From positions 3,901 to 67,900 of the forward strand of contig JBFFRY010000002.1 of the NCBI GenBank assembly GCA_041572755.1: a stretch of 64,000 nucleotides of DNA. Reading direction: 5' to 3'. The notes under the pieces were generated by a model. It saw nothing but the letters and a program-made list of their open reading frames with translations. It made no database searches and had not been told where the DNA came from. Every line of letters begins with the position of its first letter. Position 1 is the first letter of the stretch. Position numbers and translations under genes: made by a program. This DNA is from Acidimicrobiia bacterium. Its GTDB lineage: Bacteria > Actinomycetota > Acidimicrobiia > Spongiisociales > UBA11373. Shown piece after piece: positions 1 through 64,000 of the stretch.

Positions 1-1371
1 CCTGCCATCGACCGCCACCTCCTCCCCCACGAACTCGGCGGGCACCAGCGTCGGCCAGAACATCGCCACCGGTGTCGCTGCGCCCGGCGGCGCCGTCATC
101 GTGAAGCCCGGATACCCGGCGAGTGCCAGTTCAACGGCCCGCGCTGAGAATGCCCTGCCCACAGAGGCGGGGTCGGAACCCCGGACGTTGACCCGGAGCA
201 TGGCGAACCCCTCGGCACTTCGCTCCGCACCCGGCCGATCACTCCGCACCAGATCGAACTCGATCTCGAGAGGAGCCAGCACCTGCCGCAAGCTGGTCTC
301 CGCCAACGCAGCCTTGGCTTCGACCTCCGGCGCCGGCACCAGCAGCGTCACCGAATTCCGGAACCCGCCGAGCACGTTCATGCCGACCTTGATCGTCGCC
401 GGGGCCGGTTCACCGCGCACCCCCCGGACGGCCACCCGATCCTCGTCTTCCCGGATGAGCTCGATCGTGTCGAAGCGGGCTACCACATCGGGGTGCAGGT
501 AGGACGGTCCCGCCACTTCGTAGAGCAGCTGCGCAGTCACGGTGCCGAGCGTGACGGCCCCTCCGGTCCCCGGGTGCTTGGTTATCACCGCCGATCCGTC
601 GGCGTGAACCTCAGCGATGGGGAAGCCGGGGTGCTCCAGACCTGGGATCTCGGCGAAGAAGGAGTAGTTCCCGCCGGTGCACTGGGCTCCACACTCCACA
701 ATGTGGCCCGCCACCACGGCGCCTGCCAGCGAATCCCAGTCGTCCGGCTCCCATCCGAATCGCCAGGCGGCCGGACCGGAGACCAGCGAGGCGTCGGCCA
801 CCCGGCCCGTCACCACCACATCGGCACCCGCCCCCAGAGCAGCGGCGATCCCCCATCCCCCGGTGTAGGCGTTGGCGGTCAGGACCCGCTCGGCCACCTC
901 AGAGAACGGCGCTCCGGTGTCGAGGTTCATCAGATCGGTGACACCGGAGATCTCGCCGAGTCGCGCCACCAGGTCGTCGCCGCTCACGACACCGATCGAA
1001 GGGGTAAGGCCCAGCCGATGCGCCAACTCTCCAAGCCGCTCCGCCAGACCGGCCGGATTGAGACCGCCGGCGTTGGCGATCACGCGCACCCCCCGGTCGA
1101 GGCAGGTCCCGAGCACCACCTCCATCTGCTGCAGGAAGGTAGAGGCATATCCCGCCGAGGGGTCATTGCTCCGGTTACGCCACAGGATCGCCATCGTGAG
1201 TTCAGCGAGGTAGTCGCCGGTCAACACATCGATCGGGCCGCCGGTGACCATCTCCTCGGCGGCTTCGAAACGGTCTCCGTAGAAGCCGGAACAGTTGGCG
1301 ACGATCAGCGGCTCGCCGTACCCCTGTGGTCCGGCGTCACCCCGAGTAGGTGAGGCACTGGGCGGCCCCAT
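1..1371 (-). CDS. AtuA-like protein (DUF1446, acyclic terpene utilisation AtuA family), partial. It runs off the window 5' end. The ATG at 1371..1369 overlaps the upstream peptidase gene by about 35 nt.
   Basis: Manual minus-strand translation gives MGPPSASPTRGDAGPQGYGEPLIVANCSGFYGDRFEAAEEMVTGGPIDVLTGDYLAELTMAILW..., matching the conserved AtuA N-terminus (R/LIxNCSGFYGDR ... LTGDYLAE). It is absent from the ORF track because there is no in-window stop. The + strand ORFs here (493..1353 etc.) are R/G/H-rich shadows. Confidence 0.7.
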   Translation of the reverse strand, partial: MGPPSASPTRGDAGPQGYGEPLIVANCSGFYGDRFEAAEEMVTGGPIDVLTGDYLAELTMAILWRNRSNDPSAGYASTFLQQMEVVLGTCLDRGVRVIANAGGLNPAGLAERLGELAHRLGLTPSIGVVSGDDLVARLGEISGVTDLMNLDTGAPFSEVAERVLTANAYTGGWGIAAALGAGADVVVTGRVADASLVSGPAAWRFGWEPDDWDSLAGAVVAGHIVECGAQCTGGNYSFFAEIPGLEHPGFPIAEVHADGSAVITKHPGTGGAVTLGTVTAQLLYEVAGPSYLHPDVVARFDTIELIREDEDRVAVRGVRGEPAPATIKVGMNVLGGFRNSVTLLVPAPEVEAKAALAETSLRQVLAPLEIEFDLVRSDRPGAERSAEGFAMLRVNVRGSDPASVGRAFSARAVELALAGYPGFTMTAPPGAATPVAMFWPTLVPAEFVGEEVAVDGR

Positions 1372-3007
1372 TGAAGAACCCGTCCTTGAAGGCGTTGAAC
1401 CGCTGGAATGCAGTGCCGCCGCTCGGCTCCCCGGTGGCGGGGTCGTCTCCGAATGCCAAGAATCCCGCCACCCCTTCGTCGAGGTCCCCGGCGGAGAGAA
1501 CCAGCCCCAACGGGTTGTCGAAAGGCACCATGTCGGCCGTCCACACCCCGGTCAGGCAATCGGCCTGCAATTCGGCGATGAGGCCCTCGGTGGGGAGTCC
1601 CGCTCGGGCCTGGATGCCGGTTGCCCATTCATGGGCGAGGACCATGCCGATGGCAAAGTCGCCGATCCGCTGGTAGAGCGCCGGGAACAGGTTCTCGTTG
1701 TCCCACGCCACGAAGTCGCCCGGAGGACAGTAGAAGGCGTTCCCCAGGTAGTCGTCGGGATTCGGCTCCCCCGGCCCACAGGGCGGCAGGAGCCCGGTCG
1801 AGGGGAGGTAGGGCCCGTAGTTGGTCATCGGTATGTAGTCGGTGCCGAAGAGCTGCGGGTACAGAAGCGACCAATACAACTCGAGGGCCTCGATCACCAG
1901 CGGCGCCACGTCGGCGAAGGGGAGGTCGCCGCCGGTCTGCAGATCCTCTTCGGTGAGGGCAACGTCCACCACGAGGAACTCGCCCTGCTCGTAGGCACGG
2001 CATTTCTCCGGACCGTTCAGGAACCCATCCTGGAAGGCGTTAACGCGATCGAAGGCGCTGCCGTGGGCCTGCGGATCGCCGGGATCGGTGCCCGGCGGGT
2101 CGCGGAACAGCAGATAGCCGGCCATCGCTTCCTCCAGGTCTCCCGACTCCAGAATCAGCAGATCACTCTCACCGGCATCGACCGCCCCGGCCCAAACCCC
2201 GGCGAAGCAATCGGCCTGCAGCTCCGTCATGATGGTGAGCCCGTCCACCGAAGCCCGGGCCTGCACGGCGTGGGCCCATTCGTGCGCGAGCACCAAGGCA
2301 ACGGCGAAATCGCCGAATTCGGTGTAGAGGCCGGGAATCAGCACCTCGGCATCCCAGGCGATGAAGTCGCCCGGGTGGCAATAGAAGGCGTTCTCCTGGT
2401 ACGCCTCTATGGGGAGCGGGTCTGGCCCACAGGGCGGCAGGTCCCCCTGGGACGGGAAGTAGGGGATGACGGCCGCGAGATCTTCATAGGCGACGCCGTA
2501 GAGGTCGGGAAGCGTCCCTCCCCAGAACGAAACCAGATCGTCCTGGGTGAGCACCAGCAGTTGCTCGAGGTCCAACGCGACCGGTTCGCCGTCCCCGACC
2601 ACCCCGGGTTCCTCCGGCCGACCGGCTTCCGCCAGGCAGAACTCGGTCACATCGAGGACCACATCCGCCCCGGCGGGGTCTCCTTGGCCCAGCGCCACGA
2701 ATTCGTCCAAGCTCAATAGCGCCTGGAACTCGGTGATCGTGCACCTGCAGAACTCCGCGTCACCGTTCTCGGTGCATCCTTCCATGTAGACGTCCACGAC
2801 GGCCTGCGGGTAATCACCCTCGAGCGCAGAGACAACGGTGGTATCCGGGGCGGTGGTCGTCTCCGGGGTCATGGTGGTGCCGGGAGTCGTGGTCGTCGGT
2901 GCCGATGTTGCCGCAACGGTGGTCGGGATGGTCAGGGCACCGTCGCCGTCGCCACAAGCTGCCGCCACCAAGGTCAACGCCGTCACCACCCCGAGCAGAC
3001 GCCTCAT
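1337..3007 (-). CDS. Secreted lipoprotein with two tandem YpfJ-like putative neutral zinc metallopeptidase domains. Domain 1 has HEWAH; domain 2 has a degenerate HEWAT.
   Basis: 556 aa. Signal peptide plus lipobox (LTLVAAAC). T/P-rich linker. Two repeats of the pattern NAFYC(H/P)PGDF(I/V)AWD...GDFA(V/I)..VLAHEWA(H/T)..QAR, which is the YpfJ family signature (AFYCP.D..IY.D..F...GDFA....AHE.GHHVQ) as I recall it. Confidence 0.75.
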   Translation of the reverse strand: MRRLLGVVTALTLVAAACGDGDGALTIPTTVAATSAPTTTTPGTTMTPETTTAPDTTVVSALEGDYPQAVVDVYMEGCTENGDAEFCRCTITEFQALLSLDEFVALGQGDPAGADVVLDVTEFCLAEAGRPEEPGVVGDGEPVALDLEQLLVLTQDDLVSFWGGTLPDLYGVAYEDLAAVIPYFPSQGDLPPCGPDPLPIEAYQENAFYCHPGDFIAWDAEVLIPGLYTEFGDFAVALVLAHEWAHAVQARASVDGLTIMTELQADCFAGVWAGAVDAGESDLLILESGDLEEAMAGYLLFRDPPGTDPGDPQAHGSAFDRVNAFQDGFLNGPEKCRAYEQGEFLVVDVALTEEDLQTGGDLPFADVAPLVIEALELYWSLLYPQLFGTDYIPMTNYGPYLPSTGLLPPCGPGEPNPDDYLGNAFYCPPGDFVAWDNENLFPALYQRIGDFAIGMVLAHEWATGIQARAGLPTEGLIAELQADCLTGVWTADMVPFDNPLGLVLSAGDLDEGVAGFLAFGDDPATGEPSGGTAFQRFNAFKDGFFNGAAQCLTYSG

Positions 3008-3408
3008 CCTTCCCCCTGGGTCCGTCCCCGCCAGCCAAGCCAGCCCCGCCAGGCACCCGGGCCCGGCCGAGTGTCGTAGACCCGTTCCGGGAACATCACC
3101 TCACCGTGAATCTCGGACAGCCGCCGCAACAGCCACTCGTCGAAGGGATCCGACGACCCCTCCAGGGCGGCAATTGCCGCGCCCGCCTCCGTGCCTTCGA
3201 ACAGGTAGATCGCGGAGCGCACCGGCGCCTCCAAGAGGAAGACGACTTCTCTTGTGATGCCTCTTCGCTTCTGTGATTGCGCCCACTCACCACGACGGGG
3301 TCCGGTCAGTTCGGCCTGGAACTCCCGCCAGGCAGAAACCTTGTCCGAGTCGAGCGAAGCGATGGCGATCGATGCGGTCACGGTGGCCCTCCGCGAGAAC
3401 GCGGTCAC
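3004..3408 (-). CDS. Hypothetical protein (134 aa). Its stop overlaps the peptidase start (ATGA-type coupling).
   Basis: Minus-strand ORF with protein-like composition (K/E/D/F/I/Y present). The + strand ORFs across it look like shadow frames. No family recognised. Confidence 0.4.
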   Translation of the reverse strand: MTAFSRRATVTASIAIASLDSDKVSAWREFQAELTGPRRGEWAQSQKRRGITREVVFLLEAPVRSAIYLFEGTEAGAAIAALEGSSDPFDEWLLRRLSEIHGEVMFPERVYDTRPGPGAWRGWLGWRGRTQGEG

Positions 3409-3414
3409 CCTAGT

Positions 3415-4566
3415 TCACGACCGCCGATTCGGTCCGAGGCCCAACACCTCTTCGTACAGGGTCCGGAGACGAGCCACCCACAGGCGCCCGTCGAACTCCC
3501 CCTCAAACCGTTCCCTGGCCCGTTTCCCCATCAGCCGGCGGGTTGCCGGATCCTCTGCGAGGCGCGAGACCTCCCGTGCCAGGATCTCGGCATCGCCCGA
3601 ATCGACGAGCGTCCCCGCCTGATCACCGACGATCTCCGGAATACCTCCCACCCGGGTCGCCACGATCGGCTTCCCGGCGGCCAACGCATGGATCAGGGCC
3701 GTCGGAAGGGCGTCGGCGCTGCTCGGCTGCACCACGATGTCGGCGCCCGCCAACACCCGGTCCACATCCTGCCGGAAGCCGGGGAAGAGCACCCGCTCCC
3801 CAAGGACCCCCAGTTCACCGGCCCTGGCGAGAAGCCGATCGTGTTCGGGACCGAGACCGACGAGTGCGAAGACCACAGGGGAGCCGCCCGGGAGGAGGGC
3901 GGCAGCCTCGACGACATCGTCGTGCCCCTTGCCGGGGCGCATGATCGCCACCATCACCACCAGCACCTGATCCTCACCCACGCCCCACTCGTCCCGCACC
4001 TCATCCCGATGGGCGGGCTCACTGCGACGATCGGCGATGCCGTTGCGGATGGTGACAACCGTCGTCGGGTCCGCCCGGTGGGATTCGAGGTACCAGCGGC
4101 GCACCGCATCCGACACGGCGATCGTCCGGGTTGCCGCCTTCCCTCGCGCCCGAACCGCCGCCCATCGCTTGAGCCGGCCGACCGGGCCCCTTGCGTCATC
4201 GAGGACGTGCAACGTCGACACCATCGGAATCCCCAGGCGATTGGCGGCCGACGCTCCCACGATGTCGGCGTGCCTGAGATGGGTGTGCACCACATCGGGC
4301 CGCCACCGGCGGAGGATTCGCACCGCTCGGCGGGCGGCCCGGGGATCCCACCGGGTCCGCAGCCCCAGCGTCCCGACCTCCACCCCGGCAGCCTTGAGGC
4401 TGCCGGCGACGGCACCGCTCCCTTCCGCCATCAGGCTGAGCACGGTCATCTCGAGTCCCACCGCGGGCGCCAACTCGGCGAGTTCGAGCAACAGGTGTTC
4501 GGCGCCGCCGCGGCGGAGATCATGAATTACGTGGCACACGCGCAGGGGCGAGGGCCGGCCTGTCAT
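3415..4566 (-). CDS. Glycosyltransferase family 4 (GT4, group 1). The start is probably the ATG at 4566 (MTGRPSPLRVCHVIHDL...) rather than the ORF-track ATG at 4629.
   Basis: N-terminal GT4 fold motifs (VCHVIHDLRRGGAEH, DVVHTH). C-terminal GT-B sugar-donor domain (GSPVVFALVGLGPE..., PSSADALPTALIHALAAGKPIVATRVGGIPEIV, E-x7-E region). Confidence 0.8.
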   Translation of the reverse strand: MTGRPSPLRVCHVIHDLRRGGAEHLLLELAELAPAVGLEMTVLSLMAEGSGAVAGSLKAAGVEVGTLGLRTRWDPRAARRAVRILRRWRPDVVHTHLRHADIVGASAANRLGIPMVSTLHVLDDARGPVGRLKRWAAVRARGKAATRTIAVSDAVRRWYLESHRADPTTVVTIRNGIADRRSEPAHRDEVRDEWGVGEDQVLVVMVAIMRPGKGHDDVVEAAALLPGGSPVVFALVGLGPEHDRLLARAGELGVLGERVLFPGFRQDVDRVLAGADIVVQPSSADALPTALIHALAAGKPIVATRVGGIPEIVGDQAGTLVDSGDAEILAREVSRLAEDPATRRLMGKRARERFEGEFDGRLWVARLRTLYEEVLGLGPNRRS

Positions 4567-4666
4567 CGGACTCCCGTTTCGCTGCTCATTCATCGGTTGA
4601 TGCGGGCCACCTCTGTAGGGGCGCCCCACGTAAGGATCGTGACGGGCCTAGCCTCGCGGAGGTCTC

Positions 4667-6115
4667 ATGCGAATCCTGGTCACCGGGGCAACCGGTTACA
4701 TCGGCGGCCGTCTCGTCCCCCGCCTCATCGAGGCCGGGCACGAGGTTCGCTGCGCGGTGCGCCGCCCCAGCAAGCTCGCCGGCCGGTCCTGGTTCGACGA
4801 CGTCGAGGTCGTAGAAGGTGACGTCCTCAACGCCCGTCAGGCAAAGGAGGCCGCCGCAGGCTGCGACGCCGCCTACTACCTGGTGCATTCGATGGCAGCG
4901 GGAAGCGATTTCGCCGAACAGGATCGGCAGGCCGCCCAAAACTTCCGGAAAGCCGCCGAGGCCGCTGGTCTGCGCCGCATCGTGTACCTCGGGGGTCTCG
5001 GCCCTGAGGACGCCCCCCTGTCCGCTCACCTCGCCAGCCGACGGGAGGTGGGCCGACTGCTCGCCGAGGGACCGACGCCGCTCACCGAACTCCGGGCGGC
5101 GGTCATCATCGGGTCCGGCTCCCTCTCCTTCGAGATGCTTCGGTACCTGACCGAAGTGCTGCCCGTCATGACGACCCCCAAGTGGGTACGGACACGCTGC
5201 CAGCCAATCGCCATCCGGGACGTTCTCGAGATCCTGGTGCGAGCGGTCGACGACGACGCTCCCATTGACCGGATCCTCGAAGTCGGCGGCCCCGACACGC
5301 TCTCCTACCAGCAGATGATGCAGGTCTATGCCGAGGAGGCCGGTCTGCGACGGCGGCTCATCATTCCGGTACCGCTTCTGACCCCACGGCTCTCATCGCT
5401 GTGGGTGGGCCTGGTGACACCGCTCCCCACCAGCGTTGCCCGTCCTCTGGTCGAGAGCCTGCGCAGCGAAGTGACAGTGGGGGACAGAGCGGCCGATGCT
5501 CTTCTCCCTCACCCACCGACGCCCTATCGCGAGTCCGTGCGCCGCGCCTTGATGAGCGAGGATGTCACCACCCGCTGGTACGACGCCGAGCCGAGCCCGG
5601 CCCTCCCGGTTCCCGGGGATCCCTCCTGGAGCGGCGGAACCGTCTTCGAAGACCGCCGGGTGGTGCCGACCGACGCTGCACCCCACCACGTCTTCTGGGC
5701 ATTCAGCCGGGTCGGTGGCGACGTCGGGTACTACGGCGTCAACTGGGCATGGCGGCTGCGCGGCCTTCTGGACCGGCTCGTTGGGGGCATCGGCCTGCGC
5801 CGCGGCCGGCGCCACCCCGAAGACGTTCGTGAGGGCGAGACCATTGACTTCTGGCGGGTTGAACGGGTGGTCTCCGATGAGACGCTCCGGTTGCGAGCCG
5901 AGATGCGGCTCCCCGGACAGGCGTGGCTCGAATGGAACATCGTGCCCACCGACGAGGGCTCCGATCTGGTGCAGGTCGCCCGCTTCAGGCCGCGGGGGCT
6001 CTTGGGGCGTCTCTACTGGTTCGTCATGGCCCCGTTTCACTCGGTGATCTTCCCCCGCATGGCATGCCGCATCGCGGCCACCGCCGAGGAGCGGGGCTAC
6101 TCCTGCGCTTCGTAG
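4667..6115 (+). CDS. NAD(P)-binding SDR/NmrA-like oxidoreductase fused to a C-terminal DUF2867 domain.
   Basis: MRILVTGATGYIGGRLVPRL (Rossmann GxxGxxG), with a C-terminal domain typical of DUF2867 fusions. 482 aa. Confidence 0.75.
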   Translation: MRILVTGATGYIGGRLVPRLIEAGHEVRCAVRRPSKLAGRSWFDDVEVVEGDVLNARQAKEAAAGCDAAYYLVHSMAAGSDFAEQDRQAAQNFRKAAEAAGLRRIVYLGGLGPEDAPLSAHLASRREVGRLLAEGPTPLTELRAAVIIGSGSLSFEMLRYLTEVLPVMTTPKWVRTRCQPIAIRDVLEILVRAVDDDAPIDRILEVGGPDTLSYQQMMQVYAEEAGLRRRLIIPVPLLTPRLSSLWVGLVTPLPTSVARPLVESLRSEVTVGDRAADALLPHPPTPYRESVRRALMSEDVTTRWYDAEPSPALPVPGDPSWSGGTVFEDRRVVPTDAAPHHVFWAFSRVGGDVGYYGVNWAWRLRGLLDRLVGGIGLRRGRRHPEDVREGETIDFWRVERVVSDETLRLRAEMRLPGQAWLEWNIVPTDEGSDLVQVARFRPRGLLGRLYWFVMAPFHSVIFPRMACRIAATAEERGYSCAS

Positions 6116-6901
6116 ATGTCCGGACTGCCTGAAGCGCTCACGACCGCCGCCATCGTCATCGTGGCATCGATGACGCTGCTGTGGATTGTGAGCGTCCTCG
6201 TGCGGGACGCCAGCATCGTCGACATCTTCTGGGGGCCGGGATTCGTCATCGTCGCCTGGACCGTCTTCGTCGTGGCCGACGGCACCGATTCTCGGCGCCT
6301 CTTGCTGGCGCTGTTGACCACCATCTGGGGTGTCCGCCTCGGTGCCTACCTGGCGTGGCGCAACCTCGGCAAGGGTGAGGACTACCGCTACCAAGCCTTC
6401 CGGCGTCGGTATGGTCCGCGGTACTGGCTGATCAGCCTGTTCCAGGTCTTCCTCCTCCAGGGCATGTTCATGTGGATCGTCTCGCTCCCCATCCAGGCGG
6501 GTCAGATCCCCAATATCCCGGAGGGCCTCGGATGGCTGGCATGGGTCGGCTCCGCCGTGTGGGCCGTTGGATTCCTCTTCGAGGCCGGCGGCGACCTCCA
6601 GTTGGCCCGATTCAAGGCGGACCCCACCAATCAAGGTGAGGTCATGGATCGGGGGCTGTGGCGCTACACCCGCCACCCCAACTACTTCGGCAACTTCCTC
6701 GTGTGGTGGGGACTCTTCGTCATTGCCTTGGAGGCCCGGGGAACGTGGTGGACGATCATCGGGCCACTGGTGATGTCCGTTCTCCTCTTGCGCGTCAGCG
6801 GCGTGGCGATGCTGGAGCGAACCATCACCAAACGGCGCAAGGGATACGAGGACTACGTGCGCCGCACCAACGCCTTCTTCCCCGGACCCCCCCGGGATTA
6901 G
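6116..6901 (+). CDS. DUF1295 family membrane protein (steroid 5-alpha-reductase / ICMT-like fold). Its start ATG abuts the stop of the upstream gene (TAGATG).
   Basis: 261 aa, multi-TM, with the RHPNYFGNFLVWWG motif characteristic of the DUF1295 / PEMT / ICMT superfamily. Confidence 0.75.
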   Translation: MSGLPEALTTAAIVIVASMTLLWIVSVLVRDASIVDIFWGPGFVIVAWTVFVVADGTDSRRLLLALLTTIWGVRLGAYLAWRNLGKGEDYRYQAFRRRYGPRYWLISLFQVFLLQGMFMWIVSLPIQAGQIPNIPEGLGWLAWVGSAVWAVGFLFEAGGDLQLARFKADPTNQGEVMDRGLWRYTRHPNYFGNFLVWWGLFVIALEARGTWWTIIGPLVMSVLLLRVSGVAMLERTITKRRKGYEDYVRRTNAFFPGPPRD

Positions 6902-8505
6902 CCCCGCCCTGCAATCAGGTCGCGGCGCTCGAAGAGCAGCACCGAGATCACGAGCAGCCCCCCGATGAGCGCAGCCAAGACTCCGGCGTGGCTCCAGCGG
7001 ATTCCGCTGTTGAGCGGGTCGCTGGTCAAGTAGTAGTAGAAGGGTGACCACTTGGCGAAGCCCGCCATGCGGTCGCTCAGCGGCAGAAATGCGTTCGCCA
7101 CGTAGAGGACGAGGGCGAGGCCGGCCATGCCGTACGACGCCAACCGGGGCCGGCCGGTGGCGGCACCGATCAGCATCGCAACCATCCCGAAGACCAAGGC
7201 GACCAGGACGGCCAGTAGGCACGTCGCGGCGATGTTGCCGAGGCTCATGCCGAGCCCGGCCATTCCCGATCCGAGCGCGGTCCCCACGAATGTGAGCAGA
7301 CCGGCCATGGTGGCGATCCCCACCATGGCCGCCGACTTCTCGGCGACCAATGCCCTGCGCCGGACGGGATTGGCGAGAAGCAAGCCGATGGTTCTCTCGG
7401 TCTCCTCCCCGGCCAACGCCCTCGATCCGACGACACCGGACACCACCAGCAAGGCAATCGGCACGGTCAGGCTGAAGATCTCTGTCTGGTACCACCCTTC
7501 GGCAGTGCCCATGTCGGCATACCCCACCATGGCGAGGATCGCCTCCGGAAACTGGCTCGAGAAGTCTCCGATCAGATCGTCGATCAGCAGATAGAACGGT
7601 CCGATGAAGGCACTCATCAGCAGTACCACGGAGCCGACGACGATCGTCACGGTCTGGTGGTCCGATGCCGTCTTGGTGGCGATGCGTGAGACCCGAGCGG
7701 ATCCCGCAATCTTCTCGATGACTCTCCTCGTCCGGGGGTTGGCCCGCAGGCGATCGACCAGGGTGACCGACACGCCCCGCTCCTTCAGGTCGCGGCGATT
7801 GGCTCCAACCACCGCCAGCGCCAGGAAGACGACGCTTGATGCAGCAAGGACGCCCAAGTGACCCCAATCGACGCCGTTGCGCACCGGCTGGCCGGCGTCG
7901 TAGTAGTGCCACGGGAAGACCTCGGACACCCACTCCCACCCTTCGATCAGAGGAAAGAGGCCCACTGCGACGAAGGACACCACCATGACGACGGCCGTCG
8001 CCCCCGAGGCCGCGCCACGATTGCCGGTCCAGGCGCCGACCATGGTGGCCACCGCACCAAAGAAGACCGACACGACGAACATGTGCAACACGAGCGCGCC
8101 GACCCGCATGTCCGCTATGTCGACGTTCAGGATCGCCGGCACAGCCCATCCGCTGAGGATCAAGATCAAGGAGCCGGCCGCCGTGAGCGCAACCATCGAA
8201 GCGGTCTTGGAGAGGAGCACGCCCGTCCGGCTCACGGGATTCCCCAACAGCAGTCCGAGGGTTCCCTTGCGCTCTTCTCCTGCGATCGAAGCCGCCCCCA
8301 TGGAGAGCGCCAGCGACGCCAACGTGAGCGCGCCGTAGGAACTGTAGATCGCGCCGTAGGCGAGGCCCGCGGAATCCGAGTCCTCGGCGATGTTCATGAG
8401 TGCCCGGAAGCCCTCGGGGAGGTCGGTATAGAACGACAGATCGATGTCCCGATAGACGAGCATCCCGAAGAGCAGCATCCCCGCAACGGCCGCCGCACCG
8501 ATCAC
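6898..8505 (-). CDS. ABC-2 family transporter permease, internally duplicated (two fused permease modules).
   Basis: 535 aa with many TM segments. Two copies of the ABC-2 hallmark GEE(R/T)..GT.GLLL.NPV(S/R)R...L.(S/E)K (aa ~75-100 and ~350-375). Followed by ATPase gene 8556..9458. Confidence 0.7.
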   Translation of the reverse strand: MIGAAAVAGMLLFGMLVYRDIDLSFYTDLPEGFRALMNIAEDSDSAGLAYGAIYSSYGALTLASLALSMGAASIAGEERKGTLGLLLGNPVSRTGVLLSKTASMVALTAAGSLILILSGWAVPAILNVDIADMRVGALVLHMFVVSVFFGAVATMVGAWTGNRGAASGATAVVMVVSFVAVGLFPLIEGWEWVSEVFPWHYYDAGQPVRNGVDWGHLGVLAASSVVFLALAVVGANRRDLKERGVSVTLVDRLRANPRTRRVIEKIAGSARVSRIATKTASDHQTVTIVVGSVVLLMSAFIGPFYLLIDDLIGDFSSQFPEAILAMVGYADMGTAEGWYQTEIFSLTVPIALLVVSGVVGSRALAGEETERTIGLLLANPVRRRALVAEKSAAMVGIATMAGLLTFVGTALGSGMAGLGMSLGNIAATCLLAVLVALVFGMVAMLIGAATGRPRLASYGMAGLALVLYVANAFLPLSDRMAGFAKWSPFYYYLTSDPLNSGIRWSHAGVLAALIGGLLVISVLLFERRDLIAGRG

Positions 8506-8555
8506 GACTCCCTTCCAGCGATCGAAGAGCGTCTTGGTGAAGATGGCGGCGAGGA

Positions 8556-9458
8556 TCAGCTGCTCCCCTCCTCATCCCGGTAGTAGGTGAGGAACACCTC
8601 CTCGAGATCGGCTTCATGGGTGACGATGTCGACGACGTCGTAGCGGCCGGCAATGGTGGTCAACACGGCGTCGATCGTCCCATCGAACGAGAGCACGACT
8701 CGATGGTCGGCGGCCTCGACGTCCCGCACCCCGTCCACCTCCCGGAAGACCCCGGGATCGACCGCGGAAGCGAATTCGAGTTCGATGCGACGCAGACCCT
8801 TCGACCGGAGTTCGGCAACCGCTTCGACCGCAACGAGAAATCCCCGCCGGATGATGCCCACTCGATCGGCCACCCTTTGGACCTCCGAGAGAGTGTGGCT
8901 GGAGAGAAACACGGTTCGGCCGTCCGCGGCGACTTCACGCACCATCGCCTGGAACTCCCTTTGCATGAGGGGGTCCAGGCCGGAGCTCGGCTCATCCATG
9001 ATGAGCAACTCGGGTCGATTCATGAATGCCTGTATCAAGCCCACCTTCTGACGATTGCCCGAGGAGAGATCACCGACTTTCTTGGAGAGATCGGCCTCGA
9101 GCCTCTCAGCGAGTTCGTCGACGTGTGACCAGTCGACGCCCCCCCGCAGATTGGCGAAGTACGTGATCGTGTCCTTCCCCGTCAGGTTCGGGTACATCGC
9201 CAAATCGCCCGGCACGTAGCCGATGTGGCGGCGGATCTCCACCGAATCGCGGTGTGTATCCAGCCCCAGGATCGCGGCGCTTCCTGCGGTGGGCCTGATC
9301 TCGTCCAGGATCGTGCGAATCGTGGTGGTCTTCCCGGCGCCGTTGGGCCCCAGGAAGCCGAAGACCTCGCCGGCCAGGACCTCCAGGTCGAGATCGACCA
9401 GCGCCTCGACGGTGCCGTAGTGCTTCGTCAAGCCCTCAGTGCGGATGACAGCGGTCAT
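8556..9458 (-). CDS. ABC transporter ATP-binding protein (partner of the ABC-2 permease).
   Basis: Walker A GPNGAGKTT, signature LSSGNRQKV, Walker B LLIMDEPSSGLD, H-loop SSH. Confidence 0.9.
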   Translation of the reverse strand: MTAVIRTEGLTKHYGTVEALVDLDLEVLAGEVFGFLGPNGAGKTTTIRTILDEIRPTAGSAAILGLDTHRDSVEIRRHIGYVPGDLAMYPNLTGKDTITYFANLRGGVDWSHVDELAERLEADLSKKVGDLSSGNRQKVGLIQAFMNRPELLIMDEPSSGLDPLMQREFQAMVREVAADGRTVFLSSHTLSEVQRVADRVGIIRRGFLVAVEAVAELRSKGLRRIELEFASAVDPGVFREVDGVRDVEAADHRVVLSFDGTIDAVLTTIAGRYDVVDIVTHEADLEEVFLTYYRDEEGSS

Positions 9459-9517
9459 CGGCTCCTCGATGGACCCCCCGATGCTAGAGCCGGTTCGATC
9501 TCGGTCGATGGCGTCCG

Positions 9518-10219
9518 CTAGCCGGGTCGCCGAGCCGTGATGGAAGCACCCACCACCGCCGGCGGAGCACCGACGAGCCGGCCCGTGATCTCGATCCCCG
9601 GACGCCGGAAGCCCGCATCGATCAACATCTGCAGGTACTCGTTTGCCTCCAGGGCACCCGCCACACAGCCAGTCCAGGCGGCCACGTCGGCGGCAACGTC
9701 TTCCGGCAGGGGGTGGAGCAGCACGATGTCGCTCACCGCGAAGGTTCCCCCGGGCCGGAGCACCCGGAATGCCTCTGCGAGGGCCCGGTCCTTCTCGGGT
9801 GACAGATTGATCACGCAGTTGCTGATGATCACGTCGATCGAGGCGTCGGGCAGCGGGATGTCTTCGAGGTCGCCCTTGAGGAACTCGACGTTGTCGATCC
9901 CGGCCTCGGCTTGGTTCTTCCTGGCCACGTCGAGCATCTCGTCGGTCATGTCGAGGCCGTAGACCTTTCCCGTCGCTCCGACTCGACGGGCCGCCAGGAA
10001 GGCATCGAGGCCCGCCCCGCTCCCCAGATCGAGCACGACCTGCCCCTCCGCCAGGTCGGCCATGGCAACCGGGTTACCGCAGCCGAGCGAAGCGTCTGCG
10101 GCGCCCTCCAGACCCTCGAGATTCTCGCCCGGGTAGAGGTCGGGAGCACAGCAGTCGGATGATGGGGCCGAAGCCAGTTGCGCGTACCGCTTCCTGACCG
10201 CCTCCTTGATACTCACCAT
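9518..10219 (-). CDS. arsM: Class I SAM-dependent methyltransferase, arsenite methyltransferase (ArsM/AS3MT)-like.
   Basis: SAM motif I VLDLGSGAGLD, plus conserved Cys clusters (SSDCCAPD, LGCGNP, TGCVAG) resembling ArsM catalytic cysteines. 233 aa, shorter than typical ArsM. Confidence 0.6.
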   Translation of the reverse strand: MVSIKEAVRKRYAQLASAPSSDCCAPDLYPGENLEGLEGAADASLGCGNPVAMADLAEGQVVLDLGSGAGLDAFLAARRVGATGKVYGLDMTDEMLDVARKNQAEAGIDNVEFLKGDLEDIPLPDASIDVIISNCVINLSPEKDRALAEAFRVLRPGGTFAVSDIVLLHPLPEDVAADVAAWTGCVAGALEANEYLQMLIDAGFRRPGIEITGRLVGAPPAVVGASITARRPG

Positions 10220-10227
10220 GGGTCCTC

Positions 10228-10264
10228 CTATCGACAGCCATCAATATATCGATAGTTGTCGATG
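10228..10264. promoter_or_regulatory. AT-rich imperfect palindrome in the arsM / lonN divergent intergenic region (candidate operator/promoter).
   Basis: CTATCGACA-gccatcaata-TATCGATA-gt-TGTCGATg. Centred on the TATCGATA self-palindrome, flanked by inverted CTATCGACA / TGTCGAT(A)G arms. The most AT-rich patch in the region. Confidence 0.3.
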
Positions 10265-10287
10265 TATGCAAGATAGAGTCGCCCCTG

Positions 10288-10905
10288 ATGGCAGAACTCC
10301 CGATGTTTCCGCTCGAGAACCCCGTCTTCCCCTACACCGCGATACCCCTCCACATCTTCGAGGAGCGGTACCGACGGATGATCCATGATCTGCTCGACGG
10401 CGACGGCAGGCTCGGAGTCGTGATGATCCAACGCGGCAGCGAGGTGGGGGGTGGCGACATACGAAGCGAGGTCGGCACCCTGTGCCGGATGGCCGATGCC
10501 GAAGAACTCGATGATGGGCGCTGGATCGCAATCGTGGTCGGCCTCGAACGGATTCGCGTGCGACGCTGGACGACCGAAGACCCCTATCCCAAGGCCGAAG
10601 TCGAACCGCACCCCGCCCTGCCGGGCATGGTTGGAGCCGAAGAACGCGAGGCCCTCGAGTCATCGGTCCGACGCCTTGCCGCCTTGCTCGCCGAACTCGA
10701 CGAGCCGGGCCCACCCGTCACCGTGGAGCTGGCCGCCGAGCCCATCGCCGCAGCATTCCAGGCCATCGTCGCCTCACCCATCGGCGCCCACGATGCACAG
10801 CGTCTCCTCGAGGTGCCCGGCGGCGACCAACTGGTGGCGGGTGTGCTCGAGGCGCTCGCCGACAAGGAGGATCTGGCCCGCCTCCGGCTCAGCACCGGTG
10901 GCTAA
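10288..10905 (+). CDS. Stand-alone Lon protease N-terminal (substrate-binding) domain protein.
   Basis: LPMFPLENPVFPYTAIPLHIFEERYRRMIHDLL matches the Lon N-domain start (LPLFPL..VLFPG..LPLHIFEPRY). No AAA+ or protease domain follows (205 aa). Confidence 0.75.
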   Translation: MAELPMFPLENPVFPYTAIPLHIFEERYRRMIHDLLDGDGRLGVVMIQRGSEVGGGDIRSEVGTLCRMADAEELDDGRWIAIVVGLERIRVRRWTTEDPYPKAEVEPHPALPGMVGAEEREALESSVRRLAALLAELDEPGPPVTVELAAEPIAAAFQAIVASPIGAHDAQRLLEVPGGDQLVAGVLEALADKEDLARLRLSTGG

Positions 10906-11750
10906 CGGGCGGCCGACCGCCACGCCTCCCGCAGACCCACTCTCCCGCTCCTCAAGAGGCCCCCGGAGTAGATGCGCTCGGCGGCCACTATCAATCCGTA
11001 TGCAGAGATCGCCATCAGGGCCACGGCGACCCCTACCTCCCAGGGCTGTGCGGATCCACGCACCATTCGGAGCGGCATGGTGACCGGGGCCAGAGGGGGA
11101 AGCAGGGAAGCCGTCCGGAGCACGACGTTGTCCGCTTCGCCATACGACGACGTCACACCGATGAGGTAGCCGATCACCAGCACGATGTTGATCGGACCGG
11201 CTGCATTGGCAGCGTTCTGGTGGCGGGCCACCAGAGAGCCCGCCGCGGCGTACACCACCGAGTAGAACGCGAAGCCGAGCACGAACCACGCGACCACGAT
11301 GCCAACCGTCTCCGGCGTTGCCGACGGCAGCTCAATACGATCCAACGCCGTCCCGACCAGCATCACGGTGAGACCCGTGACGGCCACCTCGAACAGCCCC
11401 AGAAGACCAATCGCGAGCACCTTGCCCATGAGGAGATGCCGTGGTCTCATCGCACCCAACACCACCTCGGCAACCCGGCTGTTCTTCTCCTCGGCAACAC
11501 CGAGCAGGATGACCTGGCCGGTCATGATGATCGCCATGAACAACACAACGACACCGACGAACCCAACGACCTGATCCGCTTCATCGGCTGCCAACCGAAT
11601 CGGATTCGGTCTCTCCGACCCGACGACCTGGAGAACCGCCAGGCCGGCCAGCGACGTCGCCACCAGAGCCCCCGTCACCATCACCGCGGCCTTCCTTCGC
11701 GCTCCGAGCTCCCGTTCGACCACCAAGAAGATCGTCTGCCACGGCTTCAT
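10902..11750 (-). CDS. ABC-2 family transporter permease. The start was re-assigned to the ATG at 11750 (MKPWQTIFLVVEREL...), which overlaps the upstream ATPase stop (ATGA).
   Basis: The ORF-track N-terminal 102 aa are G/R/P-rich junk overlapping the ATPase gene. Downstream are a 6-TM ABC-2 type permease and an ATGA overlap at 11747-11750. Confidence 0.7.
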   Translation of the reverse strand: MKPWQTIFLVVERELGARRKAAVMVTGALVATSLAGLAVLQVVGSERPNPIRLAADEADQVVGFVGVVVLFMAIIMTGQVILLGVAEEKNSRVAEVVLGAMRPRHLLMGKVLAIGLLGLFEVAVTGLTVMLVGTALDRIELPSATPETVGIVVAWFVLGFAFYSVVYAAAGSLVARHQNAANAAGPINIVLVIGYLIGVTSSYGEADNVVLRTASLLPPLAPVTMPLRMVRGSAQPWEVGVAVALMAISAYGLIVAAERIYSGGLLRSGRVGLREAWRSAAR

Positions 11751-12640
11751 GGCCCCGCCACCTCCGCGAAGACTTCCGAGAGGTCCGGGGGCCGAAGCGA
11801 GAACTCGAGGATCTCCCCGAGGTCGCCCGCCGCTCGGGCAACACTCTCCAGGTCGATGTGGCCCTCTATCACCATTCGAAGCCTTTCGGTGCCCACCTCC
11901 ACCGCTCTCCCCAGTTCCAGCAGGGGCGTCCAATCGACCCGAATCCCGGGACGCACCCCCACCTCCAAGTATCGACGCGGCAACGAGGCCCTGAGGTCGT
12001 CGACCCGGCCTTCGGCGACCACCCGCCCCCGGTGGAGGATCACCACCTCCTCGCACAGGTGCTCGACGAGATCGAGCTGGTGACTCGAGAACAAGACTGC
12101 GACGCCGCCCGCCGCCTTATCGCGAAGCACACCGGCGAGTAGCCCGGCCGCAACCGGATCGAGGCCCGAGAACGGCTCGTCGAGCACGAGCAGGTCGGGC
12201 TCATGCACCATGGCAACCGCCAGTTGCACCCGCTGCTGATTGCCGTGCGACAACTCGTCGACACGTGCCTCGATTCGATCACCGAGCCCGAACTCGGTGA
12301 GAAGCCGCTCCGCAGCCGCAACCGCAGCGGCACGCGACATCCCGTGGAGGCGCCCGAAGTAGGCGACCTGATCTCGCACCCTCATACGGGGGTAGAGGCC
12401 CCGCTCCTCGGGCATGTACCCGAAGCGAAGCCTCTCCTCCGGCCCGATCGGCCGTCCGTTCCACAACACGGCGCCGGCGTCGGGCGTCACGAGATCGAAG
12501 ATCGTTCGCATGGCGGTCGTCTTCCCGGCGCCGTTGGGACCGAGGAACCCGACCATCTGCCCACGCTCCACCGAGAGGCGGCACCCTTCGAGTGCCGCCA
12601 CCTCTCCAAAACGCTTCTTCAGTCGATCGAGCAGAAGCAT
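11747..12640 (-). CDS. ABC transporter ATP-binding protein.
   Basis: Walker A GPNGAGKTT, LSHGNQQRV signature, LLVLDEPFSGLD Walker B. Confidence 0.9.
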   Translation of the reverse strand: MLLLDRLKKRFGEVAALEGCRLSVERGQMVGFLGPNGAGKTTAMRTIFDLVTPDAGAVLWNGRPIGPEERLRFGYMPEERGLYPRMRVRDQVAYFGRLHGMSRAAAVAAAERLLTEFGLGDRIEARVDELSHGNQQRVQLAVAMVHEPDLLVLDEPFSGLDPVAAGLLAGVLRDKAAGGVAVLFSSHQLDLVEHLCEEVVILHRGRVVAEGRVDDLRASLPRRYLEVGVRPGIRVDWTPLLELGRAVEVGTERLRMVIEGHIDLESVARAAGDLGEILEFSLRPPDLSEVFAEVAGP

Positions 12641-12673
12641 GGACTCCCATCGTTGCCGGCGAAGCCCGGCCGA

Positions 12674-13936
12674 TCAGCCAAAATCGACGCAGCCGTCGGC
12701 CCCGGCACTCAAGTACCAGATCCTCTCCGTGAGCGGCTCCTCCGGCTCGTCGTCCTCGTCATCGGGAGCACGATCGATGCCGGCAACGAATCCCGGGGCG
12801 ATCTCGGCGAGCCCCCGATCGGGATCGAAGTAGGCGGGATCACCGTAGGCCGAGGAGAACTCCCCGATCGAACTGCCCAAGCTCACCCTCTCGGCCGTCC
12901 CCAGTCCCCGAGCCCCCACGTCCAGGACCTCCAGGTCGAACGACCGGTAGGCGTATTGCGCAAAGGACGGGTCGCTGAATCCCACGTCACTGAAATCGAT
13001 GAAGAGAACCGCCGGATGGGCGTCTCCCTCCTCGGCTTCCTGGACCACCCAGGTCACGTGACGATTGAAGCCCTCGCAAGTGCGGCCGGTGCTGACGCCG
13101 GCCTGCCAGCCGGTGTCCGTGGTCGGGGGACCGAGGATGAATCCGATCGTCTCCAACACCGAGGCAGGTTCATCGCCGAAGGTGAGGATGCCGAGACCAT
13201 CAGGTGCCAAGACCATCGGCCCGAAGTCGATGGTGACCGCCGCCGCCGCCCGCAGCTCGATACGGAGCGCGTACGAGGCGGTCTCATCGGAGATCACCCT
13301 GATGCGATAGACACCATCGGCCGGTAACTCCTGCGACCATGGCACCTCGTCGCCCGCCGCCTTGATCGTGGTTCCGTCAGACGTCTGGATCGTGATCTGC
13401 ACCGGCCCGTCGAGGATCTCGAGGCTGAGGTGTTGACCTCCCACCCCCTCGAGAAGGAATGAATCATCGTCGTTCGGGTCGACGTTTCCGGCCACCCGCA
13501 ACTCCGACTCACCTTCGGCGAACTCGACCGGGCGCTCGGCACCACACCGCCTGGCCAAGGCCGCAAAGGTGGCTTCGTCGGGCTCCCCGGTCGGCACGCG
13601 TCTCATCTCGGCCTGGGCGTAGGCCACGAGGCCCCCGGTGATCGGACCGAACACCCCATCGACGGTGACCCCCGGCTCGTCTTCACCCATCCGTTCATAT
13701 CCGGTGCAGATGAGGAGGAACTGCAACGCGGCGACGTACTCTCCCCGATCGCCGAGCCGGATGAACGGCTCGTCGTTCGGTACCAACTCCACCAGCCCGC
13801 TCGTCGTCGTCGTGGGCGCGAGAACGGTCGTCGTCGTCTCGGGGATGGTGGTCGTCGTCGTCGACACGGCGTCGTCGCCGCAGGCCGCCACGGCCACTGC
13901 AATGACCACTGCGATCGATGCGGATCTGCTCTTCAT
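12674..13936 (-). CDS. Secreted lipoprotein with a peptidoglycan-binding-like domain, a central domain of unknown function and a PPC (pre-peptidase C-terminal)-like beta-sandwich.
   Basis: Signal plus lipobox (VAVAAC). T-rich linker. LGDRGEYVAALQFLL...VDGVFGPITGGLVAYAQ (PG_binding_1-like). DDDSFLLEGVGGQHLSLEI...GVYRIRVISDETASYALRIEL (PPC-like). Confidence 0.6.
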   Translation of the reverse strand: MKSRSASIAVVIAVAVAACGDDAVSTTTTTIPETTTTVLAPTTTTSGLVELVPNDEPFIRLGDRGEYVAALQFLLICTGYERMGEDEPGVTVDGVFGPITGGLVAYAQAEMRRVPTGEPDEATFAALARRCGAERPVEFAEGESELRVAGNVDPNDDDSFLLEGVGGQHLSLEILDGPVQITIQTSDGTTIKAAGDEVPWSQELPADGVYRIRVISDETASYALRIELRAAAAVTIDFGPMVLAPDGLGILTFGDEPASVLETIGFILGPPTTDTGWQAGVSTGRTCEGFNRHVTWVVQEAEEGDAHPAVLFIDFSDVGFSDPSFAQYAYRSFDLEVLDVGARGLGTAERVSLGSSIGEFSSAYGDPAYFDPDRGLAEIAPGFVAGIDRAPDDEDDEPEEPLTERIWYLSAGADGCVDFG

Positions 13937-13991
13937 TGCTCCCGAGGTTACGCCGCCGGTCGGCGTCGAGGGGCTCGCTCGCCCCGGCCGT

Positions 13992-15392
13992 TCACTCCTC
14001 CCCCTGTGCCGCCCACCAGGAGCGAAGCAGCTCGAACGCCTCCTCCTCGGAGTACGGGCCGTGGTCCAAACGATGTTCCAACAGCATCGTCATGGCCTCC
14101 CCGACCCGGGGGCCGGGTTCGATACCCAAGGCCTCCATGACCCGGTGGCCGTCGATCGGCGGCCGCATCGCATCGAGCTCCTCGCGCTCCTTGAGGTCTT
14201 CGATCCGCTCCTCGAGCTCGTCGATACGCCGGGCGATCGTCCTCGCTCTCTTGGGATTGCCCGTCGTCACATCACACCTGACGAGAGCATTGAGCCGCTC
14301 GAGCAAGGGTCCGGCGTCCCGGACGTAGCGACGGACGGCGCGGTCGGTCCAACCCATCTTGAAGGTGTGCGGGCGCATGTGGAGGTAGACCAGGCGGGAC
14401 ACGTCGTCGACCTCCTCGTTCGAGAAGCGCAATGCCTGCAATCTCGCCCGAGTCAGGCGAGCGCCGACGACCTCGTGATGGTGGAAGCTCACCCCGCCCG
14501 GACCGAACGCCCTGGTATCCGGCTTGCCGATGTCGTGGAACAGTGCCGCGAGCCGCACCACCGGATCCGGAGGGCATTTCGCCACCACCGCAATCGTGTG
14601 GGCCAGCACGTCCTTGTGGCGGTGCAGCGGATCGTGCTGATTCGACAGAGCCGCCAACTCGGGGACGAAGACACCGGCCAGCCCCGAATCCACCAGGCCG
14701 CCGAGGGCCCGGGCCACGTGATCGCCGATGATCAGCTTGATCAGCTCGTCGCGGATTCGCTCCGCACTGATGATCCCCAGGCGCTCCCCCATGGAGCGAA
14801 CCGCGGCGTCCGACGACTCCTCGACCTCGAAACCCAATGTGGCGACGAACCGATAGAGCCGGAGCATCCGCAGCGGGTCGTCCCCAAAGGAGATCTCCGG
14901 GTCGAGTGGGGTGCGCAACACCCCTGCCCCCAGATCGACCAATCCCCCAAACGGGTCCACCATCTCGGGCTCGGGGAGCAGCCGGAGAGCCATGGCGTTC
15001 ACCGTGAAGTCCCGACGGGAGAGGTCCGTCTCGATGTCGTCGCTGAAGGTGACGACCGGCTTTCGCGAGTCCTCCCGATAGACGTCCCGTCGGAAGGTGG
15101 TGATCTCGTGAATGACGTGGTCGCGCCGGGCCGCCACCGTTCCATACTCGGCACCCACCGTGAAGACCGACTCTGCCCAAGGAGACAGGATTCCGACGAT
15201 CTCGTCGGGCCTGGCGTCGCTGGCGTAATCGAGATCGCCGAGATCGGGATCCCGCCCCATGAGTGCATCCCGCACACTGCCGCCGACGAGATACAACATC
15301 CGGCCTGCATCCGCAAAGCGTTGCGCGAGTTGCCGCGGGGCACCGTCGCCGCGCAGAAGATGTTGGAGCCGGGACGGGATCATTCCCGGCAT
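13992..15392 (-). CDS. CCA tRNA nucleotidyltransferase / poly(A) polymerase family protein with an HD domain.
   Basis: LYLVGGSVRDALMGR..DLDY (head domain GG.VRD...D.D), RRDFTVNAMA, and an HD domain (HDIGK). 466 aa. Confidence 0.85.
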   Translation of the reverse strand: MPGMIPSRLQHLLRGDGAPRQLAQRFADAGRMLYLVGGSVRDALMGRDPDLGDLDYASDARPDEIVGILSPWAESVFTVGAEYGTVAARRDHVIHEITTFRRDVYREDSRKPVVTFSDDIETDLSRRDFTVNAMALRLLPEPEMVDPFGGLVDLGAGVLRTPLDPEISFGDDPLRMLRLYRFVATLGFEVEESSDAAVRSMGERLGIISAERIRDELIKLIIGDHVARALGGLVDSGLAGVFVPELAALSNQHDPLHRHKDVLAHTIAVVAKCPPDPVVRLAALFHDIGKPDTRAFGPGGVSFHHHEVVGARLTRARLQALRFSNEEVDDVSRLVYLHMRPHTFKMGWTDRAVRRYVRDAGPLLERLNALVRCDVTTGNPKRARTIARRIDELEERIEDLKEREELDAMRPPIDGHRVMEALGIEPGPRVGEAMTMLLEHRLDHGPYSEEEAFELLRSWWAAQGEE

Positions 15393-15416
15393 CGTACCGG
15401 CAGGTCGACCGGCTTC

Positions 15417-16532
15417 TTAGGTGGGGGCCAGTCCCCGCCGCTGAGCCATCACCTTGAAGTCCGACGGGTTGGTGGCACTGCGCATGGCCTCGGGGTAGTC
15501 GACCTCCCCTCGCTCCAAGAGGGTGAGGATCGACTGATCGAACGTGACCATGCCGTAGTAGGAGCCTTCGGCGATCACGTCGGGCAGCGACGACGTCAGT
15601 TCCGGATCGGCGATTCGTTCCGCCGCCCGATCCGTGTTCACGAGCACCTCAACGGCGGGCACCCGGCCCGCTCCATCCACCTGCTGCAGGAGACGCTGGC
15701 TGACGATCCCTCGGAGGCTCCCGGCGAGGAGCAGACGCACCTGGCGTTGCAGCCCCGAGGGGAAGAAGTCGAGGACCCGGTTGATCGTCTCGGTGGCATC
15801 CAGCGTGTGAAGGGTGGAGAGCACCAGATGACCGGTCTCCGCCGCCTTCAGTGAGGCGTCGATCGTCTCCATGTCGCGCATCTCGCCCACCAGTATCACG
15901 TCGGGATCCTGGCGGAGAACCCGCCGCATGGCCTCGCCGAAACTGAAGGTGTCGACCCCGACCTCCCGCTGGCTCACCAGAGACAACTTGTCGGTATGCA
16001 GGATCTCGACGGGGTCCTCGATCGTCACGATGTTGGCCCGGCGGGTGCTGTTGATGGCATCGATCATCGCGGCCAGCGTTGTGGTCTTTCCCGAACCGGT
16101 CGGACCGGTGACCAGAATCAAGCCGCGAGGCTCCCGCGCCAGACGATCGATGACCGGGGGGAGCCCCAATTCCTCGATCGTGAAACCGGCCGGCGGCAGG
16201 GCGCGAAGCACGATCCCGATCTGACCCCGTTGCCGAAAGGCATTCACGCGGAACCGGCCGATGCGATCGTCCCCGTAGGCGAAATCCGCTTCATTCGTCT
16301 CTTTGAACGGAACCTCGAGACGCTCGGGCAGCAACGATCCCAGGTAGTACTCGAGATCCTCGGTGCGCAACGGGCCGACCGCCGACAGCCGCAAGTCGCC
16401 GTCCACGCGAATGGCAGGCTTGCTGCCGACCTTCAAGTGCAGATCGGAGGCGTTGGCCCCCACCGCCCAGGACAGCAACTCATCGATGGTGGGGAGGGAT
16501 TCGGACACCGCTTCCTTTCGACAGGATTGCAT
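15417..16532 (-). CDS. pilT: Type IV pilus retraction ATPase PilT (twitching motility protein).
   Basis: SDLHL...GLILVTGPTGSGKTTTLAAMID (Walker A), IVTIEDPVE, Asp and His boxes typical of PilT. 371 aa. Confidence 0.85.
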   Translation of the reverse strand: MQSCRKEAVSESLPTIDELLSWAVGANASDLHLKVGSKPAIRVDGDLRLSAVGPLRTEDLEYYLGSLLPERLEVPFKETNEADFAYGDDRIGRFRVNAFRQRGQIGIVLRALPPAGFTIEELGLPPVIDRLAREPRGLILVTGPTGSGKTTTLAAMIDAINSTRRANIVTIEDPVEILHTDKLSLVSQREVGVDTFSFGEAMRRVLRQDPDVILVGEMRDMETIDASLKAAETGHLVLSTLHTLDATETINRVLDFFPSGLQRQVRLLLAGSLRGIVSQRLLQQVDGAGRVPAVEVLVNTDRAAERIADPELTSSLPDVIAEGSYYGMVTFDQSILTLLERGEVDYPEAMRSATNPSDFKVMAQRRGLAPT

Positions 16533-16560
16533 GTCCTATCGGCCCCCGACCGGCCCCGCT

Positions 16561-17574
16561 TTACGACGACCCCCAGACGTCGGCAACTTGTGCTGCGACG
16601 AGATCGATGATCCGGAAGGCGCGCTCCGGGGACACGCCGTCGGGTGGCGTCACCGGGGCCTCCCCCGCCACCCCCCGAATGCTCTCTGCCACCGATGCCT
16701 CGATGGCGGCCAAGTCGTAGCCTCCCTCCAGGAAGAGAATCGTCCTCTGCGCCGGGACCTCCCCCACGGCGACGGCAGCCATCCGCCGGTAGTCGGCTGC
16801 AGTGAGCCGAAGGTCGGCGAGCGGATCGGCGACGTGAGCATCGAATCCGGCGCTCACCAGGAGCCAGTCCGGTTGGAAGCTCGTCAGCACCGGGCGAACC
16901 ACCCGCTCCATGGCTTCCTCGTATGCGTCGCCGGCGGTCCCGGCCGGCAGCGGCACGTTGACGATGTGTCCGGTGCCGTCCTGATCGCCGTTCTCATCGA
17001 TCCAGCCGGTGCCGGGGTAGAGGGGAAACTCGTGCATCGACAGATACACGACATCCCCCGACTCGTAGAACGAGTCCTGAGTTCCGTTGCCGTGATGCAC
17101 ATCCCAGTCGAGGATGGCCACCCGCTCCCCGGCCGCAACGATCGCCGCCGCCGCCACCGCGATGTTGTTGAACAAGCAAAAGCCCATCGCCCGCGCCGCG
17201 AGGGCGTGATGTCCCGGAGGGCGCACGGCGAGAAACGCGGCATCGGCGCCGCCTTCCCTGAGTTCGGCAACGGCCGCCGGTCCGGCGCCGGCGGCCCGCA
17301 ACGCTGCTTCCCACGACTCCGGCGAGGCAGCCGTGTCGTGGTCCAGTCGGCCTCCCCCATCCGCACAAAAGCGGCGTACCGACTCCACGTACTCAGGATC
17401 GTGGATCTCCGAGAGGAGCGCCAGATCCACTTCGGGAGGATCACGCTCGAGGATCTCGGCTCCCGACCCGCGGGTGCCGGCGATCGCCGCACGGAGCCGC
17501 TCCGGTCGCTCCGGATGCCCGGGCCCGGAATCGTGCCGGGAGAACGAGTCGTGGTGATACAGCAGCAGGCGCAC
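16561..17574 (-). CDS. Histone deacetylase-family protein (AcuC / acetylpolyamine amidohydrolase-like).
   Basis: HHGNGTQDSFY, HHALAARAMGFCLFNN, PLPAGTAGDAY. Classic class I/II HDAC-fold metal and catalytic residues. Confidence 0.85.
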   Translation of the reverse strand: MRLLLYHHDSFSRHDSGPGHPERPERLRAAIAGTRGSGAEILERDPPEVDLALLSEIHDPEYVESVRRFCADGGGRLDHDTAASPESWEAALRAAGAGPAAVAELREGGADAAFLAVRPPGHHALAARAMGFCLFNNIAVAAAAIVAAGERVAILDWDVHHGNGTQDSFYESGDVVYLSMHEFPLYPGTGWIDENGDQDGTGHIVNVPLPAGTAGDAYEEAMERVVRPVLTSFQPDWLLVSAGFDAHVADPLADLRLTAADYRRMAAVAVGEVPAQRTILFLEGGYDLAAIEASVAESIRGVAGEAPVTPPDGVSPERAFRIIDLVAAQVADVWGSS

Positions 17575-17659
17575 GAGGCCATCCTCGCGCGCTCCGGAGG
17601 CTTCGACACCCGGTCGTCATCTTGGCCCCGTTTCGAGGTCGTCGTACCATCCGCCAACG

Positions 17660-18376
17660 ATGTCAAAGGTCAAAGTCAGCGGCGAGTGGCCCGGCGCAAT
17701 CACCCTGCGCCGCGGGTGGGCGAGAGCCAACTCGCGACCCTGGAACGACACCGTGCTGCTGGCCCACCTGCGGATGCTGCGCGGCAGCGCCGCCTTCATC
17801 GAGGATTGCGTCGACACCTTGAAGGAACTGGGCGCTCCCGGTGTGCTCTCACCCCCGCTTCCGCAGGCCGCGCAACGAATCTGGAAGGAAGCCAACTTCG
17901 TCCATCACGCCGATCTGCTCCTGTTGCGGCTCGATCTGGACAGGGTCCCTCCGCCGAGTCACCTCGTCGTCACGGGGAGCACTTCGGATCTCCGGGAAGC
18001 CCTTCGCATCGATTCCGCTGCATTCGATGAGTTCTGGCGTTTCGATCGGTCGGCCATGCTCGAAGCGCTCGATTCGACCCGCACGTCGGTGATCCACGTG
18101 GTACGGAACGCCTCCGGTGGCCTGGCGGGGTTTGCGATCACCGGAGTCGGGGTGACCCTGGCCTACCTCCAGCGGGTCGCCGTCGATCCCGCCAACCAGG
18201 GCCGGGGCATCGGTCGCTCCCTCGTGCGGACCTCGGCACGATGGGCGCAGCGCAAGGGGGCCCACGCCCTGATGCTCAACACCCAGACCGACAACGAGCC
18301 CGCCCTCCAACTGTATGCGTCCGAGGGGTTTCGCACGCTCGACGAGCCGCTCGCTGTGCTTCGCGACACCGCCTGA
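17660..18376 (+). CDS. GNAT family N-acetyltransferase (the N-terminal ~110 aa are unassigned).
   Basis: C-terminal VAVDPANQGRGIGRSLV (acetyl-CoA binding Q/RxxGxG/A motif), LMLNTQTDNEPALQLYASEGF. Confidence 0.65.
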   Translation: MSKVKVSGEWPGAITLRRGWARANSRPWNDTVLLAHLRMLRGSAAFIEDCVDTLKELGAPGVLSPPLPQAAQRIWKEANFVHHADLLLLRLDLDRVPPPSHLVVTGSTSDLREALRIDSAAFDEFWRFDRSAMLEALDSTRTSVIHVVRNASGGLAGFAITGVGVTLAYLQRVAVDPANQGRGIGRSLVRTSARWAQRKGAHALMLNTQTDNEPALQLYASEGFRTLDEPLAVLRDTA

Positions 18377-18433
18377 CCGAGCGTCCGTCGATCCGGCCTG
18401 CCAGAGTGGGCCCCTCACCACGGAAGAGCCATC

Positions 18434-19264
18434 GTGATCAGGATCGTCACCGACTCGGCCTGCGACCTGCCGGAGCATTTGATCGAGCAACACCGGATCA
18501 CGGTCGTTCCTCTCACCATCCGGTTCGGTCCCGAGGAGTTCGCCGATCGGGAGGAACTCACCAACGAGCGCTTCTGGGAGCGGTTGACGACCGGCGAAGT
18601 CACCCCTGAGACGGCGGCGCCGTCGGTGGGACGATTCGAGTCCGCGTTCCGGCGCCTGGCCGAAGAAGGCGCGTCCGGCATCCTCACGATCTGTATCTCC
18701 TCGGAGGTCAGCGCCACCCATCAGTCTGCGGTCCTCGCCGCCGACGCATTCGAATCGGTGCCGGTTCGCGTCATCGACAGCCGACTCGTGTCGGCGGCCC
18801 TCGGACTGGCCGTCATCGAGGCGAGTGAGGCCGCTGCCGACGGCGGAACGATCGAAACGGTGGCCGCCGCCGCCAAAGAGGCCTCCGCGGCAACCCGTCT
18901 CTTGGCCGCTCTCGACACGCTCGAGTATCTCCGCCGTGGCGGTCGAATCGGGTCAGCGGCCGCCTTCTTCGGCGGTCTCCTCGACGTGAAGCCGCTCATC
19001 TCCTTCACCGACGGCGTGGTGACTGCGGCGGGCCGAGTGCGCACTCACCGCAAGGCGGTCGATGCCGTGGTCCAGCACGTCGCCGAGGTCGCCGACGGCA
19101 TCGCCTCGCTCGGCGTGATCCACTCCGACCCACCGGACCTCGATGCCTTCGTGGGGAAGGTCACGGCGGTCACAGGCCGAGAGCCGATTCTGTCGCGTCT
19201 CGGGCCGACGGTGGGCACCCACGTCGGGCCCGGCGCCGTCGGGGTGGTCTATCGCCTCGCCTGA
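18434..19264 (+). CDS. DegV family fatty-acid-binding protein.
   Basis: MIRIVTDSACDLP...ITVVPLT, SSEVSATHQSA, LEYLRRGGRIG. DegV/EDD fold signatures. Confidence 0.85.
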   Translation: MIRIVTDSACDLPEHLIEQHRITVVPLTIRFGPEEFADREELTNERFWERLTTGEVTPETAAPSVGRFESAFRRLAEEGASGILTICISSEVSATHQSAVLAADAFESVPVRVIDSRLVSAALGLAVIEASEAAADGGTIETVAAAAKEASAATRLLAALDTLEYLRRGGRIGSAAAFFGGLLDVKPLISFTDGVVTAAGRVRTHRKAVDAVVQHVAEVADGIASLGVIHSDPPDLDAFVGKVTAVTGREPILSRLGPTVGTHVGPGAVGVVYRLA

Positions 19265-19289
19265 ACGTCCTGAGGTGTAAGTTGCCTCC

Positions 19290-19871
19290 GTGACCGATCG
19301 CGCCGATCAGGATGCGCTCCTCGTCGAAAGGTATCTTCGCGGCGACGTTGCTGCGTTCGACGACTTGATGCTGGCGCATCAGGACCGGGTATTTGGGATT
19401 TGCCTCCGCATGCTCCGGGATCGCGAAGCGGCGCTCGATGCGGTCCAAGAGACGTTCATCACGGTCTTTCGCAAGGCGAATCAGTTCGCCGGTCGTTCTG
19501 CTTTCAGCACCTGGCTCTACCGGGTGGCGGTGAACACGTGTCACGACGCAGCCCGCCGTGGACTCCGTCGCCGAACCGAGCCGCTCCCCGAGACCAACGA
19601 TCCCCCGGACACCGCCGCCGGCGATCTCCTGGCATCGGTCGAGCTTCGGCCCGACATCGAGCGGGCACTCGACGCTCTCCCGGCTGAGTTTCGCACCGCC
19701 GTGGTTCTCGCCGACGTCGAGGGGCTCGCCCTCCAGACGGTGTCGGAGATCCTCGGCGTTCCCATCGGAACCGTGAAGTCTCGCGTCTTTCGCGGACGGA
19801 GACTTCTCGCCGAGCAGCTCGGGAACCTGCAGGCACCCTCAGACCCTCCAACAGAAGAGCACCATGCATAG
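19290..19871 (+). CDS. ECF (sigma-70 family group 4) RNA polymerase sigma factor; GTG start.
   Basis: Region 2 (FDDLMLAHQDRVFGICLRML, ETFITVFRK) and region 4 (TVKSRVFRGRRLL). Occupies the SigM position in the conserved origin-proximal block. Confidence 0.85.
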   Translation: MTDRADQDALLVERYLRGDVAAFDDLMLAHQDRVFGICLRMLRDREAALDAVQETFITVFRKANQFAGRSAFSTWLYRVAVNTCHDAARRGLRRRTEPLPETNDPPDTAAGDLLASVELRPDIERALDALPAEFRTAVVLADVEGLALQTVSEILGVPIGTVKSRVFRGRRLLAEQLGNLQAPSDPPTEEHHA

Positions 19872-20676
19872 TCACGATCTCGATCTCATCGCCGCCCTCG
19901 CCGAAGGCACGCTCGAGGCGAACGCGGCTGCATCCGCGGAGGCGGAGATCAACGCCTGTGCCCGTTGCTCGGCCGATCTGGCGGGGCATCGTACGGCGCT
20001 TGCGGCCATTGCCTCCGCCACGCCACTGGCCCTCACGGAACACGAGGCATCGACACTGCGCGCCGCAGTCGCCGATGCGATCGGTCTCGCCGCAGTTGCA
20101 GCTTCTTCACCGCCCCCGAAGCGGCGTATCCCCTGGGGCGCCATCGCCCTGGCCGGAGCCTCCCTGGCGGCCATCGTGGCCGCGGTTCCCTTGCTCGGGC
20201 TGCTCTCCACATCCGGAGACGGCGACACAGCGACCGACATCGTGGCCGCCACTCTCGAACCGGAACCCGAGCACCGTCTCGAGGCCGTCGAGGGATCACC
20301 CGGCGACGACTTCGACGCCGCGCCGGAGCCGGCCGAAGCCGTAGACGAGGGGGTGGCGGCCGCCCCCACCACGACTACCACTCCCACCACGACCATCGCC
20401 GCCGAGGAGATCGCCGCCGGTCGTGATCTGATGGCGCTCTGGGAGTCTCCGGGGGACCTCGAGACGACCCTGGAGGACCAATCCACGATCGAACGCGACG
20501 CTCAAGCGTGTGCCGACGCCGCACTCGAGATCTTGGGGCCGGACATGAAGTTCGTCGCCGGGCCGGTGATGTATGCCGAGATGCCCGTGGTGGCCTTCAT
20601 GGCAGATGTCGAGGGCACCGATCGCCTGGTCGCCTTCAATCCCGACGATTGCTCCCTGGTCCTCGTGCTCCCCTGA
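19864..20676 (+). CDS. Putative membrane-spanning anti-sigma factor (8-nt overlap with the sigma gene).
   Basis: Translationally coupled to the ECF sigma. N-terminal cytoplasmic segment with Cys pair (ACARCS). One TM (IALAGASLAAIVAAVPLLGLL). Extracytoplasmic C-domain. Confidence 0.55.
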   Translation: MHSHDLDLIAALAEGTLEANAAASAEAEINACARCSADLAGHRTALAAIASATPLALTEHEASTLRAAVADAIGLAAVAASSPPPKRRIPWGAIALAGASLAAIVAAVPLLGLLSTSGDGDTATDIVAATLEPEPEHRLEAVEGSPGDDFDAAPEPAEAVDEGVAAAPTTTTTPTTTIAAEEIAAGRDLMALWESPGDLETTLEDQSTIERDAQACADAALEILGPDMKFVAGPVMYAEMPVVAFMADVEGTDRLVAFNPDDCSLVLVLP

Positions 20677-20712
20677 GCGGGGACCCCGGACCGCCCGACT
20701 AACCTCCCCTCC

Positions 20713-21021
20713 GTGGAGGACTTGCCGACTCGCATTCCCGATTTCCTCGAGCGGGCAACCGAGCGCGTCCGTTCGATGACCGTCGATCGGGTGGCCCGAT
20801 TCATCAAGATCGCCACGCTCGGGATGGTGGCCGCGATGCTCGTACTCGTCGCCATTATCTTCTTCTTCATCGGCGTGTTCCGCATCCTCGGTGAACTGGT
20901 CGGCGACATGGAACTCGCCTACGCAATCGTTGGGGGATTATTCCTCTTGCTCGGAGCGTTCCTCTGGTTGATGAGGACCAGGACCGACAAGACCGAGGAG
21001 ACGGAGTGGCCGAGCGAGTAG
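20713..21021 (+). CDS. Small membrane protein (2 predicted TM helices), unknown function.
   Basis: 102 aa with hydrophobic segments [21 protein letters not shown] and [16 protein letters not shown]. Its 3' end overlaps the trxB GTG start. Confidence 0.45.
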
Positions 21022-21923
21022 TCATCATCGGTTCGGGCCCGGCCGGTTTGACCGCCGCCATCTACGCCGCCCGAGCCGATCTAGGCCCGGTCGTGATCGA
21101 AGGTTCCGCCCCGGGAGGGCAGCTGATGTTGACGACCGAGGTCGAAAACTACCCCGGGTTCCCCGACGGGATCATGGGGCCGGAGATGATGGAGCTCTTC
21201 CGGAAGCAAGCCGAGCGTTTTGAGGCTCGCTTCGTCACCAGCGACGTGACGTCCGTCGACTTCTCCTCTCGGCCTTTCTCGATCGCAGTCGGAGACGATG
21301 AGTTCTCCGCCGAGTCGGTCATCATCTCGACCGGCGCCTCGGCGCGGTGGCTGGGAGTGCCGGGCGAGGAACGGCTCCGCGGCTACGGTGTCTCCGCCTG
21401 CGCCACCTGCGACGGCTTCTTCTTCAAGGACCGCGCGATCGTGGTGGTCGGCGGGGGGGATACCGCGATGGAGGAGGCGCTCTTCCTCACGAAGTTCGCC
21501 TCCAACGTCACGATCATCCATCGACGCGACGAGTTCCGCGCCTCGAAGATCATGGCCACCCGGGCTCTCGACCACCCCAAGATCGACGTGCGGTGGAACG
21601 CGGTCGTCGAGGAGGTCCTCGGCGACGATGGGGTCACGGGCGTGAGGATCCGCGACGTGGTGACGGGCGAGGAAGAGGAGCTCCCGGCCGAAGGGATGTT
21701 CGTTGCCATCGGCCACGACCCTAATACCAAACTCTTCCAGGACCAGCTGGTGGTCACCGACCTGGGCTACCTGCAGACATTCGAGAACACCGCCACCTCG
21801 GTTCCCGGCGTGTTCGCCGCAGGTGACGTCGTCGACTACACGTATCGGCAAGCGGTCACCGCCGCCGGCATGGGATGTCAAGCCGCCATCGATGCCGAGC
21901 GGTGGTTGGAGAGTCAGGAATGA
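21006..21923 (+). CDS. trxB: Thioredoxin-disulfide reductase; GTG start.
   Basis: [19 protein letters not shown] (FAD), CATCDG redox centre, [13 protein letters not shown] (NADPH), GDV...AAG. Confidence 0.95.
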
Positions 21924-21956
21924 CGGCCGACGGGTCGTCGCAGAGAAGGAGGTGAA

Positions 21957-21973
21957 GGCCGCCGCCGGCGGCC
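21957..21973 (+). promoter_or_regulatory. GC hairpin (GGCCGCCG c CGGCGGCC) lying between a strong SD (GAAGGAGGTG, 21945-21954) and the trxA ATG (21981).
   Basis: Perfect inverted repeat read directly from the sequence. The SD-to-ATG distance is ~26 nt unless the hairpin folds. Confidence 0.3.
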
Positions 21974-21980
21974 TCATGAC

Positions 21981-22307
21981 ATGGCCGACAACATGATCAC
22001 CGCAACCGATCAGAGCTTTTCCGACCTGATCTCGGATGAGAAGCCCGTGCTGGTCGACTTCTGGGCCGAGTGGTGCGGTCCATGCCGCATGGTCGCCCCC
22101 ATCCTCGAGGAGATGGCGTCGGAGTACGCCGATCGGCTGACGATCGCCAAGCTGAATGTCGATGAGAACCCCCAGACTGCGATGTCCTACGACGTGATGA
22201 GCATCCCCACGATGATCCTCTACCAGGGAGGCGCCGAGAAGAAGCGCATCGTCGGCGCCCGACCCAAGCATGCTCTCGTCGCCGAACTGGGCGAGTTCCT
22301 GAGCTGA
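21981..22307 (+). CDS. trxA: Thioredoxin.
   Basis: WCGPC active site, 108 aa. Confidence 0.95.
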   Translation: MADNMITATDQSFSDLISDEKPVLVDFWAEWCGPCRMVAPILEEMASEYADRLTIAKLNVDENPQTAMSYDVMSIPTMILYQGGAEKKRIVGARPKHALVAELGEFLS

Positions 22308-22317
22308 ATCTGCCACG

Positions 22318-23286
22318 ATGGGACCCCTCGTGGCGCTCTACCGGAACGGTGATTCCGGGGAGCCGGTCCGCGATATCCAGGACCGGCTCTCCGCATTGGG
22401 GTTCTCCACGGAACCCGACGCGCCCGGTGTCTTCGGTGATGGGACGACGGCGGCCGTCCAAGCCTTCCAGCGGTCCCGCAATCTGACCGCCGATGGGTTG
22501 GTGGGCGAGGAGACTTGGCGCACCTTGGTCGACGCCGGCTTCCGCCTCGGCGACCGCCTCTTGTACTACCGGCTGCCCATGCTGCACGGGGACGACGTGG
22601 CCACGCTCCAGCAGGACCTGAACGCACTCGGCTTCGATGCGGGAATCGTCGACGGCATCTTCGGCCCCCACACGCTCCAGGCCCTGCTCGACTTCCAACA
22701 GAATCGTGAGATGGCCGAGGACGGGGTGGCGGGAACGCGCATCATCTCCGAACTCTCTTTGATGGTGCGGGCGACCCGCAAGATGGGTCGGCACGTCGTT
22801 CGGGAACGCGAGTGGCTCCGCCGGCTTCCCGGCAACGTGGCCGGACAGCGGATCTTCGTCGACCCTTTCTGTCGGGACGACCACGAGGCCGAAACGGCCT
22901 GGGACGCCGCCGGGGCGGCGGTGACCGTGCTCGCCGGCCTCGGGGCACATCCGGTCCTGTCACGCAGCGCAGACACCCGGCCCCCGGAACGACATCGGGC
23001 CCAGCACGCCAACGAGGTCGCCGCCGACATGGTGATCTCGTTTGCGCTCCCCCGTACCGACGTCCCCGGCGTCTTCTTCTTCGCCTCGACGCTCAGTCGG
23101 AGCGAGGCGGGCGAGGAGCTGGCCACCGAGATCGCCGGCCGTCTCGGGCTGCCACCGATTGGTCGCAGCATGCCCATTCTGCAGGGGACCCGGGCTCCGG
23201 CGATCGTGGTGGCCGTGCCCCGACTCGATGCTGCGTTGGGGGCTGCGGTGGCAAACGGCCTCCAGGCGTGGCTCGCCGACCGCTGA
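22318..23286 (+). CDS. cwlM: CwlM-like N-acetylmuramoyl-L-alanine amidase homolog (two PG-binding repeats plus an Amidase_3-like domain).
   Basis: Two PG_binding_1-like repeats (GDSGEPVRDIQDRLSALGF.., GDDVATLQQDLNALGF..) followed by an amidase_3-like domain. Position after trxA matches Mycobacterium cwlM (Rv3915). Confidence 0.8.
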   Translation: MGPLVALYRNGDSGEPVRDIQDRLSALGFSTEPDAPGVFGDGTTAAVQAFQRSRNLTADGLVGEETWRTLVDAGFRLGDRLLYYRLPMLHGDDVATLQQDLNALGFDAGIVDGIFGPHTLQALLDFQQNREMAEDGVAGTRIISELSLMVRATRKMGRHVVREREWLRRLPGNVAGQRIFVDPFCRDDHEAETAWDAAGAAVTVLAGLGAHPVLSRSADTRPPERHRAQHANEVAADMVISFALPRTDVPGVFFFASTLSRSEAGEELATEIAGRLGLPPIGRSMPILQGTRAPAIVVAVPRLDAALGAAVANGLQAWLADR

Positions 23287-24141
23287 TCACTCGGCAGCAA
23301 GCGCCCGATAGATCCGTTCCAAATCGTCGAGGCTGCCGAAACGAATCGAGAGGCGACCGCCTCCCCGTCGCCCGTAGTCGATGCGAACGGCGCTCCCGAG
23401 GCGATCGGCCAAGCGCTCTTCGAGGGCGATGATCTCGGCGGGGCGCTCCCGGCGGCTCTTGCGTGCCGGCGTTGGCTGCCCCGACCTGGCTCTCACAGCT
23501 TCTTCGACACGACGCACCGGCCACCCTTCTTCGGCGGCGCGTTTGGCAATGTGCTCGGCATACCGGGCATCCTCCAACCCCAGAAGCGGCCGACAGTGTC
23601 CGGCGCTCAACTCCCCCGACTCGAGCAACCGCTGGATCGTTGCCGGCAGCGCCAACAACCGGAGTGTGTTCGACACCGCACTACGACTCTTCCCGACCCG
23701 TTCGGCGATCGCCTCGTGCGTCATGCCAAAATCTTCCATGAGTTGCCGGTATGCGGCGGCCTCCTCGAGTGGGGTGAGGTCCTCCCGCTGCAGATTCTCG
23801 ACCAGGGCCTCGGTCAATCCCGACTCGTCGTCTCCCTGACGGATGATCGCCGGAATCTCGGTGAGGCCGACGAGGCGTGCGGCCCGCCAGCGCCGCTCTC
23901 CCGCCACCAGTCGATAGCTGCCCGGGGTGTCCGCTTCCCGAACCACGATGGGTTGCAGCACTCCGACCTGGCGAATCGACTCCGCCAACCCCTCGAGGGG
24001 CTCCTCTTCGAAGAGGGACCGGGGTTGTTGCGGGTTGGCAGTGATGTCGTCGATCGGTATGACGGCGAAGCCGGACTCTCCCCGCTCGGCCGGAAGCAGG
24101 GCATCGAGACCCCGACCCAACCCGGACTTACGCGCGCCCAT
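23287..24141 (-). CDS. parB: Chromosome partitioning protein ParB. The start was re-assigned to the ATG at 24141 (MGARKSGLGRGLDALL); the ORF-track start at 24225 gives a 28-aa extension.
   Basis: GLGRGLDAL, the ParB box IVVREADTPGSYRLVAGERRWRAA, and an HTH. 14-nt overlap with the parA stop. Confidence 0.9.
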   Translation of the reverse strand: MGARKSGLGRGLDALLPAERGESGFAVIPIDDITANPQQPRSLFEEEPLEGLAESIRQVGVLQPIVVREADTPGSYRLVAGERRWRAARLVGLTEIPAIIRQGDDESGLTEALVENLQREDLTPLEEAAAYRQLMEDFGMTHEAIAERVGKSRSAVSNTLRLLALPATIQRLLESGELSAGHCRPLLGLEDARYAEHIAKRAAEEGWPVRRVEEAVRARSGQPTPARKSRRERPAEIIALEERLADRLGSAVRIDYGRRGGGRLSIRFGSLDDLERIYRALAAE

Positions 24142-24913
24142 GTCTCCTCCTGAATTCGTCGGCGAGGGTCCGGTAGGCGATCGCCCCCCGGCTCGCCGGA
24201 TCAAACGACTCGATGGGCTCCCCAAACGAGGGGGCTTCCGCCAGTCGCACCGTACGGGGGATCACCGTCTTGTAAGCCTTGTCTCCGAAATGTTCCCGGA
24301 CCTGGAGCGCCACATCGGCCGCCAGGGTGGTGCGGCGATCGTACATAGTCAGCACGATACCCTCGATCTCCAGTGGAGGATTAAGGTTTTGCTGGATCAA
24401 GCCGATGTTGCGCAGCAGCTGGCTCAATCCTTCCAGGGCGTAGTACTCACACTGAATCGGTATCAACACTTCCCGGGCGGCGGTGAGCGCGTTGACGGTG
24501 ATCAACCCCAACGACGGAGGACAATCGATGAAGATGGCATCGAAGCGGCGGTCCAGGTCGGCAAACGCCCGTTCCAGTCGGCGCTCCCGCGACATCTGAT
24601 TGACCAACTCGATCTCGGCGCCGGCCAGGTCGATCGAGGAGGGGACCACAAAGAGGTCGCGCACGCTGGTGGGCTCGATGGCATCCTCGATGGGGACCTC
24701 GCCGACGATGACGTCGTACACCGAGGCCCGCACCCCGCCATGCTCTATACCGAGACCGGAAGTGGCGTTGGCCTGCGGGTCGGCATCGACGATGAGCACC
24801 CTTTCCCCCTGAAAGGCCAGGGCTGCTCCGAGATTGATGGCGGTGGTCGACTTGCCCACGCCGCCTTTCTGATTGGCGACGGCGACCACCAGTGAGCCGG
24901 ACGTGTCAAACAC
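24128..24913 (-). CDS. parA: Chromosome partitioning ATPase ParA (Soj); GTG start.
   Basis: Deviant Walker A ANQKGGVGKSTTAINLGAALA, DADPQANAT. Confidence 0.9.
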   Translation of the reverse strand: MFDTSGSLVVAVANQKGGVGKSTTAINLGAALAFQGERVLIVDADPQANATSGLGIEHGGVRASVYDVIVGEVPIEDAIEPTSVRDLFVVPSSIDLAGAEIELVNQMSRERRLERAFADLDRRFDAIFIDCPPSLGLITVNALTAAREVLIPIQCEYYALEGLSQLLRNIGLIQQNLNPPLEIEGIVLTMYDRRTTLAADVALQVREHFGDKAYKTVIPRTVRLAEAPSFGEPIESFDPASRGAIAYRTLADEFRRRHGRA

Positions 24914-25548
24914 TAGGAGCGCATGATAAGCAGCCAGGAGGGTCCGTCAAGGACCTCTTCGGGCACCCGACGTAACTCGGCCTCCAGGCCCAACGTCTCG
25001 GCCAACACCGTCAGCTCGGTGGCCCGGGTAGGGCGCTCCGATCGGCGGCTCACCCCCAACACCGCCGTACCCCCGGGGAGCAACAAGCGGGCAGTGAGGG
25101 CCACCGCTTCCGGGGCCCGTACCGAGCCCCGATAGGTGATCCCAGCCCATTCGTCGGCGACGGCGAACACGTCGCCCTGGGCGATCACCACATTGTCGAG
25201 CGCCAACATGCGCACCACCCGACGGAGGAGTCTGATTCTCCGGCCCCCCCGATCGAGGAGGGTGATCCGAGTGGCGGGCCACAGGATGGCCAGAGGGATC
25301 CCGGGAAGGCCCACCCCCGTTCCCACGTCGAGAATCTCCTCGGGGGGTTCCGGCCATCCGGTGGCGAAGGTGAGCGAGTCGCCCACATGGCGGGCTTCCA
25401 AGCGATCCCCCTCCCGAGGTCCCAACCCTCCGGCGGGGATGGCTTCGCAGCGCAGCCAATCGGCGTACTCGTCGAGAAGGTTGCGTTGTCGGGGCAGAAG
25501 AGGGTAACCGCTCCACTCAGCCGCCCGGTCGGCGGCCGTTGGCGTCAT
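24913..25548 (-). CDS. rsmG: 16S rRNA (guanine527-N7)-methyltransferase RsmG (GidB).
   Basis: ILDVGTGVGLPGIPLAI SAM motif, conserved position next to parA, 211 aa. Confidence 0.9.
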   Translation of the reverse strand: MTPTAADRAAEWSGYPLLPRQRNLLDEYADWLRCEAIPAGGLGPREGDRLEARHVGDSLTFATGWPEPPEEILDVGTGVGLPGIPLAILWPATRITLLDRGGRRIRLLRRVVRMLALDNVVIAQGDVFAVADEWAGITYRGSVRAPEAVALTARLLLPGGTAVLGVSRRSERPTRATELTVLAETLGLEAELRRVPEEVLDGPSWLLIMRS

Positions 25549-25588
25549 CGGGGTCGGCCCTGTTTCACGTGAAACAAGCGGGTCACCG

Positions 25589-26482
25589 CTATGCCTCGGC
25601 GGACACCACCACGGATCGCTCCGGTTCTTCGCCCTCGGAGTAGGAACGAACCCCGTCGATCTCGGCGACGGCGTCGTGGACCACCTTGCGGTCGGCGGGA
25701 TTCATCGGCTCCAGCATCACCTCGCCCCCATCGGCGAGAACCTGCTCGGCCAAGCGGGCCACGTAGATCCGCAACGCCTCTCGGCGGCGCTCGGCGTAGC
25801 CCCCGATGTCGAGGCGAAGTCGGGCGCCGGCTTGGGTCTTGCGGTGCACCACCGTCCGGGTCAGTTCCAGCAGCGCCTGCATCACCGAACCCTTAGGGCC
25901 GATGAGCGCCTCGCACTGATCCCCGGTCAACTCGACGTAGATAACATCCTCATCGACCCGGGTCTCAACGCCCCCCTCGAGCCCAAAGGCGTCGAGGAGG
26001 CCCTCGAGGAACTCCCTCACCACCTGTGCCTGCTCCTCGATCTCGACCGTCACCGCCGTCTCCTTCTTCTGTCGCACTCCTGCACCCTGGGAAGTCCGCT
26101 TCGGTCTCGGCTGCGATTGGGGCGGTCCCGCCGACCGAGTACCCCCGCCGGTATCCCGGCGAGTCTTTCCCCTTCCCCGCTGATCGGTACCTCGGCCCTT
26201 GCCGGAGCGGCGCTCGCCACCCTTGCCGCCCCGGGGCGACTCCCCTTTGTCGGAGCGGTCGTCGTCACCCTTGCCCCGGCCCCGCCGACGCCGCCGGCGG
26301 CGCTTGGGCTTGGCCTTGACCCGAACCAGGGCGCTGCGGCCGCCCATCCCGAGGAACCCTCCCTGGCGCTCCCGCAAGACTTCGATCTCGGCCGCCTCCG
26401 GGGAATCCAGCCCCAGCTCGGCGAGACCCGCTGCCACTGCGTCCTTGACCGTGCGGCCTTCGACCTCCACCCATTCCGTCAT
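25589..26482 (-). CDS. jag: Jag/KhpB-like RNA-binding protein (Jag_N, basic linker, KH and R3H domains).
   Basis: N-terminal Jag_N, Lys/Arg-rich low-complexity linker, C-terminal KH (LIGPKGSVMQAL) and R3H (MNPADRKVVHDAVAEIDGVRSYSEGEEPERSVVV). Confidence 0.85.
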   Translation of the reverse strand: MTEWVEVEGRTVKDAVAAGLAELGLDSPEAAEIEVLRERQGGFLGMGGRSALVRVKAKPKRRRRRRRGRGKGDDDRSDKGESPRGGKGGERRSGKGRGTDQRGRGKTRRDTGGGTRSAGPPQSQPRPKRTSQGAGVRQKKETAVTVEIEEQAQVVREFLEGLLDAFGLEGGVETRVDEDVIYVELTGDQCEALIGPKGSVMQALLELTRTVVHRKTQAGARLRLDIGGYAERRREALRIYVARLAEQVLADGGEVMLEPMNPADRKVVHDAVAEIDGVRSYSEGEEPERSVVVSAEA

Positions 26483-27345
26483 CGCCTTCTCCGCTTCTTG
26501 CCCCGCTTCTTCTTGGACCCCTGTGGCCGGCGTTGTCCGGTGGGACGGGCCGGCGGGGTGGTCGGCTTCGGTTCAGGATCCGGCTGGGAGACCTCGGGTC
26601 GGGTCGGCTCGGCGGCCGCTCTCCGATCATCGAGGTTGAGAATCAGTGCTTGCTGCCCGATTCGGAAGATCTGACTGGCGGCGAAATATACCACCAGACC
26701 GGCCGGCAGGGTGAACGAGATGAAGCCGAAGAAAAATGGAAAAATCTTCATGATGGCTTGGCCCGGCTGTTGTTGTTGGCCTTGCTGCTGGCTGCGCGCC
26801 ATCGTTTGTCGTTGCTGCCAGTAGGCGGTGGCCATGACCACGATAATGGTGATCAGGTAGGGAATGGCACTCACCATGCCGTCGTCTCCAAAGACCCGGG
26901 ACGGCGTTCGCGTCATGTCCATCCACAGGAAGTCGGTGTCTCGTACCACGAGCGCATCCGCCAGCCGACTTCCCTCGGGAACAAACCGTTCCGGGCTGGT
27001 GGCATCGGCAAACGACCGCAACACCTGGAACAGCGCAAACCAAATCGGCATCTGAAGCAGCAAGGGAAGACAACCGGCGGCGGGATTCACCCCCTTCTCC
27101 CGATAGAGCTCCATGGTCGCCTGCTGCAATGCCGGGCGATCGTGCTTGAGTTCCTTCTGCAGGCGCTTCAGCTCGGGCTGGATCTCCTGCATCGCCTTCA
27201 TCGACCGGGTCTGCTTCAACGTGAGGGGAAACATCACGATGCCCACCACGATGGTGAGCAGGATGATCGCCACCCCGAGGTTGGGAATCAGGTCGTAGAA
27301 GAACGACACGATGGTGCCGAGCAACTCGCGAAGTGCATCCCACAT
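26479..27345 (-). CDS. yidC: Membrane protein insertase YidC (short actinobacterial form).
   Basis: LKQTRSMKAMQEIQPELKRLQ, GCLPLLLQMPIWFALF, 288 aa. Confidence 0.9.
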   Translation of the reverse strand: MWDALRELLGTIVSFFYDLIPNLGVAIILLTIVVGIVMFPLTLKQTRSMKAMQEIQPELKRLQKELKHDRPALQQATMELYREKGVNPAAGCLPLLLQMPIWFALFQVLRSFADATSPERFVPEGSRLADALVVRDTDFLWMDMTRTPSRVFGDDGMVSAIPYLITIIVVMATAYWQQRQTMARSQQQGQQQQPGQAIMKIFPFFFGFISFTLPAGLVVYFAASQIFRIGQQALILNLDDRRAAAEPTRPEVSQPDPEPKPTTPPARPTGQRRPQGSKKKRGKKRRRR

Positions 27346-27603
27346 CTACTTGCCCTTCCTCGGTACGGGGTCGTAGCCGCCCTCCCGGAAGGGGTGGCAC
27401 CGACCGATCCGCCGCATCGCCAGCCACGAACCCCTCCAGGCGCCGTGTTCGCCGATCGCCTGGTAGGCGTACTCCGAGCAGGTCGGGAGGTAGCGGCACC
27501 GCCGGCCCATCACCGGCGACAGGACCTTGCGGTACCCGAGGATGCCGCGTTGCAGCCACCAGCCGGGTTGGTGCGCCCGCAGCGATGTCCTCGTCGTCTC
27601 CAC
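27346..27603 (-). CDS. yidD: Membrane protein insertion efficiency factor YidD.
   Basis: [15 protein letters not shown]...[15 protein letters not shown]. Canonical YidD motifs. Confidence 0.9.
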
Positions 27604-27608
27604 CTGGC

Positions 27609-27911
27609 CTATGCCTCCAATGCCTCGGTCACCCAGGCGATCAACTGGTGAAACGGCACCTCGTTGACCGCCGGATCGGCAATCAATATGTAATCCCGCT
27701 CGCCTCTCATCGGCGACCGGGCCGCCGCCTCTCGCAATCGGCGTTTGGCGCGGTTCCGAGCCACTGCGGTGCCCACCCGGCGACCGGCGATCACCGCGAG
27801 GCGCGGTGGACCGGGCACGCCGACGGCACTCACGACGACCACGCCACCGACCCGTCTTCGAGACCCGGCCCGGCGGACCCTTCGAAGATCGGAACGGTGG
27901 TGCAGCGACGT
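27609..27911 (-). CDS. rnpA: Ribonuclease P protein component RnpA. The 5' end is uncertain: the ORF-track ATG at 28037 lies inside rpmH, and the real start is probably a non-ATG codon near 27900-27940.
   Basis: [25 protein letters not shown] ... [15 protein letters not shown] matches the RnpA core (R/L-R-x-x-D-F ... NR.KRR.RE). The frame overlaps the rpmH 3' end. Confidence 0.7.
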
Positions 27912-27924
27912 GTAGGGCCGGCCT

Positions 27925-28059
27925 CTATGCAGAGAGACGGGCCCGACCCTTGGCGCGGCGCCGCTTGATGATCGCCCGGCCGGCGCGGGTGCGCATCCGA
28001 GCGCGAAAACCGTGCTTCCGCTTGCGGCGTCGAACATTCGGCTGATACGTGCGCTTCAT
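27925..28059 (-). CDS. rpmH: 50S ribosomal protein L34 (not in the ORF track; found by manual translation).
   Basis: [44 protein letters not shown] (44 aa). A near-exact match to the universal L34 sequence. Confidence 0.95.
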
Positions 28060-28520
28060 GAGAGTCCCGAGTAGGGAAGAGTACGCTGGCGCGACAGGTT
28101 ACGAACACCCGGAGAGCATGTCAAAGGTCGGAGGGTGGGTCGCGCCGTCATCCCAACCCGGATCGCGGAAAATGCATTTGACCCGCGAAACAATCCCTTC
28201 GGTGCTTTGGCGACTTCGTCGCCTTCTCAGCGACCGGGTCTGGCTCCCTTCTCGGGTCGATTCTCTTTGATTTTCAAGGGATTTCGCCCACTCGACCGGT
28301 CTGGGGTGCCACCGTGCAAGGTCGGATTTGTCGTTCTTGTGCGCCACTCGCCCTCTCCATAGACTCCGTCGTCGCCGGAGCTTCCGGCTGACTTCCCACA
28401 GAGACGGCAGGTCGGTGAGCAGCCGAAGTGGCGGCCCCCCCCGACCGTGGATCTTCTCCACAGATGTGGATAGGGCTGTGGAGAAGCGGGAGTGGTATCG
28501 GGAAGACGAGAGGCAGGGAC
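28060..28520. other. Candidate chromosomal replication origin (oriC) and dnaA promoter region: the rpmH-dnaA intergenic spacer with a DnaA-box cluster and an AT-rich patch.
   Basis: DnaA-box-like 9-mers: TTCCCACAG (28393-28401); palindromic arrangement TTCTCCACAG (28454-63) / ATGTGGATAG (28464-73, 8/9 to TTATCCACA on the complementary strand) / CTGTGGAGAA (28476-85). AT-rich stretch gattctctttgattttcaagggatttcg (~28258-28285). Confidence 0.55.
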
Positions 28521-29882
28521 GTGGAGGCGCACTCCGCCGCTGACAGCTGGGAGCGATTCAGGCAAGACCTCCGGGGCCGCGTCACCCCGATCACCTGGCA
28601 GACCTGGCTCGACGCACTCAAACCTCAAGCGGTAGACGCCGACGTCGTCCGCTTGCTGGCACCCAGTGAGTTTCACCTCCGCTGGGTCAACGACAAGTAC
28701 CGACCCGTCGTCGAGGATGCGGTGACTGCCGTGTTCGGTCCCAACGCCGAGTTGGTCATGGACGCCCGCCCCGAACCCATCTACACCCTGGAAGGTGCCG
28801 AGGAGGATTCCGGGCCCGACGCCTTCGTGCAAGAGCCGGATCCGGCGACCGACGGACGGCCCCGTCTTGCCCCCAAGTACACCTTCGAGAACTTCGTGGT
28901 GGGGCCCTCGAACCGCTTTGCCCACGCTGCGGCCATGGCCATCGCCGAGCATCCCGGGGGCCAGTACAACCCCCTGTTCGTGTATGGCGGCGCCGGCCTC
29001 GGCAAGACCCACCTCCTCCAGGCGGTCGGATTGCACAGCCGCGATCTCAATGCGCGCCTCGTCACTCGCTATGTGACATCTGAGCACTTCATCAACGACT
29101 TCATCGACGGTATCCGCCGCAAGCGCATGGACGAGTTCAAGGCCCGCTACCGGAGCGTCGACCTGTTCTTGTTGGATGACGTCCAATTTCTGGAAGGCAA
29201 GGAGCAGATCCTCGAGGAGTTCTTTCACACCTTCAACGCTCTCTACGAGACCGGCAAGCAGTTGGTCTTCTCGTCGGACCGGCCCCCGCGTGACCTCTCC
29301 ACGCTCGAAGACCGCATCAGAAGCCGCTTCGAATGGGGACTCACCACCGACATCCAGCCGCCGGACGTCGAAACCCGGTTGGCGATTCTTCGAAAGAACG
29401 CCGCCTTCGCTTCCCAGCCGGTACCCGAAGCCGTCCTGGAATTCATTGCCAATCGAGTCGTCGACAACATCCGCGAGCTCGAGGGTGCTCTCACCCGGGT
29501 CACGGCGTACGCGGCGTTGACCCATCAACCCATCGACCTCGACATGACTGCCGATGTCCTTCAAGACCTGGGACCGGAGCACACTTCGGCCCCCATCAGC
29601 ACGGGGCAGATCTTGGCCATGACGGCTTCTTCCTTTGGTTTCTCTATCGCAGACCTGGAGGGTCCGAGTCGGCGTCAGCCTCTCGCTCGAGCACGCCAGG
29701 TGGCGATGTACCTGTGCCGGGAACTCACCGATCTCTCTCTTCCCAAGATCGGCTCGCTCTTTGGCGGCCGCGACCACACGACGGCGCTCCACGGCATCAA
29801 CAACGTCAAGCGCCTGATTCAGACCGACCAGCAACTCTTCGATCAGGTCACCGCCCTGTTACAAAGCCTGAGGAATTCTTGA
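28521..29882 (+). CDS. dnaA: Chromosomal replication initiator DnaA. The start was re-assigned to the GTG at 28521 (VEAHSAADSWERFRQDL...); the ORF-track ATG at 28428 would translate through the DnaA-box cluster.
   Basis: AAA+ Walker A GGAGLGKTHLL, box VII/sensor motifs, C-terminal HTH DNA-binding domain (LTDLSLPKIGSLFGGRDHTTALHGI). RBS-like gaggcaggga before the GTG. Confidence 0.95.
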   Translation: MEAHSAADSWERFRQDLRGRVTPITWQTWLDALKPQAVDADVVRLLAPSEFHLRWVNDKYRPVVEDAVTAVFGPNAELVMDARPEPIYTLEGAEEDSGPDAFVQEPDPATDGRPRLAPKYTFENFVVGPSNRFAHAAAMAIAEHPGGQYNPLFVYGGAGLGKTHLLQAVGLHSRDLNARLVTRYVTSEHFINDFIDGIRRKRMDEFKARYRSVDLFLLDDVQFLEGKEQILEEFFHTFNALYETGKQLVFSSDRPPRDLSTLEDRIRSRFEWGLTTDIQPPDVETRLAILRKNAAFASQPVPEAVLEFIANRVVDNIRELEGALTRVTAYAALTHQPIDLDMTADVLQDLGPEHTSAPISTGQILAMTASSFGFSIADLEGPSRRQPLARARQVAMYLCRELTDLSLPKIGSLFGGRDHTTALHGINNVKRLIQTDQQLFDQVTALLQSLRNS

Positions 29883-30072
29883 AGCCTTTTCCCCAGCCCC
29901 TCCATCCCGTTGCACCCGCATGGGGAGAACTCGCGATTCGTCCTCAGCCGGTGTGCACGATCAATAGGGGCCTTAACCTGGGCTTTCGCAACGTTGCCCA
30001 CAATCCCCAACCCCTACGACTACAACTGTTCTTTGAATCCTTAGGAAAGAAACTCGTAGAAGGACAACAAAG

Positions 30073-31152
30073 GTGCGGATAAGAGCGGAGCGAGACGACC
30101 TCGCCGATGTCCTGGGTCGAGCGGGTCGTGCCATCGGGACCAGGTCGCCTTTGGCGATCGTTCAAGGACTGCTGCTCGAGGTGGAGGGGAAGACCCTCCG
30201 AGTGACGGGCACCGACCTGGACGTCACGATCAGAACGGAACTCGAGGTCGAGGTCATCAGGGAAGGACGAACTGTGATTCCCGCCCGCCTGGCGGGAGAG
30301 GCCGTTCGCAAACTCCCGCCGGGAGCGGTGGTGATCGAGGCTGGAGATGGCGAAGTCGAGATTGCAGGGGGAGGCCCGACCTTCCGGTTTCGTGAATTGC
30401 CCGTCGACGATTATCCGAAAGTTGCCGAACCGGATCTCGACGGGGCGATCGAGGTGGACGGGGAGGTCTTCGGGGATGCCCTGGTCCAGGTTGCCACCGC
30501 TGCCTCGACCGACGATGCCCGCCCCATCCTGACCGGCGTCTACTTCGAGAGCGAGGGAGGCAGCCTCCGCGTCGTGGCCACCGATTCCTACCGGCTGGCT
30601 GTTCGCGATCTCCCTCAGGTGGAAACCGACATTTCGGGGCTGGTTCCGGTCCGAGCGTTGCGTGAACTGCGGCGGACGATCGGGGCAGCGCGTCTCAAAG
30701 TTGCCATCGGAGCTCGGGAGGCAACCTTCCAATCAGAACGGGGAACATTGACGGCCCGATTGATCGAGGGCACGTTCCCCAACTATCGGCAGTTGATTCC
30801 GGAGGCCTATCCCAACCGGCTGACGATCGAGCGTGATGCGCTTCTCGAGGCGGTGGATCGCGCCGCTCTGGTGGCTGAGGATCACATCCCGATCCGTATG
30901 CGCGTGCAAGAAGGGGGCGTCGAGCTGAGCGTGACCCGGCAAGACGTCGGAGGCGAGACAGAGCACGTGACCGCCGATTATCAGGGCGAGGAGATGACTA
31001 TCGCCTTCAACTCGAGGTACTTGAACGATGGAGTCAGTGCGGTGGACTCCGACAACGTGGTACTCGACATGCTCGATCCTCTGAAGCCGGGGGTCATTCG
31101 GGGTGCGGGCGATGAGGACTTCCTCTATCTGCTGATGCCGGTCCGGCTCTGA
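30073..31152 (+). CDS. dnaN: DNA polymerase III beta sliding clamp; GTG start.
   Basis: Three-domain beta-clamp; MRIRAERDDLADVL..., LTGV.FE...L..VATDSYRLAV..., PLKPGVIR. 359 aa. Confidence 0.95.
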   Translation: MRIRAERDDLADVLGRAGRAIGTRSPLAIVQGLLLEVEGKTLRVTGTDLDVTIRTELEVEVIREGRTVIPARLAGEAVRKLPPGAVVIEAGDGEVEIAGGGPTFRFRELPVDDYPKVAEPDLDGAIEVDGEVFGDALVQVATAASTDDARPILTGVYFESEGGSLRVVATDSYRLAVRDLPQVETDISGLVPVRALRELRRTIGAARLKVAIGAREATFQSERGTLTARLIEGTFPNYRQLIPEAYPNRLTIERDALLEAVDRAALVAEDHIPIRMRVQEGGVELSVTRQDVGGETEHVTADYQGEEMTIAFNSRYLNDGVSAVDSDNVVLDMLDPLKPGVIRGAGDEDFLYLLMPVRL

Positions 31153-31159
31153 GCCGGCC

Positions 31160-32251
31160 GTGTATCTGGCCTGGCTCGACCTCAGGGACTTTCGGTGCCA
31201 CGAGTCGCTGGAGATCCGACCGGATCCGGCCGTCAACGTGTTCATCGGGAACAACGGCTCGGGCAAGACGAGCCTGTTGGAGGCCGTGGGCTACCTGGCC
31301 TCGCTGAAGTCGTTCCGGCGAGCTCCGGACGCTGCTTTGGTGCGGCAAGGGGCTGATGCGGCCGTGATCAGAGGTGAGTTCGGCGATGGTGAACGGACGA
31401 TTCGGGTCGAGATCGAGATTCCGGCCGAAGGACGGCGCCGTGTTCTCCTCAACGGCAAGAGACCCAAGAACCGGGCAGAAGTCGTTGCATCGATCCCCTT
31501 GGTCGCCTTTCTGCCCGACGATCTCGACCTCGTGAAGCGGGGCCCGGCCTATCGACGGGAGTACGTCGACGACGTTGCGGCCGCCCTGTGGCCCCAGGCC
31601 GGGGTCGAGCAACAGGAGTACGAGCGAGCCGTCAGACAGCGCAACGCGTTGCTTCGGCGCGAGGGGAGGCAGGCCGACCCGACCTCCCTGGACGTCTGGG
31701 ACGAGCGCCTGGTGCGGTTGGGGAGTGCAGTCGTCCGACGCCGGATTCGTTCGTTGGAACTGATTGGCAGCCGGCTCGAGGATCTCTATGCGGAGATGAC
31801 GGCCGTCGTCGAATCGTTCGCCTGGCGCTACGAGTCTGCTTCGGTGGGCGACGGCACGGGTTCCGTCGAACAGCGCCTCGCCGAGGCCGTGACCCTGGCC
31901 CGTTCCGTCGATGTGGAGCGGCGAGTCTCCACGGTCGGGCCCCATCGTGACGAGATAGGCTTTCACCTCTCCGGACGCGACGTGCGAACCAGAGCCAGCC
32001 AGGGGGAGCAGCGGGCGGTGGCGCTGAGTCTGCGGGTCGCCGCCTACGAAGTGCTGCGTCGCGAGCGCGGGGCAACGCCCCTGCTGGTCCTCGACGACGT
32101 CTTTTCCGAACTCGATGCCGAACGGAGTCGTCGCCTGGTCGGCAGGCTGCCGGACGGGCAGGTATTCGTCAGTTCGGCTCGCGAGGATGAAGTGCCGGTG
32201 AGGGGGATGCGCTGGACGGTGTCGGCGGGAGGAATCGATCGGCGTGAGTGA
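31160..32251 (+). CDS. recF: DNA replication/repair protein RecF; GTG start.
   Basis: L..L.L.DFRCHESL (RecF start), Walker A GNNGSGKTSLLEAV, SGEQRAVALSLR signature, LLVLDDVFSELD. Confidence 0.95.
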   Translation: MYLAWLDLRDFRCHESLEIRPDPAVNVFIGNNGSGKTSLLEAVGYLASLKSFRRAPDAALVRQGADAAVIRGEFGDGERTIRVEIEIPAEGRRRVLLNGKRPKNRAEVVASIPLVAFLPDDLDLVKRGPAYRREYVDDVAAALWPQAGVEQQEYERAVRQRNALLRREGRQADPTSLDVWDERLVRLGSAVVRRRIRSLELIGSRLEDLYAEMTAVVESFAWRYESASVGDGTGSVEQRLAEAVTLARSVDVERRVSTVGPHRDEIGFHLSGRDVRTRASQGEQRAVALSLRVAAYEVLRRERGATPLLVLDDVFSELDAERSRRLVGRLPDGQVFVSSAREDEVPVRGMRWTVSAGGIDRRE

Positions 32252-32552
32252 TCTCGAACACGTCGGTATGGGCCTCGATGGTCTGCTGCGGCGACTGGGC
32301 ATGCCCGACGCCGTGGACCTGGAGCGGCTCGTCAAGGACTGGGTGGAATTGGCCGGGGACCCGTGGGCCGACACGGCCACCCCGGTGGGCTGGCGGGACG
32401 GCGTCTTGGTGGTAGAAGTCGGTGACGGCACCACGGCGACCTTGCTCCGTTACGAGGCGGAGGCACTCATGAAGCGCCTGACAAAGGGTCTCGGGGGAGC
32501 GCTGGTCACAGCGATTCGCATCCGGGTGGCTCGCGGCAAAAAGGGCCTCTGA
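32244..32552 (+). CDS. dciA: DUF721 / DciA-like protein (homolog of the Rv0004 position between recF and gyrB); GTG start overlapping the recF end by 8 nt.
   Basis: 102 aa. The DWVELAGDPWADTATPVGWRDGVLVVEVGDGTTATLLRYEAEALMKRL pattern is typical of DUF721 (W..vvG..la.ht.P..l.dGvL.v.v.ssaWa.eLr...). Confidence 0.75.
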   Translation: MSDLEHVGMGLDGLLRRLGMPDAVDLERLVKDWVELAGDPWADTATPVGWRDGVLVVEVGDGTTATLLRYEAEALMKRLTKGLGGALVTAIRIRVARGKKGL

Positions 32553-32642
32553 CCTGGGGAAATGCCCCGACGAAGTCATCGTCTTAGGTCCTCCGGCGGC
32601 TATACTTACAGAGGTGTCACCCGGGGACCGTATCGTTCCTGA

Positions 32643-34598
<1,956 letters not shown>

Positions 34599-34608
34599 GA
34601 GGGGACAC

Positions 34609-37050
34609 ATGGCAGACGAGCCATCCGGAGAGGGCAGGGTCGAACTGATCGACATCGAGGCGGAGGTCAAGACCTCCTTCCTCGAGTACGCGATGTCGGT
34701 GATCGTGGCCCGGGCGCTGCCCGACGTGAGGGACGGTTTGAAGCCGGTACACCGCCGGATCCTCTTTGCGATGCACGACGCCGGCATCAGACCGGGTACC
34801 CCGTTCCGCAAGAGCGCCCGGGTGGTCGGCGACGTGATGGGATGGTTCCACCCGCACAGCAACGATGCCATCTACGACGCCCTGGTCCGGTTGGGTCAGG
34901 ACTTCGCCAGTCGCTACCCCCTCATCGAACCGCAGGGGAACTTCGGAACCGTCGACGACCCGCCGGCGGCCATGCGCTACACCGAGTGCCGTCTGGAGAA
35001 ACTGGCGGTCAACCTGCTCGATGGCCTGGACGAGGACACGGTCGACTACGAGGACAACTACAGCGGCGAGCGCCAAGAGCCGGTCGTCTTGCCGGCCCGC
35101 TTCCCGAACCTGCTCGCCAACGGCTCCACGGGCATCGCCGTCGGCATGGCCACCAATATCCCTCCCCACAACCTCGGTGAGGTGATCGAAGCCGCCCTCC
35201 ACATGATCGACAACCCCGACTGCAAGATCGAAGACCTCCTCGACTTCGTGAAGGGGCCCGATTTCCCGACCGGGGCCTACATCGTTGGAAACAAGGGCGT
35301 CAAGGATGCGCTCCAGACGGGCCGGGGCTCCGTGAAGATGCGAGCGGTCACCGAGATCGTCGAGGTCCGCAAGGGTAGAACGGCGATCGTGGTCACCGAG
35401 ATCCCGTATCAGGTGTCGCGCGACCGCATCATGGAGAAGATCGCCACGCTGGTACGCGAGAAGAAGCTCGACGGAATCGCAGACCTGCGCGACGAGAGCG
35501 ATCGCTCCGGCACCAGGCTGGTGATCGAGCTGAAGCGGGATGCGGTGCCGCAGATCGTGCTCAACCAGCTCTACAAGAACACCCAGCTGCAGGAGACGTT
35601 CGGCGTCAACATGGTCGCTCTGGTCGATGGGGTCCCCCGGACCCTCAATATCGCCGAGATGATCGGGCACTACATCGATCACCAGATGGAGGTGATCGAG
35701 CGACGCACCCGATTCCGGCTCGAGAAGGCGGAGGCCCGGGTCCACATCGTCGACGGCTTGATCATCGCGTTGGACAACATCGACGAGGTGGTGGAGATCA
35801 TCCGGTCCAGCGAGGACGTCGAAGCGGCGCGCGGTGCCCTGATGGAGCGCTTCGAGCTCTCCGAGGTCCAGGCGACCCACATCCTCGACATGCCGCTGCG
35901 GCGGCTCACCGCCCTCGAGACGTCCAAGCTCCGCGAGGAGCAGGCCGAGTTGGCCAAGCTCATCAAGCACCTCAAGTCGCTGCTGCGGAGTCCGGCAAAA
36001 CGGCGGGCGCTGATCGGAAGCGAGCTCAAGGAGATCAAGAAGCAGTACGCCGACCCCCGACGGAGCAGGATCATCCCCGACGACGGGGATCTCTCCCTCG
36101 AGGACTTGATCGCCGATGAGGAGCTCGTCGTCACGGTGACGGCTAACGGGTACTTGAAGTCGGTGAGTGCGGCGTCATACCGGCGCCAGGGGCGGGGAGG
36201 CCGCGGGGTGAAGGGGGCCGCCCTCCGCGAGGACGACGTGATCTCCCGGGTGCTGTTCACCACGGCGCATGCCTATCTCCTCTTCTTCACCAACCGGGGG
36301 AAGGTCTATCGGATCAAGGCACACGAGTTGCCGCGCAAGGACCGAACCGCCAAGGGGGTTCTGGCCCAGTCGGTGCTTCCTCTGGCCCCCGACGAGGCCA
36401 TAGAGGCGGTGGTGGACACCCGCGACTACGAGACGAGCAACTATCTCGTCATGGTGACCCGCAACGGGCAGGTCAAGAAGACCAAGATGTCCGACTACGA
36501 CTCCCGTCAGTCGGCCCTGATCGCCATCAGACTCCAGAAGGGTGACGAGTTGGTGGCGGTCCGCACGACCTCCGGGAAGAAGGACCTCATGATCTTCACG
36601 AACCAGGGTCAGGGGATCCGGTTCAAGGAGAGCGAGATCCGCCCGATGGGGCGGGACACGATGGGGGTCCGGGGGATGAGGCTCCGCGAGGGCGATTTCG
36701 TCGTGTCTGCAGCATCGAGCCAGGACGCCAGTGAGGTGATCCTCCTCACGTCCGGCGGGTATGGGAAGAGGACCAAGATCACCGATTTCCCGCTCCAGAA
36801 GAGGGGAGGTCTCGGCGTCAAGGCGATCAAGCTGACCAGGGTCCGCGGCAGCCTGGTGGCGGCCCGCAGCGTTCCGTCGGGGTCGGAGATCTTCGTGACC
36901 TCGACCGACGGAGTGGTGATTCGGATGGAGACCGACCCGATCAGCCGCCAGAGGCGTGACGCCAGCGGGGTCAAGGTGATGAATCTCGGCGAGGGGGCGT
37001 CGGTGTCGGCGTTCGATCTGGTACCCCAGGAGAACGGCGAGGAAACGTAA
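34609..37050 (+). CDS. gyrA: DNA gyrase subunit A. The start was re-assigned to the ATG at 34609 ([20 protein letters not shown]...), preceded by the RBS gagagggga. The ORF-track start 34573 lies inside the gyrB end.
   Basis: Catalytic Tyr region (AMRYTE), [20 protein letters not shown], GyrA-box-containing C-terminal beta-pinwheel repeats. Confidence 0.95.
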
Positions 37051-37108
37051 CCGGATCCGGAAGGTCACCGGTACACTACCCAGCGTTGTTGGTCGGCCCG
37101 GGAGGGTC

Positions 37109-37627
37109 ATGCCGGTACATCGAGTCCGGAGGGTGATTCGCAAGATCGACCCGTGGACGGTGCTCAAGGTCTCCCTTGTCTTCAACGCCATCATGGCGTT
37201 GGTGTTCGTGCTGGGCACCGTCATCTTCTGGTCGGTCTTCGTGAACGCCGGCATTCCCGACCGCATCAACGAGTTGGCCCTCCTCGTGGGCCTCGAGAAT
37301 GGGATCACCCTCGACGGGCCGGTCTATTTCCGGATGGTCGTATTGCTGGCGGTGATCGGCACGATCCTCATGACGGGCTTCTTCACTCTCGGTGCGGTGA
37401 TCTACAACCTCATCTCCGACCTGGTCGGTGGGATCGAGGTGGTGGTGCTGGAGGAGACCGCCGCAGTGCCGAGTGCGAGCCGACCCGGAGCCCCGCCGGC
37501 GACGGGCAAGACCTCTGAGGCCCCTAGCCGGGTGAGGCCGCTCCCAACCGTGAAGCCGATGATTCGGGCCACGAGTGCCAAGCCTCCGAGCGAGGGGGAG
37601 ACGGCGGTCAAACAGACTGGCAGCTAG
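37109..37627 (+). CDS. DUF3566 family transmembrane protein (the Rv0007 position downstream of gyrA).
   Basis: IDPWTVLKVSLVFNAIMALVFVLGTVIFW and a second TM, followed by a P/S/T-rich tail. Conserved synteny after gyrA in Actinobacteria. Confidence 0.7.
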   Translation: MPVHRVRRVIRKIDPWTVLKVSLVFNAIMALVFVLGTVIFWSVFVNAGIPDRINELALLVGLENGITLDGPVYFRMVVLLAVIGTILMTGFFTLGAVIYNLISDLVGGIEVVVLEETAAVPSASRPGAPPATGKTSEAPSRVRPLPTVKPMIRATSAKPPSEGETAVKQTGS

Positions 37628-38376
37628 CCGGAGCCCGAGTAGCCGGCCACCCCGAGACCGATCCTCACTGCTGCGGCGAGGTACGCCGATGCCGCGTCGG
37701 CCGGTTCGGCAACACCCGGTGGGTAGTGGTCCCCGACCACGGCCAGGGCACCGGCGGCGAGAGCGATCGCCGCCAGGTGTGATCCGTGATCGGCGACCCC
37801 GAGAATCAACTCCGAGCCGCCTTCGGTGATGCGCGCCAGGGCCCCCGCCCATGGTGGGGGTGCCGGGGCGATGAGACGGGTGACGGCACCTCCCCGGCGT
37901 GTCCGGCGACGCTTGTGTGCCCACCGGGGTCCCACGGGATCGGGGAACGGCACTGCGGTGCCGCGCCGCAGGGGGCGTCCTTCGGTGGTCCAGGCCACGA
38001 CCACCGAGGAAGCTGTCGTGGCGCGGGCACTTTCGTGGGCGGCCAGGGTTGCAGCGATACCCATGGCGAGATCGGCCGGCGCCAGGAGCGTCGTCCCGGC
38101 GGCCGCAAACCGGCGTCCCAGCGACCGGCCTCGAGGTCGGTTGGCCGTGACGCAGTGGAGACCGGATTCGGCGGCGAGCATTGCCGGGGACCCCGGCGAA
38201 GGGTCGTCGGACACGAAGACGTCGAAGCCGGCCAGTGAATCGATGGCCATCGTGCGACGGTCTTCGGTCCTCCCGGTCTGCCCGTAGAGGCCGAGGGCGG
38301 TGAGGTCCGGTTCGGCGAGCAGGATCCGCCCGGCCCGGGTTCCGACTTCACCGGTGGCGTGGAGAGCGACTCGCAC
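37624..38376 (-). CDS. Hypothetical protein (~250 aa), possibly Rossmann / DapB-like. A GTG start at 38376 is assumed; the upstream 200 aa of the ORF-track model (to 38967) look like a shadow frame that overlaps the riboswitch and btuF-like gene.
   Basis: VRVALHATGEVGTRAGRILL (GxxG-type dinucleotide loop) and FDVFVSDDPSPGSPAMLAAESGLHCVTANR, reminiscent of the DapB N-domain layout. Weak; no firm family call. Confidence 0.35.
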   Translation of the reverse strand: MRVALHATGEVGTRAGRILLAEPDLTALGLYGQTGRTEDRRTMAIDSLAGFDVFVSDDPSPGSPAMLAAESGLHCVTANRPRGRSLGRRFAAAGTTLLAPADLAMGIAATLAAHESARATTASSVVVAWTTEGRPLRRGTAVPFPDPVGPRWAHKRRRTRRGGAVTRLIAPAPPPWAGALARITEGGSELILGVADHGSHLAAIALAAGALAVVGDHYPPGVAEPADAASAYLAAAVRIGLGVAGYSGSG

Positions 38377-38378
38377 GC

Positions 38379-38495
38379 TCAGTCGATCGGCTGCCAGGAG
38401 CCGGCACGGTCGGGGGTCCGCACCGCCCGGCGGCGCAGGAGCATCATCCCGGTGAGGGTCACGGCGACGGCGACGAAGATACGCCGGAGGGTCAT
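38379..38495 (-). CDS. Small ORF (38 aa) with a signal-peptide-like hydrophobic core: MTLRRIFVAVAVTLTGMMLLRRRAVRTPDRAGSWQPID. It stops 2 nt before the GTG of the downstream hypothetical gene.
   Basis: Found by manual translation (below the 60-aa ORF-track cutoff). ATG at 38495..38493, TGA at 38381..38379. Confidence 0.3.
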   Translation of the reverse strand: MTLRRIFVAVAVTLTGMMLLRRRAVRTPDRAGSWQPID

Positions 38496-38539
38496 GGCGA
38501 CATCCTAGGGCGACCCATAGGGGGCCTATCATGAGGGGG

Positions 38540-38735
38540 CCCGGTACTCGTGGCCGGGTGGCTCGGTGGTTCCCACCGAGGGAGGCAAGAGCGAAGCCGG
38601 TTCGAATCCGGCGCTGTCCCGCAACTGTGAAGCCCCTGCGGGGGACAAGCCAGGTCGCCTGCCACCGGGCCGGAAGGACGCTCTCGGAGGAAGGGTGGCC
38701 GCTCCGGCGGAGGCCCCTCCTCCCCGACACAGAGA
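38540..38735 (+). promoter_or_regulatory. Cobalamin (AdoCbl) riboswitch in the 5' leader of the btuF-like ABC importer operon.
   Basis: Core GGTGGTTCCCACCGAGGGAGGCAAGAGCGAAGCCGGTTCGAATCCGGCGCTGTCCCGCAACTGTGAAGCCCC matches the cobalamin riboswitch consensus (...GGGAAG.C.GGTG.GAATCC..GCG.TCCCGCCACTGT.A..., B12-box GCCACTG here GCAACTG). Downstream CCGG/GG pairing segments precede the ATG at 38744. Confidence 0.85.
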
Positions 38736-38743
38736 GGGGTCTG

Positions 38744-39655
38744 ATGACCCGCCGGTCTTGCTGGGCGCTTCTCGCCCTGTCCCTCATGGCATCCGCATGC
38801 GGCGCCGACGGAGGAGTCGACACCACCTCGGCCCCTGCGGCACCGGACTTCCCGACGATTGTGCTGGGCGTGGAGATTCCATCCCGCCCCGAGCGAATCG
38901 TTTCGGCCTCCGCCTCCCACACCGAGATCCTGTATGCGATCGGCGCCGGGGAGGGGATCGTGGCCACCGACCTCTTCAGCGACTATCCGCCGGAGGCCGC
39001 TTCCACCGAGAAGATCGATGCGTTCAACCTCAACGTCGAAGCGGTGGCGGCCTTGGAACCGGACCTGGTGATCCTCGGTTTCGACCCGGGCGACGTCACC
39101 GCCGGTCTCGCCACCCTCGGCATCCCCGTATTGCTCTTCGATGCCCCGGCAGCGCTCGTCGACGTCTGGAACCAGGTGGAAGCCCTGGGTGCCGCGATCG
39201 GCCGGCCCGAGGAGGCGGCGACCTTGACCGCCGATATGCAGGCCTCGATCGATGAGTTGGCCGGGTCGGTGGGTGGGGGTGAGCCGACGAGCTACTACCA
39301 CGAGCTCGACCCGACGTATTTCACCATCACCTCGGAGACCTTCCTCGGGGAGCTCTACGGGTTGCTGGGCCTGCGCAGCATCGCGGATGAGGCGAGCGAT
39401 GCCGGGTTCGGCTACCCGCAACTGAACGCCGAGTTCATCATCGACGCAGACCCCGATTTCGTGTTCCTGGCCGACACCCTGTGCTGTGGTGCGACGGTGG
39501 ATTCACTCGCCGAGCGGCCCGGGTGGGATTCACTGAGCGCGGTGGCGGACGGCCGGGTCGTCGTGCTCGACGACTCGGTGGCTTCGCGATGGGGCCCGAG
39601 GATCGTCGAGTTCCTCGAGACCGTGGCGGAGGCAGTTTGGGAGGGCGCCGGGTGA
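38744..39655 (+). CDS. ABC transporter substrate-binding lipoprotein, BtuF / siderophore-binding (periplasmic binding protein class III) family. The start was re-assigned to the ATG at 38744; the ORF-track start 38531 lies inside the riboswitch.
   Basis: MTRRSCWALLALSLMASACG (lipobox), IVSASASHTEILYAIGAGEGIVATD, LEPDLVILG. A cobalamin riboswitch lies immediately upstream. Confidence 0.85.
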   Translation: MTRRSCWALLALSLMASACGADGGVDTTSAPAAPDFPTIVLGVEIPSRPERIVSASASHTEILYAIGAGEGIVATDLFSDYPPEAASTEKIDAFNLNVEAVAALEPDLVILGFDPGDVTAGLATLGIPVLLFDAPAALVDVWNQVEALGAAIGRPEEAATLTADMQASIDELAGSVGGGEPTSYYHELDPTYFTITSETFLGELYGLLGLRSIADEASDAGFGYPQLNAEFIIDADPDFVFLADTLCCGATVDSLAERPGWDSLSAVADGRVVVLDDSVASRWGPRIVEFLETVAEAVWEGAG

Positions 39656-40680
39656 CCGGGCAGTCCCGCCGCGCCGGGCCGGGCCGCCTGACCCTCATGT
39701 TGGGGGTCCTGCTGGGCGCCGTGGTGGCCGGCCTGCTCGTCGGGCCCGTCTCGCTCAATCCCTTGCGGGTACTCGCCGAAATCGTCGACCGGTTGCCTTT
39801 GGTCTCCGTCGACAGCGGGTTGACGGAACGCGAGGCCGCCATCGTCTGGGATCTCAGGTTGCCGCGGGTGGTGTTGGGGGCGATCGTTGGGGCGGTGCTC
39901 TCCGTGGCCGGTGGCGCCTATCAGGGCGTGTTTCGCAACCCCCTGGCAGATCCGTATCTCCTCGGAGTGGCGGCCGGTGCCGGTCTCGGGGCGACGCTGG
40001 CCATCGTGGGGGGCCAGTCGACCGGGGGTTTCGTGCCTCTGGCGGCCTTTGTCGGCGCCGTAGCCGCCGTGGCCGCCGCCTATGGGCTGGGGAGCGCCGG
40101 GGGAATGACGGGGTCGTCGCTGATCCTCGCCGGCGTGGCGGTGGCGGCCTTCTTCACGGCGGCACAGACCTATGTTCAGCAGCGCAACGCCGACACGATC
40201 CGGGAGGTCTTCGCCTGGATCCTGGGAAGGCTGGGGACGGCCGGATGGCACGAGGTGCGGCTGGTCATTCCCTATGCGTTCGTGTCGGTGGTCGTGATCC
40301 TGCTGCATCGCAGGCTGCTCGACGTGATGGCGGTGGGCGAGGACGAGGCCGGGACACTGGGCGTCGACCCGGCCCGGGTGCGGCTCACGGTGGTGCTCGC
40401 AGCAACGCTGGGGACGGCGGCGGTGGTGGCGGTGAGCGGCCTCATAGGCTTCGTCGGGATCATCGTGCCTCACACGATCCGCCTCATGTTCGGGGGTAGC
40501 TACCGCTCGATCCTTCCTTTGGCCGTGATCGGCGGAGCCGCGTTTCTGGTGCTCGCCGATCTCGCCGCCCGTACCGTGCTGGCACCCGCCGAGGTCCCGA
40601 TCGGTGTGGTGACTGCCTTCCTGGGTGCCCCGTTCTTCGGTGTGGTGCTTCGCAGTTCGGTGCGGAGGAGGACCTCATGA
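39652..40680 (+). CDS. FecCD-family ABC importer permease (BtuC-like). A GTG start at 39652 overlaps the binding-protein stop (GTGA).
   Basis: 10-TM FecCD signature (LRLPRVVLGAIVGAVLSVAGGAYQGVFRNPLADPYLLGV, MVAVGEDEAGTLGVD). The ORF-track N-terminus (from 39481) is junk overlapping the SBP gene. Confidence 0.85.
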   Translation: MTGQSRRAGPGRLTLMLGVLLGAVVAGLLVGPVSLNPLRVLAEIVDRLPLVSVDSGLTEREAAIVWDLRLPRVVLGAIVGAVLSVAGGAYQGVFRNPLADPYLLGVAAGAGLGATLAIVGGQSTGGFVPLAAFVGAVAAVAAAYGLGSAGGMTGSSLILAGVAVAAFFTAAQTYVQQRNADTIREVFAWILGRLGTAGWHEVRLVIPYAFVSVVVILLHRRLLDVMAVGEDEAGTLGVDPARVRLTVVLAATLGTAAVVAVSGLIGFVGIIVPHTIRLMFGGSYRSILPLAVIGGAAFLVLADLAARTVLAPAEVPIGVVTAFLGAPFFGVVLRSSVRRRTS

Positions 40681-41456
40681 GCGGAATCGCGACATCGGGC
40701 GTCACCGTGGCCTACAACGGGCGCGCCGTCCTCGACGGCGTCGACCTGCGCGTGGCCGGCGGTGAATGGGTGGCCGTCATCGGGCCCAACGGGGCCGGGA
40801 AGACGACGTTGTTGCGGGCGGTCTCCGGAACGGTGCCCTTTGGGGGGTCGGTGCTCATCGGCGGCGTGCCGATCGACTCGATGTCACGACGCGAGGCGTC
40901 CCGAGCGATCGCGGTCGTTCCCCAGCATCCGGTGATTCCCAGCGGGGCCACGGCCCTCGACTACGTCCTGCTCGGCCGGACCCCCTACATCGGCTATTGG
41001 GAGATGGAGCAGGCCGAGGACGTTCGCATCGCCCGCTCCGCGCTGGAGAGACTGGACTGTGGGGAACTCGCCCGGCGCCAGGTGGGCAGGTTGTCGGGAG
41101 GGGAACGGCAGCGGGTCGTACTGGCCCGAGCCCTCGCCCAGGATGCCGAGATCCTCCTGCTCGACGAGCCGACGACATCGCTCGACATCGGGCATCAACA
41201 GCAGGTGCTCGACCTCGTCGACGGTCTTCGTCGGGAGCGGGGGATCACCGTCCTGGCGGCCTTCCACGATCTCACGCTCGCCGCCCAATACGCGGATCGG
41301 ATGGCGCTGCTCGACGGGGGCGTGATCGTCGCCGACGGACCGCCCACAGAGGTGCTCACGGCCGACGTGCTGGCGCGGTTCTCGGGTGCGAGGGTAACGG
41401 TGCTGCGGAGCCCCGATGGTGATCCGATCGTTGTGCCCCTGAGGGATCAGGCGTAG
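40677..41456 (+). CDS. ABC transporter ATP-binding protein (BtuD/FecE-like).
   Basis: Walker A GPNGAGKTTLL, LSGGERQRV, LLLDEPTTSLD, H-loop. Confidence 0.9.
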   Translation: MSGIATSGVTVAYNGRAVLDGVDLRVAGGEWVAVIGPNGAGKTTLLRAVSGTVPFGGSVLIGGVPIDSMSRREASRAIAVVPQHPVIPSGATALDYVLLGRTPYIGYWEMEQAEDVRIARSALERLDCGELARRQVGRLSGGERQRVVLARALAQDAEILLLDEPTTSLDIGHQQQVLDLVDGLRRERGITVLAAFHDLTLAAQYADRMALLDGGVIVADGPPTEVLTADVLARFSGARVTVLRSPDGDPIVVPLRDQA

Positions 41457-42175
41457 TTGTTGTACAGCGAACCGATGGCGTAGGAGACCGCGGCCCCCCC
41501 GGCCGCCACGGCCATGTTCTCGAGTCCGGCGACGATCGGGTTCGTGTGGGTGGTGACGGTCTTCACGGCGCCGACCACGAACAGGGCGATCCCGCTGCCG
41601 GCGGCGGCCACCAGCAAGCCCATGCCGGTGTTTGTGATGAATGCGAAGGGGAGCACCGAGGGAAGCGATCCGGCGAGGAACAGCAGTCCGGACATGACCA
41701 TGGCGGTGATCGGCGAGCGCCGTTCGGTGTCGACGACCCCGAACTCCAGGGCCATCATCACCTTCAGGAAGGCCTCGTCGTCGGCATCGAGGATGGTGAC
41801 GATCCGCTCGATCTCATCGGCGGGGAACCCGAGATCGCCGAACATCTCCCTGATCTCGTCGCGTTCGACATCGCGATGGAACCGGAGGTGCTCCCGTTCC
41901 AACTCCATCTCCTTGTCGAAGACCTCTTCCTGGGACTTCGTCGCCATGTACTCACCGGCGGCCATCGACACCGCTCCGGCGACCGAGGCCGCCAGCGCCG
42001 CCAGCAGCACCTCCCGGTTGGCGAGGCCACCGCCGACGACCCCGACGACGAGCAGGAAGATCGAGACCAACCCGTCGTTGACCCCGAGGATGATGTCGCG
42101 GATGTATTGGCGGGCGACACCGCTGTGTTCACGGTAGGGAGGGGCCTCGACGGCGGTGTCCTTGGGCGTTGCCAT
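41447..42175 (-). CDS. VIT family (CCC1-like) metal transporter. The start was re-assigned to the ATG at 42175 (MATPKDTAVEAPPYREH...).
   Basis: ILGVNDGLVSIFLLVVGVVGG, the central EF-hand-like acidic loop (EMELEREHLRFHRDVERDEIREMF), C-terminal TM bundle. The ORF-track N-terminal 53 aa are unsupported. Confidence 0.8.
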   Translation of the reverse strand: MATPKDTAVEAPPYREHSGVARQYIRDIILGVNDGLVSIFLLVVGVVGGGLANREVLLAALAASVAGAVSMAAGEYMATKSQEEVFDKEMELEREHLRFHRDVERDEIREMFGDLGFPADEIERIVTILDADDEAFLKVMMALEFGVVDTERRSPITAMVMSGLLFLAGSLPSVLPFAFITNTGMGLLVAAAGSGIALFVVGAVKTVTTHTNPIVAGLENMAVAAGGAAVSYAIGSLYNNYA

Positions 42176-42272
42176 CGGGGAGGAGTGTATTCGTCGGATG
42201 AGCGGTGAACGCCCCCCCGGCGAGTCGGGGGCTCGATGGGTAGCCTCGCGGGGAGCAGTCGACGGAGGATCG

Positions 42273-43109
42273 GTGGCTGAGGAGATCACGGCAGAGGCGG
42301 CGGAGGTACCGCGGAACCGCAACAGCCGGGGCAAGTTGAAGCGGAGGTACTACGAGGACGAGTTGGCCAAGCTGCAGATCGAGTTGGCCAAGCTGCAGTC
42401 CTGGATCCGCCAGAAGGGGCTCAAGGTCGTGGTGATCTTCGAGGGCAGGGACGCCGCGGGGAAGGGCGGTGTGATCAAGAGGATCGCCGAAAGGCTCAAT
42501 CCCCGGGTGTGTCGGATCGTGGCGTTGGGAACCCCGACCGAGCGGGAGAAGACGCAGTGGTATTTCCAGCGTTACGTGGAGCGGCTTCCCGCATCCGGGG
42601 AGATGGTGCTGTTCGATCGCAGCTGGTACAACCGGGCGGGTGTGGAACGGGTGATGGGGTTCTGCGACGACGAGGAGTACTGGGAGTTCCTCCGATCGTG
42701 TCCGGAGTTCGAGCGGATGTTGGTGCGCTCCGGGATCACGCTGATCAAGTACTGGTTCTCGGTGAGCCTCGAAGAGCAGGAGCGGCGCTTTCAGGCCCGC
42801 ATGAAGGATCCCAAGAAGCGTTGGAAGCTCAGCGACATGGACCTGGAGTCGCGCATGCGGTGGCAGGAGTACTCCAAGGCGAAGGACGAGATGCTGGCTC
42901 ACACCGACATCAAGCAAGCGCCGTGGTACGTGGTGCCCGCCGACGACAAGAGGGCGGCCCGCCTCAACTGCATTGCCCACATGCTGACGCTCATCTCCTA
43001 CGAGGACCTCACCCGCCAGATGACGTCGCTGCCGGAGCGACCCGAGGAGCGGCGCGGCTACGTCCGGCCGCCGATGGAAGATCAGACGTTCATCGAGGAG
43101 CGGTTCTAG
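42273..43109 (+). CDS. ppk2: Polyphosphate kinase 2 (PPK2). The start is tentatively the GTG at 42273 after the RBS ggagga. Alternatives are the ATG at 42198 or the ORF-track start 42156, which would overlap the divergent VIT gene.
   Basis: YYEDELAKLQIELAKLQ, Walker A FEGRDAAGKGG, FDRSWYNRAGVERVMGF, lid KYWFSVSLEEQERRF. Confidence 0.85.
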   Translation: MAEEITAEAAEVPRNRNSRGKLKRRYYEDELAKLQIELAKLQSWIRQKGLKVVVIFEGRDAAGKGGVIKRIAERLNPRVCRIVALGTPTEREKTQWYFQRYVERLPASGEMVLFDRSWYNRAGVERVMGFCDDEEYWEFLRSCPEFERMLVRSGITLIKYWFSVSLEEQERRFQARMKDPKKRWKLSDMDLESRMRWQEYSKAKDEMLAHTDIKQAPWYVVPADDKRAARLNCIAHMLTLISYEDLTRQMTSLPERPEERRGYVRPPMEDQTFIEERF

Positions 43110-44578
43110 GCCCGCTCGGTGCGGCGGTTGAGGCCGTTGATGCGCTGCGAAAGGTCTCCGGTGAGGGCGTTCGGGCCGACACGCCAACACCAGTTTCCCC
43201 GCACGGTCGCCGGAGTGTTCATCCGGGCGGCGGTGTCGAGCCCGAGGAAGTCCTGGAGGGGGGCTATGGCCAGCCGGGCCCGGGAAGCCCACACGGCTTC
43301 GATCATCGCATCGACGACCTGTGAGCCGCTCACCCCCAGATAGCGGCGGGCCCGGCGTTGCTCGGCGTTGGAAGCCGACCGGTACCACCCGAGGGTGGTG
43401 TCGTTGTCGTGGGTTCCGGTGTAGGCGATGCAGTGCTCGGGATAGTGCTCGGGGAGGAAGGCATTGTCCGGGTCGCCATCGAAGGCGAACTGGAGGATCT
43501 TCATCCCCGGGAGGCCCAACTCGTCGCGCAGGGCGGGCACCGCGGGATGCAACTCACCGAGGTCTTCGGCGATGATGGGAAGCCCTCCGAGGGCGGCCTC
43601 GACGGCATCGAAGAACGGCCGTCCCGGACCGTCGACCCAGCGGCCCGTCTCGGCCGTCGGGGAACCCGCCGGTATCTCCCAGTAGTCGACGAAGCCCCGG
43701 AAATGGTCGATGCGGACCACGTCGACGAGCCGGCGGGCGCTGCGGAGGCGTTCGATCCACCAGGAGTAGCCGTCGGCGGCGTGAGCCGCCCAGGCGTAGA
43801 GCGGGTTGCCCCACAGTTGGCCGGTCTTCGAGAAGTAGTCCGGGGGGACGCCGGCCACGACGCTGGGCCGCCGCCGGTCGTCGAGTTCGAAGAGGTCCGG
43901 TCGGGCCCAGACCTCGACGCTGTCGAGGGCAACGAAGATCGGGATGTCGCCGATGATGCGGATTCCGGCTCGGCCGGCCCGCTCCCGGAGGAGCCCCAAC
44001 TGCCGGAAGAAGAGGAACTGGGTGAATGCGTGACGGTCGACGGAGGCGGCGTGCTTCCGCCGGTCGATGGCCCCGGGTTCGGCGAGACGGAGCTCCTCGG
44101 GCCACTCCCACCACGGCCTCGCCCCTTGTGCCTCCTTGAGGGCCATGAAGAGCGCGTAGTCACCGACCCAGGAGTTTTGGGCGCAGAACCCTTCGTAGTC
44201 GGTGCGAAGAGGATGGTCCGGTGAGTTGAGATGCGCCTCTTCGAGCAGCCGCTGTTTCCAGGGGATCACCGCGCCGAAATCGACGATGTCGTCGGGGAAT
44301 GAGGGGCGATCGTCGAGGCGAGCAGCGGGAACGAGTCCGTCCTCGACGAGCAGCTCGGGGGAGATGAGGTTCGGGTTCCCGGCGTGCGCCGAGAAGCTCT
44401 GATAGGGAGAGTCGCCGTACCCGGTCGGGCCGATCGGCAGGATCTGCCAGTGGCGGCAACCCGTACCTGCCAGCCAATCGATCCACCGGTGGGATTGGGG
44501 CCCGAGGTCGCCGATGCCGAAGGCACCCGGGAGCGAGGTCGGGTGAAGCAGGATGCCGGAGGAGCGGTCGGGGAACAT
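43106..44578 (-). CDS. malQ: 4-alpha-glucanotransferase (amylomaltase, GH77).
   Basis: SGILLHPTSLPG..GIGDLG, PIGPTGYGDSPYQSFSAHAGNP, GDIPIFVA, EDLG. Canonical GH77 catalytic motifs. Confidence 0.9.
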   Translation of the reverse strand: MFPDRSSGILLHPTSLPGAFGIGDLGPQSHRWIDWLAGTGCRHWQILPIGPTGYGDSPYQSFSAHAGNPNLISPELLVEDGLVPAARLDDRPSFPDDIVDFGAVIPWKQRLLEEAHLNSPDHPLRTDYEGFCAQNSWVGDYALFMALKEAQGARPWWEWPEELRLAEPGAIDRRKHAASVDRHAFTQFLFFRQLGLLRERAGRAGIRIIGDIPIFVALDSVEVWARPDLFELDDRRRPSVVAGVPPDYFSKTGQLWGNPLYAWAAHAADGYSWWIERLRSARRLVDVVRIDHFRGFVDYWEIPAGSPTAETGRWVDGPGRPFFDAVEAALGGLPIIAEDLGELHPAVPALRDELGLPGMKILQFAFDGDPDNAFLPEHYPEHCIAYTGTHDNDTTLGWYRSASNAEQRRARRYLGVSGSQVVDAMIEAVWASRARLAIAPLQDFLGLDTAARMNTPATVRGNWCWRVGPNALTGDLSQRINGLNRRTERA

Positions 44579-44625
44579 CGGGCCGGATCATGTTACGGCC
44601 GATAACCTCAACTGCGGAGGTCGTG

Positions 44626-45390
44626 ATGGCGGGCCGGAGATCCCGGGTGTATCGGGCCGACCGGGTGGCGCCGTTGCAGTGGGTGCTTTCGGTCGATGGA
44701 AGACCGCAGTCCGATCACCGGTCCTACCGAGCCGCGGTGCAGCACGCCCGGGCGGTGGAGCGTGGATTCAGGACGAGGCGAGCCGTGGTTCGCAACGGCA
44801 TCACCCTGCTCGTGTGCCTCATCGCTGTGGGTCTCGTCGTCGAATTCCGGCATGTCGCCAATCCGGACTACGACCCGGCGCGCGCCTTCGTCGAACGCAT
44901 GGAGGCAGAAGCCCGCGCCACGATCGCCGGATCGGTGGTGGAGCCCGACGGGGACATTCGGGCGGCGTCATTCCTGCTCGAGGTCGGCACCGCCGGAGAG
45001 CAGGAGGTTTGGGTGATCACCGGGGACTTCGGCGGAGACTGCTACTTGATCCGGTGGCGGCCGGGCGAAGCACCGTTTGTCGCCGTGCTTGCACCCCGTC
45101 ACCCGTGTGAGCCGGGACCGGCGGCTTTGTCCACAGCGGCCGATGGCTTCGAGCGGGTGGCGGTGCAACTGTTCGCCGACCGGCCGATCGACTGGGATCC
45201 GGTTCTCCCGGCGGAGGAGAACCTGGCGGTGTGGTTCTTCCCGGTCGTCTTCGTGACGGCCTTCCTGGTGCTTCGGACTCTGGTGAGCATTTCGATCATC
45301 GCCATACAACGGGGGGTTCCCACGCCGGCCATACCGGTGGAACGCCGTGAGCCCGGCGATCAGCGGCAGAGGTCGGTGACGAGCGGATAG
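44626..45390 (+). CDS. Hypothetical membrane-anchored protein (start at the ATG at 44626 or the ORF-track 44590).
   Basis: One N-terminal TM (ITLLVCLIAVGLVV) and one C-terminal TM (VWFFPVVFVTAFLVLRTLVSISIIAI). No family recognised. Confidence 0.4.
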   Translation: MAGRRSRVYRADRVAPLQWVLSVDGRPQSDHRSYRAAVQHARAVERGFRTRRAVVRNGITLLVCLIAVGLVVEFRHVANPDYDPARAFVERMEAEARATIAGSVVEPDGDIRAASFLLEVGTAGEQEVWVITGDFGGDCYLIRWRPGEAPFVAVLAPRHPCEPGPAALSTAADGFERVAVQLFADRPIDWDPVLPAEENLAVWFFPVVFVTAFLVLRTLVSISIIAIQRGVPTPAIPVERREPGDQRQRSVTSG

Positions 45391-46223
45391 GGGTCGACGA
45401 GGTAGTCGAGCCCGCCCCCGCGGGGCATCCAGCCGAGGTGGAGGTGCGGCGTGTCGGCGTTGCCGGTCACGCCCACCCAGCCGACGAGGTCGCCGGCCTC
45501 GACCGGATCACCGGGCCCGACCCCCGGGGCATATCCGGCGAGGTGGGCGTAGTAGTAGTCCTGGCCGGTGATTGCTCCGTGGATGTAGAGGCCCCAGCCG
45601 CCGGCCCAGTGCCAATCGGCCTGGGTTACGAAGCCGTCTTCGATGGCCACCAGGGGGGTGCCCCACTCGGCGAGAAGGTCGATGCCCTTGTGGGTCCGGC
45701 CCCAGGGGCGTCCTTCGCCCCAGTCGTGCTCGTAGTGGTGCCATCCCTCGACCGGGCAGACACGGCCGTGGAGGTCGAAGTCGAGACCGAGACGCCGGCC
45801 GACGGCGACCCGAACCTTTCGCGCCGTTGTGACGGCATCCTGATGCAGGACCCAAGCCCCGAGGAGGCGGCGGAGGGACTCCAGCCGATCCGGCTCGGCG
45901 CCGAGCATCTGCTTCATGATCTCGGTGGCGACCAGGCCTTCGTCGACCCGCCCGACGATGGGCAGCAGAACGGCCCCGGCCCCGGCCCGGGCCTCGTCGA
46001 GGGCCGCTTCCACGGAGGAGAGGCGCGCCCCGAGACGGGCGGTCTGATCGCCGCCGGCCAGCCACCGGTTGGATCGGGCGACCACCGTGACTTCGAGGCG
46101 GAGCCGCTGGGTGACGGCGGCCAGTTCGTCTTCGGGTGGTTGCTCCTGGGCTCCGGCGCCCGGAGCCGCGACGATCAAACTCGCGGCGAGAGCGGCAACG
46201 AAGGCACGCCGGGGGGGTCTCAT
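45360..46223 (-). CDS. Secreted M23 family metallopeptidase (LytM-like).
   Basis: Signal peptide. HxxxD / HxH motifs (HKGIDLLAEWGTPLVAIEDGFV...YYYAHLAGY...GNADTPHLHLGW). Confidence 0.8.
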   Translation of the reverse strand: MRPPRRAFVAALAASLIVAAPGAGAQEQPPEDELAAVTQRLRLEVTVVARSNRWLAGGDQTARLGARLSSVEAALDEARAGAGAVLLPIVGRVDEGLVATEIMKQMLGAEPDRLESLRRLLGAWVLHQDAVTTARKVRVAVGRRLGLDFDLHGRVCPVEGWHHYEHDWGEGRPWGRTHKGIDLLAEWGTPLVAIEDGFVTQADWHWAGGWGLYIHGAITGQDYYYAHLAGYAPGVGPGDPVEAGDLVGWVGVTGNADTPHLHLGWMPRGGGLDYLVDPYPLVTDLCR

Positions 46224-46247
46224 CAGCGCCGAGGGTAGCGAGGCGCC

Positions 46248-46508
46248 CTAACCGTGGAGTGCCACCAGCTCCAAGGCACGGTCGGTCACCAGGACCATGA
46301 GCTCCCGATCGATGCTGTCGGGGAGCATGGCCGGTGGGGCCTCCGGGTCGTAGGTGATGTTGGGCGCCTCGTCGTTGAGCCGGGTCCAGGGGGAGAGGCC
46401 TTCGGTGGCGGCATTGACCAGGACGACGGCGTGGGCGTTGTCGGGTTGGACGTGGTCGTGTTCGGTCTGAATGCGGAGATAGGGAACGGCGACGCCGCTC
46501 ATCGACAT
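46248..46508 (-). CDS. Small hypothetical protein (start uncertain; the ORF-track model to 46670 overlaps the surE 3' end).
   Basis: MSMSGVAVPYLRIQTEHDHVQPDNAHAVVLVNAATEGLSPW... protein-like composition. No family recognised. Confidence 0.3.
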   Translation of the reverse strand: MSMSGVAVPYLRIQTEHDHVQPDNAHAVVLVNAATEGLSPWTRLNDEAPNITYDPEAPPAMLPDSIDRELMVLVTDRALELVALHG

Positions 46509-46611
46509 CGAGGCCTCCCGCTCCGCCCAGTAGGCCTCGTCGTCGCAGGAGACCTCCCGGTTGAGCCACCCGACCTCGCCAATGCGGCGGCCAGAACGAT
46601 CGAGCGACCCG

Positions 46612-47424
46612 TCACGGCGCCCCATGTGCCTGCAGCCGGGCCGCCAACTCGGCGGCGGGAGCAACCGCATGGGTGCCGCGGAGCGGGGTGATGGCGACGA
46701 CTCCCTCCATGGCGGCCTCGATGTCGGTCCCCTGCAGCGTGTCCCGGTAGTGGACGCCGCCGCCGAAGTCGTGGACGTAGGTCCCGGGTGACTCCTCCCG
46801 AAAGAGGCGGTCGTAACCGATGTCGGCGATCGTGGTGATCCGCCGCTCCGTGTGGAGGTCGGCGTCGTCGGGAAGGTTGATGCTCACCGGCACGGCCGGG
46901 TCGGGATCGAGGAGGAGAGCCTCCGTGAGGTGGGCGGCGACGGCCGCAAGACGCTCCCACACCGGGCGCGACTCGGCGCTCTCGACCCACTGTCTCCACG
47001 GTCCCCACGGCTCCTTGGAACCGGTGGAGAACGCTACGGCGGCCACTCCGGCGATAGCCGCCTCGAGCGCGGCCCCGACCGTTCCGCTCGATTGGAGGAA
47101 GGCCGACCCGTGGTTGTAGCCGATGTTGATGCCCGACACGACCAAGGTGGGCGCCGAGTCGAAGAGAATGTGTACGCCCAGTTGGACGCAGTCGGCGGGG
47201 TAGCCGTCGACCGCCAGCATCGGGATCCCTTGGCGTTCGACCGGGGTGACGGTGACCGGCTCGAGTCTCGTGATCGCCTTGGCGACCCAACTCCGCTCGC
47301 GGGAGGGCACGACCACTCGAATGGGTGCCACCGCCGACAGGGCCGCTGCCAGCGGGGCGAGACCGGGGGCGTCGATGCCGTCGTCGTTGACGACCAGGAT
47401 CCAGGTCGACGCAGGCGACGTCAT
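46612..47424 (-). CDS. surE: 5'/3'-nucleotidase SurE.
   Basis: ILVVNDDGIDAPGL (DDG metal site), SGINIGYNHGSAFLQSSGTVGAALEA. Confidence 0.9.
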   Translation of the reverse strand: MTSPASTWILVVNDDGIDAPGLAPLAAALSAVAPIRVVVPSRERSWVAKAITRLEPVTVTPVERQGIPMLAVDGYPADCVQLGVHILFDSAPTLVVSGINIGYNHGSAFLQSSGTVGAALEAAIAGVAAVAFSTGSKEPWGPWRQWVESAESRPVWERLAAVAAHLTEALLLDPDPAVPVSINLPDDADLHTERRITTIADIGYDRLFREESPGTYVHDFGGGVHYRDTLQGTDIEAAMEGVVAITPLRGTHAVAPAAELAARLQAHGAP

Positions 47425-47795
47425 GGGTACCGGTGGCGATCGACGACGACCCGCACCACCGTTCCCCGGCTGATCTGCCGGTCACCCTCGAACGCCTCGA
47501 CCGTGAAGTGAAGGCGCCGGCCGTTCACCTCGTGGAGGGTGGCGATGGCGCGAATCTCGGCGCCGATGGGCGAGGCGGCGAGATGTTCGAGGTGGACCTC
47601 CACCCCGACCGTCGTCGCGGTGTCGGGGACTCGCTCGGAGACGGCGGCGACCGTGGCCGCTTCACAGAGGGCGATGAGTCGGGGAGTGGCGAGGACCTGG
47701 ACGTCGCCCGATCCGACCTCGACGGCGGTGTCCCTGCGCTGGACGGTGGCGATCACCTCGGCGCGGTCGCCGACGGCGGGGCCGATCGATGGCAT
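47421..47795 (-). CDS. Hotdog-fold thioesterase-like protein (FlK / 4HBT-like).
   Basis: 124 aa. The pattern GDRAEV...V...DT......GSGDV.VLATP.LIALCE.A is similar to the fluoroacetyl-CoA thioesterase family hotdog proteins. ATGA overlap with surE. Confidence 0.65.
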   Translation of the reverse strand: MPSIGPAVGDRAEVIATVQRRDTAVEVGSGDVQVLATPRLIALCEAATVAAVSERVPDTATTVGVEVHLEHLAASPIGAEIRAIATLHEVNGRRLHFTVEAFEGDRQISRGTVVRVVVDRHRYP

Positions 47796-47880
47796 GGTGT
47801 CACCGTATCACCGGCTCCCGGGTCTACCGTGGGAACCGGACGGTGGGTTGCCGTCGTCCCAGCGGGGACGAGGAGGCTAC

Positions 47881-50103
47881 ATGCGAAAACTGCTCACGTT
47901 CACCGTTGCTCTCGCCCTCACGGCGGTGAGCTGCAGCCAGTCGGAGGGGACCGCCACGACGACGTCGTTCCCGACGGCGACGACCACGGGAGGCACCTCG
48001 GCGATTGCCGAGCGGTTCGACCCCTCGTCGATCAGGTTCGAGGCTGCCCTGGAGCGCTTCGATCGTTGTGAGGGGGTGCTCGAGCACTTCATCGCCGAGG
48101 CGCTCGAACGGGTCGGTCCCTACGGACTGGACGGCGGTGGACCGGTAGTCATCATGGAGGACGGGGTCGCCTTCGCCGCCGAGGGAGACGAGGCGGCTGC
48201 TCCTATGACCACGATGGTCACCGACCTCGACCGACCAGGCGACGACTTCTCGGGCACGAACGTGCAGGTCGCCGGTGTCGACGAGCCGGATGTGATCAAG
48301 ACGGACGGTGATCGGATCGTCGCCATCGTCGAGCGGAAGCTCTACTACGTCGATGTGAGCGGATCGGTGCCCGAGTTGCTCGGATCGCTCTACCTGGGCG
48401 ATGCGTGGGGTCACACGATGTTCGTGAGTGGTGATCGGGCGTTCGTGTTCGCCACCGGCTACGGGATCGCCCCGCTTCCGGCTACGGCCGAATCCTCGGT
48501 GATCCCTTCCTACGGCGAGACGACCGTGATTCAGGAGATCGACCTCTCCGATCCCGAGGATCTCGAGGTGGTGCGGACCATGACGGTCGAGGGTCGTCTG
48601 CTGAGTGCCCGATCGATCGGGGACACCGGTCGGATAGTGCTCTCCTCGTACCCCGCCGAGCTCGCCTTCGTCTACCCGAGCGGGCCGGCGGCCGAGCCGA
48701 TCGCCGAGCAGACGAACCGCCAGATCGTGCAGAACAGCATGCTGGACGACTGGCTCCCCAACTACACGGTGACCGACGGCGACTCGATCGTGGATCAGGG
48801 CCTGCTGGTCGACTGTGACGGCGTGCATGCCCCCGCCGAGTTCGCCGGCTTCAACACCGTCTCGGTGGTCACCGTCGACTTCTCAGAGGGGCTGGGTTCT
48901 TCCGAGTCGGTCGGGGTGATCGCCAACGGCGAGACGATCTACGCCTCGACGGAGAGCCTCTATGTGGCGACCAACGTCTGGGTCCCCGGTGAATGGATCG
49001 GCGACACCAGCCTGGGCGACTTCGAGGAGGAGTACAGCACCGCCGTCCACAAGTTCGACATCTCCGGTGAAGGTCCCGCCGAGTACCGCGCCTCCGGCAG
49101 CGTGGACGGCCACCTGCTCAACCAGTTCTCCATGGACGAGTACGAAGGCAGGCTCCGGATCGCCACCACCGACGGCCCCCCGTGGGGCTTCGGCGACGAA
49201 TCGGAGTCGTTCGTGGTCGTGCTGGAGGAAGACGGCGACCGTTTGGTCGAGGTCGGCCGGGTCGGCGACATGGGCCGCGGTGAGCGGATCTTCTCGGTGC
49301 GCTTCATCGGTGAGGTCGGCTACGTGGTGACGTTCCGACAGACCGATCCCCTGTATGTGGTGGACCTGCGCGACCCGGGGAACCCCACCGTCACGGGCGA
49401 GCTGAAGATCCCCGGATATTCGGCCTACCTGCATCCGATCGGCGACGGCCGGCTGATCGGCGTGGGCCAGGAAGCCACCGACGAGGGCTTCACGATCGGG
49501 GCCAAGGTGTCGCTGTTCGACGTTTCGGATCCGACCGATCCACGCGAGGTGGACACCTGGGTGCTCGAAGGCGGCTACACCGAGGTGGAGTGGGATCACC
49601 ACGCGTTCCTCTACTGGGCGCCGGAGAACCTCGCCGTGCTCCCGCTCCAGGACTGGTCGACCGGTTTCTTCGGCGGGGTGGCGTTGCGGACCGACGACGG
49701 TCTGCGCGAGTTCGGTCGCATCACCCACGAGCTCGGATCCGTGCAGGGAGCGTCGGACTGCCGTGAGGTCGAGATACCGGAGGAGTACTACGAACCGGGC
49801 CTGATCGTGCAGGTCTGTGGAACGGACGACGTCGGCGGCTACGGGGCTCACGACTGCGAGGTGATTCCCGCCGAAGAGGCCCGGTTGTACTCCGAGGACT
49901 TCGACGTGATCGGGTACGACGTCGACGAGTTGATGGGCGACGACGATCGGTTGGAGATCTGCTTCCCGCCGTACGATGAGAGCCGGGCGGCGATCCAACG
50001 GTCCCTGGTGATCGGAGACTCGCTGTGGACGCTCTCGTGGCGGGCTCTCCAGGCCAACGCCCTCGACAGCCTCGAGGTGGAGCACACGATCCCGTTGGGA
50101 TAG
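47881..50103 (+). CDS. Large secreted lipoprotein of the beta-propeller-domain family (Beta_propel-like). The start was re-assigned to the ATG at 47881 (MRKLLTFTVALALTAVSCS).
   Basis: Lipobox. T-rich linker. The C-terminal region YVVDL.DP..P...GEL.IPGYS.YLHP..DG.L.G.G...... then V.LFDVSDP..P.....W matches my recollection of the archaeal/bacterial beta-propeller domain family. The ORF-track N-terminal 114 aa are a shadow of the thioesterase gene. Confidence 0.7.
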   Translation: MRKLLTFTVALALTAVSCSQSEGTATTTSFPTATTTGGTSAIAERFDPSSIRFEAALERFDRCEGVLEHFIAEALERVGPYGLDGGGPVVIMEDGVAFAAEGDEAAAPMTTMVTDLDRPGDDFSGTNVQVAGVDEPDVIKTDGDRIVAIVERKLYYVDVSGSVPELLGSLYLGDAWGHTMFVSGDRAFVFATGYGIAPLPATAESSVIPSYGETTVIQEIDLSDPEDLEVVRTMTVEGRLLSARSIGDTGRIVLSSYPAELAFVYPSGPAAEPIAEQTNRQIVQNSMLDDWLPNYTVTDGDSIVDQGLLVDCDGVHAPAEFAGFNTVSVVTVDFSEGLGSSESVGVIANGETIYASTESLYVATNVWVPGEWIGDTSLGDFEEEYSTAVHKFDISGEGPAEYRASGSVDGHLLNQFSMDEYEGRLRIATTDGPPWGFGDESESFVVVLEEDGDRLVEVGRVGDMGRGERIFSVRFIGEVGYVVTFRQTDPLYVVDLRDPGNPTVTGELKIPGYSAYLHPIGDGRLIGVGQEATDEGFTIGAKVSLFDVSDPTDPREVDTWVLEGGYTEVEWDHHAFLYWAPENLAVLPLQDWSTGFFGGVALRTDDGLREFGRITHELGSVQGASDCREVEIPEEYYEPGLIVQVCGTDDVGGYGAHDCEVIPAEEARLYSEDFDVIGYDVDELMGDDDRLEICFPPYDESRAAIQRSLVIGDSLWTLSWRALQANALDSLEVEHTIPLG

Positions 50104-50130
50104 GAGCGCGGGGCGGCGGATAATCGTCGC

Positions 50131-51066
50131 ATGAAGCTGCAGATCGGTGTCTCGGAATGCCTGCTGGGCCGGAAGGTGCGCCACGACGGAGGCCACAAGC
50201 ACGATCGGTTCCTGACGGAAACGCTGAGCACCTGGGTCGATTGGGTACCCGTGTGTCCCGAGGTCGAGATCGGCCTCGGGACACCGCGTCCGGCGATGCG
50301 GCTCGTGGCCGAGGGCACCGGGGCTCGCCTGGTGGTCCGCAGCACCGGCGAGGACCTCACCGAGCGCATGCGAACGTGGGCCGAGCAACGCCTCCCCGGT
50401 TTCGCCGCTCTCCACGGCTTTGTGCTGAAGAAGGACTCACCGTCGTGCGGCATGGAGCGGGTGAAGCGTTACACCGACGACGGAAACCTGGTGGGGAAGG
50501 ATGGGGCGGGCATCTTCGCCGCCGCTCTGACGGAGGGGTATCCGCTCCTTCCCGTGGAGGAGGAAGGCCGGCTCAACGACCCGGTGCTCCGGGAGAACTT
50601 CATCGAGCGGGTGTTCGCCTATCGCCGCTGGGGTGAGTTCCTCGACACCGAGCCGGGACCCGGGGGTCTGGTGGCGTTTCACACGGCGAACAAGATGACC
50701 CTGCTGTCGCACCATCCGCAGAAGTACCGGGAACTGGGCCGGTGGGTGGCGGAGGCGGGCCGGCGACGGGGGGCCGTCGCCGAGTACGGGGCCGCCTACA
50801 TGGACATATTGAGGCATCGGGCGACGCGCAGCCGGCATCGCAACGTGCTGCAGCACCTGATCGGGCACTTGAAGAAGGTGCTCGACGGGGACGATCGCCG
50901 GGAGCTCGTCGAGGTCATCGACGACTACGGAAGGGGCGAGGTGCCGCTGGTCGTGCCGCTGACCTTGTTCCGGCACCATTTTCGGCGCCACGGCACCGAC
51001 TGGGTGTTGGCTCAGACCTATCTCGATCCGTATCCGTCGGAGCTGATGCTCCGCAACCACGTCTAG
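50131..51066 (+). CDS. DUF523 (TudS-like 2-thiouracil desulfidase fold) fused to DUF1722 (YbgA-like).
   Basis: IGVSECLLGRKVRHDGG ... CPEVEIGLGTPRP (DUF523 Cys ligands), then a C-terminal YbgA-like helical domain. Confidence 0.7.
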   Translation: MKLQIGVSECLLGRKVRHDGGHKHDRFLTETLSTWVDWVPVCPEVEIGLGTPRPAMRLVAEGTGARLVVRSTGEDLTERMRTWAEQRLPGFAALHGFVLKKDSPSCGMERVKRYTDDGNLVGKDGAGIFAAALTEGYPLLPVEEEGRLNDPVLRENFIERVFAYRRWGEFLDTEPGPGGLVAFHTANKMTLLSHHPQKYRELGRWVAEAGRRRGAVAEYGAAYMDILRHRATRSRHRNVLQHLIGHLKKVLDGDDRRELVEVIDDYGRGEVPLVVPLTLFRHHFRRHGTDWVLAQTYLDPYPSELMLRNHV

Positions 51067-51070
51067 GACC

Positions 51071-51436
51071 ATGAACCCGGCCATTCGTCAGGCATTGAAC
51101 ACCGACCGGACCATCGACATCACCACCCGCGGCCGTCACAGCGGTGCCGAGCGGCGCCTGGAGATGTGGTTTCACAACGTCGACGGCCGGATCTTCATCA
51201 CCGGGATGCCCGGTCGCCGCGACTGGTACGCCAATCTGGTGGCGAACCCGGAGTTCACGTTCCATCTCAAGGAGAGCGTCGCCGCCGATCTGGCGGCGGT
51301 GGCGGTTCCCGTCACCGACCCCGAACATCGACGGCCGATCCTCGCCGAGATCACCGGCCGGCTGGGGCACGCCGACCGCCTCGACACCTGGGTGGAGCGG
51401 AGCCCGCTGGTCGAGGTCCACTTCGAGGATGGATAG
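51071..51436 (+). CDS. Nitroreductase-family deazaflavin (F420)-dependent oxidoreductase (DUF385).
   Basis: ITTRGRHSGAERRLEMWFHNVDGRIFITG...DWYANLVANPEFTF. The DUF385 signature (TTtGRKSG.pR..pL........vvas.GG...p.Wy.NL.A.P.v). Confidence 0.7.
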   Translation: MNPAIRQALNTDRTIDITTRGRHSGAERRLEMWFHNVDGRIFITGMPGRRDWYANLVANPEFTFHLKESVAADLAAVAVPVTDPEHRRPILAEITGRLGHADRLDTWVERSPLVEVHFEDG

Positions 51437-52172
51437 GATCCCGGCCGTGGGTCGGGGTCGCTTCCTGTACGTCTTCATGCACCTGCCCAAGACGGGCGGC
51501 ACCACCATCAACGGCCATTTCTACGACCACATGGACTGGGACGTCGACGTGGTCCACCTCGGCAAGTGGGGGGATCGCTACCGAACTCGGGAACGGCGCC
51601 CTTCACTGCAGGAGCGATCGGCCGAGGAGCGGGCGCGCATTCGGGTGCTCACCGGGCACGGCACCTACTACGGGATCCACGGGTTGATCGAAGGCACCAC
51701 CCCGCGCTACCTCACGATCGTGCGGGACCCGGCCGATCGCATCGTCTCCACCTACAACTTCCGGGCCGCCCGGGGTGAGGTCGGTGACTTCTGGTCCTGG
51801 TACGCCGGGTTCCCTCGGAACGCCGGAGTGAAGTGGCTGCGGAAGCGCCTCGGGGGCCCCCGGTCGTTGAAGGAGATCACCGAGGCCCTGCGCGGGTTCT
51901 GGTTCGTCGGTGTCACCGAGCGCCTCGACGAGGACCTGCCCCGGGTGTTCGGGGCGCTCGGGCTCCCGCCCGGGTTCCGCACGAGGCGGGTGGCGGGGGC
52001 CGAGCGGGATCTCGAAGGACTGGACCATCCGGATGAGGAACGGCGCGTTCAGCGCCGGATGGTCGTCGACCACGAGATGCGGGCCCGCCTCCATGAGGAG
52101 AACCCCAGAGACCTTCGCCTGTATGAGTTTGCGGTGGGTCGTCGAGACCACCTGCGGGATTCGCTTCAGTAG
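51429..52172 (+). CDS. Sulfotransferase, family-2-like (carbohydrate sulfotransferase type). Its start overlaps the DUF385 stop by 8 nt.
   Basis: FMHLPKTGGTT (5'-PSB of Sulfotransfer_2-type enzymes, h-h-H-hPKTGGTS), 247 aa. The ORF-track N-terminal 95 aa are a shadow of the DUF385 gene. Confidence 0.65.
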   Translation: MDRIPAVGRGRFLYVFMHLPKTGGTTINGHFYDHMDWDVDVVHLGKWGDRYRTRERRPSLQERSAEERARIRVLTGHGTYYGIHGLIEGTTPRYLTIVRDPADRIVSTYNFRAARGEVGDFWSWYAGFPRNAGVKWLRKRLGGPRSLKEITEALRGFWFVGVTERLDEDLPRVFGALGLPPGFRTRRVAGAERDLEGLDHPDEERRVQRRMVVDHEMRARLHEENPRDLRLYEFAVGRRDHLRDSLQ

Positions 52173-53088
52173 CCGAGCTCGGAGAGGAGATCACCGATCT
52201 CTCGCCGAAGGAGCTCGGCGTCGTGTGCCTCGAGTTCGGCTTCCCAGCGCCCCTGCCGGTCGTCCCGGGCTTCGTTGAAGACGTCGAGGGCCGCGGCGCG
52301 GGATCCGGTCGGGACCCCGAGGAACTCGAGGACGGCGTTGCCGGTGGCCTGGGGATCGGCGACGAGCGCCTCGTAGCGAACCTCGAGGTAGCGGTCGGCG
52401 GGCATCAGCGACCCGGCTTCCCGCGCCGCGGTGACATGGCGACGCCAGCCCCACGCACAGCGGTGGACCGTGGTGGTTTGCTCGAACTCGGCGGCGCGGC
52501 CCGGCTCGACCCAGAAACGGGCGAAGGGGCCGTGGCGGTACCCGCCGGGTTCGTGGCGGCCCAGCTCGGCTCCGGCGGGATCGAGCCAGGGCCGCCGGCT
52601 CCACGACATCGCGGCGTCCCGTCCGTCCCGGATGATGTGCACGAACCGGGCATCGGGGAATGCAGTGGAGAGGAAGCCCAAGATCATGGCGTTGCGGGGC
52701 GTCTTGTCCACCTGACGGAGGTCGCCGTCGCAGCGGAAGCGGGCCAGCCACCGATAGGTGCGCCGGTAGAAGGAGGCGGCTCTCTCGGTGCTCCACAGCC
52801 CGGCGTAGACGTAGGGGGCGGCCGCCTTGGTGAGGACCGGTTCGAAGTGGTACGAGAACTCGGGAACCGCAGCCAGGGCTCTTCCCAGGAAGGTGGTGCC
52901 CGATCGGGGCGCCCCCACGATGAACACCATGTCGCCCAGGACGGGAGCGAGCGACGCCCGGAGGCGGTGGAGGGACCGGCGCCGCCGATGACCGGGCGAG
53001 TAGCGGAGGTCGGCGGCGATCGTCTTGGCGGCGAGCAGGGGCATCCGCCACCACCGCAGAGGCCGGTGGGGGAGGGGGACGGCCGTCA
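52166..53088 (-). CDS. Sulfotransferase (Sulfotransfer_1/3-like, PAPS-dependent). The start ATG overlaps the GT4 stop (ATGA).
   Basis: 5'-PSB IVGAPRSGTTFL and 3'-PB IIRDGRDAAMS; 307 aa. Extracted from the 714-aa ORF-track model 52166..54310, whose upstream part is a shadow frame. Confidence 0.75.
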
Positions 53089-54156
53089 TCGCTTGCCCCC
53101 CAGTCTTGCGACCGCGGCGGCGACCTCGGTCCAGGGGGTGTGGGACGCCGCGGCGCCCCGGGCCAGCGCCTCCAACCCGTCGAGGGCCCGCTCGATCGCA
53201 TCGGCGTATGCATCGGCGTCTCCGGGCGGCGCCAACGTTCCGTTGACGCCTTCCGTGATGCGTTCCGCCAGACCGCCGGCCGTGGTGGAGACGACCGGGC
53301 GGCCGGCGGCGAAGGCGAGGGGAACGATCCCCGACTGGGTGGCGGCCCGATACGGGGTGGCCACCAGGTGGTGGCGTTGCAACAGGTCGGCCACCTGGTC
53401 GTCCCCGGCATACCCGGGGTGCAGCGTCACCAGATCGCCCACACCCAGGGCGTCGATCTGTCGGGTGTAGGCGGCGACTGGGTCCCAGAACTCCCCGGCA
53501 ACGGTCAGGCGGACCGGTCGCTTCCGGTCGCGCAGCTTGGCGATCGCCTCGATGGCCACATCGACGCCTTTGTAGTGGCGCACGAAGCCGAGGAAGAGGA
53601 TCCCCGGAGGTTCGGTCGCCGGGAGTGGCGTGGGGTGGAGATCCAGGTTGGGCGGATGGGGCACAACCTCGACCCGGGGGACCTCGATCACGGTTGCCAG
53701 GTCGGCGGCGACCGCGGCGGCGTGGACGACGACGGCGTCGACCCGGCGTAGAGCTGCCCGGGTGAGCGACCGGGAGAACGGCAGCCGTTCGTGGGGAATC
53801 GCATTGTGGACGACCGCCACCGCCGGTCGGCGGGCGGTGCCGAGCACCCGGCGCAACGGAAGACCGTGGAAGGGGGTGATCCACTGGACGACGACGAGAT
53901 CGGCGGACCGCAGGTCCCGGCCGGCTCGGTGCCACGACAGTGGGTTCCACCATCGGAGCAGGAAGCGAACCCGGGTGTCGTCGGCTGCGGAGGTGTCGAT
54001 CCGGGCACCCTTGTAGAGGAGCGGCGGATACTGGGAGCGCCACGAGACCACGGAGACGTCGTGGCCGAGATCGTCGAGTGCGGCGGCGAGCCGGGCGGTG
54101 TGCTGGGCCACCCCTCCGCGCAGGGGAGGGAACGGACCCACCAGGGAGATGCGCAC
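53086..54156 (-). CDS. Glycosyltransferase family 4 (GT4); GTG start.
   Basis: MRISLVGPFPPLRGGVAQHT (GT4 N-domain), C-domain GILFLGFVRHYKGVDVAIEA...PYRAATQSGIVPLAFAAGRPVVSTTAGGLAE. 356 aa. Confidence 0.85.
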   Translation of the reverse strand: MRISLVGPFPPLRGGVAQHTARLAAALDDLGHDVSVVSWRSQYPPLLYKGARIDTSAADDTRVRFLLRWWNPLSWHRAGRDLRSADLVVVQWITPFHGLPLRRVLGTARRPAVAVVHNAIPHERLPFSRSLTRAALRRVDAVVVHAAAVAADLATVIEVPRVEVVPHPPNLDLHPTPLPATEPPGILFLGFVRHYKGVDVAIEAIAKLRDRKRPVRLTVAGEFWDPVAAYTRQIDALGVGDLVTLHPGYAGDDQVADLLQRHHLVATPYRAATQSGIVPLAFAAGRPVVSTTAGGLAERITEGVNGTLAPPGDADAYADAIERALDGLEALARGAAASHTPWTEVAAAVARLGGKR

Positions 54157-54200
54157 GCGGCGACCCTACCAGCGGCCGGCCCGGCGTCGCCTCCGTATAC

Positions 54201-55131
54201 TGCGCGGCCGATGACCCCCAAGCCGACCCAGGTGCTCTTCGTCGTCGGGAAGGGCCGCAGCGGTACCACCCTTCTCGGGAACCTCCTCGGCCGGGCCGAG
54301 GGTTTCGCATCGGTCGGGGAGTTGTGGCGCCTGTGGCAGGACGACCCTGCAGTCACCCTTTGCGGATGCGGGAGGCTGCTCACCGAGTGTGAGGTCTGGG
54401 CGACCGTGATCGATCGACTGGGGATCACCGCGGAGGTCCGGAGCGAGATGCTCGACCACCAACGGAGGGTGATTTCCTGGCCGGCGGCCCCGGCCATGTT
54501 GTGGGGGCGGCTGAGGAGCCGCCGCTTCGGGCGTGCCCTGACGGCCTACGGGGTCGCCATGGCATCGGTGTACCGCACGGTGGCCGAGTCGACCGGTGCG
54601 GAGGTGGTCATCGATTCGTCGAAGTGGCCGCTGGATCCGGGCCTGGTTGCGGCGGTCGAGGGGGTGGAGGGTTTCGGGGTCCATCTGGTGCGTGACCCCC
54701 GAGCGGTGGCCTACTCGTGGCGGCGCCAGAAGCGCTATCCGGAGGGCGGGGAGATGCCTCGCTTCTCGCCCCTCTATTCGGCCCTCAGCTGGTCGGCTCG
54801 CAACCTTCTGGCCGAACGAGCTCGACATCGGGCCGGTCCCCGATGGCTGCGGGTCCGCTACGAGGACCTGGTGGAGGATCCCGACGAGGCTCTCGCCGGG
54901 ATCGTGAGCCTGGTGGGGCGGACGAACGAGGTCTTGGCGTCCTCGGTGGCCGGGGGGGCGGTGAGCCATACGGTGGCCGGTAATCCGGACCGCATGGCGA
55001 CCGGGCCGATCGAGATTCGCGGTGATGAGGCGTGGAGATCCACCAGCGGCGTTTTCGCCAATTCCGTCGTGACTGCCGTGTGCTTCCCCTGGATGCTGCG
55101 CTACGGCTATCCGCTGCGCCGTCCCACCTAG
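54201..55131 (+). CDS. Sulfotransferase (Sulfotransfer_3 / Stf0-like family). The start was re-assigned to the ATG at 54201.
   Basis: 5'-PSB VVGKGRSGTTLL, SSKWP, 3'-PB HLVRDPRAVAYSW; 310 aa. The ORF-track N-terminal 136 aa (from 53791) are antisense to the GT4 gene. Confidence 0.75.
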
Positions 55132-57215
55132 GGACGGGGCTCGGGCACCGTCACCCACAGCTCCCCGGAGCCGACCCACACGTTGCCGACCGCGTCGAAT
55201 CCGAGCCTGATGAAGACCCGCTGGATCCCGTCTTCGGGGACCGCGCACATGAAGTCGACGGGACCGAAGGCCCGGGGCGTGGTGAAGTTGGATGCGGCCT
55301 CGACCAACCGCCGCTCGCCGGTTTCGTCCTCGAAGCGGCAGGTGATCTTGGGGCTCTTCTGGAGCGGTGTCATGGCGGCCAGATCGAGGCGCGCCGTCAG
55401 GTATGAGCCGGGGGGCACTTCGACGGCTCTGCCGATGGGGGGGCTGTCGAGGCGGACCGGGTCGGTCTCGGCGTCGGTGGCGAACTGGATGGGCGCGGCG
55501 ACGGCCGGGTCGAGTTGGTCCCCGGGCTGCAGGTCGCCGAACGTGAACTGGCGGACGACCCAGGGATGATCGGTCACGCCGAGAGGTCCGGTACTCCACT
55601 CGTCGCGGGTCGGCGCGTTGGTGAGAACGGCGATGCGGCCGTCTCGGGTCACGTGGAGGAGGGACCAACCGGGGGGCCGGGTCACGAGGTAGTCGGGGAT
55701 CTGTTGTTCGGCGCCGGCGAATCTCCACCCGTCGGTGTCGTAGAGGATGATCGAGCCGGTGGGAAGCGCTTCGGGGGGCATGAGCCACTCGTCGCCGAGC
55801 CCTCTGCCGGGGAGGAAGCGGTTGGTGACTGTGGGAGCGAGGCTCTTGAGGTCGCCTTCCCACAAGCCGCCACCGAAGCTGGTGCGGGAGTACATGTCGG
55901 CGAGGCGGAGGCTGTTGGTGTCGGACCAGATGGTGTCATACCCCTGGGCCTCTTCGGCCAGCCAGGTGCGGATCTCGCGGTAGCCGTTGTCGCGGTTGAG
56001 GAAGTAGTTGTCGTCGCCGACGGTGGCCGATGCGGTGAACCCGACGAAGACCGCGGCAAAGACGAGCGGGACGGCCAGGGTGATGGGGCGCCACCGGATT
56101 GCCGTGAACCGTTTGGCGGCCTCGGTGATGGCGGCAATGCCGCCGATGAAGAGCGCCGGCAGGACCGGGAACCAGTAGCGGTCCTTGTCGAGGCGAAGGA
56201 CTCGGCCTCCACCGGGCTTCTCGAACCAGCCGATGGCAGAGAACACCACCCACAGGCCGAACAGCCACAGGGCCATGATGAGGAACCGTCGGGAACGCTC
56301 GACGGACGTCCAGAGGGCGGCCATGGCGGCCAGGCCGAGAAACAGCCACCCTCCCGTCTCCCGGAGCAGCAGTCGCGGCAGCGCGGTGATTGCCTTGAGG
56401 AACGTTCCCTGGAATTCGCGAGCCGAGACCTGCCGCACCACGTCTCCCTTGGAGGTACCGACCCGGCCGAGGAGCACTTCGATCCGGGTGAAGGGGTCAC
56501 CGAACGCCACCCAGTTCCAGGCGAGTTCCGCCGCCAGGACCGCCAGTCCGGCTCCGGCCAGCCACCAGATCTTGCGCCACGGAAGGCGGTACCGCCACCA
56601 GACGAAGAGCACCAGTGGAGCAAGGAAGACGACGACTTCCTTGGAGAGGTAGGCGCCGCCGAACAGCAGCCCGGATCCGATGAGCATGACGTGGGTGGCT
56701 CGCGTCCAGGGCCGGCCCTCCTCGATGCGGACGGCGGTTGCGATGAGCAGCGCCATGCCGCCGGTGAGGAGTGCGGTGGCGGGGAGGTCCGGCCAGACCT
56801 GGCTCGATCGGGTGAGGACGAACGGGTTGAAGAAGACCAGGACGGCGGCCGTGACGCCGACGAGGCGGCCGAACAGGAGCCGCCCGAGGTAGTAGGTGGC
56901 GATGACGAGGAGGCCGCCGACGATGAACGGCACGGCGTAGAACGCCGCCTCGGAGTAGCCGAACGCTCGCTGTGCCAGCCAGACCGGCAACAGCAGCCCG
57001 ATGCGGGTGGTCTTGTGCTCCGGCTCCAGATCGAGGGGATGGTCGGCGGCATCGAAGTAGAAGAAGGGGTCGCGGCGGAACGGGGCCTCGAGGAAGACGA
57101 TCTGGAGGACCAGGTAACCGGCGGCCAGCAGCGCTGCCACCGCCCAGTCGGGGAGCCGTCGGAGGCGCGCCGCCGCAGAGCCGAGGAGAGCGGCGGCTCG
57201 GCTGCTACTCGTCAC
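55128..57215 (-). CDS. GT-C superfamily glycosyltransferase (PMT/ArnT-like, GT39/GT83-type) with a ~290-aa C-terminal extracytoplasmic domain of unknown function.
   Basis: 695 aa, about 11 TM helices. Acidic first-loop motif RRDPFFYFDAADH. Polytopic N-terminal ~400 aa typical of polyprenyl-phosphate-sugar-dependent GT-C enzymes. Soluble C-terminal domain. Confidence 0.7.
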   Translation of the reverse strand: MTSSSRAAALLGSAAARLRRLPDWAVAALLAAGYLVLQIVFLEAPFRRDPFFYFDAADHPLDLEPEHKTTRIGLLLPVWLAQRAFGYSEAAFYAVPFIVGGLLVIATYYLGRLLFGRLVGVTAAVLVFFNPFVLTRSSQVWPDLPATALLTGGMALLIATAVRIEEGRPWTRATHVMLIGSGLLFGGAYLSKEVVVFLAPLVLFVWWRYRLPWRKIWWLAGAGLAVLAAELAWNWVAFGDPFTRIEVLLGRVGTSKGDVVRQVSAREFQGTFLKAITALPRLLLRETGGWLFLGLAAMAALWTSVERSRRFLIMALWLFGLWVVFSAIGWFEKPGGGRVLRLDKDRYWFPVLPALFIGGIAAITEAAKRFTAIRWRPITLAVPLVFAAVFVGFTASATVGDDNYFLNRDNGYREIRTWLAEEAQGYDTIWSDTNSLRLADMYSRTSFGGGLWEGDLKSLAPTVTNRFLPGRGLGDEWLMPPEALPTGSIILYDTDGWRFAGAEQQIPDYLVTRPPGWSLLHVTRDGRIAVLTNAPTRDEWSTGPLGVTDHPWVVRQFTFGDLQPGDQLDPAVAAPIQFATDAETDPVRLDSPPIGRAVEVPPGSYLTARLDLAAMTPLQKSPKITCRFEDETGERRLVEAASNFTTPRAFGPVDFMCAVPEDGIQRVFIRLGFDAVGNVWVGSGELWVTVPEPRP

Positions 57216-58080
57216 GGCGCGCCAGGCGCGCCATCAGGTCGGCGATCAGCCCGATGGCCACGATCTGGAGCGACACGATGGTGAGGATGATCGCGTTGCT
57301 GGTGATCCGAAGGTTCTTGTCGAAGGCGTCGTAGCCGACTTTGGCGGCCGCCATCACCAACAGGAGCATGCCCAGCGGCATGAACACCCGGAGCGGATTG
57401 AACGTCATGATCATGCGTACCACTTGCATGAAGTAGTTGGCGGTGTCGCGGCGCCAATGGAACTTCGACTTGCCGGCTCTGGGGTGGTATTCGATGGGCA
57501 CGTACTTGACGGGGTGGCCTCGTGACAGGAACGCCATGGATATGGTGCTGACACAGGAGAACCCGTTGGGCAGCAGGTAGAGGTAGGGGAGCGCCACGGT
57601 CCTGCGAAAGGCCCGGAACCCGGTGTTGAGGTCCGGGATCTTCTTGCGCACCAGATACGAGGCCAGTCTGCGGATGAACCACTTTGCCGGGACCCGCGCC
57701 CAGCGATGGGTCCCCTCCTCGGTGCGGCGGGCCCCGATCACCTGGTCGTATCCGGGGGTCAACTCGTCGACCAGGTCGGCGATCTTGTCGTTCGGGTACG
57801 ACATGTCGGCGTCCGACCACACCACGATGCTCCCCCGGGCGGCCCGCGTCCCCTGCTTGCGGGCGTAACCCGAGCCCTGATTCTCGGCCACCTCGATCAA
57901 CTTGATCCCGTCGATCCCCCGCAGGATCTCGGTGGACCCATCGGTGGAAGCGTCGTCGACCACGATGATCTCGTAGGCGTAGGGGGAGCCGTCGAGACCC
58001 TTGCGGATGCGCGTGATCTCGTCGGTGAGGTGACCCGCCTCGTTGTGGACGGGCAGGACGACGCTGACGTCGATGGACAC
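57205..58080 (-). CDS. GT2 polyprenyl-phosphate glycosyltransferase (Dpm1/Ppm1/ArnC/GtrB-like) with a C-terminal TM anchor; 11-nt overlap with the GT-C gene.
   Basis: VSVVLPVHNEAGHL, VVDDASTDGS, DADMSYP (DxD), a QXXRW-less short GT2 core, C-terminal TM helices. 291 aa. Confidence 0.9.
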   Translation of the reverse strand: MSIDVSVVLPVHNEAGHLTDEITRIRKGLDGSPYAYEIIVVDDASTDGSTEILRGIDGIKLIEVAENQGSGYARKQGTRAARGSIVVWSDADMSYPNDKIADLVDELTPGYDQVIGARRTEEGTHRWARVPAKWFIRRLASYLVRKKIPDLNTGFRAFRRTVALPYLYLLPNGFSCVSTISMAFLSRGHPVKYVPIEYHPRAGKSKFHWRRDTANYFMQVVRMIMTFNPLRVFMPLGMLLLVMAAAKVGYDAFDKNLRITSNAIILTIVSLQIVAIGLIADLMARLARRDE

Positions 58081-58198
58081 GGCTTCCTCTCGGGTGGATG
58101 CCGACCGAAGGGTAGCGCCAGGTGGTCCCGGCGGGATCAGGGAGCGGTTTCCATTTCGCGGCCGCGAGCGGCGGCGGTGGCGACGTCAGCGGTAGGGG

Positions 58199-58585
58199 TT
58201 ACTCCCAGAAGGCGTCGGCGGCGTATTGGTCCTGGAACGAGATCCAGGCTTCGGTGACCTTGCCGTCGGCGACGTGGAAAGTGATGACCTGCTGCAACGT
58301 CACGGTGTTGCCCTTGCGGGTCATCGTGACGTCGACGAGGGCCACCGCGTGGTCGTCGTCGGCGAGGACGGCATGGAGATCCTGATTGAAGGATTCGACC
58401 TCGGAGGCGAAGCGGCCGAAATTGGCGAACACCGCTTCCTTGCCCTCGAAGGTGCCGGCCATCATGCTCTTGCCGGACGAATGCCACACGGCGTCGTCGC
58501 TGAACAGTGCATCCATGGCGGCCATGTCTCCGCTGGCGAAGGCAGCGAACCCTTTGCGCACCAGATCGGTGTTGGGATGCGACAT
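58199..58585 (-). CDS. NTF2-like (SnoaL / ketosteroid-isomerase-like) superfamily protein.
   Basis: 128 aa; NTDLVRKGFAAFASGDMAAMDALFSDDAVWH is the typical SnoaL-like N-terminus. Confidence 0.75.
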   Translation of the reverse strand: MSHPNTDLVRKGFAAFASGDMAAMDALFSDDAVWHSSGKSMMAGTFEGKEAVFANFGRFASEVESFNQDLHAVLADDDHAVALVDVTMTRKGNTVTLQQVITFHVADGKVTEAWISFQDQYAADAFWE

Positions 58586-58732
58586 CGTTCCTCACTCCCC
58601 TTTCGTTGTGCCCGCCGCGCTGGGCGGCGGGTACCCCCTCCTGTTGAGCGTCGCTCAGATCGGCCCGGACTCTAGACAAGGGTCGGGCTTGTGCACAATC
58701 GCACAAAGTTCCGGGAGTCGAGGGGTGGCTGG

Positions 58733-58779
58733 TGGGCCCGGCTGGGTTCGAACCAGCGACCTCGTCCTTATCAGGGACG
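58733..58779 (-). pseudogene. Partial tRNA-Ile: a 47-nt copy of the 3' half of the nearby tRNA-Ile(GAU) (anticodon arm, variable loop, T arm, 3' acceptor strand, plus an encoded CCA). Candidate att-site direct repeat.
   Basis: 58733-58779 tgggcccggctgggttcgaaccagcgacctcgtccttatcagggacg vs 60790-60836 tgggcccggctggattcgaaccagcgacctcatccttatcagggatg (44/47 identical). Upstream sequence diverges; there is no D-arm or 5' acceptor strand. Confidence 0.65.
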
Positions 58780-59184
58780 AGAGGGGTGTTTCGTTGACCC
58801 GGGGTCGTGCCCGAAACCCCATAGGTGACAACAACTTCCACCCGGCACTCCGGTGCGCCTCGGTGCACTGCTTCGCGGGGCCGCGCGGACTCCATGCGGA
58901 CTCCACAAGACAACCAAACAGGTGGTTGGGCTGCAGCTTGGTTTTGGGGTGCCCATGCACAAGAGGAGGCCGCCCCCCTTGGGGACGGGGAACACATGCC
59001 GCACTTCCCCCGCGCAAATGCACCGGCTCCAGGACATGGCCCAATGCGGGATCATCCGGCAGGAACCTCGTTCGAGGCGCGATGGTGCGGATTGCCCCGA
59101 CGGCTAACCCATCCGGTCGCTACAGTGACCGTTCCGCACGGCCACTCTGGACCGGAGTGGCCGTCTGTCCGTTCAAGGAGAGCC

Positions 59185-60636
59185 ATGGGCAACAACCGGA
59201 TGATCCGTCGACTGGTGCTGGTGATGGCGCTCGTGGTCGTTGCGTGTGGCGACTCGACGGGCACGTCGACCACAACGGGTCCGGGCTCCTCCTCATCGAC
59301 GGAGGGGACGGCGGCTCCATCCACCTCTGCCCCAACCACCACGACCAGCCTCGCCTCAGAGGGAACCGCGGGCTCGTCGACCACGATCGCCGGTGGCTTC
59401 GACGTCGCCGTCGGCGAGTTCTGTGTGACCGGGACCGCTTCCGACGACACGCTCAATCTGCGGGCGGGGCCCGGAACCGAGTTCGAGGACATCGGGGACC
59501 TGGCGTTCGATGCCACGGGCGTCCGCAACACGGGTGCCGGGGCCTACGACCAGCAGGGTCGGCCGTGGTTCGAAGTCGCCGTCGGTGACGGCACGGCATG
59601 GGTTGCATCGTGGTTCTTGATCGCCGCTCCCTGTGAAGCGTCGTCGGGGTTGGTCGAGCCCGACGACGTGGGCGACGATCGGAGGATCGCGGCCCAGTTC
59701 GTGGTCCTGGGCCACAACGGTTTCAGCGTGGGCGATGCGTTCTTCCCGCTGGGATTCGGGCACGGTGTGGACGACGACGAGGTCGTCGCCGTGATGACGG
59801 ACTGGTTGTGGCCTCCCGTCTTCGACTCCGGATGGGAGCCAGACCCGAACACCCCCGGTGCCGAACGGCGTCGGGTGGTGTGGGGCGACGTCACCGAAGG
59901 GGTGCGGACCCCGGGCTCGGGATTCACCCTCTACTTCTCCAACGACGTGGGCAAGCTCGATACGACACCCGGTGGGCTCCTGTGCGACCCGGTGTGCTTG
60001 AACGGGTTCTCCTTTGGCGGGCAACCCGGCGGTATCGCGACGGTGATGCCGGGTATCACGGTCGGCAGCACGATCGGTGAGGTGACGGCGGCCGTGAGCG
60101 TATACCGGCCCGACGTCGGGCTGAACCTCTTCGAGTGGGTCGAGGGGGCGTGGTGGCAACTCGAGGCGGGCAACGGAGAGTTCGGGATCCTGTGCTTCGC
60201 CACCGGCCCCTCCGGCTTCCAGCCTCCCGACACCGCAGTGGTTCGCCACATCGGTGCCGGGTTTGGGCCGGGCTGCTCGCCGGACGGTGACGTCGCCACC
60301 GACCCGAGGGCCTATTACCTGGTCGAAGCCCTGGCCCCTGAGCTGGGAGGTTTCGCCGTGGCCCGCGACGGCGCCATCGTGCGGGGCACCCAGGACGCCT
60401 ACGTCGTCGACTACCGGTCGTGCTGCAAGGGCGACACGCTGTACGCCACCATCAGCTCACCCGAAGGCAACGCAGTGTTCTCGGTCTACGGGCCCGGGGG
60501 CGAGCTGCTGGCGAGCGAGGCAACGACGGTCGATCTCGAACTCGAGGCGGGCGGCGAATACTGGATCACAGTTGGGTCGACGCGCGGGAACGCCTCGTAC
60601 AGCATCGAGATCGGCCTCAGCGAAGACGCCTCCTGA
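59185..60636 (+). CDS. Secreted lipoprotein with an SH3b-like domain, a central unknown domain and a C-terminal PPC-like domain. The start was re-assigned to the ATG at 59185 after the RBS aaggagag.
   Basis: MGNNRMIRRLVLVMALVVVACG (lipobox). S/T-rich linker. LNLRAGPGTEFEDIG...WFEV..GTAWVASWFL (SH3b-like). C-terminal TLYATISSPEGNAVFSVYGPGGELL...GEYWITVGSTRGNASYSIEI (PPC-like). The ORF-track N-terminal 120 aa cross the tRNA fragment and are not credible. Confidence 0.65.
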   Translation: MGNNRMIRRLVLVMALVVVACGDSTGTSTTTGPGSSSSTEGTAAPSTSAPTTTTSLASEGTAGSSTTIAGGFDVAVGEFCVTGTASDDTLNLRAGPGTEFEDIGDLAFDATGVRNTGAGAYDQQGRPWFEVAVGDGTAWVASWFLIAAPCEASSGLVEPDDVGDDRRIAAQFVVLGHNGFSVGDAFFPLGFGHGVDDDEVVAVMTDWLWPPVFDSGWEPDPNTPGAERRRVVWGDVTEGVRTPGSGFTLYFSNDVGKLDTTPGGLLCDPVCLNGFSFGGQPGGIATVMPGITVGSTIGEVTAAVSVYRPDVGLNLFEWVEGAWWQLEAGNGEFGILCFATGPSGFQPPDTAVVRHIGAGFGPGCSPDGDVATDPRAYYLVEALAPELGGFAVARDGAIVRGTQDAYVVDYRSCCKGDTLYATISSPEGNAVFSVYGPGGELLASEATTVDLELEAGGEYWITVGSTRGNASYSIEIGLSEDAS

Positions 60637-60712
60637 CGCCACCTACCGGATCCGAACACGACAGAGCCCCCGGGACACCCCGGAGTTCAAGCTCCGAGGC
60701 CCGTTTCTCTCT

Positions 60713-60743
60713 TTCGGGTGGGGGTGTCACTCACCCACCCGAA
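60713..60743. terminator. 10-bp GC-rich hairpin (TTCGGGTGGG ... CCCACCCGAA) between the convergent lipoprotein gene and tRNA-Ile; terminator-like.
   Basis: Inverted repeat read directly. It lacks a clean U-tract on either strand (aaaaccc / aaagagag follow), so it would be a factor-assisted or weak intrinsic terminator. Confidence 0.35.
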
Positions 60744-60789
60744 AACCCAACCTATCCAGACCCCCCGCAAGTCATGGAGTCCTGAGGAG

Positions 60790-60864
60790 TGGGCCCGGCT
60801 GGATTCGAACCAGCGACCTCATCCTTATCAGGGATGCGCTCTAACCGGGCTGAGCTACGGGCCC
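60790..60864 (-). tRNA. tRNA-Ile (anticodon GAU), 75 nt, CCA not encoded.
   Basis: The minus-strand transcript GGGCCCGTAGCTCAGCCCGGTTAGAGCGCATCCCTGATAAGGATGAGGTCGCTGGTTCGAATCCAGCCGGGCCCA folds as a cloverleaf: 7-bp acceptor, D-arm GCTC/GAGC, anticodon loop CTGATAA, T-arm GCTGG/CCAGC with TTCGAAT loop. Confidence 0.9.
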
Positions 60865-60935
60865 CCGCGGCGCGCGAGTGTACCAAAGGCGACCGCGCTG
60901 CCTTCCGGGCCGTCCCGTCTCGAGGCGAGCGCCCT

Positions 60936-62099
60936 CTACCCCGCCCCGTTGGCCCTCCGGAACACCGCGGCGGCACCCATGCCGCCGCCGATGCACATGC
61001 TCACGACGCCGTACTCCACCGCCCGCCGCTGCATCTCGTGGAGCAGCGTGGCGGTCAGCTTGGCCCCGGTGCACCCGAGCGGGTGGCCGAGGGCGATGGC
61101 GCCGCCGTTGACGTTCACGATCTCGGGATCGAGCCCCAGTTCCCGGATGCAGTAGAGCGCCTGGCTGGCGAACGCCTCGTTGAGCTCGACGAGTCCCACG
61201 TCGGCGAGCGTGATGCCGGCCGCGTCGACCGCCTTGGGAATAGCCACCGAAGGCCCGATACCCATCTCGTCCGGGTGGACCCCGGCCACCTGGAAGGTGA
61301 TCAGCTCGGCGAGCGGCTCGAAGCCCAGCTCGGCTGCCTTCTCCCTCTTCATCAGCAGCTCGATCGCCGCCCCGTCGGACATCTGCGAGGAGTTGCCCGC
61401 AGTCGAGGCGCCATCGGCCTTGAAGGCGGGCCGCAGCTTGGCCAGGCCCTCGAGTGTGCTCTCCCGCGGCCCCTCGTCGGTGTCGACGACGATGTCCCGC
61501 CCGTTCAGCCGCGTCTCGATGGGGATGATCTCCTCCTTGAAGCGCCCCTCGCGCAGGGCGGCGACGGCCCGGTTCTGCGATTCGAGCGCAAAGGCGTCCT
61601 GCTCCTCGCGGGTCACGTTGTAGCGGGCGGCCACGTTCTCGCTGGTGATGCCCATCGACTCGTAGGCGGTGGTGAAGTTCTCCGCCAGCCACGGGTTCGG
61701 CGACGGCTTCTGACCCCCCATCGGAACCATCGTCATCGACTCGACGCCGCCGCTGAGGACGACGTCGGAGAATCCGGCGCTGATCTGGGCGGCTCCGGTG
61801 GCGAGCGTCTGCAGCCCGGAGGAGCAGAAGCGGTTCATCGTCATTCCCGGCACCTCGACCGGCAGTCCGGCCCGCAGCGAAGCGATGCGGGCCACGTTCA
61901 TGCCCTGCTCGGCTTCCGGCATCGCACAACCGACGATCACGTCGTCGATCACGGCAGGATCCAGTTCGGGAACCTGCTTGAGGAACCCCTCGATGAGCAG
62001 ACCCAACAGTTCGTCGGGGCGCGTCTGGCTGAAAGCGCCCCGCTGTGCCTTCCCCACCGCGGTGCGGTAGGCGTGAGTCACCACGACTCCTGTACTCAT
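60936..62099 (-). CDS. fadA: Acetyl-CoA C-acyltransferase (3-ketoacyl-CoA thiolase). The start was re-assigned to the ATG at 62099 ([18 protein letters not shown]...).
   Basis: Active-site Cys (NRFCSSGL), [28 protein letters not shown]. The ORF-track N-terminal 54 aa overlap the fadB end. Confidence 0.9.
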
Positions 62100-62110
62100 T
62101 GGTGTGCTCC

Positions 62111-64000
62111 TTAGTTCCGCAACGGCTTGCCGGTTTCCAACATGTGCATGATGCGAGCCATCGTCTTCTCCTCGCCGCACAGGCTCAGGAAGGCCTCGCG
62201 TTCGAGGTCCAGGAAGTCCTGCTCGGTCCTGCGGGTGCCGCTCGGCACCGAGCCGCCGCACAGCACGGTGGCGAGTTTCCTGCCGATGTGCTCGTCGTAC
62301 TCGCTGATGTACTCGCCCTCGCGCATGCCGTGGATCGCCACCGTGAGCGCAGCGATGCCGCCGTCACCGGGGACCGGTACGGTGCTCGGCATCGGGGGCT
62401 TGAAGCCCATCGCCCCCATCGCCAGGACGTCGGCCTTGGCATCCGCCAGTACGGCGTCGGCGTTCAGGGTGATGCGATCGGTGGGCTTGAGGAACCCGAG
62501 GTCGCGGGCTTCCTCGGCGCTGGTCGACACCGTCGCCGAGCCGATCGTGGTGAAGATCTTTTCCATGAACGGGAAGGTGTCGGCCTTCACTCCCGGCGGG
62601 ATGCTCCCGTAGAAGCGGAAGGCCATCTCCTTGCATCCGCCGCCGGCCGGGATCACCCCCACACCCAGCTCCACCAGCCCGATGTAGCTCTCGGCGGAAG
62701 CCCGTACCGCGTTGCCGTGCATCACGATCTCGCAGCCGCCGCCCAGGGCCATGCCGCGGGGAGCGACCACGACCGGGCCGTCGCAGTACTTCATCCTCAT
62801 GACGACTCGCTGGAGTTCGACGAGGGCCTCGTCGATCTGATCCCACTGCTGGTTCATGGCCGCCATGGCGATCAGGCCCACGTTGGCCCCCACCGAGAAG
62901 TTGGGCGCCTCGTTTCCCACCACCAGGCCGACCAGTTCTCCCGCGTCGACCAGGTCGCAGCCCTTGTCGAGCATCTCGGAGATCGAAGGATCGAGGGAGT
63001 TCATCTTGGTGTGGAACTCCACGCAACCCACCCCGTCGCCCATGTCGTAGAGGGTGGCCCCTTCGTTGCGGTCGATGATCATCTCCCGATCGGCGAGCGA
63101 TGGGAGGAAGATGAGCCGTTCGGCCACCGGCTCCGGCACATAGTCCTCCTCGACCACGTCCCAGTAGTACCGGACGCCGTCGCGGGTCACGTACCAGGAG
63201 CCTTGGCCCCGCTTGAGCAGGTGCTCGACGACATCGGGGACGTCCATGCCCTCCTCACGCATCCGCTGCACCGAGGCTTCGAGGCCGATGGCGTCCCAGG
63301 TCTCGAAGGGACCCAGCTCGAAGCCGAACCCCCACCGCAGCGCCCGGTCGACGTTGATGATGTCGTCGGCGATCTCACCGAGCAGCTGTGCCGAGTAGAT
63401 GCAGTTCTCGGCGGTGACCTTCCACGCCATGCGGCCGTGGTCGTCGTCGAACCACACCATCTCCTTGATCATCTCGGCGGTGGTGTCCTTCACCCGAGCC
63501 GCCCCAATGGACGGCAGCTTGGCCGGGGGCTGCTCGACGTAATCCATGGTGTCGAAGTCGAGGGCGAGAATCTGCGTCTTGCCCTCGGCGTCCTTCGACT
63601 TCTTGTAGAAGCCGGCCCCGGTCTTTGCCCCAAGCCGGCCTTCCTCGACGAGGGTGGCGAACGGCCCCGGCAGCACGAAGCGATCGATCCACGGGTCGTC
63701 GGGGCAGCCCTCGGCGATCGTGTTGAGCACGTGTGCCATCGTGTCCAACCCGACGACGTCGGCGGTCCGGAAGATCGCCGACTTGGGGCGGCCCATGGCC
63801 GAGCCGAACACCTTGTCGGTCTCGGTCACCCCGATGCCGAACTCGGACATCCAGTGGAAGACCGACGTCATCCCGAAGGTGCCGATGCGATTGGCGATGA
63901 AGTTGGGGGTGTCCTTGACGTAGACGATCCCCTTGCCGAGGACGTTCTCGCCGAAGTCGGCCATCGCCGCAAACAGTTCCGGATCCGTCTCCGGGAGCGG
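62111..64000 (-). CDS. fadB: Fatty-acid oxidation multifunctional protein (3-hydroxyacyl-CoA dehydrogenase / enoyl-CoA hydratase, FadB/FadJ-like), 3' portion. The gene continues beyond the window end (the frame stays open through 64000).
   Basis: 3HCDH C-terminal domain followed by the crotonase fold (GGGCEIVMHGNAVRASAESYIGLVELGVGVIPAGGGC...). The last 36 nt of the window translate in frame (…PLPETDPELFAAMADF…). Confidence 0.85.
   Translation of the reverse strand, partial: PLPETDPELFAAMADFGENVLGKGIVYVKDTPNFIANRIGTFGMTSVFHWMSEFGIGVTETDKVFGSAMGRPKSAIFRTADVVGLDTMAHVLNTIAEGCPDDPWIDRFVLPGPFATLVEEGRLGAKTGAGFYKKSKDAEGKTQILALDFDTMDYVEQPPAKLPSIGAARVKDTTAEMIKEMVWFDDDHGRMAWKVTAENCIYSAQLLGEIADDIINVDRALRWGFGFELGPFETWDAIGLEASVQRMREEGMDVPDVVEHLLKRGQGSWYVTRDGVRYYWDVVEEDYVPEPVAERLIFLPSLADREMIIDRNEGATLYDMGDGVGCVEFHTKMNSLDPSISEMLDKGCDLVDAGELVGLVVGNEAPNFSVGANVGLIAMAAMNQQWDQIDEALVELQRVVMRMKYCDGPVVVAPRGMALGGGCEIVMHGNAVRASAESYIGLVELGVGVIPAGGGCKEMAFRFYGSIPPGVKADTFPFMEKIFTTIGSATVSTSAEEARDLGFLKPTDRITLNADAVLADAKADVLAMGAMGFKPPMPSTVPVPGDGGIAALTVAIHGMREGEYISEYDEHIGRKLATVLCGGSVPSGTRRTEQDFLDLEREAFLSLCGEEKTMARIMHMLETGKPLRN

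Follow-up and report, generated by a model that had tools for sequence, protein, structure and literature searches.

A two-kilobase insertion at a chromosomal tRNA-Ile(GAU) gene of an Acidimicrobiia-like actinobacterium: a probable remnant of a tRNA-targeting element

The window analysed here, a 64,000-nt stretch of DNA from an Acidimicrobiia bacterium, carries an intact tRNA-Ile(GAU) gene and a partial copy of that gene, which together bracket an islet of approximately 2.0 kb (58780–60789) containing one lipoprotein gene. The question raised by this locus is whether the islet entered by site-specific integration into the tRNA gene, as a first-pass annotation had proposed, and what kind of DNA it now holds. 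A regenerated tRNA gene together with a displaced fragment is an established mark of island ends (PMC4383910, PMC9897764). Our analysis indicated that positions 58780–60789 were probably acquired horizontally and inserted into the 3' end of the chromosomal gene for tRNA-Ile(GAU), and that they represent the remnant of an element that targeted tRNA genes.

The intact gene, at the attL side, lies at 60790–60864 on the minus strand and was recognized by the Rfam model RF00005 (74.1 bits) and by ARAGORN, which called a single tRNA in the whole window, this tRNA-Ile(GAU), at 60789–60864(−). The displaced copy (58733–58779, minus strand; attR) extends from the anticodon stem to the discriminator, and the tail at 58732–58779 is in direct orientation relative to the intact gene. 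The 47-mer matched 60790–60836 with no mismatches and 58733–58779 with three, where zero chance matches are expected (100 dinucleotide shuffles). A repeat search lengthened the repeat by one base to 48 nt, reaching 58732 and 60789; within the intact gene it occupies 60789–60836 (minus strand), or tRNA positions 27–73 plus one base. Further extension into the trailers (CCTC..GACTCC) was not significant (412/5000 to 1891/5000 shuffles). Pattern matching and alignment agreed with the three differences described earlier, which on the tRNA strand are C in the copy versus T in the intact gene at T-loop position 60 (58746/60803) and changes at positions 42 (58764/60821) and 28 (58778/60835), where A28:T42 of the intact gene becomes G28:C42 in the copy through two compensating changes. 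One strain contig (L006) is polymorphic at position 58764. As had been noted, the copy is followed by an encoded CCA (TGG at 58730–58732, minus strand) belonging to the original host tRNA 3' end and continuous with the host flank (58586–58729) toward a SnoaL gene, whereas the intact gene runs at its 3' end into CTC and has no encoded CCA. The loss of an encoded CCA from the intact tRNA would be tolerable because a CCA-adding-enzyme-like gene is present at 13992–15392.

A site without the insertion, predicted by the first-pass annotation as a tRNA-Ile directly before an NTF2-like gene, was found in a relative of approximately 95% identity represented by two independent assemblies (L103/L105 and L106). 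Hereafter W denotes the lineage of the window, E the empty-site relative and X a third lineage (L110). In E there is one tRNA-Ile, and immediately after it come CCA, the same flank and the SnoaL gene, which in the window is the host SnoaL/NTF2-like gene at 58199–58585 (minus strand; Pfam SnoaL_2, E 2.4e-21). The gene upstream of the tRNA is a host thiolase (60936–62099, minus strand; Pfam Thiolase_N and Thiolase_C; gene calls in L001 and L105), and the gene order in L105 is thiolase, tRNA-Ile, SnoaL. Positions 1–4333 of L103 are collinear with window positions 54455–58777 at 95.2% identity and positions 4288–5785 with 60789–62265 at 94.4%, with the single tRNA 3' half of L103 aligning to both window repeats. 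Neighbouring proteins are 96–99% identical, the junction in L106 is identical to that in L103/L105, and exactly the 2,057 bp between the repeats is missing. The predicted attB junction reads intact tRNA, then CCAGCCACCCC, then flank. An arrangement carried by all relatives, which the annotation had named as an outcome opposed to its own proposal, was thus not what we observed. Additionally, A28:T42/T60, as in the intact tRNA, is the version present in every one of the six relatives in which this tRNA 3' half was found, and in distant relatives the tRNA-Ile is followed by CC or CCA, as in E, and not by CTC. By thiolase the closest genomes in the genome collection were Acidimicrobiia MAGs, and the closest species (76–77% amino acid identity; L012–L014) had no tRNA-Ile beside the thiolase; exact-protein searches with the window thiolase and the ORF at 32169–33788 gave no matches.

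The crossover was mapped by parsimony, using a three-way alignment in which attL and attR were set against the empty site, together with the tRNAs of the six relatives. In this alignment the upstream side of L103 corresponds to attL upstream, and its downstream side (CCA and flank) to attR downstream. The putative crossover segment, CCAGCCGGGCCCAC on the tRNA strand (60789–60802, minus strand), is identical in both copies and falls between the three differences, on its 5' side, and the CCA/CTC difference, on its 3' side. Strand exchange would therefore have taken place within the last 14 nt of the tRNA gene (positions 61–74), in which case no extra mutation is needed for the three variants of the copy. 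Because all six relatives carry A28:T42/T60, these variants are taken as foreign and attP-derived, which strengthened the earlier claim that the copy stems from a functional, different tRNA-Ile. The simplest course of events would be recombination of the tyrosine-integrase type between the tRNA gene (attB) and an element attP carrying a tRNA-Ile-like stretch from a different tRNA-Ile (G28:C42, C60). The element would have supplied a new 3' trailer without CCA and with a hairpin, a possible terminator, and the host CCA and flank would have moved 2 kb away, behind element-derived positions 27–60. We infer from the alignment that the CCA-bearing copy is a hybrid, to which the element contributed positions 27–60 and the host the last 14 nt together with CCA and flank. 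Because the site is available both occupied and empty, and in a longer variant, the crossover could be confined to 14 nt, and the comparison suggests that the encoded CCA of the intact tRNA was lost through the insertion event.

Between the repeats lie the lipoprotein ORF (59185–60636, plus strand) and non-coding stretches of 405 nt (58780–59184) and 153 nt (60637–60789), the longer of which showed no RNA structure (z = 0.10) and no Rfam family. Element-specific DNA is limited to the two ends of the islet. Homologs of the 243-nt arm adjoining attR (58780–59022) were confined to contigs of the window lineage; none of its frames matched Pfam, and it showed no significant RNA fold. The 106-nt arm adjoining the intact tRNA (60684–60789) is 98.1% identical in L110 and holds a hairpin at 60712–60744 that could serve as terminator for the tRNA and for the convergent lipoprotein transcript. 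No significant arm-type repeats were detected; the 10-mer GGACTCCATG is common to both arms, but 21% of simulations also gave a shared 10-mer, and GGACTCCA, with three copies in the arms and four in the window, was dropped as an arm-type repeat on the same count.

Between the arms, approximately 1.66 kb of the islet shows homology to an htpX–lipoprotein locus of the chromosome, with a single blastn alignment running from window position 59023 to 60683 against L092 at 78% identity. This alignment takes in a stub of htpX (peptidase M48) comprising its last 13 codons (59023–59062, plus strand), in which the former stop TAG has become CAG and 36 of 43 nt (84%) agree with the htpX 3' end of L092. 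Both L092 and L110 also conserve a palindrome with a 12-bp stem (59138–59164, plus strand) that precedes the start codon of the lipoprotein gene by 20 nt and could be a leftover htpX terminator or an operator. The captured segment ends with the 3' flank of the lipoprotein gene (60637–60683, plus strand), which is also homologous to the L092 locus. Judged by these homologies, the cargo is captured chromosomal DNA, namely the htpX stub and the lipoprotein gene, with no recognisable element module. Of the earlier proposal, site-specific integration is supported. The suggested comparison of 58780–60789 with its flanks revealed no foreign composition, as GC and GC3 of the islet and its cargo were host-like and indistinguishable from host genes.

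The first-pass annotation had seen no integrase, and our searches bear this out. No recombinase domain was detected in the islet, among approximately 45 window ORFs scanned or among the genes listed for L001 and L104, and six-frame pieces of the islet arms contained no integrase pseudogene and gave no recombinase or phage match in Pfam. Phage and plasmid BLAST searches with the whole islet matched tRNA genes alone, and the viral, phage and plasmid searches returned no attP-bearing element, excisionase or circular form beyond such tRNA matches. Viral contigs contained no match to the 47-mer, to either predicted junction sequence or to the lipoprotein; a shorter anticodon-arm pattern had a sole match there, in an unrelated phage tRNA array (L111), and was set aside. 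The islet holds no int, replication, FtsK-like or type IV transfer genes of the kind that define an AICE or ICE, nor any phage structural or lysis genes or phage-genome similarity beyond tRNAs that would mark a prophage remnant, and no ICE or IME gene was visible on any relative contig examined. [quoted passage not shown]

Lineage X provided a view of a longer variant. Relative to the window, the lipoprotein gene in L110 is 98.7% identical, the segment 60637–60683 100% and the 106-nt arm 98.1%, in comparison to 89.9% for the flanking thiolase and 88.2% for FadB, although these values come from metagenome contigs that are possibly partly chimeric. The step in identity between islet and flanks is located at the tRNA. 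This contrast of 98–100% in the islet with 88–90% in the flanks suggests recent horizontal spread. Where the window has the 243-nt arm, the htpX stub of L110 runs on into at least 115 htpX codons, which suggests that the window islet is a shortened version of an insertion that lineage X keeps longer, at least in part. A decayed state of the islet is favoured because another lineage keeps this longer version. The D-loop of the intact tRNA reads AGCCCGGTTA in the window and AGTTGGTTA in the empty-site relative, with the window resembling lineage X; this pattern hints that homologous recombination took part in the spread, and it counts against the simple model, since no D-loop change would be expected from a 3'-end crossover into a host like E. 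Within the lipoprotein gene, contig L004 changes from one haplotype to another. Contig L107, from a lineage of 83% identity, seemed to place the lipoprotein beside SnoaL, but its first 301 nt combine 190 nt of islet with 128 nt of gyrA-like sequence in a patchwork that the sister contig L108 lacks, and this was treated as a chimeric contig end.

Several other readings of the locus were weighed. The probability that the repeat arose as an assembly artefact, or that it represents a genuine second tRNA gene, is practically negligible. Short contigs (L005, L009–L011) do break at the fragment, which assemblers treat as a repeat, yet at least five independent assemblies of lineage W (the window, L001, L002, L004 and L006) span the whole arrangement of tRNA, islet and fragment. 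The copy at 58733–58779 drew no tRNA call from ARAGORN, nor from the Rfam tRNA model even at E≤10, and the 40 nt 5' of it contain no D-arm or 5' acceptor strand (4553/5000 shuffles match the tRNA 5' half as well). With no cloverleaf, no 5' half and a single tRNA-Ile gene at this locus in relatives, the copy was rejected as a second tRNA-Ile gene or tandem-duplication pseudogene, in agreement with the first-pass annotation, which had found no complete tRNA around the 47-mer. It is also quite improbable that no site-specific recombinase was involved and that chromosomal DNA of a relative was inserted by illegitimate or homology-facilitated recombination, for example end-joining, with the tRNA copy as a by-product. 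The ordinary chromosomal nature of the cargo, the truncated gene at its edge, its native composition and the absence of any mobile-element gene would suit such an origin. It leaves unexplained, however, why the duplication is directly oriented and covers exactly the stretch from the anticodon stem to the 3' end, and why the empty site is exact to the base. The compensated stem pair of the copy occurs in no relative, which argues against a decayed or duplicated host copy, and the new trailer on the intact gene, with the host CCA and flank placed beside the copy, is the reciprocal pattern of an attP by attB exchange.

Integration by a recombinase could also be read with the opposite polarity, the islet being ancestral to W, E and X and the empty site of E secondary, formed by excision or by recombination between the 47-nt repeats. 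Such a history would account for an islet in W and in the more distant X and not in E, which is closer to W, and a crossover in the common last 14 nt would regenerate the exact sequence of E. We nevertheless regard it as unlikely: the islets of W and X differ by only about 1.3% in comparison to 10–12% for the flanks, which argues against vertical descent together, and the tRNA-Ile of distant relatives is succeeded by CC or CCA, as in E, rather than by CTC. Reversed polarity would change the history of the islet and not its nature. Alternatively, the islet may be a live minimal element, comprising about 400 bp of attP-like DNA and one gene, that is moved in trans by the tRNA-Ile-specific integrase of a helper element. 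Both att sites are intact, the presence/absence polymorphism is precise, the 98–100% islet identity across lineages with 88–90% flanks steps down at the tRNA, and the element-only DNA (243 + 47 + 106 nt) matches a typical attP in size. We hold this to be distinctly unlikely, as the searches revealed neither a helper element nor an integrase or circular junction, lineage X has htpX in place of the 243-nt arm and so does not have the same left end, meaning that the 2-kb unit is not what is common, and the D-loop pattern fits homologous recombination. A bolder form, in which the islet is a functioning att-flanked single-gene cassette that carries a tRNA-Ile mimic in attP-like DNA and shuttles the lipoprotein among co-occurring Acidimicrobiia-like lineages, has little to recommend it in our judgement; if true, it would amount to a tRNA-targeted gene exchange resembling that of integron cassettes.

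Taken as the remnant of a tRNA-targeting element, the islet is an integrase-less, CIME-like feature of a known kind and involves no new mechanism. Like the tRNA-gene islands catalogued by Islander (PMC4383910), it has a regenerated, intact tRNA at one end, a directly oriented displaced 3' fragment at the other, an identity block from the anticodon stem to the 3' end, and an uninterrupted site in a close relative from which the insertion is precisely absent. It differs from them in lacking the integrase gene that Islander expects inside an island, the lipoprotein gene being its sole supported ORF, and in its cargo of captured chromosomal DNA. Displaced tRNA fragments that act as attR (PMC9897764) resemble the copy at 58733–58779, but the islands in that study span approximately 9–121 kb and the islet, at 2 kb with one gene, is far smaller. 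CIMEs are decayed ICEs or IMEs that keep attL and attR (PMC5704250), and at the sequence level the islet has likewise kept both sites and lost integration and transfer genes; however, it has no relic of a conjugation or replication gene and no accretion with a resident ICE, and CIMEs were described in Streptococcus, whereas the islet belongs to an Acidimicrobiia-like actinobacterium. The crossover apparently lies at the extreme 3' end, though the identity block reaches the anticodon stem. Williams (2002) reportedly found that sublocations at the 3' end and in the anticodon loop usually form separate classes. The AICEs pSAM2, SLP1 and pMEA300, for instance, integrate into tRNA 3' ends, the last of them into a tRNA-Ile gene. 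The islet shares with them a high-GC actinobacterial host and the tRNA 3' end as target, but it has no int, xis, rep or FtsK-like tra, and its matches in the plasmid collection were to tRNA only. It may serve as a clean case of integration targeted to a tRNA gene in an uncultured high-GC lineage that has been little studied, and it suggests that captured chromosomal genes can travel between lineages approximately 10% apart on very small islets that lack an integrase; such islets escape island finders that need an integrase.

The cargo gene (59185–60636, plus strand) encodes a lipoprotein of 483 aa that has a signal peptide with lipobox (VVVAC|G), a Ser/Thr-rich linker, an SH3b domain, a middle region with no domain assignment and a C-terminal beta-sandwich. 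Of the SH3b/PPC label given earlier, the SH3b part was upheld by a match to SH3_3 (29.5 bits, domain scanned alone), and PPC could be retained only as a fold resemblance of the C-terminal beta-sandwich; the whole-protein structure model had low confidence (mean pLDDT 41.9), with the C-terminal domain alone usable. The protein is probably a peptidoglycan-binding component of the cell envelope. The proposal that it belongs to one family with the lipoprotein encoded at 12674–13936, and that the cargo is thereby a cell-envelope module, found little to sustain it: the two share 28% identity over 114 aa (E 0.006), and the latter has a PG_binding_1 domain and not SH3b.

ARAGORN called just one tRNA across the 64-kb window, a tRNA-Ile(GAU) on the minus strand (60789-60864; Rfam tRNA model 74.1 bits at 60790-60864). 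The 3' 47 nt of this gene (60790-60836) were found again in direct orientation at 58733-58779 with three mismatches; a repeat search lengthened the repeat by one base, and none of the window shuffles contained any 47-mer match of that quality. Along the tRNA strand, the sequence of the copy is CGTCC-CTGATAA-GGACG-AGGTC-GCTGG-TTCGAAC-CCAGC-CGGGCCC-A-CCA, and the gene differs from it as CATCC...GGATG...TTCGAAT...A-CTC. The differences fall at position 60 in the T loop and at positions 28 and 42 of the anticodon stem, where A:T in the gene becomes a mutually compensating G:C in the copy, and an encoded CCA is present in the copy and absent from the intact gene. Neither ARAGORN nor Rfam, even at E<=10, called a second tRNA at the copy, and the 40 nt upstream resembled a tRNA 5' half no more than shuffled sequence did, which excludes the copy being part of a second tRNA gene. 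Every feature described in the first-pass annotation is present in the sequence.

The same arrangement was observed in four metagenome contigs of the window's lineage (L001, L002, L004 and L006), and the matching stretch of a contig from MAG GCA_041571455.1 was 99.8% identical to the window; an assembly artefact was excluded as the source. Several short contigs end at the fragment, as is expected of a repeat. In L006 an A replaces G at window position 58764, turning the G28:C42 pair into G.T and indicating that the fragment is polymorphic in the population.

Scanning metagenome contigs with the 47-mer, its three variable positions left free, returned six loci, five of which came from less closely related organisms, where tRNA-Ala neighbours tRNA-Ile. 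In three of these (L098, L099 and L102) the two tRNA genes adjoin a thiolase about 42% identical to that of the window. The sixth locus, L103, was collinear with the window on both flanks, at 95.2% identity towards SnoaL (L103 1-4333, window 54455-58777) and 94.4% towards thiolase (L103 4288-5785, window 60789-62265), with neighbouring proteins 96-99% identical. It possessed only one tRNA 3' half, matching both window repeats, and the lipoprotein gene was absent from the locus. A longer view of this contig (L105, MAG GCA_012974925.1) gave the order thiolase, tRNA-Ile, SnoaL, and the junction was identical in an independent assembly (L106). In a three-way alignment the upstream side of L103 corresponded to that of attL, the tRNA-Ile end of the islet, and its 3' side (CCA-GCACCCCTCGACTCCCG...) to the sequence past the fragment; exactly 2,057 bp, the repeat-to-repeat distance, are present in the window's lineage and missing from this empty-site lineage. 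The proposed test, a relative in which tRNA-Ile is followed directly by the NTF2-like gene, was therefore positive, and supports the islet as an insertion into tRNA-Ile.

All six relatives carry A28:T42 and T60, as does the window's intact gene, so the G28:C42 and C60 of the fragment are, on sequence comparison, foreign to this host lineage. They must descend from another functional tRNA-Ile, judging by the compensated stem pair that would be unexpected from drift in a dead fragment, as the earlier annotation had argued against random decay. Such descent fits a tRNA-like attP, and other tRNA-Ile genes, that of L111 among them, also have the G28:C42 stem. The fragment is followed by CCA and flank of the host type, and the intact gene by a foreign trailer, CTCCTCAGG.... 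A 14-nt stretch, CCAGCCGGGCCCAC, is the same in both copies (60789-60802 and 58732-58745) and lies between position 60 and the CCA/CTC difference. By parsimony, strand exchange would have occurred inside this stretch, the sole arrangement without extra mutation; a crossover in the anticodon loop would need two later fragment substitutions that happened to restore pairing. The rebuilt tRNA is without its former encoded CCA, which makes relevant a CCA-adding-enzyme-like gene at 13992-15392 (minus strand; PolyA_pol, PolyA_pol_RNAbd and HD domains).

The lipoprotein ORF at 59185-60636 is the sole supported ORF within the islet and encodes 483 aa with a lipobox, a Ser/Thr-rich linker and, as labelled previously, an SH3b domain (29.5 bits, domain scanned alone). 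Its structure model was confident only in a C-terminal beta-sandwich (pLDDT 65-86), predicted to resemble PliG lysozyme inhibitors and collagenase collagen-binding (PPC-type) domains. A second lipoprotein at 12674-13936 (minus strand), which combines a Thr-rich linker with a PG_binding_1 domain, had been placed in the same apparent family, a relationship that is distant at best (28% over 114 aa, E 0.006).

Very few homologues of the islet lipoprotein were found, the closest outside the lineage being P0002 (75% by BLASTP; 79% over residues 72-483 by tblastn). Its gene lies directly downstream of htpX (M48 peptidase) and is followed by a membrane-protein gene (L092/L093), with no tRNA near the locus. 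A single DNA alignment to this locus runs from window 59023 to 60683 at 78% identity, starting with the last 13 htpX codons (59023-59065, 84%; stop TAG changed to CAG) and stopping 47 nt past the lipoprotein stop. On this evidence the cargo is a 1.66-kb segment captured from a chromosomal htpX-lipoprotein locus. Its GC (0.68) and GC3 (0.85) lie inside the host range, so any donor was of similar composition. Ahead of the lipoprotein gene, with 20 nt separating it from the start codon, a near-perfect palindrome (59138-59164; 12-bp stem) is also conserved between htpX and the lipoprotein gene in L092 and L110; it may be an htpX terminator or an operator. Element-specific DNA is limited to arms of 243 nt (58780-59022) and 106 nt (60684-60789), which with the 47-mer add up to some 400 bp, matching an attP region in size. 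The arms showed no coding remnant by Pfam, matched nothing in Rfam, folded in no unusual way and lacked significant motif repeats; a hairpin at 60712-60744 in the 106-nt arm could end transcription of both the tRNA and the lipoprotein gene that converges on it.

The 90% cluster of the islet lipoprotein includes P0027 (MAG GCA_041551965.1), encoded on contig L110 of a third lineage in the order htpX (at least 115 codons), lipoprotein, 106-nt arm, tRNA-Ile, thiolase. Identity between the window and this metagenome contig was 92.2% for the htpX stub and 5'UTR, 98.7% for the lipoprotein gene, 100% for 60637-60683, 98.1% for the 106-nt arm and 97.3% for the tRNA, compared with 89.9% for thiolase and 88.2% for FadB. 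This identity step at the tRNA indicates, at the sequence level, that the insert was recently shared horizontally between lineages whose flanks are 10-12% apart. Homology ends at 59019, where L110 continues into more htpX and the window into its 243-nt arm; the longer htpX indicates that the window islet is a shortened version. The htpX copy beside the lipoprotein gene in L110 (1-348) has altered conserved M48 motifs (EAD to EAG, THPP to NHPT) and has lost its usual stop codon, reading through, which suggests that it too is decaying, possibly as a duplicate.

The D-loop of the intact tRNA-Ile (window 60848-60851) is AGCCCGGTTA in the window's lineage, AGCTCGGTTA in the third lineage and AGTTGGTTA in the empty-site lineage (L103/L105) and the five distant relatives (L098-L102). 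A changed 5' half is not predicted by a 3'-end crossover into a gene of the empty-site type, and going by these bases the window's 5' half is not simply the 'host' version expected of such a crossover. The pattern suggests that a tract common to the window and third lineages may reach across most of the tRNA, and hence that the islet may have passed between lineages through homologous recombination within the conserved stretch of tRNA and promoter, instead of or besides an integrase.

Caution is due with the third-lineage comparison, which draws on metagenome contigs. In L004 (JGI Ga0451568_062115) the SNPs are of third-lineage type between the thiolase gene and about 59579, and of window type from about 59367 onwards, SnoaL and GT2 included. 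This haplotype switch inside the lipoprotein gene (window equivalent 59367-59579) means that the strain is recombinant or that the assembly is a chimera formed via the near-identical lipoprotein gene. Because L004 and L110 are independent assemblies and both connect thiolase, tRNA and islet in the third-lineage manner, this join is likely real. The end of L107 (1-301) is probably an assembly chimera: 190 nt of islet (window 59210-59021, 93.7%) run, overlapping by 15 nt, into 128 nt of gyrA-like sequence (window 36358-36485, 84%). The sister contig L108 (1-280) has an RTX-repeat ORF in place of this patchwork.

A regenerated tRNA gene and a displaced fragment mark the ends of tRNA-gene integration (PMC4383910), and integration widely leaves such fragments behind as a by-product (PMC9897764). 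The islet has this same anatomy (PMC4383910) and belongs to an already known kind of feature. No recombinase was detected among the approximately 45 window ORFs scanned or in precomputed gene lists, bearing out the earlier report of an integrase-less islet, which consequently cannot be assigned to an autonomous island, ICE/AICE or prophage. Its retained att ends liken it to a CIME, a decayed ICE/IME keeping attL and attR (PMC5704250); for the islet itself, ICE/IME ancestry is putative. We consider it probable that the islet is an integrase-less remnant of site-specific integration into tRNA-Ile with a captured lipoprotein gene. That it is instead a mini-element actively mobilised in trans seems improbable, and an insertion independent of any recombinase is an equally doubtful reading. 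Reversed polarity, with an ancestral islet secondarily lost from the empty-site lineage, is slightly less improbable than these two and still unlikely; if true, it would alter the history and leave the nature of the islet the same. As a remnant of integration, the islet is distinguished by its small size, its captured chromosomal cargo and a crossover mapped at base level, with occupied, empty and longer states all at hand in related populations.

Opposite the tRNA, the islet is bordered by the SnoaL/NTF2-like gene (58199-58585, minus strand), and the thiolase and FadB-like genes lie past the tRNA on the side away from the islet. The chromosomal origin cluster (24128-37627) comprises parA, rsmG (gidB), jag, dnaA (28428-29882), dnaN, recF, gyrB, gyrA and DUF3566, with dnaA about 31 kb from tRNA-Ile. 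A cobalamin riboswitch (38550-38680, plus strand; Rfam, 52.3 bits) stands at the front of a Peripla_BP_2/FecCD/ABC_tran transporter operon (38531-41456); the longest ORF of the first transporter gene (start 38531) overlaps it, so the real start is probably further downstream. Left of SnoaL, at about 50000-58080, GT2 and GT4 glycosyltransferases, a PMT_2-type mannosyltransferase-like membrane protein and three sulfotransferase-like genes form a cluster conserved in L001, L105 and L107. The third lineage has an additional MFS transporter gene between SnoaL and GT2.
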